From NCBI GenBank assembly GCA_046563655.1, contig CM102284.1, positions 8,494,001 to 8,558,000 on the forward strand: DNA of 64,000 nucleotides, written 5' to 3'. Below the pieces are notes generated by a model that was not told the origin of the DNA, ran no database searches, and was given only the letters and a program-made list of their open reading frames with translations. Positions 1 through 64,000 of this stretch are shown in pieces. Every line of letters begins with the position of its first letter. Positions within the stretch are counted from its first letter, which is position 1. A program made the translations under genes and the position numbers. Origin of the DNA: Yuukianura sp. NJ FZ-2021. Its lineage: Eukaryota.

Positions 1-329
1 ACGGTCTCGGTGTGATACAGGTTCATTTGCTCACAATTCTTGAAAGGCGGCTTACAGTTTCATTTGGAAAAACAATTGAAGTAAATGAGTTCAAAACAAC
101 CAAATGATTACAATTATTGATTTGTAATTGTTCCATTACCATGCTTTGGGAAGTGTAGCCAAATATTTCCCTATAGGATGATGTATTAAGGCACAATTAA
201 TAGTTAATTAGCTAATTAACTATTAATTAATACTTTAAACAATGTTATCCCTCTGTTTTTGTACTTTGGTACTGATGATTATGTAGAGAGAAGAGGGGAA
301 GGATGATCAGCTGAGATGATATAGGAACT

Positions 330-585
330 GTCCGTCCGGTGTCGGTCCAAAAGTTGAAATTTTTCAACTTTTGGGGGTCCCATCTCCTCCTTTGGGAAGA
401 GTTGACGGCGTAAAATGTGACGGAGGCAGCCGTGAGGCAATGTGAACACCTCACCCGTCTTCCGCCGTCAACTTTCTCTTCCGTCGTCCAACTCACCGCC
501 GGTGAGTTGGTTTGATGTGAATGGATACGCCGTCACAACTGCCGTCGGCAGTTGTTGCGGCGTATCCAGTGTGAAAGAGGCTTAA
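330..585. mobile_element. Palindrome-rich relic of a probable MITE (3' end resembles a PIF/Harbinger-type terminus)
   Basis: GC-rich island with several hairpins: AAAAGTTGAAA/TTTCAACTTTT (~348-372), CCAACTCACCG/CGGTGAGTTGG (~488-510) and TGGATACGCCG..CAACTGCCG/CGGCAGTTG..CGGCGTATCCA (~522-569). It ends in GTGTGAAAGAGGC followed by TTA. No matching 5' terminus seen. Confidence 0.4.
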
Positions 586-3127
586 AAGAGACGAGATTTG
601 AGTAGATGTGGGACTAAAGAGACTAAAGTGATGAGATGATTAGTTTGATTTCCATTGTGTTTTTAGTTTTCGGAGGGAATTTCACGCACGTACTTGTTAC
701 TAAAAAGTCGTTCATCCAGATCACCAATTTAGGTTCCAATCTCTTCATCTTCCCTTGAATTCCTGAGATGCGGAATGCTCTTGTGTGGTTGCTCAAGATC
801 AAAGACTACAATTGACATCCTCTTGGACAGAGTCGTGCTCTTCCAAATTTAAAACCGTGATTAATGGAAATTGACACTTCCATGACCACAGTGACAACTT
901 CATTCTACTACAAAAAAATTACATCACAACGGAAATCGATCCACGGTGCGATTTGAAAAAAAAAAAACTCTACATGTCAAAATAGGAACAAGAACATGAA
1001 AATTTTCACAGAAAAATAAAACTTCATTTTTTTACTTTCTCTTTGAGGTTGGATGGGTTGAATTTAGGGATTGTTGTTTTTTTCTGAAATGCGTATCAGA
1101 CGTTGTCTGAGGATTAGTGAGGAGGAAGTGATTGGTAATCTTTGTGAGTGATCTTGTGTTAATGTGATGTTGGGGTAGACAGGGGGTGTCTCTTCCTCTG
1201 ACTTTGACCTGCGTTGACCCGAGAGATGCGGAGACTTGTGTGATGCTGGAAGTCAAGATGTTTGTTTCCCTTCCAGAAGTGGATGTGTGTCCCGCTGTGA
1301 AAAGTCGTTTGGATGCTGGTTGATGACACGATAGCACTCTCTCAGTTTCTCCTTCAATTAGCCTCATTCTTACCAACTTCATTTCAAAACCACCTCAATC
1401 TACCTAATTTTACTTTTAAAAAAAAGCATTTTGAAACTGATACTATGTATGTGAGTGAGTGATGTGTGGGAGTATCGAGTGTGAAGCTTGAGGGTGATTT
1501 GGGAGCTCTGATTCTAATTAAGGACGTGGAAGTAGAGATGACATGCCTAGAAAAATGATCTCTTTGCACAGCAGAATGGACCAAAAGTCATCCATCAGCT
1601 CCTGGCTCATCGTTAGCACAAAACCTCCAAGCACATTTCAACCAAACGTCAATCCAAAAAAAGAGATTAGCAGAGATTCAGACCGGAAAACATTTTCAGA
1701 TGCTTCGATTCTCCGCCATTTCGATGCTTTTTAAAGACTTTCTCCTGAATTCAAAAAAAAGTTGGAGAAAGTTATAAAAGTGTAGATTTCTGGAGAAAGT
1801 TCTAAAAAGTGGGCAGATGTCTAAGGAATTCGGAATTTGGGAAGTGAAGTGAGGGATTGATGAACTTTTTTTTTCACTGAGAGGATGAGAGTGATGTTTG
1901 TTAATTACTTTTGACTTTGGTTGGAGAGATGCTCAAGACAGGTAGCTGATTAGCCTCGAGATGGATCAGAAATGGTCCATTGTTTGTCTGGCCGTGGGAA
2001 AGAACCTCCGCATTTCTAATTAACATTAACATTCAATTATCAATCATCTCAATCACATTCCCAGCACTCCTAAAAAAGAAACACAAAATACCCAACTAAA
2101 TTTCCAAACTAAAATCCAACAACAACTAAATAAAACTTGGTTTTCTAAATTTAGTTTTACGCCAATTTTCGAAATTTTGAGTTTTTGGTGATGATTAGAG
2201 AAGATTCATTGCGAGACGAATGGATCTGTGAAGAAGAACGTTTAAATTGGAGGCAACGCTTCACGCCTCACAAACTCACAAATCCCAAATGTCAGTTGAA
2301 AACAGTAGTTTTTGAAAAAATGTGAATTCTGAAGAATGTAAAATTTTGAATTTTGGAACATGTAGAATTTTGAATGTGATATTTTTGAGAGTAGAGTTGC
2401 GTAATAATGGTTGAAGAAGAGATGCAGCTGCCACTGAGGTTGTTAGCTATGAGTTATGTGTTGAAATTGTGCTCCTGTGCAGTTTGAAATTTGGGATCTC
2501 GAGATCGTACATTTTGGATCTTGTTGTTTGTTGACGTGGTGAGATTCGAAGGACCCAGTGAGGCAATCCTACTTTCAAAATCTGTAAAGATTTCACATCT
2601 TCAACCAACATCCTCCTCCAGGTGTACGGTGGACGCACATTTTCAACAAAGAAGAAAGAAATTTTAAAACTTTTTTTTAAAACAAACAGGAAACTTCGTT
2701 TTTCAAAAGTTGCTTAGCTTCCACGCCGCTTAAATTTTGATTCCATGCGACTTACGCTTAGGTTTTATTTTATTTTAGTTCAAGGGAAAGCTTTTCCTTC
2801 AGCCGTATTAGCTTTATTTTTGGGTGGAACTGAAACCCTGTTTCCAATTTGAATTTCTTAAAAGTTTTTCGAATTTTCGAAATTTCAAAATTTTATGAGA
2901 ATTTGGATTCCTCAGGAATTGGAGGTAGGAAGTCAGATTTTGAATTACTCAGCCCTTCCCTGGAAATCTCACGACTTCAATTAAATTCTCACCAGTCGAC
3001 GTCTGAATTCTGTAAAAATTTCAAAAATTCATTTCTTCAAAATTTTAATTAAAAAACAAAATCGTGTTTCAACAAAAAACTCTCAATTGTGAGAAATTTA
3101 CTGAAAATGAAGAAATTGTTGGTCTGT

Positions 3128-3226
3128 TTGTGCTGATGGGACTGCGTGTAGATGACTTTGTGTTGACGGAACTGCATGTGGATGATTTTGTGTTGATGGA
3201 ATTGGGTGTAGATGAGTTTGTTGATT
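3128..3226. repeat. 30-bp tandem repeat, about 3 copies
   Basis: Unit approximately TTTGTGTTGATGGAACTGCGTGTAGATGAC, repeated with substitutions. Confidence 0.75.
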
Positions 3227-5165
3227 GTGGATGGTGTGAATAATATTTATTTAAGATTGGATGATGATATGTTGTGTGAGGAATGCGACTGTGTCGGATA
3301 ATGAGGATGATGGAGTGAATGTGTTTGTGCTGCCAGTATGATCCAAGGGCCCTTGAGGGCCCTCCAGTCCTCTGCAACTGTCTCACCTAAATAGTCTCCA
3401 TCTTGGAGTTGTGTAATGAAGGGCCTACTGTGACGAGTCATCGTCTCATAAGGGGCCCTTAATAATGAGGCTCATGGCCAAGGCTACACTGTCACTTTTT
3501 TAGTAAAAGCGCTGAGTCAGAGTCTTTTCTTCTCAAAAAAGTACTCCAAGGACTGTGTCTTTTCAAAAGAAACCTCAAATCAACGCATCAAAAACTTCAA
3601 CAATTTACCATCTCACCATTTCACAAATAAACCTGCACACTCATTTTACAGCAGCAACACTTTCCAGCATTTAGACACAAAAAATTTAAATCCTACACCA
3701 CGATTCCAAATTCAAACATCACAAATATCCTGGTTAGTAATTTCTTTCAAAAAAAAAGTTTAGAGTTGAAAAGAATTGTAGGATGAAATTGGATCTCAAA
3801 AGGATAGAGCCCTTGAAGGGTCCCCCTTCGAAACTAGAACAACTAACGTTGAATTTCAACATAACATCAGGCATAACCAGTTTTCGAAACTCCACCCCTT
3901 CCGTCGTCAACCATTTCTAAAAAGTTGTTTGAACAAGATGAAAAGCTCCTTGGATTTGGACAACTTTTGTCTCAAGTACTTTTTCCAAAGAAGGCCCTTC
4001 AAGGGCCCCTATCTCTCCATCTCAATTTGTTCCAACTTTCTTTTGTTTCCGTGTAAGTTTTAGCACAGAAGCTTGTTTTGAACAAGTTCTGTTTTAAAAA
4101 TGGAATCGTCATGCTTTCCCTCCCTCTCTCAAGTGTCACTATTTCTAATTTTACACATTTTTGGTTGATGATGCTCAAAATCTCTCCAAAATTGTGGTTT
4201 CTCCCCTCCTTTTAATAATGGAAATACCAGGAGACACACATTCCAAACATTTTTTTAAAACAGGGGAAGGGAGGGAATCCACGTTTCAAAAAAAATGAAA
4301 AAATAAAAAGTGAAATATGAGTACTTTCACCGAGAGAACACGTAGAGATTTGTGCTGGATTTAAAAACAAAACGACAGCAATAAATTTTTTCCGAGAGAA
4401 AGGAATTTTTTCGGGGCAGAGAAAAATTGAAGCGGGAGAAAGTCAAGTTCAAGTTGACAAAAAGGCGTCGTTTTTTAAACTTTTGTCACCTGATGCTTTT
4501 TCCTCACGTGACACAGTTGACTGAATGGAGGAAGTGACATTGACATTGACCTAGTGCTCTCCGCTTTTGAATTCAGGAAGAAAGCCTTTTTTAAAAAAGT
4601 AGACTCACAACAAGAACCGTTTGGAAAAGAGAAGAATAGGTTGAGATTCAATTCAAATGTTGGCAGAATGGGATTTTGAGGGGAAATTTGAAAAGAAATG
4701 TTCTCTTTTGGAGAAAGTCTTTCATGCTTTCACCCAAATGTTGTTGTTGCATCTACGCAAGGCAACTCTCCCTCTTTTCAACAAAAGTCAATGCACTTGC
4801 CCACTTTAACTTCCAGAAACTGCGACGTTGGGGAGTTCAAAAGAGAAAGTTGAATTGAGGGAGACAAATGGGGGAAGCTTTATGCAAAATGGAAACCCTC
4901 CAAGTGCCCCACCTTTTGTCTCTTTTTGGTGGGGCCTTGGGTGGGGCCGGTGGAACTTAATCTTTGAAAGGGAAGCCATAAGGAAGTGTGTGTCCTTGGT
5001 TACCTTTCACTGGGAGACTAAAAGCCTCTCCTGCCACGCGTATGTCACAGGGAGACCATGACATATTTTCTCCAACTTTCCTCCTGTAGCACTTCCCTTT
5101 TGAAAAGGTTTTAGTTTGGCTTCAGTTGGGTGTCCATGGGTTACCACTTTGCATTTCACAGTTTG

Positions 5166-5430
5166 ATCGAACTAACTTTAGCCTAAACCAAGGTTCGTAA
5201 ACAAAAAGAAAAATTCTACACCAGGTTGTCCAGTAACTCGGAGTTTTCAACTTGGATTGATAATCTGGATTTCTATGGTAATTTTTTGCTTGTAATGTAA
5301 ATGGGATCAGTGCTAAATTGGTGCTAAAAGTTGTTTAAAGCAAGATTGTTCAAAACCCTGAGTTATTGGGCAACCTGTTGTAGAAAATTCAATTGGTTAC
5401 TATAACAACCTTGGTCTAAACCAATCGATC
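5166..5430. mobile_element. Small inverted-repeat element (MITE-like)
   Basis: TTCTACACCAGGTTGTCCAGTAACTCGGAGTTTT (~5214) is the near reverse complement of AAAACCCTGAGTTATTGGGCAACCTGTTGTAGAA (~5352). The outer TAAACCAAGGTT/AACCTTGGTCTA pair also matches. Confidence 0.55.
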
Positions 5431-6694
5431 TAGACAAAAAAAAAACTAACTTGTTTTTAAAAAATAGGTTTTTAGGAAAATAATTGTGAAAGTTGGAGAG
5501 AAAGTGAAGTTGTTGTTGGTTAGAGAGTGATTGTGAATTAGTAATTGTGGTTGTGAAGTTGATGTTGTTGAGCCTAATGACGCGTGTCCCTCGGAGGCAT
5601 TAGGTTTTGGTTAGGTTGAAGTTAGGTTTGTTAGGTTGAAGTTAGGATTTTGGTTGTGGGAAATTTTGAAGTTGGTTTGAATGCCTCTGGAAAGAGAAGG
5701 ATGGATGGTGAAAGTAATGATTTTGAAGTGGTTTTGGGAAGAGTAATGAGAAGGGTTGGTCTATTTTTTAGTGTTCTAGGCCCATTATTACTCTCCCCTC
5801 CGCCCCCCACCCCCGAGGGGGAAAGTTCCCCTGATAAGCCTCCCCCTCCCTGTCACAACGTCCCCCTCCAGGGGGCGGGGCAGCATTGATTCAGGAGACA
5901 GCACAGATTCCGCACAGATTCCTCCTACAACACTCAAATGGGATTGTGGAGGGACATTTTAAAGCAAGAGAAAGCAACCGAATCACTTCCTTCCATCTTA
6001 CGCCCAATCAAACCAAGCTGACTCACCTAAAACTCAAAAAACATCCATTTCATTTTAAAATTTCAAAAAAGGGGTTTAGAAAAAGAGATTTTAAAAATGA
6101 AAACATAGGGTCCATGTCAGGACTTTCACTCTCCCTACTCAAAATTTATTGGCTCTCAGGAAGCTGGAACGAATTTGGAAAAAGTTAAAAAATCATGCCA
6201 CTTGAAATCCCTTTTAAAAACTGAAATGGTCGTATTTATTCAGTCGCTTTAAAGTTTCGAATTTCCTGAAAGCGACATTTTTAGAACAAAGAGTTGGGAA
6301 TTGTTAAATTTTTAATTTGTGATTGGATTGTTAAATGAATTGAATTTGAGAGAAAGAGGCGGTTGTGGTCCATTGAGGCTAAAGTCGGGTTGTTCCTAAT
6401 TTATTTATGGTTTGAATTTTTGAAAGGTTCGTCCAGAGTGAAAGTGACAATGGGACAGGAGAGGGTGGGGTCCATTGTTACTCCCCTTCATTACCACTCG
6501 CCCCTACTAATTTATGACCCCCCTCCCCCCTAATGCCCGCAAATTAATTGCTCAACGGACTTCTACTTTTTACTAACAACTGCCCGCAACTTCCACTTTC
6601 TGCTTTGGAGTGACACATGACCACTTGTTCAAAACACAAATTATCAAAATTTATAGCAAAACTTGCTCAATTCACAACAAGTTAATTACTAGAA

Positions 6695-7082
6695 TTTCAA
6701 ATGCAAGTATTTCCTAATTCTGCAATTTGCAATGTATGTAATTTGTAGTTTTGCCATTCGCAATATAAGTAATCTGTAGTTTTGTAATTTGGCACATAAG
6801 CAATTCGTATTCGTGGGAACTGCAGTGTCAATTCTTGTTGTATTGCAATTTGCAGAATAAGTAATTCGTAGTTTTGTAATTTGCAAAATAAGTGATTCGT
6901 AGATTTGCAACAGAAGTAATTCGTAGTTCTGCAATTTGCAACAGAAGTAATTTGTACTTCAATTCAGAACCCTGCCATGGAACCCTTGTGAACTGTACTG
7001 CTGTTAATTTGTATTTTTGTAATTTGCAATATAACTATTTCGTAGTTTTGTAAGTAATTTGGAGTTTGGCGAATTTGCAAAA
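6695..7082. repeat. Degenerate minisatellite (~30-33 bp unit GCAATTTGCAA..AAGTAATTCGTAGTTTT)
   Basis: Repeated GCAATTTGCAA and AAGTAATTCGTAG motifs. They explain the spurious ORF 6689..6934. Confidence 0.75.
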
Positions 7083-9978
7083 TTTTTCCAAGTTTAGTTA
7101 AAATGTGAAATGAAATAAGTTAAAAACAAAATGGAGTCTGTTGGGTGGGAGAGTGAAAGTTTGAATTAGTTTGAGTTTTCTTTGGAGCTTTCAGCGTCAG
7201 GGGAGAAAGTTATTTTCTTAATTTGGGCGTTGAATGGAACTTTCTCTCTCAAAGAAAACTTTGTCATAATTAGACTGGGCCATAATGAATACAACTTCTA
7301 ATCTCCCTCCGTCTGCACACGACATCCCACTTCTTAAACTAAAACAAAATGGAACCCATTTCCAAAAAGAGCCCCAAATTCAAAACTAAATTCTGAAATT
7401 TGTGACAATTTGGAATTTGTGGGAAGAATGAAGATTGATGAGATGGTTAAATGTGTTGATTGAATTTGGTGGATTGTTGGGGCGGGAGAGAGTTTAATTG
7501 AGGCTCAACGCCTCCCGACATATGCCACCATTCACTCAGCCCAACTTTTATTTGATTAGGACTCATTTGATTAGGGAATCTCAGTCCCACCAGCACCACG
7601 CTCAGGGTGTTCGTCCATCTTGTTCAAACACGTTCAAATAGAAATTTAAAAAAGAATTCCGACAGCCCAACTCCAACCGACAACTCTCCCGGGAACGCTC
7701 GTTTCCAACTCCAATTCTCCTCTTTTGTTTCCTACTTTCTCCTCCGAATCTCCACTTTTCCCAAATCCCACACTTTTTCTAAAAACGGAACTAAAGTTCT
7801 AAATTTTCAACATTTTTAAAACTGAAATTTGATTCGTTTTTTAAGAAGAAAGGAGCAGCTGAATTGGCGGTGTCTTGTATCCCATAATTTGAGTTTTTGA
7901 AACTTTTCACAAAAAAGTTTTGAAATTGTTGGGCTCTTTTGCACAAGATAAGAGATATTTTTCAAAAAGGAAATTCAGAACAAAAGGAAATTTGAATCTT
8001 CTGTAAAAACGGTTCTTGTTTCTCCCTCTCCTGTCAAAATTTTGAAGATCTTTCAAAATCCAGCCTCAAGAAACCATCGTCGCTGTTCGAAATGTGGAAA
8101 TTTAGATTTTGTGTTTTTAAAAGCAGATTTGGATTGCAGTTGTAAAAAGCAGCTTCGGATTGAACTTCTGCTCGATAAGTTGAGAATTTTGTGCCTGACT
8201 GCACTTCCGGTGTGCTTTTCCGTTGCTGCTTGGATTTGCATTGGAGTAGTGGGCTGGAAGAAGGAAATCCGAATTTTTGTCGGGTGTCATCCTCTCCCTC
8301 TCATCTTTAGAAAAAGAGAGAGAATGTTTTTGGGAGTGAAGGGCAGAGTGACTATTGATTTCTGTGACTTGGAGTGAAAGGGAGATAGACAGTGTATTAT
8401 GATAAGTGCATTGCATTTGGCCTCGGAGATGCAGCAGACCCTCAGTTTCTGAAATTGACTCTAATTCTGTCGTCCCCACTTCCGCCACTCTTCAATAGAA
8501 CAAAAACCTTCTCTCAAACAACAGTCACAAAATCAAACATCTTTCCCAACTTTCACTAAAAGTCGCCATAAACCGAAAAAGATGCGGGAAAACTTGAATT
8601 TTTTTGAAATTTGTAGTTTCATGTTTTCTTGTTTCGGGAGAGGATTTGTTAGACATGAATTTGAAATGGAGCGCAGAGAAGGGAGGGATTTTTGTTTGTT
8701 AGAATTTGCATCAGAAGCCATTTTGTGAGGAAAAGAGAAAGCGGGATTTTGGAAAACTCCGAAATTCGGTGTAATGTGTCCCTTCCGGAGGAGCCATAAA
8801 ATAGAGAGCGGACAGTTTTGTGCATTACTCTTGTGCGGAAATGGGAATCAAATGATGGAGCAAATCAGGACGCACTAAAATCTGCTCTCAGAGATTTATG
8901 CTCTTGGCTCCAACTCCCAAAAAATTCAATATTGCAACTTTCTCTTTTTAGAAAAAGATTCAATATCCTCTGAAAAATGTTGATTTTGGGCCAAGAATTC
9001 CGGATGACTTCCCTTCGAACGTGCAATTTGGGAGAAGGAATTCTGGGAATTGATTGATTAATGTTGTGGAGAGGGAGAAAGTGCTTTGAGGTGTGCTAAT
9101 AAGCTGCCTCGATGAAATCGGTCTCACTAATCCTCGGAAAGTGTTTGATGAGAAGATGATGTGGTCGTCAAGGTCTGTGATGAGGGTTGTCTAATCCTGG
9201 GAGCAGTGCAGTTTCCATAATCTGTCTCACGGTCAGAGTCGTCGTGACAAGCGGATCAGTAGAGGATTAGTGGCTCCCTCGCACTCACAACCTTCTGTCA
9301 ATACAAATAATCCTCTGATTCAACGGATTCTGCTCACAACGAAACCAAAACCCTGCGGTTTCAGTTTCTAAATACTCAAAATTATACTCAAAATTGAAAT
9401 AAACAGAGAAAGTAGCGATTCTTTTCATACGGTGAAAGTCTTTTGCCTTGTGTAAGATTTTACAAATGCCAAAATTTTCAAACTTTAGTTTACTTAAATT
9501 TTTCTGTTAGTTTTAGTTTTTGAAGTTTTGTAAGGTCTTTTTTTTTTGAAAAATTATGGAACTGAAGAATCTACTTTCTCCGGAATTCGGACTTTTTCTG
9601 TTTCCCCCATGATTTGTTTCTTCTTTTTTCAATTACTCTCCGATGAAATCTGATTTTTGAGAACGGATTTTTGAAAATGGATTTTTGAAAAACCTATTTG
9701 AACATGTTTTTGAAAAGTGGTGGGGTGGCTGGTGCATGGTGGTTGAGTAAATGGTTCTAATAACACTCGATGTCAGAACCAGAAGGTTTTGACTTTATTA
9801 TTTTTGGTTGTTGTGGTGAAAGTGGTGGTGCACTGGTCTAAAATTACTTTTGCCACAAATATTTGATTCAGCTCCACATGACAGCTCTCTTCACATCTCA
9901 ATCTCACAAATCACAAATTCCAATCACTCCCCCTTTCAATTACTTTCTCTTCTTACTCAAAATATTCAACTCCAACTA

Positions 9979-11003
9979 CAGTACTGGAAAAAATTATAGG
10001 GACAAGCATATTTTTGAAGATAACTACACGAATTGTTAACCTAAATAAGCCAAAAAAATTATATAATACGTGAATGTACAATATAAAACTATGGTGAAAA
10101 TTTCATTAAGATTCATTCACCCGTTTTTGAATTACCTCAAAAAAACCGAAGTGAAAGTTGGAAAACCTGGAAAAAATTATAAGGACATGGCACTTTTTCG
10201 GTCCAAACAATTAAGCACTACAACTTCATTTGTTGTAGTAAATTATCCAAATTTTCAGAATCATTTTTTAAGTGCTTGGGGCAAATTTTAAGCAATTTCT
10301 CAGAAAAATCCGAAAAAACCGAAGATACCCGAATTCGGGTAATTTCGGTTTTTTCGGATTTTTGAACGGGAATCTTTGAGGAAGCTTATATGGAGCATGT
10401 GGTGAAAATTTGAGCAAAATCGGCACGCTAGTTCTCGAGATTGACCAGTTTTAAAAAACGTGATTAAGTTTTAAAAAATTTTAACATTAGTTAGCATGAA
10501 CCGTTTTTCAAAAAAATGTTGTCCGAATTTTGAAGTGCCGAATCTCGGGAACTAGCGTGCGGATTTTGCTCAAATTTTCACCACAGGCTCCCTATAAGTC
10601 CCCTCAAAGAATCCCGTTCAAAAATCCGAAAAAACCGAAAATACCCGAATTCGGGTATTTTCGGATTTTTCGGATTTTTCCGAAAAATAGCTTAAAATTT
10701 GCCTCAAACACTTGAAAAATGATCCGGAAAGTTTGGGCAGCCTACTACAACAATTGAATTTGTAGTGCTGAATTATTTGGACCGAAAACATGCCGTGTCC
10801 TTATAATTTTTTCCAGGTTTTTCAACTTTCACTTCGGTTTTTTTGACGTAATTCGAAAACGGATCAACGTATCTTAATGAAACTTTCACCATAGTTTTAT
10901 ATCGTACATTCCCGTATTATATAATTTTTTGGCTGACTTAGATTGCCAATTAGTAGAGTTATCGTCAAAAATATGCTTGTCCCTATAATTTTTTCCCGCA
11001 CTG
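9979..11003. mobile_element. Non-autonomous Tc1/mariner-type foldback MITE (~1025 bp)
   Basis: TA|CAGTACTGGAAAAAATTATAGGGACAAGCATATTTTTGA ... TCAAAAATATGCTTGTCCCTATAATTTTTTCCCGCACTG|TA, i.e. TA target-site duplication and CAGT termini. The arms (~9979-10443 and ~10541-11003) are imperfect reverse complements around a ~100-bp spacer. No transposase. Confidence 0.9.
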
Positions 11004-12587
11004 TATACTTCACTTAATAGCTTACAGACTCCACCGTTTGAGAAATTAAACTTTCCATGCTAAATGAAATTTTTCAGTTGAAAATGTGTGATGATTTTGA
11101 GTGGACTGAAAGTGAAAGTTGCTTTCTCCTGCTCATGTCCGATTTTTTTCTGTTTTCCCTTAAAAGAGACAATTTGTAGTTGATATTTGTAAGTGGACGG
11201 AGTGTCCATTAGTGAAATGGAGGTTTGATGAATGATAATGGCAGAATCCAAATGAAGTTCCTCTGTCATTGACATTCTATTTTGATAGGAGAGTAAGTGC
11301 ATCTGAAGTCTAATGGACTCGTGCTCTGTGGTGGAGGGAGTAACTACTGCCGACCATTGTTGGGTCCACCATAATGAGTATAATTATGCTTTCCAATTGG
11401 AATCATTACTCCACTGTGCAATAGCAAAGTTATTGCATAGCAGTGGACCTTCCTGTCTTTCCATGATTCATCTCTTCCTGGATCCAGATTTGGTGGGTCT
11501 GAGGTGGGACTTGGGTGGGACCAGAGAGGGGTGGAATATGGTTCATTAGAGGGTCTATTGAGGAGTTGAAATTATAAAAATTGTTGTGCTGGATGATGGT
11601 GGATGGCTTGTCACAACCATCACTTCCACGCATTTAATCACCATCATCATCACCCTCCTCCACGCCCAGCCACAATCACACAGTCTCCTTCTCAAAAATA
11701 CTAAAAACTAAGTCTAAAAGTGAGAAAAACTAAAGTCTATAAGAGATTAGAATGAAAAGTGGAGTCTAAAAGTTATTGAAAGTAGAGATTTAAAGTGAGA
11801 GTGTGCGTGTGGTGTGATTGAAAGTCAATTAAAATGGGGCATGGGCGAGAGGAATTAAGACTTTCGGTTCAGCAGTTCCTTTCTTCCGTTTGGTCAGAGG
11901 CAGAGTGAGGGAAAGTAGAATTTAATTTACTTTCACTCTCCATCTCTCGTGTCAACCGGAATCAAATCAGCCAATCAGCAAGCTCAATCCAATCAAAACG
12001 GAACTTATGCCACACAACTCCTAAAGTAAACAAAAAAAAAATTTTGATTTTGAATCCGCTCGAGAATTTTCATAAATTTTGGATCAACTTTTTAGTTTTA
12101 GTGAAAGTTAAGTTTAGTTCTACATATCCTTTTACTTTCATTGCAGATTAGTTGTGTTGTAATTAAAAATTGTGAAGATGTCCTTGGTTTTTAGTTTTGT
12201 TTTTGGTGTTTCCTTGGATGTAGATCTGAGATGAAAAAGTGGGAAGTTGTTGGAGTGATTAATGAAGTTGGATTTCCATGTGGAGACTTAGTAGTTTCTT
12301 CATTTGACTAACCTTGTAGTTCCTTGTACATTTTGTATTGATGTGTTTGAGTGGACATGAAAAGAAATTAAGAGAGGCCTTGGACTCCCATTCCACAGAA
12401 ACCAATTGAATCCAATCCTCAACTTACTCAACCAACCACAAAAAAACATCTTCTGAGTTACATTTTCCAAAATATATTTCGTTGAATTTAGAAAAGTCCA
12501 GTTTGATCTGGAGATTTGTGGTTGTGATGATTGAAGGGGCTTTAGAATCACTTAGGTTGATGATGAGGTGGAGAAGGATTGTCATTT

Positions 12588-12670
12588 CCATGAGACAGGA
12601 TTCGAACCCACGACTCATTTGAGGAGTCGCTTTCTCCTTCGTCCGTCTGTCCACTGGACTGGAAGGGGAA
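12588..12670 (-). other. tRNA-like / tRNA-derived SINE head relic
   Basis: Minus strand: A-box-like CAGTCCAGTGG, stem-loop GACTC-CTCAAAT-GAGTC, and B-box GGGTTCGAATCC. The T-stem and acceptor stem do not pair properly. Confidence 0.3.
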
Positions 12671-15600
12671 AGCACCAGCTTACGGACTAAGCCTTCTTTG
12701 CCTTAATGATCTCAAAGTGACTCGCACTTTTCAAAATTATCATTTCACTTTCTCCCATAATTTCAAAATTCCAGTGAAGATGAGCTTCTCCAAAATATTA
12801 AATGTCAAATTTTGATAACTTTCTTTTCTTTTTCTAACTTTAGAATTCAATTTTTGATGCTGGAAAGTGCATGTTATTTTGATGTTTTTGAAAAGAGTGA
12901 CTGTTGTTGTAAAGGTGTTGGTGAGACAATGGTTGGCGTAGACAAAAGAATTCTTTGTGCCCATGCACATAATGACGGAGGAAACAATGCACTTCCTGAC
13001 CTGCGTAACAACTGGATTCAATGACCAAAGTACAAAAGAAATGCACCAATTGTTGTCTCTATCCATAACTAAATTCACTTTTACCCTTCACCCGTAACCT
13101 ACTCAATATTTTGACATTTGTGGCCACCACTTTATGGGTACGCAGGATTTGCTTCGCTCGTGACTTTCACCCAAGGTTCACATAACAACGAAATAGTTTT
13201 CCTTTAACAGGTTTGGCAATAAGTCCTCTTTACAAAAAATCCCGCCCCGCACAATTTTTTTCACCAATCCCATTTGAGAAAGAAGGCACAGTGACGCAAG
13301 TTTTTCTAATTTTTTAACAAAATTTAAAAAGTTCTTCACCTAACCTGTTGAAGAAAAAAGTATTTTCTTGTTAACGAACCTTGCTTTCACCAGTCCCCTC
13401 CACTTTCACTCTTCATGTGGACATGCGGAAGGTCAACAAGGTTGACCTTTGTGATTCTTTTGAAACTGCTTTGTGTGGAGCAGACAATGGTGAAGGTGCT
13501 TCCCAAAGTTATTCAAATCCCACTTCAATTGAAACCTTGCTCAATTGACACATTGTGCTCCTGGTCCATTGTCTTCGTCTTTGACCTGACGTCATTCGTC
13601 AACAAACATAACCTACCTCAACTCCTTTCAAACACAAATGAAATGCTGAGATGTAAAACTAACTCAATTAGTTATATTATTTTATTGTTTTACTTATTTT
13701 ATTATTTAACTTATTTTATTTGGCCCACCTGAGCAGTTGTGTAAAACACTACGCTCTGTGAGGTAAGAATTTACGATTCTGCAAATAAAGTTGAAGGAGA
13801 ATCTGTGAGGTGTTTTATTTTTATGAGAATTAGTAAGTGCCATTAGAAGTGTAAAAGCAGAAGCTCAATACTAAAACTAAACTAAGCCCAGTGACAACCA
13901 TAAAGAACAAGGCTAAGGGCCCCCGGGTACTTCACTAGCCCTTCAAGGGCCTCTAATTTCCAACTTTATTAGACACTTCATCCTCACCAGAAACATGAAG
14001 CTACAATGTAGCAATTTACAAAGTTTACAACCAGAAGTCACAAATTTCCTGCTTTCACTAAAACTACATTTTGGAAGAATTTAAAAGAAAGTACAAATTT
14101 AAATTCAACATTTCATAAAACTTCATTTTTTTCTTGAAAATGATAAAATTTTATAGTGCAAGTGGTGGAAGTGTGGGGCTGTTGAGAGTTATGGTGTTTA
14201 AAAAAGTTGTTTTGAACAGCTTAATTTGGACAAGATGGAGATGGTAGGTTTTATGGGAGTTTCCTTTGAGGACTCTTCAATTGTTATGCATTTTTTATTT
14301 GTCCATTTGGAATTCAGAGGAGAGAGAGAAGGGATTTATGTGTTTGTGAGTTCCCACGGTGGGGCTGGTGGGGCGGAGTGCCCCACCAGAGTTGGTGTGT
14401 CTCATTAGTTGTTTAATTGGGATTGCGTGCTGCTTCCTGTTTCCTGAGAGTCAAATGGTCCATCATCTCCACATCTTCAGATGAAGTTCCGGTGACCACA
14501 CCTAACCCACTTCCTTTTCTAACTTCCGCTTTGCATTCAAAAATACGCCCAAATCACAGCCTAATCTCAACTAAAATCTAAACACTTAAACTAAAACGCA
14601 ACGCAAATAATGACCTAGGAACCAAAATTTAAGTATCATCAAAAACCTCCAAAATATTGAGCAACTTTCAACAACTTTTTTAACTTTCACCATTTAAAAA
14701 CTCTCCAGATCCAAAAATTTCAAACTTACTTTGAAATTTTACTTAGAATTTCTCCATTCAGGTTGAAAATTGAATGAAATAGAGTTGGGAGTGGTAATTT
14801 TTTTTTTATTTTTTGATGAGCGTGACTTTTATTTGTGATTTTGCGAGATCCGCTTTTTAGAGATTTGTTGCAGCCTCCCTTGGACTTTTTACTTTATTAA
14901 AAAGTATGTTTGGGGACTTTGAGTGTACGATTGAACATTAGAAAACGCCTGGTTTTGGTCCGTTTGAGGTCAAAGGTGAGGGGGCCCTTAGGTGAGGGGG
15001 GCCTTAGCGTGTGTAATTCCTAACTGCCTCATGTGACAGTCACTCTCCAAATCAAAGGGAACTGCACCTGGACTTTACGTTTCGCAACGGAATGAAAGAG
15101 ACGGAGTATTTGGGGGCCCTTTGTTAAGGGCCCCCTCACAAATTCTCATAGACTGTCGTACCCTTCTACACCCTAATGGCAGTCCCTTCCCCTCCCTTAA
15201 TCATGACTGATGTAGGGCCTTCAGAAGCATTTCTCGGTTTCGGACAAAGGAGGGCCCTTCGGAACAGGATCCGCAACGTCTACCATTCCCACTCTTTTGT
15301 TAGGCTTTCGTGGTGACCTTTTATGAAGGGTCCCAGGAGGGGTGCTGCAGGGTCCCTTGGCATGTTAATCCCAAGTCCAACAGAACAACAAAGACGAAGG
15401 GCCCTCACCTGGGACTATGAATGGAGGAAATACCTGAGGGCCCTTAAGGCTCTCTCTGCTTCTCTGCACTTTCTCAATAGAGAATTCTTAAAAGTGTCCG
15501 ATGCTACTTCGTTACTCTTAGTTTCTTCATCCCCAGCCTCCTGTTTCCAAACTACCAAGAATAATATCCTCAAGGCTTCTTCGGTTTCTCAAGGGTCCCC

Positions 15601-17429
15601 CCTCCAAGGGCCCCCTTCTGAACCCATTCACAACACATTCTTAGGAAATTCTTAAATACAATCTTAAAATTTCTTAAGATTCGGATATCGGATGATTTCT
15701 TGCAGAAATTGTGGGAAGAGAATTCGTCCATCATTTTTCTTGGATTATGAAATGGACGGAAGGACGGAGGACGGAACTGTCTTTAAAATGTGTAACACTA
15801 GTCATGTTACCATGTTGCCATCGTGTTGCCATGTTGCCATCGATCAAGGCCTGTTCAGAGGGTGACGGTGGGACAGTCACAGTGAATTGACATGGATCAC
15901 AATCACCCTGTGGTTTACTTTCGTCACGGGAACAAAACCACCATTTCATACTGCAAAACCCCGCTGCTTCAAATCCATCAAAACACAAATTACTTCCAAT
16001 TATACTCCCACTAAACTCGAAACACCAAATTTTTCAAAATTTTGAAATCTTCCGAGCGAAAAACGGCAAAATTTCAGATTTTGCACTTAGATTCCCGATC
16101 AGAGTTAACGTCGCTTCAAAATTTTCTTAGGGAATTAAAGGTTCAAAATTAACTTTCACCTTACAGTTTTTGGGTTCATTCTAAAAATGTGCAGTAAAAT
16201 TTTACATTGCTTGTTAAATTTTTTGTTTGAATTCACAAGAGAAAGAAGCTATACGTGTACTATTTGTTGAATTGAAATCCAAAAGGTTGTTCTTTATGTC
16301 TTTTCACGGTTGGGATTTCACGCTTCACCCTCAGCAGCCTCGGTTTGTCTCTTTTCAAAATTTGGACAAATAAATCAAAATTTAATCATCCCTCTGTTTT
16401 TTGAAATGGAAATTTGGAAACAAGGTGTGTTTCGAAACAAGTGGACACATTCATCCTCATTCCCAATTACTCACATTCCGGTTTCAACCATTCACAAATC
16501 CAAAAAGAGAAAATTCAAAAAAATTTGTACTAATTGGACGCCACTTGAAAATTTCTCACTCTCACTCAAATGGAGAAAGTTGGAAAATTTCACTCCGGAA
16601 TTTGGAAATTGCGAATTCTGATTTGGCAGTGAGGAAAGTGCGAATATTTGGCACATTTGGAAGTGTTGATGCGTTGTGTTAAGTAATTGTGTGGAGTAGG
16701 AGGTTATAGTGAATGAGAACAATGGATTGACACAATGGAGTGACTCATAATGGAAATCTCCTTCCACAGATCCATTCTTCCTTGGATGAATAAAAGTTGT
16801 TGACATTGTGAAGAGTTGTACACAACATATACTTGGATTTAGCATCACCAGGAGCCCTTAAGGACCTCCAATTCCAATCCACTAATTCACAATAAGGGCC
16901 CTTTCACTTCCCAATTCAACACACTCTAAGCAGTGCACTTTTCAAAGTCAATTCAAAAAGTACAAAGGTTATTCAAAAGAGAAGATCAACGTAGTCTCAC
17001 AAGTGGATTCAAAAACATGTTCAAAAAGTTCAAAATATTCAAAAAGAAATTCAAAATTATTTGTTTCAGTTCCGAATTTTGGCCTTTTTAGAACTTGCAA
17101 ATATTTCAGAAGTTACCTAATTTTTTTTAATTTTCAGTTGGCGTTGAAACAAAGTTTTGGGTATTTGGAGATAAATGTTGAAGTTATCTCAAGATATCGA
17201 AGGAAAAGGGTTATCTAAGAGTAGTTTTGAGATAGTTTTCATAAGTTTGTGTCCATTTTGTAGAAATTAGTTTTTAGTTTAGTTTTTTTCCCTTATAGTG
17301 GTAGCTGGTAATAAATGTAGTGTATTTGCCAATTGAGTTCAATTGGGAGAAAGGGAAGGTCTTTAGGGAAGTGTGTAATTTGCCAGGTTCTCTCTAGCTC
17401 TTTCTCTGTTAGTCTGGTGGTTAGGTGGA

Positions 17430-17660
17430 CATGGTGGGTTCGGTGGGGCGGAGGGACGATTCCCCGCCCCACCTTCTTTTTCTGACGTCAGAGCAAGAGA
17501 CTAGCTGTGTTTGGGAGGGAGTAGGGAGGGAAAGGCGGAGAGAGGAGAAGAAAGGGCGTGGTGGGGCTTCGGCGGAGCCACAGACGGGGCTTTTTTGTTT
17601 GGGGCTAGAGCTGGCTTTGGGTTGGGGTTGAGGTGGCTCAAAAGAAAAATGATATAGGGA
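17430..17660 (+). promoter_or_regulatory. Probable SoxN proximal promoter
   Basis: G-rich island ~470-700 bp upstream of the ATG, with GC boxes (GGGGCGG, CCCCGCCC, GGGCGTGG) and a CRE palindrome TGACGTCA at 17483. Confidence 0.45.
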
Positions 17661-17999
17661 ATGAAAAGACTCAAAAGCCCTTTCAAACCAATTGTTCAAC
17701 TCACAGCACAAAGGCTACACGCTCTTCACAATTCCAACAATATTCAACATCTCCACAATATTCAAGACAACAGATTAGGATTTACAAGGTCCACAACTGA
17801 CCTCAAGCAGGGGTCAACGCAAAAGTTCAACCACTTTCTCCACGGCTCACTTTTAAGTCTCACTCCACCACAAAACACAATTTCACCAAAGTTTTGAAAA
17901 AACACAATTTCACAAAAGTTTTGTTTCACTTCAACTTTGAGTTCCGAGTGACTTTTATTTGGATCTTGGAATGAAAAGCGGACTGTCCAGTTTAAAATT

Positions 18000-18121
18000 C
18001 AGTTGAAATCCATCAGTTGAAAGTTGAAATTAGTTGAAATTCATCAGTTGACAGTTGAAATCAGTTGAAATTTATCAGTTGACAGTTGAAATCAGTTGAA
18101 ATTCGTCAGTTGACAGTTGAA
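18000..18121. repeat. CAGTTG-rich tandem repeat immediately 5' of the SoxN start codon
   Basis: About 10 CAGTTG hexamers arranged in a ~30-bp unit (AAATTCATCAGTTGACAGTTGAAATCAGTTG). Confidence 0.85.
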
Positions 18122-18131
18122 TTTGAGTGGA

Positions 18132-21100
18132 ATGTCGTTCTGGGGTCGTGAGTTGTCCCTTGACCCCTCCGGTTCCCCCCTCACGCACCACCCCCACTCT
18201 GGAATGACTTTGATAGAGGACATGAAGCCTTCAGGGCTCCACTCCCACCCCTCCTACAACCTTGACCTCAGGTCACCCTCTACTCACTCTTTGTCCCCCG
18301 GGGGGCAGATGATGCATGGACAGCAGCAGGGAATGTCCAGTGCTCACTCCCACCATGCACACAACGGTGGGGCCCATGGTGGGTCTGGTGGGGCCAAGAA
18401 CTCTGCGAGTGCTGCTGCCAACCTGGACCGGGTCAAGCGCCCAATGAATGCCTTCATGGTGTGGTCCAGAGGTCAACGGCGGAAGATGGCCCAGGAGAAT
18501 CCCAAGATGCACAATTCGGAGATCAGCAAGCGACTGGGGGCGGAGTGGAAACTGCTAAGTGAGACGGAGAAAAGACCGTTTATTGATGAAGCGAAGAGAC
18601 TCAGGTATGACATGTATGTACACCCTAAGCATATCACAATCCTAACAGTTAAGGTCACCTCTCACCTCTTCAACTTCTGCTTTCACCTTTGCATCTTTTA
18701 CTCACTTTCTCAAAATTTTACACTTTTCTAGTCAAAGGTTTCGTCTAGAAATCAGCTAACATCAGGTAGAATGCTGTTTTTAACCGATTTCGTGCTGATT
18801 CTGCCGATTTTCTGCTGATTTTCTGAAGATTTTGCAGATTTTCTGCAGATTATGCTGATTTTCTGAGGAATCTGCTGATTCTGCTGATTTTCTGAGGAAT
18901 CTGCTGATTTTCTGAGGAATCTGCTGATTTTCTGGAGATTCTGCCGATTTTCTGTTGTTTCTGCTGATTTCCGGGATTTAGTGTGTCTAAAAGTAGATTT
19001 TGTGTAGATTTGACATTGATTGTGCGGATAAGAGGGTCACAGAAGCAGGTTGTGACCCTGGCCAAGGTTAAATGTTAATTGATTGATAAGTAAACCTTCA
19101 TGAATTATGGAATTGACATGGAGCTAAGTGGGCTAATTAACACCTCGCATCCACACTCTCAGTTTTAGCAAACATCCACTCCTCCCTTGCATCTTGGTCA
19201 CAATTTGAAACCTTGGAATATTCAATTTCAACTTGTTCAAACACTGTTCAAACAGAAATTGAGTTTTAAGAGGAGTTGAAACAGAGTGGAAGTGTATCAC
19301 TTCTGTCCCAAAATAAGTCCGAGTACCTGGGAATTATAAAATTAAGAGGAACCTTGGACGAAGGTGTTTTGAAGGGACGTTGAAGGGCCCTTGGGGTCAG
19401 GCGGTGGGGTCAAAGGGTCACTCCAACTTATTTTCAACTTCAATTTTACTGTTTGAACAGCCGAGGGTCCAAGGGCCCTTCAAAGCCTAAATAATATTTT
19501 CGTCTTGGCTGAAGGACTGCCAAAGGGCCCTTCTGCACAGGAATATTTTAATTCTCTGCCTCAGCCGCCGTCAAAATTCTAAAAAAAACTTGTTTCGGCT
19601 CAACATTTTCAGAAAAAAAGTAGGAAATGGAGCTACATTTTGGAAATGTTGTAAAAGTTGAATTTGGGAAATGTTGTGAAAGTTGAAAATTTTGTCTAGT
19701 AGTCTGAGAAGGTTAAATTGAGAGGGGGATTAGGAGATTGAATTAATCAAGGGCCCCCTCCCCTCCGAGGGAACTTGTAAATGTGCTTGGCAGTTGGCCA
19801 GATACTCGCCACCCTTCCAGTACTTTGGACCATGTCGAACAAGGTCTAATAAATGTCAACTCTAATTTCATTAACTCCAATCCATTTAGTCTACTCTACA
19901 ACTCCTAACTCCATTTCAAATTAAAACACACTCAATTAAATACACTTTACTAAATACACACTCTATGAAGTACACACTTTGTTAAAAACACTCAAACAAC
20001 GATACATCAGACACAAATTCAGTCAACAGTCTTCAAAATTTCAGTTTTGAAATTTTGAGCTTTTGCATTTTCAGCTACAGCGGAATTTTCGGCATTGATT
20101 TAACCATTTCGTTGGGAAAGTTTTGAAGGTTGTGTCATTTCCAGCTTTCTTTTGAAAGTTTCTTCTTTTGAAAATGAGAATTTGAAAAATTTTGGAAATG
20201 AAGCTAAAAAATGTGTGTTTTTGTGAGTTTGGAGCTTTTAGAAGGACAAAATTGGAGTTGACCTTTGACCTTTGTTAACTTAGACGTGGATTTGTTGTGT
20301 TTCAGGGCTGTGCACATGAAGGAGCATCCAGACTACAAGTATCGCCCAAGAAGGAAGACAAAGACCCTGCTCAAGAAGGACAAGTACCCTCTGAGCGGGC
20401 CAGGGGGCGGGCATGGGGGCGGGGGTGGCAGGGCGGGCAGCAGCAGCAGTGGAGATGGGATCATGAGTGGGCCAGGCTCAAGTGGGTCCAATGGTCACCA
20501 TGGCAGTGGGTCCATGTCCAATGGCCCACATGCCCCACCGGACCACTCCAGAAATGGACCACCCAATCATCACTCTCTGCCCAATCATCCACCCACGCAT
20601 GCGCATCACAACCTCAACCCAAGAGATCTCTACTCTCACCAGGCAATCAATGGATACATGCCCAATGGATACGCTCTCATGGGAGACCCGGCATACGGAG
20701 GTAAGTGACCTTTGACCTCAAACTTACATAAATTACATCAAATGATGTAATGATGTAATTGATGTAATGATGTAATTTTTCCAGGTTACATGAATCCTAA
20801 CATGTACGGTCGATACGACATGAGTCCAGCTACAGCGTCCTCAATGTCCACTTCCCCATATCTCAATGGCTCACCATACGCTATGTACGCCTCCTCCACG
20901 ACTCCGGTGGGATCGTCTTCTGGCGGTGGGACTTCGGGTGGCCCCACGAACAACGCCCCCTCTCCATACATGCAATCAATGGGCTCCGTGTCCAGTGTGG
21001 GTTCTAGTGTGTCACCTTCACCTAAAGAAGCCATGTCACCCTCTGCCAACAACAACAACAACACATCTCTACCCAATCACAACACGAATTCAATGCACTC

Positions 21101-21410
21101 ACCACAAGGCTCAACATCTTCGTCCCACCTCATGAGTCCACCGCCCCACCTCATGGCAGCAGCAGCAGCAGCAGCCAAGTACGCTCACCCGCCCCACCAT
21201 GCTGCCCCACCACCAAGTGCCGGAGATCTGCGCAACATGATCACCATGTACTTGCCCTCCCACCATCACCCCATCGACTCCCACCATCCCATCCACCACC
21301 ACAATCATGCAGCCCCACCGCCCCACCACCCTTACACAGTGAAGACAGAATATGGAGCTCCCTCCCCTTCAGACATGGTAGGAAACCCACTTATTCCGAC
21401 CAATTTGTAA
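18132..21410 (+). CDS. SoxN: SoxB1 / SoxNeuro-like HMG-box transcription factor (~497 aa). Exons 18132-18604, 20306-20700, 20785-21410; possible alternative last exon 21523-21630.
   Basis: HMG box [99 protein letters not shown] is SoxN/B1-type. The C-terminal [11 protein letters not shown] matches the SoxB1 DLRDMISMYLP motif. GT-AG introns are in phase. Confidence 0.93.
18793..18970. repeat. Intronic tandem repeat (CTGCTGATTTTCTGAGGAAT and subunits)
   Basis: Repeated CTGCTGATT(TT) units in SoxN intron 1. Confidence 0.85.
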
Positions 21411-21623
21411 TTCAGTCCCACTAACAACTCTCTTGGTCCCACCAAAGTCCCACGGTGGGGCAATTGTTCATATCAGCCCCACCACACATTATGATTACTG
21501 TCTCATTGTGTCTCTCCCTTAGTCAATCAAGAAGGAATACTTCTACGCCTGGTCAAACTCTAGAAATGACCGATCACCTCCAGCCACTCACCACTACGCC
21601 CCACCACCCACTGATGATGAGGA

Positions 21624-21747
21624 AGACTAGGGGTCAAAGGTCAGTGACCTCCAGCAGACTTGGGGTCAAAGGTCAGTGACCTCCAGAAGACTAGGGGTCA
21701 AAGGTCATCGACCTCCAGAAGACTAGAGGTCAAAGGTCATTGACCTC
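21624..21747. repeat. 32-bp tandem repeat x4 built of nuclear-receptor half-sites
   Basis: Unit AGACTAGGGGTCAAAGGTCAGTGACCTCCAG(C/A), starting at 21624, 21656, 21688 and 21720. Confidence 0.9.
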
Positions 21748-24700
21748 AGGCCGACGCCCACTCTGTGATCAGAAAATGGAGAAACTGAAGGTGTCAATCA
21801 TAAATTTACTTGCCCGGTGGCTCCCTCTGCCCTCTTCTCACAATTATTTAACATTTAATGTACAAAGTGAGTGTTGACCTTTGACCTCTGCTGAGGTCAA
21901 GTGCCGAAATCAGTATTACTTGGATCCAGTGACTGGACATGTAATGTGTGGAGGTCACTTTTTGAAAAGTTTATTGTACAGGTTCTGGATTTCCATGTGT
22001 ATACGACTACTTTAGTTACACTACATGACACGAGTCGTTCATTTCTAAGGAGAATGTATAGTGTTGTCTCTCTAATTAATTAATTATCAATTAATCACAA
22101 ATTAACACCCAATCCCCCTTCAAATCCTCTTTTTAATAATCAATTAATTAAATCTTAATTAAAGTTAAATTAATAAATTAGCCCCATCAGGCAACTCACT
22201 TCAAAACAAAGTTCGCTTCCGCGCCAGTCTCCAACAAATCACAAACTTTTTTTTTGAAAATTGCAAAATTTAAATGCCACCAACTTTTAAGGATGCAGCA
22301 GCAACAGGAGTTTCAAAAGCTGAAAAAGTTCGGAAAATAATGTTTGCCAGGTTTGAGATTGAGTAAAAACAGAATTGAATTTTGAATTTTGTGATTGAAT
22401 TTTAAAATTTGGAAAAAAAAGTATAAAGTATTTGAGAGCGTGGGAATTGACGATTGAATTCTCAGGTGTGAAGATGGGGTTTGAGATAATGTCCTCCCAA
22501 CAGATCAATTGACAGCCCTAGCATCCAAACCAACAGTTTCTTATGTTGAGGTCAGTCGAGGTCAAGTTGAAGGGAGGTCACTTATATCAAATGATGTGGA
22601 AGTGGCAGAGTGACCTCGTCATGTCATGGTCCATTGTCCCCTCCTTCTGTCACACAACGACGCTACTTCATGACAAAGGCACTTTCTGTGGAGAATGATG
22701 AAATGCGTGACACTTTTATTCCCAACACACCTGGACCCTTAAGGGCCCTTTCGCAATGAGCCCTTCAACAGCAGTCCCTTCACGACCCTGCGGTGACCTC
22801 TGCACTCCTACGACAGCCATTACTGCAAGGAAACGACAAAAACAGCAAAATAAAAGCAAAAAAAAGAAAGAGCAAAAACTAAATTTTTGGGAGCCTAAAC
22901 TTTAACTTTCTCATTTTTTGCCGAATTTTCACTCCCAGAATTAGAAAACTTTAAAGTTAAAAAAAATGTCTGCTAGGACGTCGGGATTATTTCGAACGGT
23001 GACATGTTTCTGAAAACATTGCAAAAAAAGTTGTGCAATTTTTTTTTCAATTGGGAAATGCAGAATTTCGTGGGCCACTGACTGCTCTGAATTGTGCCCC
23101 GGAGTGATGGAACTGTAAGTTTAATTGTGATTTGTGCAACTTCCGTCGTCTAATCGCCAATTCCACGCTCTCTGCTCTCTCTAACAACTTCTACTCATCA
23201 CTTTTAATTCAATTCACAATCATCCCATGTCCAATAACATAACAAAAATAATAATAAAGTAACAGTAAGACCAGTGGCAAAGCACAAGTCATCCTCACAT
23301 CAATTTACAAACTCCTTAAGCATCTCCTCAAATTCAGAACACACTTTCCACTGCGTGTTCGGGACTTTGCACATTCTAATTTTCGGCAACTTCTCCCTTC
23401 ATCTTCTCAAAATCAAAGATTCAATTATGCTTCACTCTCCAACTTAAACTAAAACACGAGCGGAACGAAAACCAAAAGTTGCGAAACTCAGAGAGGGAAA
23501 AAAGTTGGATTTTTTTGGTTTTGCAAATTCCACAACAGAATTTTTGTTTGAGAGGAGAACTGGAACCGTTTCGCTTGATTGGTTTCGGAATTGATTGACG
23601 TCGTGAAGTTTCTCACCTGAGCACATCCAATCATCTCAACTTTAAAAAAAAGTTTTACTTTTTAGTTTTTACACCCTCACGGATTTACTTTGGACACTGT
23701 GCGTGTCCTTCTAACGAATCAATTTGAAGTTTTTTGGTAAGATGCATAATAGATGAAAATCCTAATTCCAAAGTTTCGGTTTTTGCGTTTGATTAGAGGG
23801 TACGCAGATCCAAATTGGATTAAAATCACAATCCAACCACACGACATGCCACTCTCGTGCTGCAGGAAAAGTTTGACCAATTGAAGTAACTCAAACATTC
23901 AAATGTAACACTTTTAAAACTACTTTTAAAACTTACTTGTTGCTTTTACTTCAAAAAACTAACATCCAACAATCCAAATTAATTCAATTACACTCACAAG
24001 TTGACACGCCAAAAAGTTGTGCTTCGACGCCACTCTGCTGTAAAACTTTTAAAAGAAAGTTTACTTTCACTTTACTTTTTTTTTCTACTTTACTTTCTCT
24101 CTTCACTAAAACTTTCACCAAAACTAAAGTTTTAAGTTAAAACTTTCAACCAAGGTGAAATGGTAAGTTTTAACCTGAAAATACTTTAACATTCAACTCT
24201 GAATTGTGTAAAAATGAATGTTAAATGTTGATTTAGTGCAATATTTCATGGGTTTTCATTGAGAATGTTGCATGTTGGGCAGAGTTGCTTCTGAAGTTGC
24301 TTCTGAGGAAGTTGTAGTTGGTTGAGGTAATAAGTCACTTTTTCCAATAATGAAGCTTCTGTTTCATGATGTTTTTGATTTGTGGATGTACTTGGAAGTA
24401 TTTTGTGTACTTGGCAGTATTCTGTGCTAAGGAGAAACCGGTTGAGATTCCAATTAGAGAGATGGTGAAGTGGGTGGGTTGAAATGCAACACTAGTTGCG
24501 AGATACAAAGTACATAGTATAGAATACATATTGGTTTTACAGGAGAAAGTGATAACAATCATCTTCAAAACTATTGATTTACTCTCCAAGTTCCGCCCAA
24601 TTCAACCACACATTCCCACAAAACTAAACGAACTCTTAACCCCAACTGCAATCCACACTCACTTTTCAAAATTACAATTTCAAAAAATTTTTTTAAAAGA

Positions 24701-27700
24701 TTCGTGAATTTGAATTTTACAATTTTTAGAGAAAGCGAAAAAAAAATTAATCTAACCTCTCAATGATAAAAGTCCGTTCAAACAAGCAAAATTTCACGCA
24801 AATGGCGTTGAATCGTACATTTTTCTTTCTTGATTTTTCTTTTGCCTAATTTTTTTCCTTGTCTTTTGGTTGATTGTCATTTGGCTTAAATTGTTTTAAA
24901 TTCTTTGAAAATGTGTTAAATTTTAGAAAAAATGTAAATTTTTTGCTAAATGTTGAAGAGTATTTGTTAATTCTTAGTGTGAGGAGTGTCTTTCGTTGAG
25001 GTGTTTAGTTTGGTTGATGAATGGAGGGGAGTGGAACGTGGCTAATGATTTCCAGTGACACTGGAAAACCATTTCTCACTTTCCTTTGTCTCTCCAACAT
25101 CATAAACAACAAGTCATTTACAACAAAACAAGCCAAGAAGCCAACTTCTAACATCTTAGAGTTGGCAATGATCACTCGCATCACTTGTTCAAATAAAAAT
25201 ACTTTTTAAAAAGCCAAGTTGGGAATGGATGGAAGTCGGAAGTGAATGTTAATTTACCTCCCGACTTCTCCCTTTGCTGCTCAACTGGAACAAATGCACT
25301 TCCTTCCGTCAAACTACTCCAGCGATCCATGAATCATACTTCCATAATCCACATCATCCACAATCCATTCCATAATCCACATCATCCACAAATCCATTCC
25401 ACAATTACACAACTCCAGAACTTCCCTATTCCAAGGCGAGGTCAAAGGTCATAGTCTAAAAAACAAAAATGCAAATCTGCAACATTTCATCTTCAGTTCC
25501 AAAAATCAGAGATTGGTAAGTTGGTGAGTTAAAAGTGAATCAAAATCAAAGAAAACCAGGCTCAAGGAGGACTTGGAAGTCCAAAAGTTTGAGTACTTTT
25601 CATGTTGTTGGAGAGGTCAAAAGGTCAAAGATTTCATGTTTTTGGCTCAGTTTGTGCTTGGAAGTGGGAGTTTGATGCCTGGACATGAAAGTAGTGGAAG
25701 GAAGTTGTCCCCCTCCGCTGTGGACTAAAATGCAAATGAATTCCGGCATGGAGGATTTGAACCGACGGCGGAAGTACTTTTCTACTTCTGTGAACAATCC
25801 GCCTCCGTCTCCTTCCTCCACTCACTTCCTACTCCACTTCCGCTCTCCACCGACTCTAATGAGCACAGGTCAACCCAAGGTCAAACTCTAAACAATTTTC
25901 AAAATTTCATCATTTTAAAAAATAATGGTGGTTCAAAATTTCATCATTTCAAAAAATAGTGGTGACGATCAGAATTGGAGAGATGACAATGGAATATTTG
26001 TGAGCTAGGAAACAATACTCCTCAGAATTCCTGGAGCAGATCAAACTTTGAGCATAAAAAACAGTCACGACTGTTGTGGATTCGAGAGAAGATGATCAAG
26101 ACGTGATGCACCTCCAGCATCTTCCAAATTCCTTCATGTTCCCAGGATGGGTTTCCAATAAAAATGCGCATGAGTGGTGAGTTTGGTCCATTCGCAGCCT
26201 CCTTTCTCCCAGGGAAAGCCCATTTCTAATCCAATTTGTCTAAACCCCTCCTTTTGTCTTTTCTCCCCTCCACTCACTTCTCAAATTCAAACTTTCTCTC
26301 AAACTTTTCACTTTCTCTCACTTCTCTCTTTTCACTCACGCAAAACTACCCCCTACAACTTTCCATTCAAACAACGAAGTCTTACTGTCAAAATACTCCG
26401 GGAATGCATAATTTATTAAATTGTGATCATAAATTTCTGTGACATTCCAGTGCTTAATGAAGGTGAGGAATCGCACAATGTTCTCACTTTTGCGTTTTGA
26501 CCTCATCTGTCACTGTCACTCTACGCAGGACGACCTCCGTGTCTGTTGTGGTGGACAAGCATGGAGGATTGAAAAGTGAGGAGAGTTGAGCCGTGGAGTT
26601 GAGAAAGCGATAATAAATGTGATTTTAATCTGGGTAGAATCCTACTTTCTCTTTGGAGGGGAAAGTAAAAAGAGGAATCAATTAAAAAGACGTAATTTCT
26701 GTTCTGAGAGGGAGAGATGAGAGTCCTTTCTTCTTTTTATCAAGGATCTCTCTCCGCAGCATCCCAATCTCCGCAAGAGGATTAGTCCACAGTCACTCAA
26801 GGACTCAAAGTCACTTCAACTGGCTTTCATCTCCACTTCCACCGCTTTTCAATCCCACCAAATCCCATCTCCTACTCTACAACAAGGAAAGGAAAAGAAA
26901 AATAGAAAGTACAATGTTCAGTCTGTCTATACAGAAACTATTGATTTCCTGTTAACATTTGATTTAGTTAGCTTAATGCTTAAGAAACATTAATGCTAAT
27001 TTGGTAAAAGCGAAGAGTAAGAGATTGAATTCCAATTAAGGGAGGAGTGAGTGTGATAATTAATTAAAATGAGTGCATTAATTGTTATTAGTTTTGCATT
27101 AATTCCAATTTCATATGGATAAGAATGTAAGTTGGCGTGGGTGAACAGTGAGTGTCAGTTGGTGTCATATCACAGTGTGATTTGTGTGAATTTTCATGTC
27201 GTGCAGACTGTTGTCTTAAAAGTGGACTCTCGATTTTGGCAGGATCCTATGCGGATATTATGCGGAACAAAAAGGTTCCTCACTTTTTTCAACTTGTGAC
27301 GTCACGCTATCTGACGTCACTTCATTCGGCATTCCCTTATGTTATCTCGCATTCTTTCACAAAACACCTTGGTTGTTTTAAAATCATTTTCATATGGCGT
27401 TTAAATCAATACAAAAAAAATCAATAATTTCTTTTTACTTTGAAAACTTTAAAACTTTGCATTCAAAATTTTGAATTTCCAATCTATGCACCTCTATCAG
27501 TTAAGTTCAATTGGCGATTTCACACAACGTGCAAATTTCTTTTTGCAAAAAGCACAGGTTCAGAATTTTTGCAAATTCTAAAGCAATTTACTTTTTTTTT
27601 AATTTCAAATCAAAAGAAATCAAAGCATTTATTTCCCTTTCACCATTTTTTGAGCCCTTTTATTTCCATTTTGCATCAGTCCTAACATTTCAAAAAACAA

Positions 27701-27963
27701 AACTAAAGAATCACAACAGAGAAAATGAAAATTACTTGAGAGTTTAAGTAACAAAGTGTTAAGTTCAATATCAATTACCACCACTATTTCGTCCCGCTAA
27801 AATTATTTCTTCCAAGTTACAATTCTTTAGAAATTATTTCTTTCATAATTTTTGAAATTACTTCTTTCATCATCTTTTTAAACTATTTCGTTGCCCTTTC
27901 CCGTGCATTTTGGTCTCGTGCTGAGTGAATAACTATGAATAGTTCCTACTTTCTCCTTCCTCG

Positions 27964-30900
27964 TCACTTTTTCTTCTTGTCAGTGTCTCCTTTCTTGGGC
28001 GACTTCTTGGGTGACCCCGCAGTGACTGCGTTCTTGTTCCCATTGACCTTTTGAGTGACCTTGTTCTTGCTCTTCCCTCCCTTGACCTTTGACACTCCCT
28101 TGCTGTTCCAGTAGTACAACATTTGAAGGGCAATGACAGCGTTGCATGCAGAAGCCGCTGCAAAGGTCACGATCACCACAGAGTCCCCTGTTTCCTGGAT
28201 GGACGTGTAGATTCTAGCAGTGGAGCCAAAGAACAGCATGAACACAGTCACCGCAGACAGTTGACCAGTCGACTGGTTCTTGTAGTTCGCCACTGCCTGG
28301 ATCATCTACAAACCAAAAAACATCATTTTAAAATTTCAAAATTTTAAAATTTCAATAAATAAAATTCTTTCAAAATCATTCAAATCAAGATCTTAGCCTT
28401 GAACATCTCAGTCCAATGTTACACAACCAATAATTAGCACAATTTCACACCTCCACACTTGCATTCCTCCACTCGTAAGTTACGAACGACCATCACTATG
28501 ACTCTCAAACCTTCGTTTTTTAAAAACTTCCTGACTCATGTTGGAGTCATTAATTAGAGAATACAAGGAAGCCCTGAGCCACCGTCGTCCCACAGCCACC
28601 GTGATGAGCCCCAAACCCACACAACTGGAACCACCACCATCTTCATCTTAAAGTTGGAGTGACAAAGAAGATGATTAATTTAGGACTTTAATTACAAGTC
28701 CATCGGCATTATTAAGAAATTAAAATGGATTGAGGAGATGACAGTCATCATGGCCCTCTCTTCCTCTTTTCTCTAAAAACCACCCCAAAACTTTACTAAT
28801 TACACAAAACAAAAGGAAACTTCACACCTCACCCATAAGTCCTCACAACGATTAATTTACCCCAAAATGAGAAAAGTTGCCACTTTTACAATGGACCACA
28901 AACATTCCAAATGAACTTTTCCCTCAACGCATCTCTCTCTTCATTACTTTTTCACACTTGTTCAAAGGAGAAGCCGATCGTTTCCAAAATGCCAAGTTTT
29001 TTGAAAAATTAAGTTTGAAATTGGATTGGTGGGATTAAAAAGGAGGAAGTCTACAGGAGAGGTGTAAAAAGTAGGCATAAATGAAGGTAGTGGAACATCA
29101 TTAATAATCCAGACACTGAAGGGAAGTTCCGCTCAAGATGAAATTGGGAAGAGAGAGTAGCAAGTGATTTTTAAAAAGAAATCTCTCCTCTCAACACCTT
29201 CAAAAAACTAAATTAATTGTACTTTAAGTTACCGAAACCACAAAAATCCTAAACTCCAAAAAAACATCCCAAGAAAAAAATCCTCATAATTAAAAGTTCT
29301 CCATCAACTAAAATATCGTTCACTCCAAAAATTCAATCCTGCAGCATGAAATTTCATAAAAACTGGATTTTCAGTTTTTAAAAAACTAGAAAATCGTAAT
29401 TTTTGAAGTTCAAAAATTAGTAAGTTCAAAATTTGAACTTACTCTGCTTGTGATGATGATTGGTACGTTGAGAGCTTGCATTGACCAGAGGACGTCGACC
29501 GGCGTCACTCCAGAAATGAGTCCATAAAGTACTGCTGCGTAACCCACGAAGAAGCTCATTGGCAGGAGATTACTTGCGTAGTTGTACTTGAGCACCAGAG
29601 CAGCGATGATGCTGGTTTGTACTGCCATGAACGACACTTCACCCCACGCACTGAAATCAAAATTCAAACATCAATTTCAAATTTTCAAACATCAATTTCA
29701 AATTATATGCAGGAAAAATCAAAAACTGAGACAAACATTTCCAAATTTTTGGACCAAGGAGAGTTTCCAACTTTGTAATTTGTATAACGCCGCTAATGCC
29801 TTAACGTTTCAACGGTTGGTATGCTGTGATTTCATTTTTATAAAAAATTTGAAAAAAGAAGTTGAAAAAACAAAACGGAAGACGTTGTAATTGTCGTTCC
29901 GGAAATCAATCGTGGTGGATTTTGGAAAAAAAAGAGAGAAAATGAGTGATTTCCTTGGACATGCCCTGATGCACTCTGACCTCTCCTTGACATTTCCATC
30001 CGTCACATTTCATGTCAACTTTTTCTCAAAATCCACCAGTCATGCATCCCAATACAAAAACCTACGAAACGTAATTAGAACCAATCAAAACTCAAAACCT
30101 CAAAGGGAAGACGACGGGAGGAGGACATACAAAAAATCAAATTAAAAATTAGTTCTTTGATTTTTTCCCACGACTTTACCAGAAAAAAAGAAGAAAAAAG
30201 ACAAGTTCTGTGTTGTGTGAAAAAATTGTCATGATCCGATGAGTATCGTTTTGTTCCAAACTTCAACAGAGACAACAGTAAAAACCAAAATACGAAAAAA
30301 CTGAACCGTAAAATCCAACTTTACCAAAAACTGCTGATTTCATTCTCAGAGGAACCAATTAAATTCTACTCAAAGTTAGACGCCGTACGACCAAAATTTG
30401 AACTCAAAAGCACGCAATCCTAGACCAAAAGTTGAAAAATTCAAACTGAAAAGCTAAAAAGCGAAAATTGAAAATTGAGGTGTTGGTGTTGCTTTTTAAT
30501 CAAGACTTACAAATTACTGCTTAAAGATTTCGTGATAAATTCGAGTAGCTGTCTCACAGGAAGAGATTCCCCTCTAGGAAAATCAGTTTCGGAGGCAGTG
30601 CTCTCTCATTTTTTAGAGAAGATGAATACTAGAGCAGGAAAATGTAGAAAGGAGGCCCTTCAAGGGCCCACTTTCAAACTTGTTTAATCAATTCTCATCT
30701 CCCAGGCATCTCTTAAGGCTTCTAGCTTCGACCCACCGAAAAAATTAAAAATGTGATTGAAGCGCTTCAATTTCAGAAACTTCCAACACCTTCCCTCCAA
30801 CATGTTCTAATTATGGAGAATTAAGGTGAAGATGCTGAATCAATCAGAACGAAGGTGCGAACCACCCCCTGTGCTCACAAATCCCCAAATTCAAATTCTC

Positions 30901-33012
30901 ATCTTCGTCATCCCTCCTTCCCACGGCACAACTTAAAAGAGATCAATCAAAAATCCAACCAAAGATCATCACTCAACACTCCTCTGATCACGAGAAAAAA
31001 CTTAAAAATTGAAAATTGGATGTTAATTAAAATTTTAAGGGGTAATTAAGAGTCCAAGGTCCTCTGATTTCCTGACTCCATCTTAAGCATATAACCTTGA
31101 AATGAACTTCTGAAAACCTTGGAGGATTTGTCGTGCTTTTGAGAATTAGCGAAGGCCAAAGTATAACAAAGAGTCTCCCCAGAGGGGATGATGGAAGATG
31201 GAAAGTAAAGTGAGTAGCAGGAGGCGTGTCGACTACATTTATAATCAAATGATCCGATCCAGGTCACAGTGAATAAATTTCAAAGTCCCACTGCGACACA
31301 AAAAGTTAGGAAACGTGACATGATGAAGGAGGATTTGCACAAAGTTTAGAATGGTCGAGGCTGTCATTCCGTTGGACCAAATGACAAGTCATCGCTCAAA
31401 CCAACCAACAGTTCAGCTTCTTAAGCATTCTCATAAGAATCTAATGGTTTTTAGACAAGATTCAAAATTAGAAGAATGTAATTGGAAGAAGATGCGGCGG
31501 GAGATGAGAGTTGTGCAGAGGTTAATGATGATTTGGGAAGATGCGAAGGGCACTTGGGGGGCTCTGTGGTCCAAAAACATGACAAATGAGTGTAGCAGCA
31601 GGTAGCTCACACCACCAGGGGGGCAACTTCTCAAAAAACACACCACCAACACACAATTTACAAAATATTCTCAAATACTCTCAAAATGAAAATTTTCAAA
31701 ATCTGCCAAAAACCAAAACCAATCACTCATTTTTCCAAAAAACTCATTTTCAACATCACCCTGAACAGAAATGCGTGAAATCCCAATTTAAAAAAATTCA
31801 AAATCCAAAATTTCCTAAAAACAAAACTTTTTTGGAACTTAAAATTTCTGTTGAATTTCTACGCCATTTAGGTCCCAAATTCATAAAACTATGAGAAAAT
31901 AATAGGAAAATGCATGTAAAATTGAGTTGAGTGGCGTTGAGGATGGAAATGAATTTGTGAAGAATTAATTTGAGTTTGACCTGTGATTCATTTTCCTCTG
32001 GTTTTTAACAATGTTGTGGAAGTAGGAGGTTTGAAAACGGAAAGAAGTGGAAGTTGCGTTTAATAAATCAAGCGTTAGTAGAGGGAGGAGGCGTTCTGTT
32101 TTCCATTCCTGGAGAACTTGTTTCAAATCGCTACTCTGGATGGAAATTTGTAAATGGGCTCAGAACACGCGTAGGAATAAAAGTGATCTTCCCTTGGTTT
32201 ATGATCCGAATTTTGGGAGATCTCGATCATAACTTTTGTGGAGAGAAAGAGAAAGTAGGGTTTGTGAAATAAATAGAGAAAATTGTGAACTTGATGGATC
32301 ATTCACCTACTTCAAATGTTCTCAAACCATTTCAAATAAATGATCTCTCCCATAATGGTAAAAATGGCAAATTCGTTTCAAATCAGTTTAGGTTCCCATC
32401 CTCTTTCCACTCACTCCCAAATACAATTCTTGGGATCAATCTACGATACTCTAACTTTGATGAGAAATGGAAAGATTAGCAACTCAAACAAGTTGCTAAA
32501 AAGATGTTTCAAAAGTGAGTTTGAAATGCTTACCTGAAAGGAAATCCTTTGCAGTAGGAGTATGCCAGATTTGAGGACATGGCGAATAGTTCCAGTAGAA
32601 CTCCGATGAACGTGATTCCAGCTGCACTTTGATTCTTCAGAATTTTCCCAATTTGAGGCACTTTGACTAAATACAGAAAACGAAACGTTAGTTAGCACTT
32701 TGTAGTTGAGTAGTTAGTAGTAGTGTTTTTGTTGTGGTACCGAAAAGAGAGCCAAGGATGATTCCAAGTCCCAGCCCTTTGCTGAGTCCATACTTCAAAC
32801 AAGGAACTGCAAAAAACAAACAAACCGTCAATTAAGAACTGGCAAATTGACTCGTTCAATTACGTTGACCATTAAAAAAGTAAGTAGGAACGTTGAGCGA
32901 CACTGATCTCGTGTGCACTGTATTTACCATCAGTGAAGTTGTAGTCGATGAGAAACGTGTTGAAGCATTCCTCGCTCAGAATCGGAGAGAGTACGAGTCG
33001 CAGAGTATCCAT
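27964..33012 (-). CDS. MPDU1: Mannose-P-dolichol utilization defect 1 (PQ-loop protein, ~277 aa). Exons 33012-32928, 32806-32741, 32666-32534, 29650-29443, 28305-27964.
   Basis: [85 protein letters not shown]; C-terminal KKKK (di-lysine ER retrieval). Phases are consistent. Confidence 0.93.
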
Positions 33013-33933
33013 GATTCAGGCTTTAAGTTACTGATCGATCCTGGAAAACAAAGTATCAAAGATAGAAATGTTTAGCAAAACGAATGGTACACTTGTAGAA
33101 TTACATTTCTGCCATTTCCACTCAAATTACAATGAAACTGACCTGTTTATCCTTGATCCGTTGTTACCAGTAAATCCGTGAAGGTCCAGAAAGTGTGATT
33201 TTTCAGTTCCCTTCCTTGTTCAGTTGTTGAAATTGGAAAGAAGGAGAAAGATTCCACGTCCTCACCTGTCAGTTCCCGGCAAAAGCGTGAGAGTGTGGCC
33301 TGAGTTTAGTTTCTGCTGCTTTCAAGTGAAGGTCAACCACACTCTGGAACTGGAATGGAAGAGAGGGAATGATTAGAAACACAATGGCCAAATCTAATTA
33401 AATCAAACACAGCTCTTACCTCTCTCTCTCGTCTCAGGTAGGTGTCAAAGTACTCAACACAAGTTAAGTGGCTTGATTGATATTCGCATATTGCATATGG
33501 CATATGCAAAAAAAAATTGACAAAAAAAACATGTGTTTGAATAATATTTGAAAACAGCGCGGCTACTTATTTTGCCCCAAGCTTGAACTTTTCTCAACGC
33601 GAGTTTTTATGACAATAACAAAACGAGACGCAACAACGCCACACAATAAAATTCTGAGAAGTGAGTGTGAGAAGTGACAAAAAACGATTTGCTAAAACAA
33701 TTAAAATTAACAACGGTGCCAATTACATTAAAATGGGCAATTACTGCAATGGAATTGTCAGTATTTCCTGTAATTACTATTACTGGGTAAGTAGTTTTAG
33801 CAACCATCCAGTTCATGTCAACAAGTCAGCTAACAACCAATTCTATAACGATTTTGCAACAGGAAAGTGTAAAAATGGTGACAAATGTGTAATTAAAAAT
33901 CTACTTTGTTAATTTTCTAAATTAGTGTACTCC

Positions 33934-36900
33934 ATGTTTTGGTTCCGAGCGGCCTACCTGCTGGCCCTGCTAATTGACCTCATCTGGGCCATTGGACTCG
34001 TCACTGCCATCATGCTCATGATCAACAACGGGAGTCAGCAGTCCAACATGGCCAATGACCCCACCATGAATGCCACCTTGACCTCTTACGTCTTCATCCT
34101 CATGTTCCAGTTTGTCATGATGGGACTCTGTCTCTTTGGATTCTTCAACGCATTCAAGATCTGGAGAAACAAGTACATGATGGACCACAGCCTTCGACGA
34201 CTCTTCATCATCGTAATTCCAACTTGATCAGCATCTCGTGACCTTGTTTAAAAACGTTTTTATTTCGTTGTCAGTGGGTGTGCTGTTGGGCCCTTTGTCT
34301 TCTGGGAATGCTGGCCATAGCCATGTACGCTTTGATCAAGGGGAAGGACCCCCAAGGTCAAATGGGCTTCATGTATGAAATGTTTACCAAATACGCCATT
34401 GACCCCAAGTTCGTCGCTTCATTCGAACGATACCAGAAGGACGTAAGTCAATTTCATGTCGTTTTCATTTCCTGTTGTTAAAAACGTTTTTTTATTCCAG
34501 CACAATTGTTGTGGGCTCTACGGTCCTGATGACTGGTTGATTGTGCAGTTACGTGCCAGTCCTGGAGGAGCAGCAGGAATGTCTGGAGGAATGTTTGGTG
34601 GAGGGATGGACGATGGATACCAACAGAATCCATCCACTGGAAAATGTCACATGTATCAACCTGTCATACCGCCAGTACACATCTCTTAGTCTCCAGCATC
34701 CTCGCATTCCTAATTTGATTCTTCAACTAATTGGTTTACAACTATTCCAGGGTTGTGGTCCAATGCTCATGAAGGACGTCAACATAAAGCTTGGAATGTA
34801 CGCTGGACTGACCATTTGCCAAGTATTTCTGGGAATTGTCGCTGGTGAGTCGCTTTTTCAACTAAATTATTTCACTTGTTCTTAGAAAGTGAAAAGTTAC
34901 ATGCTTTTATTGGTTAGCTGTGATTGCGTGGTACTGTTTCTTCTATTGGCTGGAAAAGGAGGTAATCGTTATCCCAGAAGACGAAGTGTCAAACATTGTG
35001 GTCATTGAGCCAGACGAATCCGGGGACAAAATCTCTCGTCAGTTCACGGAACAACCTTACCACAACCAGCCGATGAGTCGATACAGCTACAAGCAAACTG
35101 GCATTTTCCATCCAATGGGATCAGGTTCGCATACCCGCCATTCCATGGGATTCGAACCCACCTCCAACTTCCATCACCACCACCAGCATCACGATCCAAC
35201 ACACTCCCCACTTCCTTCTGAAATGCTCACTCCAAGTCTCCGCCATTTTGTTCACACTCCAACCGCGCCAATTCCGCTTCACCACAACTCTTTCGTCGAA
35301 AATTCGTTTTCTGTTCGAACCAAAAACCATTCTACTCTCGACCACCAAACATCAAAGCTTACAGAGCATACGCACAAAGATCCTCCTGCTACTCCAGACG
35401 AAGTTGTTGACAAGCAACTAAAGACTCTTGGTGGCACAGTTTTGGCCAAGATGAAAGTGGATCACAAGTTGGACGATGCGCCTCCAGACGAAAAAACAAA
35501 GGAGAAGCCCAAAAGGCCTACCTTGGCCATTGTTCGAAACCAACACAAACACGATCCTCCCCCAGATCCGCCTCCAGGTCATCACGGTCAAACGGGCAAC
35601 TTGGCAGTGGACATTGCTGCGATGAGTGGAGGGAAAAAAGTTTTGGGCAAAATTGAAGATTTGGTTATTACGGATCATCCAGAAGCAAGAGAAAAACCAC
35701 CAGACACGGAAGTTTTGGGATCAGTTACTGGACTTGGTGCTGACTTTGCTCTGAACAACTTGCTGAACAAAGGTGCTGCGACTGCTGCAAAACAAAAAGA
35801 GCTTGAAAAGAAGAAGGAAACTGCACTCATCAAGCCAGTTGTGATCGGAACTAATGTAAATCTGCATGGTGGTGGAGGGTCACTGCTGCAGGATTTGGGT
35901 AAAAAGCAGGAAAAGGAGAAGGAAGCTGGAGGTGGGATCGTCGTACCCCATGGAATCAAGACCATGAAATATTTACCAATGACACATCACCAGACACCGA
36001 CACATCGACATACCAACGTAGATGACTTTGTGTACCACCATCAGCCACCGGCGACATTAGGGGATTTAGCTGTCCATCATAATGCGACACATCACGGAAG
36101 TATTGAACCTCGTGGTTCGATGGATTTCGGATTTGTAGATCCCAGGGATCTCGGGTCAAGCAGGATTAGGGAAAGTCTAATGTTTGGTAATCACAGTAGT
36201 TATGGACAAGATCACCATCATAGCATCGATGCAACACATCACCATCACGACAGTGCTGGAAGACCACACGAAAGCATTTTTGCAGCGGAACATCATCGTC
36301 CAAGTATTTTCAGTCCACATTTGGATCATCGGACGAGTACTTATGAGGAACATCATCACCATCCCAGTATTTACATCACGCCGCATCACGAAAACGCTTC
36401 TACTGCTCACCATAACGCCCATAGGCCAAGTCTTTACATCACGCCGCATCACGGAAGTGTTTCTCGCAATCCGCAAAATGCTCATCGACCAAGTCTTTTG
36501 ATAAAACCGAGGGGAGAACATTCTCGACTGAGCAGAGTGGTCCACCATCATCAGAAACAACGCAGTCGATCACGTAGTGAACGCAGTGAAGCCAGAGAAT
36601 CCCACCATCGTCACGCCCATGCCCATCCAAATAGCATAATTCCAGATGACGATCACCATCACTCTAATTTTAGACATACAGACATCTCAACGATTGACCA
36701 TCACAGACATGACAATCACACACATCATGACAATCACATACACCATGACAATCACACACACCATGACAATCACATACATCATGACAATCACGATCATCAT
36801 CACTCACATTCTCATGCAGGAGGATCCAGACGTCGCAGCAACGAACCTGGCCACCATCGACCTAGTCGTTATTTGGACGAACGTGGGCGAGAATCTCGCT

Positions 36901-37145
36901 ATTTGGACACTGGAAGAACACACAGAAATTCCTTCGACGAAGGTCGTGGCCGAGGTCACTCTCTGGACAGGTCAAGAACTCCACCACCACGACGTTCTTA
37001 TGACGATGACTATGAATATCAACCGACATCTTTCCAGAGACAAGAACGCAGTCGAAGTCGGAGTGTTGACTATGGACGACGCCGAACGGAGGACAATGCG
37101 CGTGTAATTTACAAAAATCCACGCAAACTGGAGGATTCGGACTAA
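33934..37145 (+). CDS. Tetraspanin-family protein with a very long His-rich C-terminal tail (~980 aa). Exons 33934-34212, 34275-34442, 34501-34674, 34751-34844, 34918-37145; N-terminus uncertain.
   Basis: Four hydrophobic segments. The large loop has HNCCGLYGPDDW (CCG motif), a third Cys, and GC before TM4. The phase-1 intron 34845-34917 joins TM4 to the 741-aa ORF. Confidence 0.8.
36708..36792 (+). repeat. Coding 18-bp tandem repeat encoding HDNH(T/I)H, 4-5 copies
   Basis: CATGACAATCACA(C/T)ACA(C/T) repeats within the tetraspanin tail. Confidence 0.85.
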
Positions 37146-37459
37146 AAAATTGGTTTTTTAAAATTTTAATTTCGAAATTAAATTGCTCCGCAATTAAATT
37201 TCTGACTGTACAATTAATTAAAGAAGTAAGTCGTTTTTAATTAATTTTGGCATGCGCTGGTCTGTTTTCTGCCCATCTCTGCTTCGTAGGGTGCTTCCGG
37301 TGGAGATATCTATCCTTTTCTGCTGCTTTCACTCTTTGTTTTTGTTTTGTTCTAAAAAAAACTTTGTTTTTAATTTTTAGTCCTTAGAAGGTCGTCAGAG
37401 GTCAAGTGTCAAAGTGTCCAGTGGGGGGAGTAACTAATTCATCAGTCGATTAGTTGATT

Positions 37460-38794
37460 ATGGCAGGAAACTTTTGGCAGAGTTCGCATTGGTAAGTGCT
37501 GTTTACTTAAAATCTTAATGAAGATTGAAATATGAAAAACGTTTTGAAATGTTTTTGTTTTGTGTTAATTTGCAGGCAACAATGGATACTGGATCGTCAA
37601 GATTTAATACGAGAACGAGCCGTAGAGTTTACTTTGATGACTGAAGAAGAGCACCAGAAGATCTTAATCTTCTTTTGTAATTGTAAGTTAATCCCTTCCC
37701 AACTGATTGTCAACTTGTCATAAACTGGTGTTAAACAATTGAAAATTAAGTGTAAATTCTTTGTTGAATTGCAGTTATCCAAATACTGGGGGAGCAGCTC
37801 AAGCTTCGACAGCAAGTTATAGCAACAGCCGTCGTCTATTTTAAGCGATTCTACGCTCGGAATTCTTTGAAATGTGTTGACCCTCTGCTCTTAGCTCCTA
37901 CTGCCGTCTTCTTGGCCTCCAAAGTTGAAGAGTTTGGGGTCATTTCCAACTCACGACTCGTCAATACTTGTCACCAAGTCGGTAAGATCCAAACACCACT
38001 CATTATCTGGATTCTTCTGGATTAGTTGATCAATCTGTCTCATTTTGGTTGTTTTCAGTGAAGAACAAGTTCAACTATGCTTACACTCAGGAATTCCCTT
38101 ACCGGACGAACCATATTCTGGAGTGTGAGTTTTATCTGCTGGAGAACATGGACTGTTGCCTCTATGTCTACCAACCCTATCGACCTCTAGTCCAATTTGT
38201 TCAAGACTTGGGATACGAAGAACAACTACTCCCAACTGCATGGAAAATGGTCAACGATTCCCTCAGAACTGACTGTGCTCTCATGTACCCTCCATATCAA
38301 ATTGCACTCGGTAAGAAAAGATTCAAGGATTCATTGATTCAACATATTAGTTGCATTCCACATTGTACAACTTTAATTTTCTTGATTTGTATTTGCAGCT
38401 TGTCTGCTCATGTCGTCTGTTGCAATGCAGAAAGATGTAAAGACATGGTTTGCCGACTTGGGAGTTGACATGGACAAACTGCAAGAAATATGTCGATACA
38501 TCCTGAGTATGTATGAACTAATTAGAAGTTACGACGAGAAGAAAGAAATCCAAGGTTTGTTGGCAAAAATGCCAAAACCAAAAACTCAACCGAGTCGGTA
38601 AGATAAGATCTCAACTTGTATCCCTCAAGGTCACTCCTCAATTTGTCATCTCAAAGTTAAGTTAACGGGATCTTATCTTTTAATTGATTTGTGTTAGACC
38701 GCCTTCATCTCAGCAGACACAGGATCCTGGAAGTTCGAGTCAAGGTGACCAAGGGGGAGTTGGAAATAATCAGTCTCAAGGTGGAATGAACTGA
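37460..38794 (+). CDS. CycC: Cyclin C. Exons 37460-37491, 37576-37682, 37775-37981, 38059-38310, 38399-38597, 38698-38794 (or stop at 38601 if the last intron is retained).
   Basis: [63 protein letters not shown]. Confidence 0.96.
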
Positions 38795-39323
38795 AAACTA
38801 GCATCATGTTAACCACCCACCGGATACTTTCTATGACTTTCGTATCTTACCGAGGTCAAGCGGGAGGTCACGAATTGACATGCCCTTCTTTATGCTAAGC
38901 CATTTTTAACTTTTGGTTCTAAGATTTCTGCAAATCTTAAGAGAAACGATACTTCCGGATGCGTTTTAGCCTTGGCCATGCGTATCTGTTTACAGTTTCT
39001 GCGTTTCCAGACGACAAATGACTCAGCAGACTTAAAGTTTTTATCATTTGTCATTAAACTTTTGTGTGAGTCTAACTCATAAAGGAAGGCCAAGTCTGGG
39101 TCAGCAGTTTAATTTCCTTTGTGAAAAGACAGGCAGAGGATAACAATTGTGGTGACAAGGCAGGTCTTGGACGACCTCCTCTGGCCACCCTCCTTCTGGA
39201 GTCAGTCTCTTCCTGGACTTCGTTCTCTACACTCCTCTCGTCTTAAGTCAATACCTCCGTTAGAGTCTAATTTCTAGTTTTTAGTTAGTTAACTTTAAGG
39301 TTTTGACTGGGTCAACTCTAGTG

Positions 39324-42300
39324 ATGCTGTCAACTTCTAGATCTCGGCCCTGGCAACTATTTCTCATTTCCTGCTTCCTTTTACCCAATTTTTATTCCTT
39401 CGTAAGCTCTCAAAGAAGTTGGAGTGGACGCCCCTCGCCTTGCGACCAATGGGACGTCTGCTCTCAAAAATGCCAAGAAAACGCTGGCGGAACGAACGTC
39501 ACTTGCGCATGCCTCGAGCAATTCCGTCTCGGAGCGGATAATCGATCATGCATTGCAAATGGTAAGGAATTTTCACACTTTTTGGCATAAATTTTGAAAG
39601 TTCGAACATTTCTGTAACGTTTTGCTTGTTTTCAGATCCGAGTCTCAAAATTGTTTACGCCCTCAAGAACTCCATCAAAGTTTGGACCGTGAATCGTACA
39701 AGTTCAATTTCAATTGTGGAGAACAAAGGTCAAACGGTGGGCGTGACTGTTGACGTGGCCAATGGACTTGTGTACTGGACAGACGCTGTGCAGGGCAAGG
39801 AGGCAGTGCATCGTGCCAAGGTCAATGGCCAAGGACCAGTCGAAACCATCATAGACACGGGTGAGACTCAATTTTAAAATTTTCAACAAAAGAAGACTGA
39901 GAATTTGAAAAGAGTTAAAAAATTAGAAATTCGTAATGAAAACGTTTTATTTTTAGGTTTGTTGCTGCCGGAAGGAATCGCTTTCGACTGGGTCACTGGA
40001 AACATTTACATTGCGGATTCGAACAGAAGTCAAATCATTGTTTGCAGAGGAGACGGAAAGATTTGTGCAGTTCTCGTCCGAGAAACTTCAATGGACAAAC
40101 CACGTGAAATTGCTTTGCATCCTGCCGAAGGGTACGAAATTCATTTTTAGTCAGATCTTTTGAATTCTAAAAGTTATTTAAACTACTTTTTTTTGTAGAC
40201 TAATGTTCTGGACTGATTGGGGAGAGAAACCTTGCATCATGAGAGCGTCGATGGACGGTTCGAAGCGACTTGCAATTATCGAAGAAGATGTCAAAATGCC
40301 TAATTCTTTGGCAGTTGATCATGGCAGAAATCGGTTGTACTGGACTGATGCTCATCATGACAAGATTGAGACGGTGACGTTGGATGGAGGAGATCGCAGT
40401 GTCGTCACTTTGGACAATGTCCAGCATCCATTCAGCCTCAAAGTCTTTGGTGACATGATTTTCTGGAGTGACTGGGAGTTGATGACAATCCAGGTAAAAT
40501 ACAAAATACTCATGTTTAATCAAAAAGTAAATCAAAAAGTACAAAACTCAAACTTTTGAATTTCAGACTTGTACGAAGTTTGCCTGTCCATCGGATACCC
40601 GCACTGTGATTAACTCTACACAGCGTCCGAACGGCTTAGCAGTTTTCCACCCAGCAGCACAACCTCCAGTACCGAAAAACAATTGCCAAAACAAATGCAC
40701 TCACATTTGTCTCTTGTCTGGCAAAAGTGGATTCACTTGCAAGTGTCCAGCAGGGTACAAGCTGGATTCCACCAAGCAGATTTGCAAAGGTATTTTTAGA
40801 AAAGAAAATCTCACTTTTTCGTGAAAATGTTGTTCCAGTTTTCCTTATACTTTTTTTTTTGTGTTTAGATGACGACTCGAAAGCCAAGATCCTGATTGGT
40901 CATGACCACTTCGTGAAACTCCTTCGGTTCGACAGCATCGGACTGGATGTTGACATTGTAGAGGAGATTAACATTCCGCGATTGAAGCAAATTGGAGCCA
41001 TGATCTACAACCCAGTCAACGACAGTGTCTTCGTGAGTGATCTCAAACTGAAGGGGATCTTCGAGTATAGCTTCACCAGTCGCCGACTTGAGGCTCTCAC
41101 CACTCGTCACTTGGACTCCGTCAAGTCCTTGAGTTTAGGCAAGAGGAAACAAAATTCTATCTAAGGATTGTGTTAATTGTGGTGTTAATGTGTTAATTTA
41201 GATGTGGTTGGAGAGAACTTGTACTGGGTGGACTCAATTCGGCATAAGATTGAAGTTTTGTCCTGCCGAACTGGAGCTAAGGCAGTCATTGCAACGGAAA
41301 CTGATCGGCCACAGAGCATCGTCGTCATTCCAGAGGAGAGGTGACTAAAATAATATATTAATTTTTATAATTTGTGATTAATTATATTTCATTTGTGTTT
41401 TGTGATTAGGTATTTGTTTGTGGGTCTTGTTGGACAACGCGGTGGAAGAATTCTTCGTTTCAACATGAATGGCTATGGTCGTCGAACGCTGGTCAGAACG
41501 AAAGGAGGTGAACCAATCTCTCTAACTTACAACGCACAGGTCAACAAAATTTTCTGGTAAGATTTTTACAAAACTGAAAACACTTGATTTCGAAAATTCG
41601 TTTTTTAAAAATAAATACAACACTGTTTATCTTTGAAAATTCGTTAATTTTTATACCAAGTTTAAAAAAAAACTTTGACGCCACATGAGAAATTACGAAT
41701 TTCAGACACAGAAATAATGGAATTTTGAGACGAGTTAAATTGCAACTGGCGTCTAGCTTAAACTAAAAAATGATGATGATTATTATTATTATTATTATTT
41801 TTTTACATTTTTTTTTAATTGAAATCATAATTTGAATTGCAGGATCGACATGGAGGCGGATACAATCCAGCAAATGTCGCTCAATGGAAGGTCGCAAGTG
41901 ACAGTGCAGCGATCAGGCAACCCCTACGGATTGACCAGTTTTGGCACCAGGATTTTCTGGACGGATAGATTCAGGCAACTTCTGCACTCCATGGCTGTGT
42001 TCGGATTGGAAACCAAAGAAGCTCCACTCTTCGTGGGACACGTCGATGACAAGCACTCAAACGGAACATGGGAGAGCTACATCTGGGGAAACTTCCATGC
42101 TGGACTGTCCATCATGCACAAGGACATGAGTGTCTACGACAACTTGACGCAGTGGCACGACTGCTCCACGCACCACTCTGCCCAAAGTCGCAAGTGCTCC
42201 CACATTTGCCTCATTTCAGAGAAAGTGAACGTCGGAACTTGTGTCTGTCCGGAAGGAATGCAACTCAACGACGATGGAGCGACTTGCTCATGGACAAAAA

Positions 42301-43649
42301 CTTGTCTGGCCACTCAGTTCCAGTGCAACGACAAACACTGCATCGACAGCGACTGGGTTTGCGGTGAGTTTCAAAGTCAAAAACTACTTTCTCAGTTTCT
42401 GAACCATTTTGAAATCATTTGTTGTTGTTTAGATTCTGTTGCGGATTGTGCTGGAGGAGAAGACGAAGCGAACTGTCAGGGCGTCATGGCCAGTCACTGC
42501 TCACCCGTTACTGAATTCTGGTGTGAAATCTCACAACGGTGTATTCATTTAAATTGGAGATGCGGTAAGAATTCAATGTGTTCACTTAGTTTAAAAAATC
42601 CAACTCATTTTATTCCAATTTCTAAAAAATGTTGAACTTCTTAGATGGTGAGGTGGATTGTGCCAGCGGCGAAGATGAGCAGAACTGCGTCAATGGAACC
42701 AATACTCACTCATGCTCTCTAGGTACGCTTTTATGAAGTTTTACTTTTCAGAATTTTCCAGATTTTCGAAAAAAAAAATTATATTTGATTTTTTTTTGTG
42801 AATTAGATACCGATTTCCAGTGTAATGATGGGCGTTGTATCCCAATTTCGTGGAGATGTGACAACCGCAAGGAATGTGCAAATGGTGAAGATGAAATCGG
42901 ATGCAAAAACGCTTGTCCCGCTGGAACATTCCAGTGCAAGAAGAGTCTCACTCTGGAGTGCATTTCTGTTGACTGGCTTTGCGGTTAGTTCCAATTCATC
43001 TAATTAATTGAAATAACAAAACTAATCATGCGAGTTGTGTTTTAGATGGGATCAAGGACTGTGGCGATGGAAGCGATGAAGAACTTTGCGGTGAGCTCGC
43101 GAATCTCAAAATCTCAAACAATCCTGGCATTAACAGTTTTATTTTATTTGATTTTCGTTTTTTATATCCAGAAGTGGAACCCCGCAATACATCGAGCAAA
43201 CCACCGTCCAAGAAATCAGGATCCTCCAAGGCAAAAGTGGACCGAATCCAAGAGGATTCGGCTCAAAAGATCCAAGCGATTCCGGAAGAAGCGTCGTCTC
43301 GTGGATCGTCTTCCGTGGGTTGGTGGATCTTTGGGATTTTCGTTGTGCTTTTCATGGTGGGAGGAGCTGTGGGCTACGTTTTTCATCGGAAGAGACTTCA
43401 CCCCAAAATTCTATTCGAACGCTATGCTCGCCATATCCCGTAAGACTAAAAATATACTAATTATTTACACAATTACTACTTGTAAAGTCAAACTGATTGA
43501 ATTACTTGTGATTTCTAAGGGTGAAATTCAATATTCGAAGAGGCGTGAGTCGTGATGGAGGAGATGAGGAAACGTATCAAGATTTCTCTGATGCTCGAGG
43601 AGCTTCATCAGACAACGCAGGATTGTTGTCCAACATGGATCATATTTAA
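39324..43649 (+). CDS. LDL-receptor-family protein (vitellogenin-receptor/LRP-like, ~1020 aa, 15 exons): signal peptide-EGF-YWTD propeller-EGF-YWTD propeller-EGF-4xLDLa-TM-short tail
   Basis: [31 protein letters not shown] and IFWTD repeats; EGF motifs C..ICLL..TCKCP.GY.L; four LDLa repeats ending [29 protein letters not shown]. Exons 39324-39561, 39636-39860, 39957-40131, 40199-40493, 40567-40789, 40869-41138, 41202-41340, 41410-41556, 41843-42363, 42433-42564, 42645-42722, 42807-42983, 43046-43090, 43172-43439, 43520-43649. Confidence 0.88.
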
Positions 43650-43659
43650 CATAATCATT

Positions 43660-44440
43660 GGCTCATTGCAATAAATTATTCGTTTTTGTTATGAAATGGA
43701 GCGTCCCTGAGGCAGAAAGCACTACAAACTTTGTGAATAACTTTTTTAAAATGGGAAAGGATGTTTGAATTTGAAAGTTTTGAATGTAGTGTTCGATTGG
43801 AGAGTGGCCGAGAGCGGAGAAATTAATTTTTTGTGTGGTTGATTTAGACGCCAGTTGAAAATTATTTTTAACTACATAAGGTTTTGCCGGAAACCTTCAA
43901 GACTGAATTATTTAATTTGTTTCATGGCGTACAAGTAGAAATTATAAAAAAAAATTTCATATTTTTATAAATAATTCTTATATTTTTTGTATTTATAATT
44001 ATTTTAACTAGGGAATTAACTCCTCTCTCTTCATTTCCACAATCCAATTAATCAACTAACTTAATTCCAACTCATTTGCCCTCTGCAAAACTGCAATTTG
44101 ACTTTAATTTCAACCCTAATCTATTCTATTCTCATTGTGAAATCAGTTTAACATTGCCAAACTGTCAATGTCAAAGGTAAAATTTTATCTATGTCGGATC
44201 TCATACTTAACAATAACCGTTCGCTCATTGCAATAAAATATTCGGTTTTGTTATGAGACTGGGTGTTCCTGCGAATGAAATCACTGCAAAAGGGAATTTG
44301 CACGCTTTTGGATAAGACACTTTTGGATCAATCAACACTAATTAATTAACACTGGCTTAATTAATTTTTTGTTATAAAGTTATGTAAAATATGATTCTGC
44401 AACTGAAATGGAGCGTTCGTGCAATAGAAATCACTGAAAA
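43660..44440 (+). repeat. Local diverged duplication of the receptor's 3' end / poly(A) region
   Basis: GCTCATTGCAATAAA..ATTCG..TTTGTTATGA..AA.CACT.CAAA at ~43661 and ~44223; a partial third copy GAAATGGAGCGT..GAAATCACTG at ~44405. Confidence 0.65.
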
Positions 44441-44598
44441 GTTGAATTTTTAATGAATTTTCTAAAATAGGAAAGCATTGGAGAAAGCATGTGTTTGAAT
44501 GCTGGCGGAGTAATATCGATGAATTTGATTCGTGATTTGTACTAGCTGTGGAAATGATCGTGACCTCCAAGTTCAACTTTTGAAAGAGTCTTTTGCAT

Positions 44599-44790
44599 GG
44601 GGAGATAGGCGAGAGAGCAGAAAAGTAGATCGGAGATTATACGAAGCGAAGAGGCAGATAGGGCTTTTGCTCTTGTGTGCTTTTTGTATAGGATGGAAGT
44701 GGCGGGAAAAGTAAAGAGGCAGGAGGGAGTGTAGCCTTCGTGCTTCGTATAATCTCCTTTCAACTTTTCTTGTCTTCTGCCTATCTCCCA
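44599..44790. repeat. Inverted repeat with ~55-60-bp arms
   Basis: GGGAGATAGGC..GAAAAGT.GA..GGAGATTATACGAAGC pairs with GCTTCGTATAATCTCC..TCAACTTTTC..GCCTATCTCCC. Confidence 0.8.
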
Positions 44791-45074
44791 ATGTTAAACT
44801 TCAATTCAAAATGAGAGTGGGTGACAAGGGTGGTGTGCAGTAACTCATTCAAAAACCACACAAATTCAGAGGGTGACAAGAATTGTGCGCGTAACTGCTA
44901 CACCAACCACATAAATTATTCAAACACTAATTTCAACTTTTTTCCCGCGTCGAAACATAAGCCAGTGCTTTATTTTATGATTAATCGATTAATATGTCAA
45001 TTAATAGGGAAAATTGATTTGTTTCATCTTCATCGGGATCTCGCCCTGCAGTAGACGGAAGACTGGATTTCAAA

Positions 45075-45374
45075 ATGGCAGCGACTGCTCAGAAACAAGT
45101 ATCGATAGACAAACTAGCAAAGTCTCCATCTGTGCAGAAGAGAAGTATCGGTTTTGGCAATGCCATTCTGGAAAACATGACAAATGCTGAATTGACGATG
45201 ATTCATCGGTTGTCGGGTAACGATCCACAAGTACGCAAGGTCACCATGAGGAAGTTGAGAAAGTGGCTCAATCAAACGTTTCAGACACACGTTTTTTCAG
45301 ATTCTAAACTACTATTTAGTTTAAATAATTATGTACACAATGTGATTGTTGTAAAATTAGGTCTTCTCTTATAA
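45075..45374 (+). pseudogene. RRP1/Nop52-like 5' fragment
   Basis: ELTMIHRLSGNDPQVRKVTMRKLRKWL..FSD resembles the Nop52-domain N-terminus (pattern RLA.N....R.RA..KLRK..). It has a good start context (CAAAATGG), but similarity stops before the WKGLFYC.WM.DK motif and the ORF abuts the TMC 3' end. Confidence 0.55.
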
Positions 45375-45407
45375 ATACTTTTGATTACATTGTTTATTAG
45401 TCCACTT

Positions 45408-48400
45408 CTAATATTTAGAAGATGTGTGTTCATCCGTCTTGTTTTCGTGTTCCAAATCAATTACTTTTTCCACTAGATTGCTGTAAATTGCTCCAGCCTT
45501 TGAAAGACGTCGTGGGTTTCGACGCAGGAGTTGAACTGCTTTGGATGAGAGCATGAGATGTTTGTAGCGACGGGTGGCAGCATGTCGTTTCTCCTTTTCT
45601 GTTAGACCTTCGGTCGCTTCGGCTGAAGCTGGTTCCTCCAGAGTTTGAAGTGAAATACTGTCGTCGCTGCCATTGGATCGGACGGATGTTGAATCTTCAG
45701 CGATTCCGTGGTGCTCTTGAAACAGTTTGGCCAGTGCTTCTTGTTGTTGCAAAAAGGAAGCCAGGTCTGTTGTTTTCCGTTCGTGTTCTCTCTCACGCTG
45801 TTGGATGGAAGAGGCTGAATCCTGACTTTCCCTTTTCTGACGCTCCACTCCCGGAATGTTGTACATCGCTCGCAGAAGGAACTCGCGGTCGACGCGTTCC
45901 AATCGCAGAAGGTCGTGAAGTAAATTCATCGTGTCAAAGTATGCAGCAGTCCAAGCATGAAAAGTGTACACAACGGCACTAAAAAGAAACAGAATTTCAG
46001 AATTGAATTAGTTTTGCAAAATAATAAGCGCAGGATTACCACAAAATGACGATGGCGCAGTATAGAAACCAGGGACTGACCCAGTAGCGAGCAAACTTCC
46101 CAAAGTTGGAAGTCACAACATCTTGAAAAACGTAACTGTACGTCCGATTCGAATAGCCTGACAAAATGAATGGGTTTATGAAAGAAGTTTGATTGATTAA
46201 CTTTGAATTGTTGTTGTTAACCTGCGAATGGTCCACAACTAGCTGAAGGATGTTCTTCCGAGAGGAGCCACGAATTGGAAATGACGACGCAGAGGTATGA
46301 GCAGAAGAAAGCCACAACGTAGGGTGCGAAGATCTCCGACGGATGGACTTGGTACCGAGGGTAGGCACAGAAGTGGTGCAGCACAAACTAAGGGCACAGC
46401 AAAAGATCAAAGGTCAAAGGTCACGTTAAAAAGCGACAATTGTGCCATGTGGACGTTTACTTTCTTCCAGTAGAAAGTGATCAGAAGTCGACCGATGACG
46501 ACGAGTGGAAGGAGTGGAAAAAAGAAAGTTCCGACGCCAGACAAAGTGTGGACGAAGATCAAGTTGAGTGTGAAGTACTCGACGTCGAACACGGATTTCT
46601 CAAACTTCCGCTTCATCCATTTCCTGTTACAAATTAAAAATATTAACAAATTTCAGTTTTTCAACTTAATTTTTAAAAATGAATTACGCTTTGATGACTG
46701 GAAAGAGAATGTAGCGCAGGATTGTGCTGGCAGCGTTTGTAATTCCTTCAAAGACAATCAAGCGATAGATTTCCGTTCCAGTGTCCTCTTCCCAGCAGTA
46801 GTCTGGAGGATACTTCCACTTTGGAATACGAAGCTGAAAAAAAGTTAACAAAAAAACCATCACTGATTGAACTTCTGAATTCTTCGCATTTTCCATTTAC
46901 GCTGCTAGAAATCCAGAATGAGTAGAGGACAGACAGAATGCTCATGTAGAAAGACCCAAGTCTAAAATCATTTCAAAAATTCATAGAAGCAAGTTAATTT
47001 AAATTACTAAACTTAATTAGTTTAAACTACCTGAAGACTGTGACAAATATTTTTTCTTTGGTTGTTTTGAACGTTTCAAAAGACGTGACCCAGCTGCAGA
47101 GTGGAGAGAAGATGTTGAGGACGAGAGAAATGAGGACTGAAGAGGAGATTTCAATGGTGGTTTGCGTGTGTTCTAGCATTTCGTTGTCTTCTCGGTAGGA
47201 TCGACGGGACAGTAAATAGTGAACTCCGTAACCAAAAGCAGCAGCAACTCCCAGCATAATGAAATTTATCACCCAGTGCTTGGCGTTGGCTGCCCAGTAG
47301 TGACCTCCATCGTCACTCTTCTCCGCTGTCGCATCTTCGTCCGGATGGCTTCGTCTGCGCTTGAGCTGATCCTCATATCTGTCCATCATCCTCTGTCAAT
47401 CCAAACATAAAATTTAAATCCAGACTTAATTGATAAATTGAAGTTAAGAGTTGAACTGACGTTAAAGTCCCTGGCGATTGTGCGTCGTTGGACCTTGACT
47501 GCAGTTTCGCTCGTCAAATTGTAGTCCCATGCACTCAGAAAGAGAGAGAAGAAGTTGATGTCGCCTGCTTTGTCGACGTCGCTGATTTTGGCAGTCATGC
47601 GCGTGTAGTACGTTCTCACTTTGAGTCCGATGAAGATGGAGTCCAGGAGAGTGATGAGGATGAGGACGATGAGGAAACGCAGCGCTGTATTCTCGATCGC
47701 TGCTTTTGAACGATCAACTGGAGTGTACTTGTACATGCCGTAGAAGAACTTGGAGGACGAGCGATAACTCTGACAAATTAAACACTGGCATTAGTAAAAT
47801 TGTGACAATTGAATATTCACCTGTAAATATTTAAATTTAAATATGGATCCTCACTTCTGCCAAGAATAAGTCATGTGTAGTGATGTTGTGAAAAGCGTCT
47901 CCAGTGATTACTTCTGGTATAACGATGAATCCAAGTCTAAAAAGTAGTTCTTTTGTTAACTTATAAATATTTGGTAATAAAACTGAAAAATTCTTACGAG
48001 AAGATACAGTAGAGATAGTTCAAGAGCAGGACGGAACGCAGCCAGCGGAAGTACGTCGAAGCACTCACACTGCAAAACACAAACAACAAAGTTACAAAAT
48101 TAACTAAGATTATTTTTATAAATAAGGAAATACCCAAAGTTCATTTCGATTTGATGCAACGGTTCGTGCCAAATTTCAGTCAGTTTGAAGATTTCTCCAA
48201 AACGAACAGTAATCTAAAGAATTAAAATTAAATAAAAATAGTTTCACAATTTCGAAAATATTTAGTTTTCAGAACTAAGTTTTTTCCTGACCGTCATCCA
48301 GACATCTTTGAAAAAATATTTGGCTCGCTTTCGACATCCTTCATTGGCTCGTGAATCCTCCAGTTTTGTCATGACTCCACGCCGCTCTTCCAGATTTCCC

Positions 48401-51007
48401 GGCAGGAACCGAATACCGGACCTAAAAATTAAAATTTCATTTTCATTTTACTTTTTAATCCATTTTTATTAAATTTCTGTTTAAAAAAAATCCTTACAGT
48501 GCATCCGCCTCCCCGTCGGCCTGATTTTGTCCCAAGTGCAATTTGGCTACACGAAATTCCTGAAAAAAGTGATTAAATAAATGTTGCCACCATTTTTGGA
48601 ACGCAAAAGGTCAAAGGTCAACTCAAAAACTTTACATCCAGAGCATCTTCGGCTGCTAGGATTCGATCTTCGTGCAATTGATTGCCCTTCAACAGGGGCA
48701 CCAGTTTGTCAAACAGCCTCATCGCAGCATCATCGTGTGGAACAGCTACAAAACATTTAAAATTATAAAACGAAGGTCAAAGGTCAAATATGAAACAAAG
48801 GTCAAAGGTCAAATGAATGGAAGTTACCATAGGCCGAAGGGAGGGAAGTCCTCACTGCCTTCGTGAAATCGTCGTAACTGGATGTTTTTTGAATGTTGTC
48901 CATGTTGAGGGGGTGTGTTGATTCTGGAATGGCCATGCCAAGGCTCCCTCCATTCCGAACTCGTCGAGTGGCAGCAGCGACTTGTTGCTTCCGAATGACT
49001 TCTGACCCCCTTCGGTGCTCCTTGTCCTTGGAGGGCACAGGCATGTCGATGGCAACGTGACCTTGATTCACCCCACGAATTTCAGCTCTCCTCTCCCCCA
49101 GTTTCAGCTGCTGGAAACTCGTTCTCTGCAAAATCTGCTCCTCCTCATCCAAACTGTCTTCTGAGAAGTCTTCCCCTTCGTCTTCATCAAAGTATTCAAT
49201 CAGTTTCACAAACCTAAAAACCAATTTCAATTAAAGAATCAATTAAAACTTGAAAATTCTTGCAGTATTGAACTAAATTCTCAATTGTGACGTAAAACGT
49301 ACCATGATTTCTTCAGCTTCTTTTGTTTATCTGACTTCCGCTTCTTTTTTGCTTCCTCGATGCGTTTCTGTTCCGCCTCCTCTTCTTCTTTAATTCGTTT
49401 AATTTCTGCTTTTGTGAGCGTGTAGAATCGTTTCCAAGTGTACTTTGCATGAAGGTGCTTCAAATGCTGCTCCCGATGTTCACGCCGTTGAGCTTCCACT
49501 TTCTCAGCCAGCTTTTCCTTCATTTTCTGCGTCAGTTTCGGAGCACTTTCAGAATTGCTAGATCTGGGAATCACTTTCGGAGCATTTTCAGAAGTTTTCG
49601 CTTTGGCTGGAGATTTAGGCTTTGCAGTGTTGGTCACTGGAGGGGAGTTTTGTCTTTTAGAAGGCACTGCATTGTCTGCATTGTCCAGAGATTTTAGTGT
49701 TGGTGGTGGCAATGGTGGCATCTTCTTCTTTGGTTGTTTAGGCGAAGGAGGTTGAGGTTGTACCACCGGTGGCGGTGGTGGGACGATCGGCAGCATCTCC
49801 GCTTCCTCTTCCTCTTCGCCAACAAGATAGTCGGATTTAGGCAGTTCTTTATAACTCAGCACACGTCGGATTTTTTCCCATTTCTTTCCAGTCAGTTTAA
49901 CCTCGGGCGATGGGGTTTTCTTCGTTGGTTTCTTTGAAGACATTTTGGACCAAGGCCAACGCTTTCCAATTGGTTTGGACGTCGGTGCCTCAGATTTCGG
50001 ATTTGGAGAAACCGGTGCCTGTGATTTCGGTTTCGGAGAAACGGGTGTCTTGGATTTCGGAGAAACCGGTGCCAGATTGACTACGGCCGGTTTTTGACGC
50101 AATACTTTTTCCCCCTCAACAGCACTGTCGACCGGTTTCACTTTGAGTCTGAAGATCCCAGTTCTGAATGGACGCTTTTCTTCAACAACGTGCGGCGGAA
50201 CCTGCGTTCGACCTGGCGATCGCCTCAGAGTAGCCACGGATTCTACTTCAAGTGGCCTTCGTTTCGTCGATGATGCAGACACTGATTTCCTGGGATCTTT
50301 GGTTGCTCCACTGCCATGATCTTCTTCCTTCTTCTTGCTGCCCACTTCTGGCCCGTTTTCGTCAGCTGGACTTCCGGAAGCCACGAGGTTCTCATCAGAA
50401 GCTAACAAGGCACCTACAAACAAATCCCATTGAATACACATTAGAAGTTTCAAACTTCTAAATATATTTTGCATATTGAAGAACATAGTTGGACTAAACC
50501 TGGTTGTGGGATCATGAAACCGCCTGGCTCCTGCGTCAGATTCTGATCACTGCTGAAAAAGAGTTTCCTAGAAATGCGGAGTCGTCCTTGCGGAGAAGTA
50601 GCTGGGAAGACTTGATTGTGTTTCAAAGCGAGTCGCGACGTCCGAATGGGTTCGGCAGCAGTCGTTTCTTGTGCGGCATTTTGCGTCGGTGGTTCTGGAG
50701 AATACACTGCCAGTTGTGGAGGTGAACCTGTTCGGACATTTGGAGCTTGACCACTTCTACGTGGAGCTGCCTTTGGACTTTGAGGTTTATCGGAAACGCT
50801 GCCAATATTCTTGGTAGTGGACGGTGCTGAATGTTCCGGTGGGGCTGCCTTTTCCTTCGTTTGCCCCCTGGGAAGGGGCTGCGGTTGAGGGTGGCTGGAC
50901 TGTGGGGCTGTTGCTGTGTCAGGAACTTCCTGAACAGGTGGAGAATTGCGTTGCTTTGACCGTGGGGCAGCCTTCGGTGGGTCCTTCTTCGGACTATTCT
51001 TCTTCAT
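45408..51007 (-). CDS. Divergent transmembrane channel-like (TMC) protein (~1478 aa, 17 exons) with a long Pro/Lys/Ser-rich N-terminus
   Basis: TMC motifs in order: IWHEPLHQIEMNFGVSASTYFRWLR; KFFYGMY; LFLSAWDY; CWEEDTGTEIYRL; FDVE..L.LI..GTFFFPLLP; HPSASCGPF; LRLERVDREFLL. Exons 51007-50500, 50413-49303, 49213-48828, 48745-48636, 48559-48498, 48421-48292, 48213-48134, 48069-47998, 47936-47855, 47769-47461, 47392-47031, 46961-46901, 46833-46688, 46623-46461, 46387-46222, 46157-46040, 45978-45408. AATAAA on the minus strand at 45398-45393. Confidence 0.85.
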
Positions 51008-52529
51008 CTCCAAAGAAATTGGTTTCCTTATTCAATTCAAACAAAACGTCAAGCATTTATGTAAGTTATGCCACGATGTGAACTTTGGCCTTACGTTGGC
51101 AGTTGGAAGTTGGTTGGTTGTCGTCAGTGGATCTCTGGAAGTAAACAATGATGGAATCCAAGACACAAACTATCGTAAAGTATGCTGCACAGGTTAGAAT
51201 ACTCGACAAATATGGAACAATCGATTAATTAAACGATTACTAATTGAGAAGTAATTGCCTGCCATTCGAGCACACGCACAGTGACAGTGATTGAAATTAA
51301 GAATTAAAATTTGAATTTAGAAATTTAAACTTTTTCGCGCCATTGCTTCCCCACCCAGAGAAAAAGGGGTGAGGGGAAAACAGAGGAGCCTTTTTGAATC
51401 GCATAATCTCCGCATAGGCTCCGGGAAAAATCGAGCGCCCACTTTTAGGATAACAGTCTGCACGACACGCTAAAATTCACAGTGATCACACTGTGAGTTC
51501 TTTGCAACCGACACTCACTGTTCACCTACGCTGAATTAAAATTAGTTTTTCCATGGCGTTGCAGTTGCACTAAAACATGAGCAATTATATTCCATGAGCA
51601 ATTTATATTTCCTAATTCACTAAAGTGAATCTTCCTAATTTATTGGAATTTAAAAAATTCCAAAATATTGTTTTTTGAAAATACCATCACACCTTCTAGC
51701 TTTCTACAGTAGGACTTTCGGAGAAAGTCAGGATTAGGCTAAAAAATACCCTTTTAAAAATACATTGTCCTCATTTATGACTATGAGAAGTGTACAAAAT
51801 TCCAAAACATTGTTTTTTTTAACCAAAATATTAAAATCAATCTCATCTAATAAGCATTTGCTTTTTACTGTTTTTTTTTAAATGTGCTTTTCAAAAAACT
51901 TTTTAAATTTCGCCGTTAACTTAGAATGCCAGCCGTTTTAGTTTAGTATAAATAGCAATATAAGGTCGCGCTAAAAATGTTACCGCAAAATGTCAATCAG
52001 CCCGGAAAGTTATATTTGCCAGACTAAAAAAATGAAAACAAAATTTTTGGTTTTGCTCGAAGCAGACGCCAAATAAAAATTAATTTCTGCTGCCCATACA
52101 ACAAAAGCGGACATTACCTGTAAAAAATGAGCATAATTTTTAAATGGCTTGAAAAAAGTGAAAACGGAGAAAAATGTTTTTTTTTTCCCTTTCCAAATCC
52201 ATGTGCATAAGATTGTGTCTTGTTGGCGTCTTTTTTCCTGCTCTGCCCGCCAATTTCAAAGGGGCAAATCACTAAAACCAAAATGAAAATAAAATAAAAC
52301 ATAAAATAATAAATTGAGCATCAAACCTTGTGAAATTGGGCAACTGAAGAGAAACAAAACAACTGCTAAATTTTTGCAGTTTTTGCTTTCCCTTGATTGT
52401 CGTTCCACCACTGGAAAGCACATTCACAACTCTTGAGTGTAATGTCCGTTCACGTTTTCGCTCAGTAGGTTACGTCTAAAACTCATTTAATTCAACAAGT
52501 CCAAACGTTTTTCGTCAACAGAAGGGAAA

Positions 52530-54485
52530 ATGGTGGTTGCGGGTATCGGTGGATTTTGTTGCAGAAAGAGTTTGGCCTTTCTCAAGCCCATTACTAAACA
52601 TGTCACAGCGATTAGCAATGGTTTAGCAAATGGCCAACTCTGGGGGTAATCAGCATTTCATTGAACGTTTACAATGTTATTACGATTTGGTATCTGGAAT
52701 AACTGAAATTGTGGAGTTGTTGTTTCAGACACTCGGATCGACGGAACTACGCTGCTCGCTGGAGTCCGGATCCCGAGTACTACAGAGCCAATAAAGGGGC
52801 AGTGCTTTACAACGAAGAGCACAAGAACTGGGGCCTGGTTCCCGAAGATTTCCTACTCAAGGACCCCCACATTGAAACTGAAATCAAAAACATGGTCATC
52901 AACTTCGGACCGCAACATCCAGCGGCTCACGGGGTCCTTCGCCTTATTCTCGTAACTCAACGTTTTTAAAACGTTTTAGTACTGAATCTCCTATTTTGGA
53001 ATTTGATTTGTGAATTTATGTTAGGAACTAGAGGGAGAAACTGTTGTGAGAGCTGATCCGCACATTGGTCTCCTTCATCGTGGCACTGAGAAACTAATTG
53101 AATACAAAACGTACACTCAAGCTCTGCCGTATTTCGATCGTCTCGATTACGTTTCAATGATGTGCAATGAACAGTGCTACTCCCTGGCTGTAGAGAAACT
53201 GCTTGGAATCGATATTCCACCCAGAGCAAAATACATCCGAAGTAAAAATGGATTTCTGTCATTTTAGTTTCATAATCTTACTTTCCTTGTTTGTTGCAGC
53301 CTTATTTGCCGAACTGACTCGCATTCTGAATCACTTGATGGCCATTGGCACTCATGCTCTTGACATTGGCGCCTTGACGCCCTTCTTCTGGCTCTTTGAA
53401 GAACGTGAAAAGATGATGGAATTCTATGAACGAGTTTCCGGGGCTCGGATGCATGCTGCCTACATTCGTCCTGGTGGAGTGGCCCTCGTAAGTCAAAACT
53501 TCAGTAAAACTGAAGTTGATTAAGTTGCCAATTTCAGTTGAGAGATTTTAATTTATGATAATTTGATGATAGGACATGCCTCTGGGTCTCATGGACGACA
53601 TCTACGCATTCTCGTGTAACTTTTCTGAACGTCTGGACGAAGTAGAGGACGTTTTGACTTCCAACAGAATTTGGAAACATCGAACGGTTGACATTGGGAC
53701 TGTGACGGCAGAAGAAGCGCTAAATTACGGGTTCAGTGGAGTGATGTTGAGAGGGTCAGGGATCAAATGGGATCTGCGCAAATCACAACCATATGATGCT
53801 TATGCCGACATGGAATTTGATGTCCCCATTGGCACCAAGGGAGACTGCTACGATCGGTAACTTCATAAACACAGTTTTTGGAATATTGATCATTGCATTT
53901 AACTTTGTGGTTTACTTTTTAGCTACTTGTGCCGAATGGAAGAGATGAGACAGTCCCTAAGAATCATCGAGCAATGCTTGAATAAGATGCCGAGTGGAGC
54001 TGTGAAAACGGATGATGCAAAATTAACTTATCCCTCGCGAGAGGAAATGAAGGTTCGCTTTAGTTTTACTTTAACTTTTTTACTTTTTATTAAAATCCAT
54101 GCCGAAATACCAGCTTTTTAAAAATGGTTTTTTACGTTTTTGTAGACGTCGATGGAGGCGATTATTCACCACTTCAAGCTGTTTACACAAGGCTATGCTG
54201 TTCCACCCGGAGCCACCTACACTGCCATTGAAGCTCCAAAGGGTATGCTCTACTAATTAGTTGTCTTAATTAATTATTTGAAATTAATTAAATTTGTTGA
54301 TTGCAGGTGAGTTTGGAGTTTATCTAGTCTCTGACGGTGGAACTAAACCGTATCGCTGCAAAATCAAAGCTCCTGGATTTGCTCATTTGGCTGCTTTGGA
54401 GAAGCTGGGGAAGAACACAATGTTGGCTGATGTTGTGGCCATCATTGGAACGCTGGACATTGTCTTCGGAGAAGTGGATCGTTAG
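52530..54485 (+). CDS. NDUFS2: NADH:ubiquinone oxidoreductase 49-kDa subunit (~477 aa). Exons 52530-52645, 52729-52951, 53025-53241, 53300-53487, 53573-53856, 53923-54052, 54146-54242, 54307-54485.
   Basis: [65 protein letters not shown]; basic N-terminal transit peptide. Confidence 0.97.
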
Positions 54486-56176
54486 CTACATACAACGTCA
54501 AATTGTCGATTAAACTGAAATTAGTAAGTGATTGATTAGGATTTAAAACTAAAAACTGTTCTTTTTAGCTCAACATAAATATTATTGCCAAAGAAATGAA
54601 TCTACGAGGTGGGAAATCTTCTGAAAGTTAAGATTATTGTGCTGTTTGATGATTTGTTTTTGTATTGAAATGAGGTTTGCCTAATTAGGATATGTTTGAG
54701 AGGATCCTGTTCTTTTTTCGTAAACTGGATCAGAAAACGGCTTCTTTCTTGTGATCGTTGACTCATCTTCCAACACATCTATGGGATACGGGTTACAGGA
54801 TTTGAGATTTAAGGACCAGTACAACAGATTCCGGTTTGCTGTAACTTCAGCACTCTTTTTAACAATGCTCACTTCAGTTTTAGTAATTTGAGAGCAGCTA
54901 ACTTAATTTTTGAAAATAGCAAATTCGATAGCAAAGAAAGCGTCCATTTCTGCATCACTTTTTGTTTCTGTAATCAGTTTGCGCCATCCAGACGTTTTTG
55001 TGACCATCTCATAACTATCGACATACGGAATTCGGTAATAAGCGATTCAAAATTACAGAAACCTGCAGCAAGTTATTGAAACACGATTACAAAAACTTGA
55101 AAGAGCAAAAATAAGTTGGAAAAATCATACTACAACGTATACAATTCGTAGAGTGGCACTTTGTTGAAAATATTGTTCTCGCTAGAGACACAGAGATGTG
55201 AGTGTGTCACAGACTGCTTGAAGTGTCCGTTTTTTGCTAAAATTGCATTCAACATTCAACGGACGTACATAAAAACAGGAGGAAAAGTAATCGAGACACG
55301 AGAGCCAGATACGCCAGAGGTACCAGCGATACAGGAAGTCACTTCCATTCAGTTACTCAGTTTCACTTTAGTTTTCCTTGTCTAATTCCGTTGTTCCATG
55401 TTTCAGTGACCTGTGACCTGTCTTTTGAGGTGCGGACGACCCTTGGATCATTGGACAAACATCAATCATTCAAGTTGTGATCTTGCCTTTGTTAAAGTGA
55501 GTGTCAGGCCGTGACAGGGACGACGACGTCACTCACAAACAATAACCCCCTTCTTACAGAAGTAGATGAGAAGAGGCAGATGAAGGAAAGCACTAGCGGA
55601 CACAGGAGACGTCACCCCTCTATCTCCACTTTTTAGCACAAAGTGCTCAGAATCGTCTTCTAACCACAGTTAACTAATTCAACTCAGCTCAGCAGCACCC
55701 ACAACTAGGCTCCAATCGATACACAAACCGTAAGTCTTTCCTTCTAGAACTTTACGTCCTTCCTTCTGAATGGTACATTCAGAAAATCAATTGGAAAACA
55801 AACCGATCGAACTGAACCATTGGATTCTGCATGGATTTGAGACGTAGCTCCAACATTCTACTTTTTTCCGATTGTAATAGACGGTTGTTCTGTCTGTATC
55901 CTTCGTCCACAGTTCAATGTCATCCAGTTCTGATAACTTTTTATTTGACTTATTTTCCAGAGAAACACTCATAAAGTTCACCAGGACAAAGAGGTCATCC
56001 ATTCCTGTCCAAACGGGATTCATCACTCCAAGTCTTCGTCATCACATCGTTTTTGCTTCTTCAACAACGCAAGACTGAACGTCCGAGACTTATTCCGCAG
56101 ATTGTGAACTATTCCAAGTGCCCTTCCTATCCCGTCACCCGCTGACTTTGGGCCAAGTGACTTTGAAGTGTGGATT

Positions 56177-59100
56177 ATGAAGAAAATTAGCAAGATGAAG
56201 TCCTCCAAACTGGGCAACAGTAGTTCATCCATTTCCACCACTGCAGGATCCTCCTCCACCGTTATGAACGGAAGACCAAAGGTTCCTGGCTCCACTGCAG
56301 CCACTTCCGCCCAAGATGAGGTCAATCTCAAAGTGATTCGTGACCTCTGTCATGTGGAGTCCAATCGCTACTGCTTCGAATGCGGTCAGCGTGGTCCAAC
56401 GTATGTGGACGTCACAATCGGATCCTTCATCTGCATGCAGTGCTCTGGATTGCTGTAAGTTATCTCTTCTCCTTACTTTTGTTCCGTGTAACTGTCCATT
56501 TGACTCAGATTAATTCGTGGAGTGAAAATGTGGAAGAGTCATTAGCCTTTTAGCAGCTTCCCCACGCCTCTCTGTTTACATTTGTACCGTGTTTGTGCAT
56601 TGTGCTTCAATGATTTGGTTGATTTTGAACTGCTGGAGTGTAGAGGGGATGAATCATGTCTAAAGTTCCAATTGTGTTGAATTGTAACGGCGAATCGTCA
56701 CGTAGTATGACTCTGAGCATCTTCCCTCGTCAGAACTTGGTTTTTAAAACATGAAATTCCTGTTTGGTCCCAATCAATGTCAGGGTCAACTCCAAATCCA
56801 GCCTCATTTCCTCATAAGCTTCCTTAAAAACTGTATAAACTTTACAACTTGTTCTTGTAGGGCAGTGAATCTGTGTCTAATTCCGCTTTTAGACAAAAAT
56901 GTAGCCAGTTCCTCATGATTTGTGGCTTCTAAAGCAAAATTCAATTAGCTCATGGAAGTTAAAACTCTTTACAAAATGAAGCCATGACGAATTGTTAATT
57001 GTGATTTCACTCTCTCCTTCGCAGTCTGCACTCTTTAGTATTTTTAGACATGCGACGTGTTCAGGATAGCATTTCCATTTAACTTCATTTGAAATTTTAA
57101 TTACGAATTTAACTTGGTCAAATATTGCTTTCGCCTTTCGTCAGGGAAAAGACAAAGTAAAGTTCTCAGAGGGGAAAAGTGAAAGTGAATTTTAAGTTCA
57201 ACTTGCAATTTGTTATTGAATTTTGAAATGATCAGAAATCCTGGTTATTAGTCAATTTTCTAGTAATTTGTTGACCTCACACTTTAAATGTGCTAAAAAG
57301 TGTTATCTTGCATGTGATAAACGTCGTAGAGTGTAAACTTTAATTCACACCTTGTGTAACTGCGTTTTAAAAAAGCAAAAACAGTTTTAACGGCGTCGAA
57401 GTCATTGAGCTTTGGAGTTTATAAAATGAACAAAAGAGGAATGAAAAAAAGAAATTTTAGGAGAGAAGGTTGCTGTATTAGATTGATTATTTTGGAAAAG
57501 TAGGAAATCAATTCGTGTTGAGAAAATGTAGAACTAGAGCAGTGAGGCATGGGAGTTTGAGTTTCCAAATGTCGTGGGAACTTGGTTTTTCATGCTAAAA
57601 AGAAACAAGGTGGGTTCAGTTGGGTGGGACTTTGTGGGATAATGAAGTTTTGGCGTGGAATTCCTCTTCTTTGACATTTGCCCTCTCTTTTCTTTACTTT
57701 TTTGTTACAAATAAAGTGTAATTTGAACTTCCTGATTGCTTTCGCTTGGAGAAAGTTTGAGCTTCAGTGGACTTTAGCGTGGGAAAAAGTTGAGGGAAAG
57801 CGGTATCAATTTCGTATTGATTTGTAATAAAAAGTGCCCAAAACATTTTTTATTTTGTGGATGGATTGTGTGTATGAAAGGCCAATTTCATAAAGTTTGA
57901 GGAATTGATTGTAACTTCGTCTTGAGACTTTTTTTTTGGGAAGAGATTGGTTCGTTGCGTGCTAAATTTGAGTTGTCTTTGAATGGCAGTCAATGATTTC
58001 CTTTTTTAGCTTCCGCTGACACAGCGGATGAAACTCCAGCATGATTTTACGACGTTCATCGCAAAATTAACTTTCGTTTTACTCCACTTCCTAACTGCAA
58101 ACTTTTCAAAAAATGATTTGATAAAACTCCGACCAGGAAATTTTGTCCAAGGAAAGAGTCAAACTTGAAACTAAAAAATGTACGAAAAATACTAAACACT
58201 ATGGTAAATTTTGTGTGAATTTCAGACGGGGCCTAACACCTCCACATCGCGTAAAATCCATTTCAATGGCCAACTTCAGTCCAGACGAAATGGAGATTCT
58301 AAAAAGCCGGGGAAATGAGGTAAATCAAGATCTAAATTTCACTTGTTTTTTTTTTGGAGCTTAGTTGATTCAGTTTCCTTTTCAGAATTTGTTACACTCA
58401 GGACTTAATTGAGTTGAGTCTGATCAAATTAGAATCAACAAGATTCTTGTCCAGTGGCTTTTTGGTTCATTCACCCTCATGTGCTTTGTTAGATCAGAAT
58501 CAAAATGAAATTTACTTTTCCTATTTTCGCAACCTAGAAAAAAGTTGGTGGCGCCGGAACTCTTGTGGTTTAATTGAAACAAGATTTTGACGCTGCCTTT
58601 CTGACGCCAGAAGTTGCTCAAATTGTAAAAGAGTTTGTTGTTTGTGCTCTGCCAAAACATGACGCATTTGGAATTCTTGGCAGGAGACTCTGCGGGTCAG
58701 AGGGCATCACGTTCTTCGAGTGACAGCTTGACACTTTTACGCTCTTTAGTGTGCCTCGTGCAGTTTCCATGTAAAACTAGTCTCCTTACTCTACTTTTTG
58801 ACTTTTGAATTATGACGTCGTCAATTGATGTCCAGATTTACTGGAATCTCTCACTGACGAATTGAGGGATTTGAGGAAATGACGATTCAAAGGCCACTGG
58901 ACATTTCTCCATCAATTCACTTTTTCCATGAACCAATTTAGTGAATTTTGGAGGCTAAACTTTTAATTCCACAAAATTAAAACAAGGCCGTGCAGAATCT
59001 ATAGAATTTTAGAATTTAGACAGGAAGTGGCTCAATTGTTAATCAAGTGTTAATTTCCACACTTTTGTTTTATTTGCAGTATTGCCGCAAAGTATGGTTG

Positions 59101-61111
59101 GCCACGTACACTTCCAAGGACACGCAGTTGAATTCGACTGACCCTGATCGTGTGAATGCCCTTAAAGGGCTCATGTCCTCCAAATATGAACAGAAAAGGT
59201 ACTACGTGGACCCTTCACGTCTTCCCAAAGCAGAGCTGTCTGAAATCCAAGGGAGGAATCTAAGGGCCGTCGTGAATGGGCAAGGGCCCTCCAAGTCCCC
59301 TCAAGCCTCAACCCACTCCAATCCAAGTCCAGTTCTGAACAACGTTCGTTCCAACTCTTCCCCGCGACTAGTGAATTCAGTGACTCTGCCAGACATGAAG
59401 CCTTTGAGTGCCCTTGACCCTGGATTGGCACTCCATGCTGACCTCTCCACTCTCAGCATCTCCTCAACTTCATCTTCTTCCTCCAGTGGCACAAGCACCA
59501 GTCGACCTCACACGAATCACAACGGAATTCATCCTCCACCAATCCAATTCATCAACAATCTCTCATCTTCAAACGGCCCTTCGACTACTAATGGACACTT
59601 TGAACTGCTGAGTCCCTGGGACAACAACAACTCAGAGGTCAAGGGAACTCAAGATGACTTTAATCCTAACTTTGCTGACTTTGAAGACGCTTTTAGCAGC
59701 ACGAAAGAAGAGAATCAACAGCGGTTACCACAAAAGTACGTCAACGGAGGATTTGAGCCGAATTCAATGCAAATTCCAATCAAGCCAAGCGGAGACATTT
59801 TTCAAAATGGAGTAAACGGAAGTAGGAATGGACATGCGCATGAGTCTACCCAAGACAAGTACGCTGCTCTCAAGGATCTGGACTCACTTTTTAAGCAAAG
59901 TGAGTAAATTTCTAATCAAAAGTAGAAATTATTCTGCTGTTTTTCAATTTTTGAATGAAATGCGTGGCGTTTTTATCTTGTGTTTTTCCCCCTCTGGAGT
60001 CTGAAGACTTGTGCGAATTGCAGAAGATGTGAAATGCGCAACAAGTTTTCTCTGAATCCCATCCAAGGTTAAGTCTCTTGTCATTGGGAAAAGATAAAAC
60101 AAAAGGAAGTTTCTAGAGAGAGTTTCATTTGGCATGGGTTGGACTTCCTCTGGCTTTTGCACTCTCTAATAATTTACATCCGCTGCATATGGGACTTTGT
60201 TTGTCACAGAGACACACGAGGTGACTCTGTGCAATTTTACTTTGAAATTTAACGTGAGAGGCAGTGGTGGTTGCGGTCATAACCCGCATTTCCTCGTCCA
60301 TTCTTAAAAACAGCTCGAAATAAATGGAGGACTCAAAATGCTATGCAGTTTATAAAGCATGAATTGGAGTTGATTCCAATTTGTTAATGGATTAATTTTG
60401 GGAATAAATGTGAAACTGATGAGATTTTGTTTGAATTTGTAGATCCAGAAGCAGTAACGGGAACTTCGCCTTTGCAGAGTTCGTCGGGACTGACGAGCTC
60501 CATGTCAGTTCCAGCGAATCTCAGTTCGTCTGTTGGACAAGATCATAGCAACAACGGATGGTTCTCCTCAGTCTCCCCGTCGTCAACTCAAAATCCATTC
60601 TCTCATGGTAACAAAAGTCTCAAAAAATGTCAATTGTGCCGCAATGGGGGATTCAAATTTTACTTTTGTTTCAGGGAACGGGAACGGGTGGACTCCGAAT
60701 TGGCAAAACCAAAATGGAGGAACAAACGGAAGTGGCCTTAACTCTGCACATCAACACAACACACACAACCCATTTTATGCAACCAACAACAATGGCACAG
60801 GCAATACTAATGGTAAATCCACCAAAAAATTTTTTTGTTCATTTTTGTTTTTGGAAAAAAGTGAAACTCGTGCTCAAATGATGTGTGAAATTGCAGGATG
60901 GCTGTCAGCCTCAGCATCAATCGCTGGAAAAAATACGACTTTTGGATTTTCATCTCCAGGACCACAGTTTGGAACTAGTCAATTCCAGCAGCATCAGCAT
61001 CAAGCACAACTAGGAAACTTCGGATCCAAGGAAGGAAGTGGACTAAAATCAGGATTCAATCCATTCTTTGCTCAGCCTTTAGCACCAAATCCAAACAATC
61101 CGTTTCTCTAA
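56177..61111 (+). CDS. AGFG1: Arf-GAP domain and FG-repeat protein (drongo-like, ~569 aa). Exons 56177-56454, 58226-58319, 59080-59899, 60443-60607, 60675-60812, 60897-61111.
   Basis: ArfGAP zinc finger NRYCFECGQRGPTYVDVTIGSFICMQCSGLLRGLTPPHRVKSISM; FADF; DKYAALKDLD; multiple NPF motifs with terminal NPFL. Confidence 0.93.
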
Positions 61112-62279
61112 CTATCCAGGAAATACACTTCGTTTCCCCACATTCACCTCAGTGGAGTTGAGATTCAAAAGTTACACTTCACATTTTGGAAACTGGACAA
61201 AAAGTGAATGTGGGAAATGAAGTTGGATTCCATGGACACTGTAACACTTACAATAATTCCAAAGATTCAGTTCTTGTGTTAACGCTGAATTAAGTTTAGA
61301 TACTTAGTTTAAAAAGTTTAGCCTTCGCTTGTTCAATGCAGGTCAACCTTAGTTTCCTCAGAATTTGTAGGATTTTGTGAGGTTAACTTACAGAAGAGGA
61401 GTGGCCATACACTATTTATTAGGCTAACTACTTGTACCTAACTAAAACTAACTTTAAACTAAGAACTTGGTCTATTTTTGTCACAATTCGGAAATGTCAA
61501 GTCCACTTACGGTGGTTGGGCTTCAAAAAGTAGTTGAGAATGGATTTTTGTAACTTAGTTTTTTGCTGAAGAAGACGATGGCATTTGTGACACGAATTGT
61601 GATATTGATCTCCTCCTTTTAATCATGTCAATGGGTTCAAATCTACGCAAAATTGGATCAAATCTTGGAAATCTCTTAGGGAAATCTGATTAATCTTACT
61701 AAGATTTAAGCATCTTCGGTTGTAAAAAGTGTCAATTACTAATTATTTAATAGTTTATTGTATTATTATAAGGAACTATATTATAATATTTAATAGTTTT
61801 TAGTGTAAAGAGGCTTGGATTGTTGGGGTGGATTTTTGGACTTGAGGTTATTTGTAGCACAGTTTGTTAAAATCCTCTCACTGGACAGGACTAATTCTTG
61901 ACAAAGACAATGTAGTTTTCTCAATAATTCCCTAACATTTTAGTTAGCATTTATTGTAATGATGTTGATGTTGGATTTAGTTTTGTGTTATTTATGGCAT
62001 TGAATGCGTAGGTCTGTGTTAAGTTATTTAATTTACTCTCTTAAGTTCTCTTATCGTTTCTCTAAGTAAAAACCTCATGGATTTAACAATCTACGTTCTC
62101 CATTTTATTTTGCAAGGATTCTCTTACGCTAACTTCCTATTACGCTATTACGCTATTTACGCTTACTAAACTATTAATTATTGTAATACTTGCAAAGAAT
62201 GACCTTGTTTTTTACTTGTGTGTGCGTTTTGATTAGTACAATACATTGATTTAAATTATCTTAGGCGAGTCATCAAGAC

Positions 62280-63913
62280 TCAGCAGAAAGGTTGGAGTAT
62301 GGATATCTGTTTGGGTTTGTCCAAAAGTTTTGATCGACGAGGTTGATACGCCTCTGATACATTTGGAAAGCGTATATCCCATGGTACAGATTTCGCACGA
62401 TTGCAGTTGATCAAATCCAATTTTTGAACAGTATCAAAAATACTTCCATCAAATAGTGGCTGGATACCATCTTCAATTTCATCATAATAGTCACGAAATT
62501 CGTCACCATAGTGGTATTTTACAGAAAAACTTCTGAGATTTGGAAATTGTGCTGCCGATAAAGGAGTCGAGAGGAAGGGTTGACTCATATTATCCCAGTT
62601 CGGTTCGGCAAATTCCAGTTCCAGTACTTGTAGATTTGGGAGCATTGGGATTGTAATAGTGCACCATTCTACGAGGAGCTTCAATTTGTGAAGTGTTGCG
62701 GCAGTACATTTTAGTAAAGCGAGAGCCAGGTCCGGAATGACTCGAGCCTCCTCAACAGTACGTGGTATCCTGTTATCATTAAGTAGGTAGAAATCCACGC
62801 AGCAGAGGTACAAAGTATGCAGCAGAGTTGGCAATGGGCTTGCGATTAACTTTTGAACTAGAAGAATATGCCATTCAATATGCAATTCAAGCTCGACAGC
62901 ATCAAAATTTTGAAGCAGTCGCACGTATTCTGTTGCTTGAATATCTGAAGTTGCTTTCACACCGAAACTGCATTCGACAACTTGAAGTGCCGGTGCATTG
63001 GAAAACCATGATGAAAACTGATCGAATTTGATTTGCTCAATTTGATCGCGATACGACCATTCCGCTTTTTTTGAGCAGGGGCTGACTTCAATGTACTTCA
63101 GTTTAGGAAGATAGAATGATGAGTTCAAAGCAACCGCCGTGGAGCATCTGTCGTTGTATCCGTAAACGGAAAGTTTTTCCAAGTTTGGTGCCTGGGCCAG
63201 TATAACTTCGAAGACCTCATCTGTATCCCCAGCAAATTTGGGCTCCAAGTGTATCACGTAGTGTTTGACAAATGGCCCCACGGTATCGGCCAGTTTCTTC
63301 AATGAGGCAAGAGTTGGAAAAATTTGACATGTTTCATTGCTGATTGGAGATTTGGATGTGCACAAGTACAATTGGAATTTGGAAAATGGGAATTTTGTGT
63401 CTTGCAGTCTGCCCTCCATCGTTTCCAGAAACTGTTGTATTTGTTTGTCGATTTCTTCCCCTCCGCTGCGGGTAGTGCGTTCAGCACAAAATTCGACCGG
63501 TAGGCCTTTCTGGAATATATGGTGAGTGGTTATTTCGTTCCAAGCTCTGCTAACTGTTCGCCATGTTAAAAGATCCTTGGGGTCATCCACATAACCAAGA
63601 ATCTTGAACAGCACCTAATATTAATCGAAACGTTTGTAAGGTTTTTGTTCAAAGTGCTTCAATTCATTTTATAGTCAAACGAAAGAACATTCCCTAACAT
63701 TAAACTTAAAAAGTAAGCCAAATAGTAAACTAAACTTTACAACACAACTGCATGACTCACCTCATTTGGAAGACGTGGATTACTGCCGTCAGACGTCTGT
63801 GATGGCAAATTCATTGCCAAAATATGGTTGGATTCTACCAAACGGGGCCCAGATGAAACATGGTAGAAACCTTGAGAGTTTAGATTCCCGCTTGGATCAA
63901 CATCCTCCATCAT
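62280..63913 (-). CDS. F-box protein with degenerate LRR-like C-terminal region. Exons 63913(or 63940)-63761 and 63614-62280; may extend beyond the window.
   Basis: The splice junction gives LPNE|VLFKILGYVDDPKDLLTWRTVSRAWN (F-box). LRR-like segments APNLEKLSV, LPKLKYI, LPNLQVLEL, FPNLRSFSV. Confidence 0.82.
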
Positions 63914-64000
63914 AAACGCGGACGGCTCTATCGGAGAAATCTAAAATGTTTTAAATTAAAAAAAATCAGCATTAGTTTTTGAAATTTATCGCTTTAAGTC

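Follow-up and report, generated by a model that had tools for sequence, protein, structure and literature searches.

The window, that is, the whole 64,000-nucleotide stretch of DNA analysed here, probably comes from a springtail. It carries a SoxB1/SoxNeuro-type gene on the forward strand (+, 18132-21410) and the MPDU1 gene on the reverse strand (-, 33012-27964), arranged tail-to-tail with 6.5 kb between them. The gene models read off the sequence have three exons in Sox and five in MPDU1, show GT..AG at every junction and give open spliced coding sequences of 497 aa and 277 aa, respectively. In MPDU1, the pair of introns closest to Sox measures 1137 and 2883 nt, whereas the remaining two coding introns have 74 and 121 nt. 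These models bear out the preliminary description, in which the same adjacency, convergence, coordinates and four intron sizes had been given.

SoxB1 genes play a central role in animal neural specification. Both a Sox-type HMG box and the group-B region after it are present in the Sox gene: exon 1 (18132-18604, +) encodes the N-terminus and residues 1-57 of the HMG box (Pfam HMG_box, 9e-23), exon 2 (20306-20700, +) the end of the box and the group-B region (Pfam SOXp, 7e-15), and exon 3 (20785-21410, +) the C-terminal region with a TAA stop at 21408-21410. Intron 1 (18605-20305, +; 1701 nt, phase 2) interrupts the HMG box and contains a 20-nt tandem array at 18810-18970 as well as four GGGCCC palindromes at 19385-19751, and intron 2 (20701-20784, +) is of 84 nt. 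In comparison to solved structures, the HMG box matched SOX-2 at the top (124.6 bits), with SRY (89), SOX-17 (82), SOX-4 and SOX-9 behind. Exon 2 had its best match in the Orchesella cincta 'SOX-2' (E 2.4e-34), exon 3 was alignable to the C-terminal parts of the Tribolium and Bombus proteins named SoxNeuro, and the bee orthologues are labelled soxNeuro by NCBI. Among the matches listed in two Sox searches (120 each), the names were Sox-1, Sox-2, Sox-3, SoxNeuro (Tribolium, Bombus), 'putative SoxB1' and one odd 'SOX-5-like', and none was Sox-14, Sox-21 or Dichaete. A putative B1 signature motif is seen in exon 3. By the names of the listed matches, the gene appears to be kin of the B1 group and not of B2 (Sox14/21, Dichaete).

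MPDU1 (mannose-P-dolichol utilization defect 1), a member of the PQ-loop family, has a housekeeping function in glycosylation. On the reverse strand, exon 1 (33012-32928, start codon 33012-33010) is followed by intron 1 (121 nt), exon 2 (32806-32741), intron 2 (74 nt) and exon 3 (32666-32534), which encodes a PQ-loop (Pfam, 7e-9). The large intron 3 (32533-29651, 2883 nt) and intron 4 (1137 nt, 29442-28306) enclose exon 4 (29650-29443), and exon 5 (28305-27964) encodes the second PQ-loop (Pfam, 1.8e-7) and a Lys-rich tail before the TGA stop. The 277-aa spliced protein has two PQ-loop repeats, as expected for a family member of about 250 aa, and it is 79.8% identical from end to end (1-277 against 1-272 of 273) to the transcript-derived homologue P0001, with which exon 4 is also collinear. 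Exons 1, 2, 4 and 5 were found as adjoining blocks in the transcript contig L001. For exon 5, 48 homologues were found and MPDU1 was named in 11 of the 13 named rows, the other two being unnamed or hypothetical. The protein shows 60% identity to MPDU1 of Allacma fusca, 52% to fish mpdu1b, 51% to the crab and 47% to the Daphnia protein.

The surroundings of the two genes differ in gene density. No gene was detected in 1-18 kb, whereas the region of 33-64 kb is gene-dense with at least eight coding regions. Apart from Sox, no developmental regulator was detected in the window. The gene-free flank 5' of Sox (1-18131, at least 18 kb, reaching the window edge) contains clusters of the AAGGGCCCTT-type palindrome along with other over-represented words, 13 of the 23 GGGCCC sites lie in it, and its 10 longest ORFs gave no Pfam match. 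The 3' ends of Sox and MPDU1 are separated by 6553 nt of intergenic DNA (21411-27963), which contains a tandem array of a DR1-like word (32 nt x 3.9) at 21622-21747. A high-copy repeat is also found there, near 27190, with read depth of about 10x in the bin 26624-27287; Pfam gave no match for the 16 ORFs tested in this segment.

A metagenome contig from a relative (L042), the sole relative compared, was found to be collinear with the window over 5.4 kb (26.2-31.6 kb). It stops about 4.8 kb before the expected position of Sox; the shared stretch takes in MPDU1 introns 3 and 4 and part of the intergenic DNA. The contig is deeply diverged: MPDU1 exon 4 is 86, 91 and 45% identical to it at codon positions 1, 2 and 3, respectively, so the neutral sites are saturated, and the low third-position identity argues against a recent horizontal or contaminating copy. 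Despite this divergence, comparison of L042 with the full 64-kb window (blastn, E<1) gave 14 non-coding matches, of which 12 were collinear within 26211-31620 and six had E<=1e-3, while the reversed-sequence control gave one match (E 0.18). The longest non-coding exact runs were of 40, 24, 22, 20, 20, 19 and 19 nt, against an exonic maximum of 17 nt.

Four of the collinear blocks lie in the intergenic DNA, at 26211-26252 (E 1e-3), 26604-26633 (E 0.026), 26675-26723 (E 5e-7) and 26768-26801 (E 0.069), with exact matches of 24, 19 and 16 nt. MPDU1 intron 4 has three conserved blocks (28661-28729, 28788-28830 and 28956-28969) and intron 3 has five: 31519-31620 (76% over 103 nt, E 3e-12; 31519-31540 forms an exactly matching core of 22 nt), 30837-30882 (77% over 53 nt, E 1e-3), 30328-30363 (E 7e-5) and 30221-30260 (E 5e-4), each with a 20-nt exact run, and 30128-30199 (E 9e-12), with a 40-nt exact run at 30131-30170. 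Both introns are large in L042 as well, the equivalent of intron 4 being about 1.5 kb and that of intron 3 more than 2.45 kb. The preliminary description had proposed that regulatory elements reside in these two enlarged Sox-proximal introns, and the collinear blocks retained by L042, together with the large size of both introns there, point to constrained non-coding elements at these places. Searches for other identities gave no Pfam hit above cut-off (0 of 34 ORFs tested), no Rfam match and no tRNA, and no RNA fold signal was seen in the conserved blocks, 31519-31620 included (z-scores -0.27 to +1.86). Judged from these searches and from the single-copy read depth across the introns, the blocks resemble neither exons nor RNAs nor transposons.

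The Kikuta/Becker/Lenhard model describes genomic regulatory blocks in which bystander genes take part. As in known blocks, a developmental transcription-factor gene is situated here where genes are sparse, an unrelated housekeeping gene next to it carries conserved non-coding elements in its introns, and, going by the published vertebrate data, the gene order recurs in one distant lineage; in contrast to them, the candidate elements are known by conservation against one relative over 5.4 kb. We consider it somewhat more probable than not that the locus is a regulatory block centred on the SoxB1 (SoxNeuro-type) gene. Its gene-poor landscape would span at least 33 kb and reach, on the 3' side of Sox, across the 6.5 kb of intergenic DNA as far as the 3' half of the convergent MPDU1. 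The two Sox-side MPDU1 introns, enlarged 10- to 40-fold, carry conserved elements whose most likely role is to enhance or silence Sox, MPDU1 being a bystander; the choice of Sox as the target and the tie to an ancient linkage are the inferred parts of this reading. Otx and Islet are among the ancient examples of such blocks (Irimia et al. 2012, PMC3514665). A parallel for the regulatory side is given by the Drosophila SoxNeuro and vertebrate SOX1/2/3 loci, where dense conserved non-coding DNA around a SoxB1 gene marks a regulatory domain; soxN and SOX1/2/3 have been named as loci inside clusters of conserved non-coding elements (Harmston et al. 2017, PMC5585340). Unlike those elements, the present ones belong to the springtail lineage and are defined against L042, and in the available portion of that account MPDU1 does not figure as a member of such a domain.

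For the gene order, the parallel comes from vertebrates. The preliminary description had pointed to the adjacency of human SOX15 and MPDU1, and this is supported by the available part of PMC8244163, where sox15 or sox19 adjoins mpdu1 across jawed vertebrates, namely in eutherians, monotremes, amphibians, 9 of 10 teleosts, sturgeon, ropefish and elasmobranchs. SOX15/Sox19 is described there as an ohnologue of SOX1/2/3, i.e. of the SoxB1 lineage (PMC8244163). The vertebrate sox15/sox19-mpdu1(-fxr2) block is alike in having the same two orthologous families as immediate neighbours. It differs in how it has been treated, since in the portion of PMC8244163 available mpdu1 serves as a synteny marker only, and invertebrates and mpdu1 regulatory elements are not dealt with. 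The pair is at present known from two lineages, the one of this window and the jawed vertebrates, and the literature search gave no paper tying MPDU1 to invertebrate Sox genes. Human SOX15 and MPDU1 are likewise convergent in orientation. The linkage can be dispensed with: loss of SoxB1 is reported for the crab Eriocheir sinensis (PMC12955089, in the part available), which retains MPDU1, and sox15 has been lost in birds and several reptiles according to the accessible text of PMC8244163. No HMG box was found in 80 MPDU1 loci of metagenomes (362,854 nt), which is weak evidence because the majority of these either are transcripts or extend no more than 2-9 kb into the 3' flank.

The same regulatory constraint would explain the sox15/sox19-mpdu1 neighbourhood of jawed vertebrates, in which case the linkage would predate the split of arthropods and vertebrates; an age reaching back to the bilaterian ancestor is plausible. 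The block may instead be real but restricted to one lineage, in which case the Sox landscape would have spread into MPDU1 only among hexapods or springtails, and the vertebrate match would be a coincidence. We hold this to be rather unlikely, although the occurrence in two lineages only, the documentation of the conserved elements against one relative and the post hoc singling out of this pair speak for it. By our estimate, a given gene would have a named immediate neighbour with a chance of about 2 in 10,000 under random order of some 10,000 shared genes, which counts against coincidence, whereas the chance rises to about 2 in a few hundred genes if both were on the same ancestral chromosome. 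The agreement in orientation counts against coincidence too. Further, an estimated 12% or so of ancestral bilaterian genes lie in ancient conserved pairs, with Sox among the ancient regulatory-block families (PMC3514665, in the part available). An extended form of the ancient reading can be offered tentatively and is possible rather than probable: SoxB1 and MPDU1 would have been locked together since before the arthropod/vertebrate divergence by Sox enhancers in the 3' MPDU1 introns, only the sox15/sox19 copy would have kept the bystander once the vertebrate genome had been duplicated, and the springtail locus would be a compact form of the ancestral bilaterian block.

Other readings deny the blocks any role in Sox regulation. 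They may serve MPDU1 itself or an unannotated transcript (an alternative exon, a long non-coding RNA or a nested gene), the proximity of Sox being without regulatory meaning, and the 40-nt block, as read from the sequence, does have one open frame on the MPDU1 strand. The pattern of conservation is, however, of the non-coding type, with 40 of 40 positions identical in comparison to 45% at exon third positions; insertions and deletions alter the spacing of the blocks relative to L042; the blocks are without Pfam domain, Rfam family or fold signal; and they run on collinearly beyond the 3' end of MPDU1 into the Sox-side intergenic DNA. Housekeeping glycosylation genes such as MPDU1 are not usually ringed by conserved non-coding elements, and the window shows no developmental regulator besides Sox, so that this explanation is regarded as improbable. 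A mere build-up of neutral DNA or transposons in the large introns, with nothing functional in them, would fit the tandem repeats and A/T-rich low-complexity words which these introns contain and the high-copy repeat close by at about 27190. It is hardly credible, being contradicted by collinear blocks common to L042 despite saturated synonymous sites, by a read depth over both introns equal to that of the adjacent single-copy bins and by the likewise enlarged introns of L042.

The organisation of SoxB1 regulatory landscapes outside flies and vertebrates is poorly known, and the present locus is a workable one, with the whole landscape in about 33 kb and short, precisely bounded candidate elements (30128-30363, 31519-31620, 28661-28729 and 26675-26723). 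Reporter and deletion tests in a springtail or a heterologous arthropod would be cheap, since the landscape is small and the elements are short. If the pair is ancient, it would be a well-defined addition to the catalogue of linkages held by cis-regulation, and it would suggest that the sox15/19 paralogon, rather than SOX1/2/3, retained the ancestral neighbour; the springtail locus would then offer a tractable, compact version of the ancestral block, in which the shortest elements measure 20-40 nt. If the pair is coincidental, it would still be an ordinary but clean case of a bystander within a Sox regulatory block.

Short motifs shared between the MPDU1 introns and the Sox flanks had also been brought forward as regulatory evidence in the preliminary description. 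Both words occur at the positions given there: ACAATGGACC at 28888-28897 in intron 4 (also at 1974, 6469 and 13563; 5 matches in the window where 0.13 would be expected, each of them left of 29 kb, and with unrelated flanks), and CAAGGGCCC at 30661-30669 in intron 3, within a 17-mer (30653-30669) repeated at 3992-4008 (9 matches where 0.27 would be expected, with all but one left of 31 kb). The regulatory argument built on them is weak, as both are absent from L042 and the sharing of 9-10-mers with the flanks is expected by chance. Ten-mers common to the Sox flanks numbered 52-232 per 1-kb tile and 39-158 in the tiles' own shuffles, because of which such sharing is in itself uninformative. Taken over whole tiles, the 10-mer test hardly sets the introns apart from control DNA: observed/expected ratios were 1.26-1.53 for the introns (5 tiles), 1.08-1.46 for the control DNA (18 tiles, which retain unmasked short exons, a bias in favour of the introns) and 0.76-1.88 for the Sox flanks (27 tiles). 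When words enriched in the Sox flanks were compared with shuffles, the large introns exceeded the right-half non-coding DNA in 9 of 9 settings, which are not independent of each other. Two further words shared with the Sox region coincide with conserved sequence and speak for the regulatory block: CTTGTTCAAA has 7 matches against 0.84 expected, all in 3.9-29 kb, and its copy at 28957 in intron 4 is conserved in L042, while CTGCTGATTT has 6 matches against 0.19 expected, five of them in the Sox intron 1 tandem array and one at 30331, within a conserved block of MPDU1 intron 3.

In our study, the window DNA was found to be eukaryotic and compact, and it carries a SoxB1/SoxNeuro-type gene (Sox) and the PQ-loop family housekeeping gene MPDU1 in convergent orientation, with their stop codons 6553 nt apart. 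Sox lies on the forward strand in three exons (18132-18604, 20306-20700 and 20785-21410), with its ATG at 18132 and its TAA ending at 21410; its intron 1 (1701 nt) interrupts the HMG box and its intron 2 measures 84 nt. MPDU1 occupies five exons on the reverse strand, between an ATG at 33012 and a TGA at 27964, and its introns are 121, 74, 2883 and 1137 nt long in 5' to 3' order. GT..AG was present at every junction of both genes, and the spliced frames are open for 497 aa (Sox) and 277 aa (MPDU1). These gene models confirm all the coordinates and sizes given for the pair in the preliminary description.

The Pfam analysis has assigned an HMG_box (9e-23) and a group-B SOXp domain (7e-15) to Sox, and PQ-loop repeats to MPDU1 exons 3 and 5. 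Residues 1-61 of the HMG box matched solved structures of SOX-2 best (124.6 bits; SRY reached 89 and SOX-17 82). With Sox exon 2 as query, 904 of 3039 candidate proteins passed E<=0.001; among the 120 matches listed, Orchesella cincta 'SOX-2' was the top one (E 2.4e-34, 53% with 98% query coverage), the remaining names were Sox-1, -2, -3 or SoxNeuro, and Sox-14, Sox-21 and Dichaete were absent. A search from the Orchesella protein agrees and brings in Tribolium 'SoxNeuro' and 'putative SoxB1', and the bee orthologues carry the NCBI name soxNeuro. On best hits and names, Sox is assigned to the B1 class. The search with MPDU1 exon 5 found 48 proteins from 262 candidates, with mannose-P-dolichol utilization defect 1 as the name in 11 of 13 named rows. 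Over its full length, spliced MPDU1 shares 79.8% identity with P0001, a homologous protein derived from a 1.4-kb transcript-like contig, and its identity is 60% to Allacma fusca, 52% to fish mpdu1b, 51% to crab and 47% to Daphnia. Springtails are the best named relatives for Sox and MPDU1 alike, so the DNA probably comes from a springtail.

The scan of metagenome contigs with the MPDU1 alignment gave 216 stretches, 98 of them confirmed relatives, and the best 80 (362,854 nt) were kept. One of these, L042 (6807 nt), belongs to a diverged relative and holds MPDU1 exons 4 and 5, which share 78% and 57% of their amino acids with P0001 and 68-75% of their nucleotides with the window. Besides the two exons, blastn of L042 against the entire window has revealed 14 non-coding matches at E<1, twelve of which are collinear on the minus strand within 26211-31620. 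Five blocks fall in MPDU1 intron 3 (31519-31620, 30837-30882, 30328-30363, 30221-30260 and 30128-30199), two in intron 4 (28788-28830 and 28661-28729) and four in the intergenic DNA (26768-26801, 26675-26723, 26604-26633 and 26211-26252); the twelfth match is weaker and overlaps another. Six L042 matches reached E<=1e-3, the top ones 3e-12 and 9e-12, and the reversed L042 used as control gave one match only (E 0.18). Among the 80 loci, L042 alone showed non-coding matches in the 26211-31620 region. The metagenome of L042 also gave the MPDU1 contig L047, which was set aside as it has no collinear non-coding similarity, and another contig (L079) gave a single stray match at 3023-3088.

Synonymous sites between the window and L042 are essentially saturated, because third-position identity in exon 4 is 45% (86% and 91% at positions 1 and 2). 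The exact non-coding runs shared with L042 measure 40, 24, 22, 20, 20, 19, 19, 16, 14 and 14 nt, and the longest exact run within an exon is 17 nt. The alignments consist of perfect-identity islands amid unalignable DNA and length changes, an appearance typical of conserved non-coding elements. L042 shares the MPDU1 architecture of the window with its large intron equivalents: its intron-4 equivalent spans ~1.5 kb, and no exon 3 was found in the 2450 nt that precede its exon 4. Its end corresponds to window position ~26200, ~4.8 kb before the Sox stop codon, so the Sox-MPDU1 adjacency lies beyond its reach. The two introns enlarged in the window fall near P0001 residues 94 and 164/165. Exon boundaries near these residues were also observed in MPDU1 contigs of other organisms (L053-L055, L058-L060, L068, L070 and L043/L044/L072), where the introns are ~0.1 to 1.6 kb long, and this suggests that the intron positions are old.

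Other contents of this DNA were also considered. Nested genes or transposon reading frames in the introns and intergenic DNA were rejected, with none of 34 ORFs reaching the Pfam cut-off. An intronic non-coding RNA or miRNA was likewise discarded, with no Rfam match, no tRNA in the window and no fold signal; the folds of the blocks (n=8, both strands) gave z-scores of -0.27 to +1.86. Read depth was taken from contigs of four DNA runs, with 624 differences from the window, and in both large introns it was the same as in adjacent single-copy bins. A high-copy repeat was observed at 26624-27295, ~700 nt downstream of the MPDU1 stop codon, with a summed contig depth ~10x that of neighbouring bins and many loose contig ends at 27191-27295.

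The preliminary description had cited two motifs as a sign of Sox enhancers in the MPDU1 introns. Both were recovered at the positions reported, ACAATGGACC at 28888 and CAAGGGCCC at 30661, and both are overrepresented in the window (5 copies against 0.13 expected and 9 against 0.27). Every ACAATGGACC copy falls left of 29 kb, and their flanks are unrelated; CAAGGGCCC is a member of a palindromic AAGGGCCCTT-type family, and its intron copy sits within a 17-mer that recurs at 3992-4008. Neither motif occurs anywhere in L042, so they offer no evidence for conserved function. The sharing of 10-mers is trivial as well: 1-kb non-coding tiles have 52-232 ten-mers in common with the Sox flanks, whereas dinucleotide shuffles have 39-158. 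The two motifs have hence been dropped as regulatory signatures.

CTTGTTCAAA (7 copies against 0.84 expected, all within 3.9-29 kb) has a copy at 28957 that is preserved in L042. CTGCTGATTT (6 copies against 0.19 expected) has five copies that make up a tandem array of 20-nt units in Sox intron 1, with the sixth inside the 20-nt exact block 30328-30347 of MPDU1 intron 3. Both are block cores that recur in the Sox flanks. Words enriched in the Sox flanks are 1.3 to 2.4x denser in the two large introns than in right-half non-coding DNA, a control that still includes short unmasked exons. After shuffle normalisation the introns were above the right-half DNA in 9 of 9 non-independent settings (2.00 vs 1.33 for 9-mers), and the whole-tile 10-mer test separated the classes weakly. 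This enrichment weakly suggests a vocabulary shared between the introns and the Sox flanks.

No gene was detected in the 18 kb upstream of Sox, where none of the 10 longest ORFs has a Pfam match, and the 31 kb to the right of MPDU1 hold at least 8 coding regions, with domains of the cyclin type, LDL-receptor-repeat, ArfGAP and F-box among them. A gene-poor domain of 33 kb or more is therefore centred on Sox; MPDU1 is the first gene on its edge, and the expansion of MPDU1 is confined to the half facing Sox. The best-supported reading of the locus is a genomic regulatory block, in which candidate Sox-directed enhancers or silencers would fill the intergenic DNA and MPDU1 introns 3 and 4. A chromosome break between the two genes would then separate Sox from part of its control region. 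The elements and their collinearity are observed directly; the gene class, and the way the blocks carry on past the MPDU1 3' end, lead us to infer that they are active and that Sox is their target. The soxN and SOX1/2/3 loci have been named among those within clusters of conserved non-coding elements (PMC5585340). The earlier proposal of MPDU1 as a bystander hosting Sox enhancers is partly supported: it has gained real evidence from the conserved intronic blocks, and has lost the two motifs cited for it. Genomic regulatory blocks are a well-known kind of system, which the Sox-MPDU1 pair would join as a new case.

The age of the linkage was considered from a two-point comparison of the window with jawed vertebrates. 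Human MPDU1 and SOX15 are presumably convergent. Sox15 has been placed between Mpdu1 and Fxr2 in 148 eutherians, polar bear excepted, and likewise in monotremes; sox15 adjoins mpdu1 in two caecilians and two frogs, its orthologues lie between mpdu1 and eif4a1 in 9 of 10 teleosts, sturgeon and ropefish have it between fxr2 and mpdu1, and elasmobranch synteny is supportive (PMC8244163). Invertebrates are not treated in that report. Under random gene order, the chance of a named gene as immediate neighbour is estimated at ~2 in 10,000, and at a few in 1,000 if both genes were on one ancestral chromosome. Ancient conserved pairs are reported to take in ~12% of ancestral bilaterian genes, with Sox among the regulatory-block families (PMC3514665). 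These estimates together with that survey make common ancestry of the linkage more likely than coincidence, and a bilaterian age is plausible. Against an obligatory linkage, SoxB1 is described as lost in the crab Eriocheir sinensis (PMC12955089), which retains MPDU1 in our protein search, and sox15 as lost several times among reptiles and birds (PMC8244163). No HMG box was found in the 80 metagenome MPDU1 loci, whose 3' flanks are 2-9 kb at best, and these flanks hold no Pfam-recognisable gene in the metazoan-like contigs. Full-text literature searches retrieved no invertebrate Sox-MPDU1 link, although supplementary tables may list the pair. Nothing was retrieved on MPDU1 microsynteny. Papers on SoxB1 microsynteny or SoxN synteny were without MPDU1, those joining MPDU1 and SoxB1 had nothing on invertebrate synteny, those on the fly gene CG3792 had nothing on its location, and the one naming mpdu1b with sox19b is an expression study.

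On the 5' side, a gene at 33913-37145 stands head-to-head with MPDU1 and combines a membrane-like N-terminal part with a 750-aa exon that is very His-rich, with repeated H-H-D-N-H units and no Pfam family above the cut-off. Two database proteins, P0058 and P0070, are gene models fusing MPDU1 with a same-strand neighbour, namely a BLTP3/UHRF1BP1-like N-terminus (Anopheles maculipalpis) and a JAB-domain protein (Dufourea novaeangliae), which hints that the 5'-side neighbours of MPDU1 differ in these two species.

Several other repeated words were observed around Sox. GGGCCC has 23 sites, with 19 at or left of 22743 (8 of them in the 3 kb immediately before Sox, another 4 in its intron 1), one in MPDU1 intron 3 and three right of 33 kb; this leftward bias was not seen for other G+C-rich 6-base palindromes in the window. 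Homotypic clusters of AAGGGCCCTT-type palindromes lie at 3347-4008, 13917-16896, 19385-19751 and 22743. Tandem arrays are present at 17999-18121 (31-nt x 4), stopping 11 nt short of the Sox ATG, and at 18810-18970 in Sox intron 1 (20-nt x 7.6), the core of the latter recurring in a conserved block of MPDU1 intron 3. The direct-repeat word TGACCTTTGACC has 12 copies against 0.02 expected (20259-20270, 20706-20717, 21622-21747, 21875-21886, 25440-25451, 46412 and 48609-48811); one copy flanks either end of Sox exon 2 and four form a 32-nt tandem array right after the Sox stop codon. It presumably resembles a DR1 nuclear-receptor site, and may be a small dispersed repeat or else a motif with a regulatory role. 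The Sox flanks are also strongly enriched in words based on GTGAAAGT or GAGAAAGT, which we take to be similar to sites of the IRF or Blimp-1 type (5486-24111; for example 10149, 10825, 11110 and 24063), and AACTTTCAC occurs 12x in these flanks and in neither the MPDU1 introns nor the right-half non-coding DNA.

Sox intron 1 (18605-20305) interrupts the HMG box behind the ...AKRLR codons. It is probably an independent gain, because sox1-3 are single-exon genes in vertebrates and the sox15 intron originated in bony fish (PMC8244163). In two DNA runs, an HMG-box contig of higher summed depth skips this intron (joint 18550 to 20312), and probably represents either a Sox paralogue or a copy lacking the intron within the same read sets.
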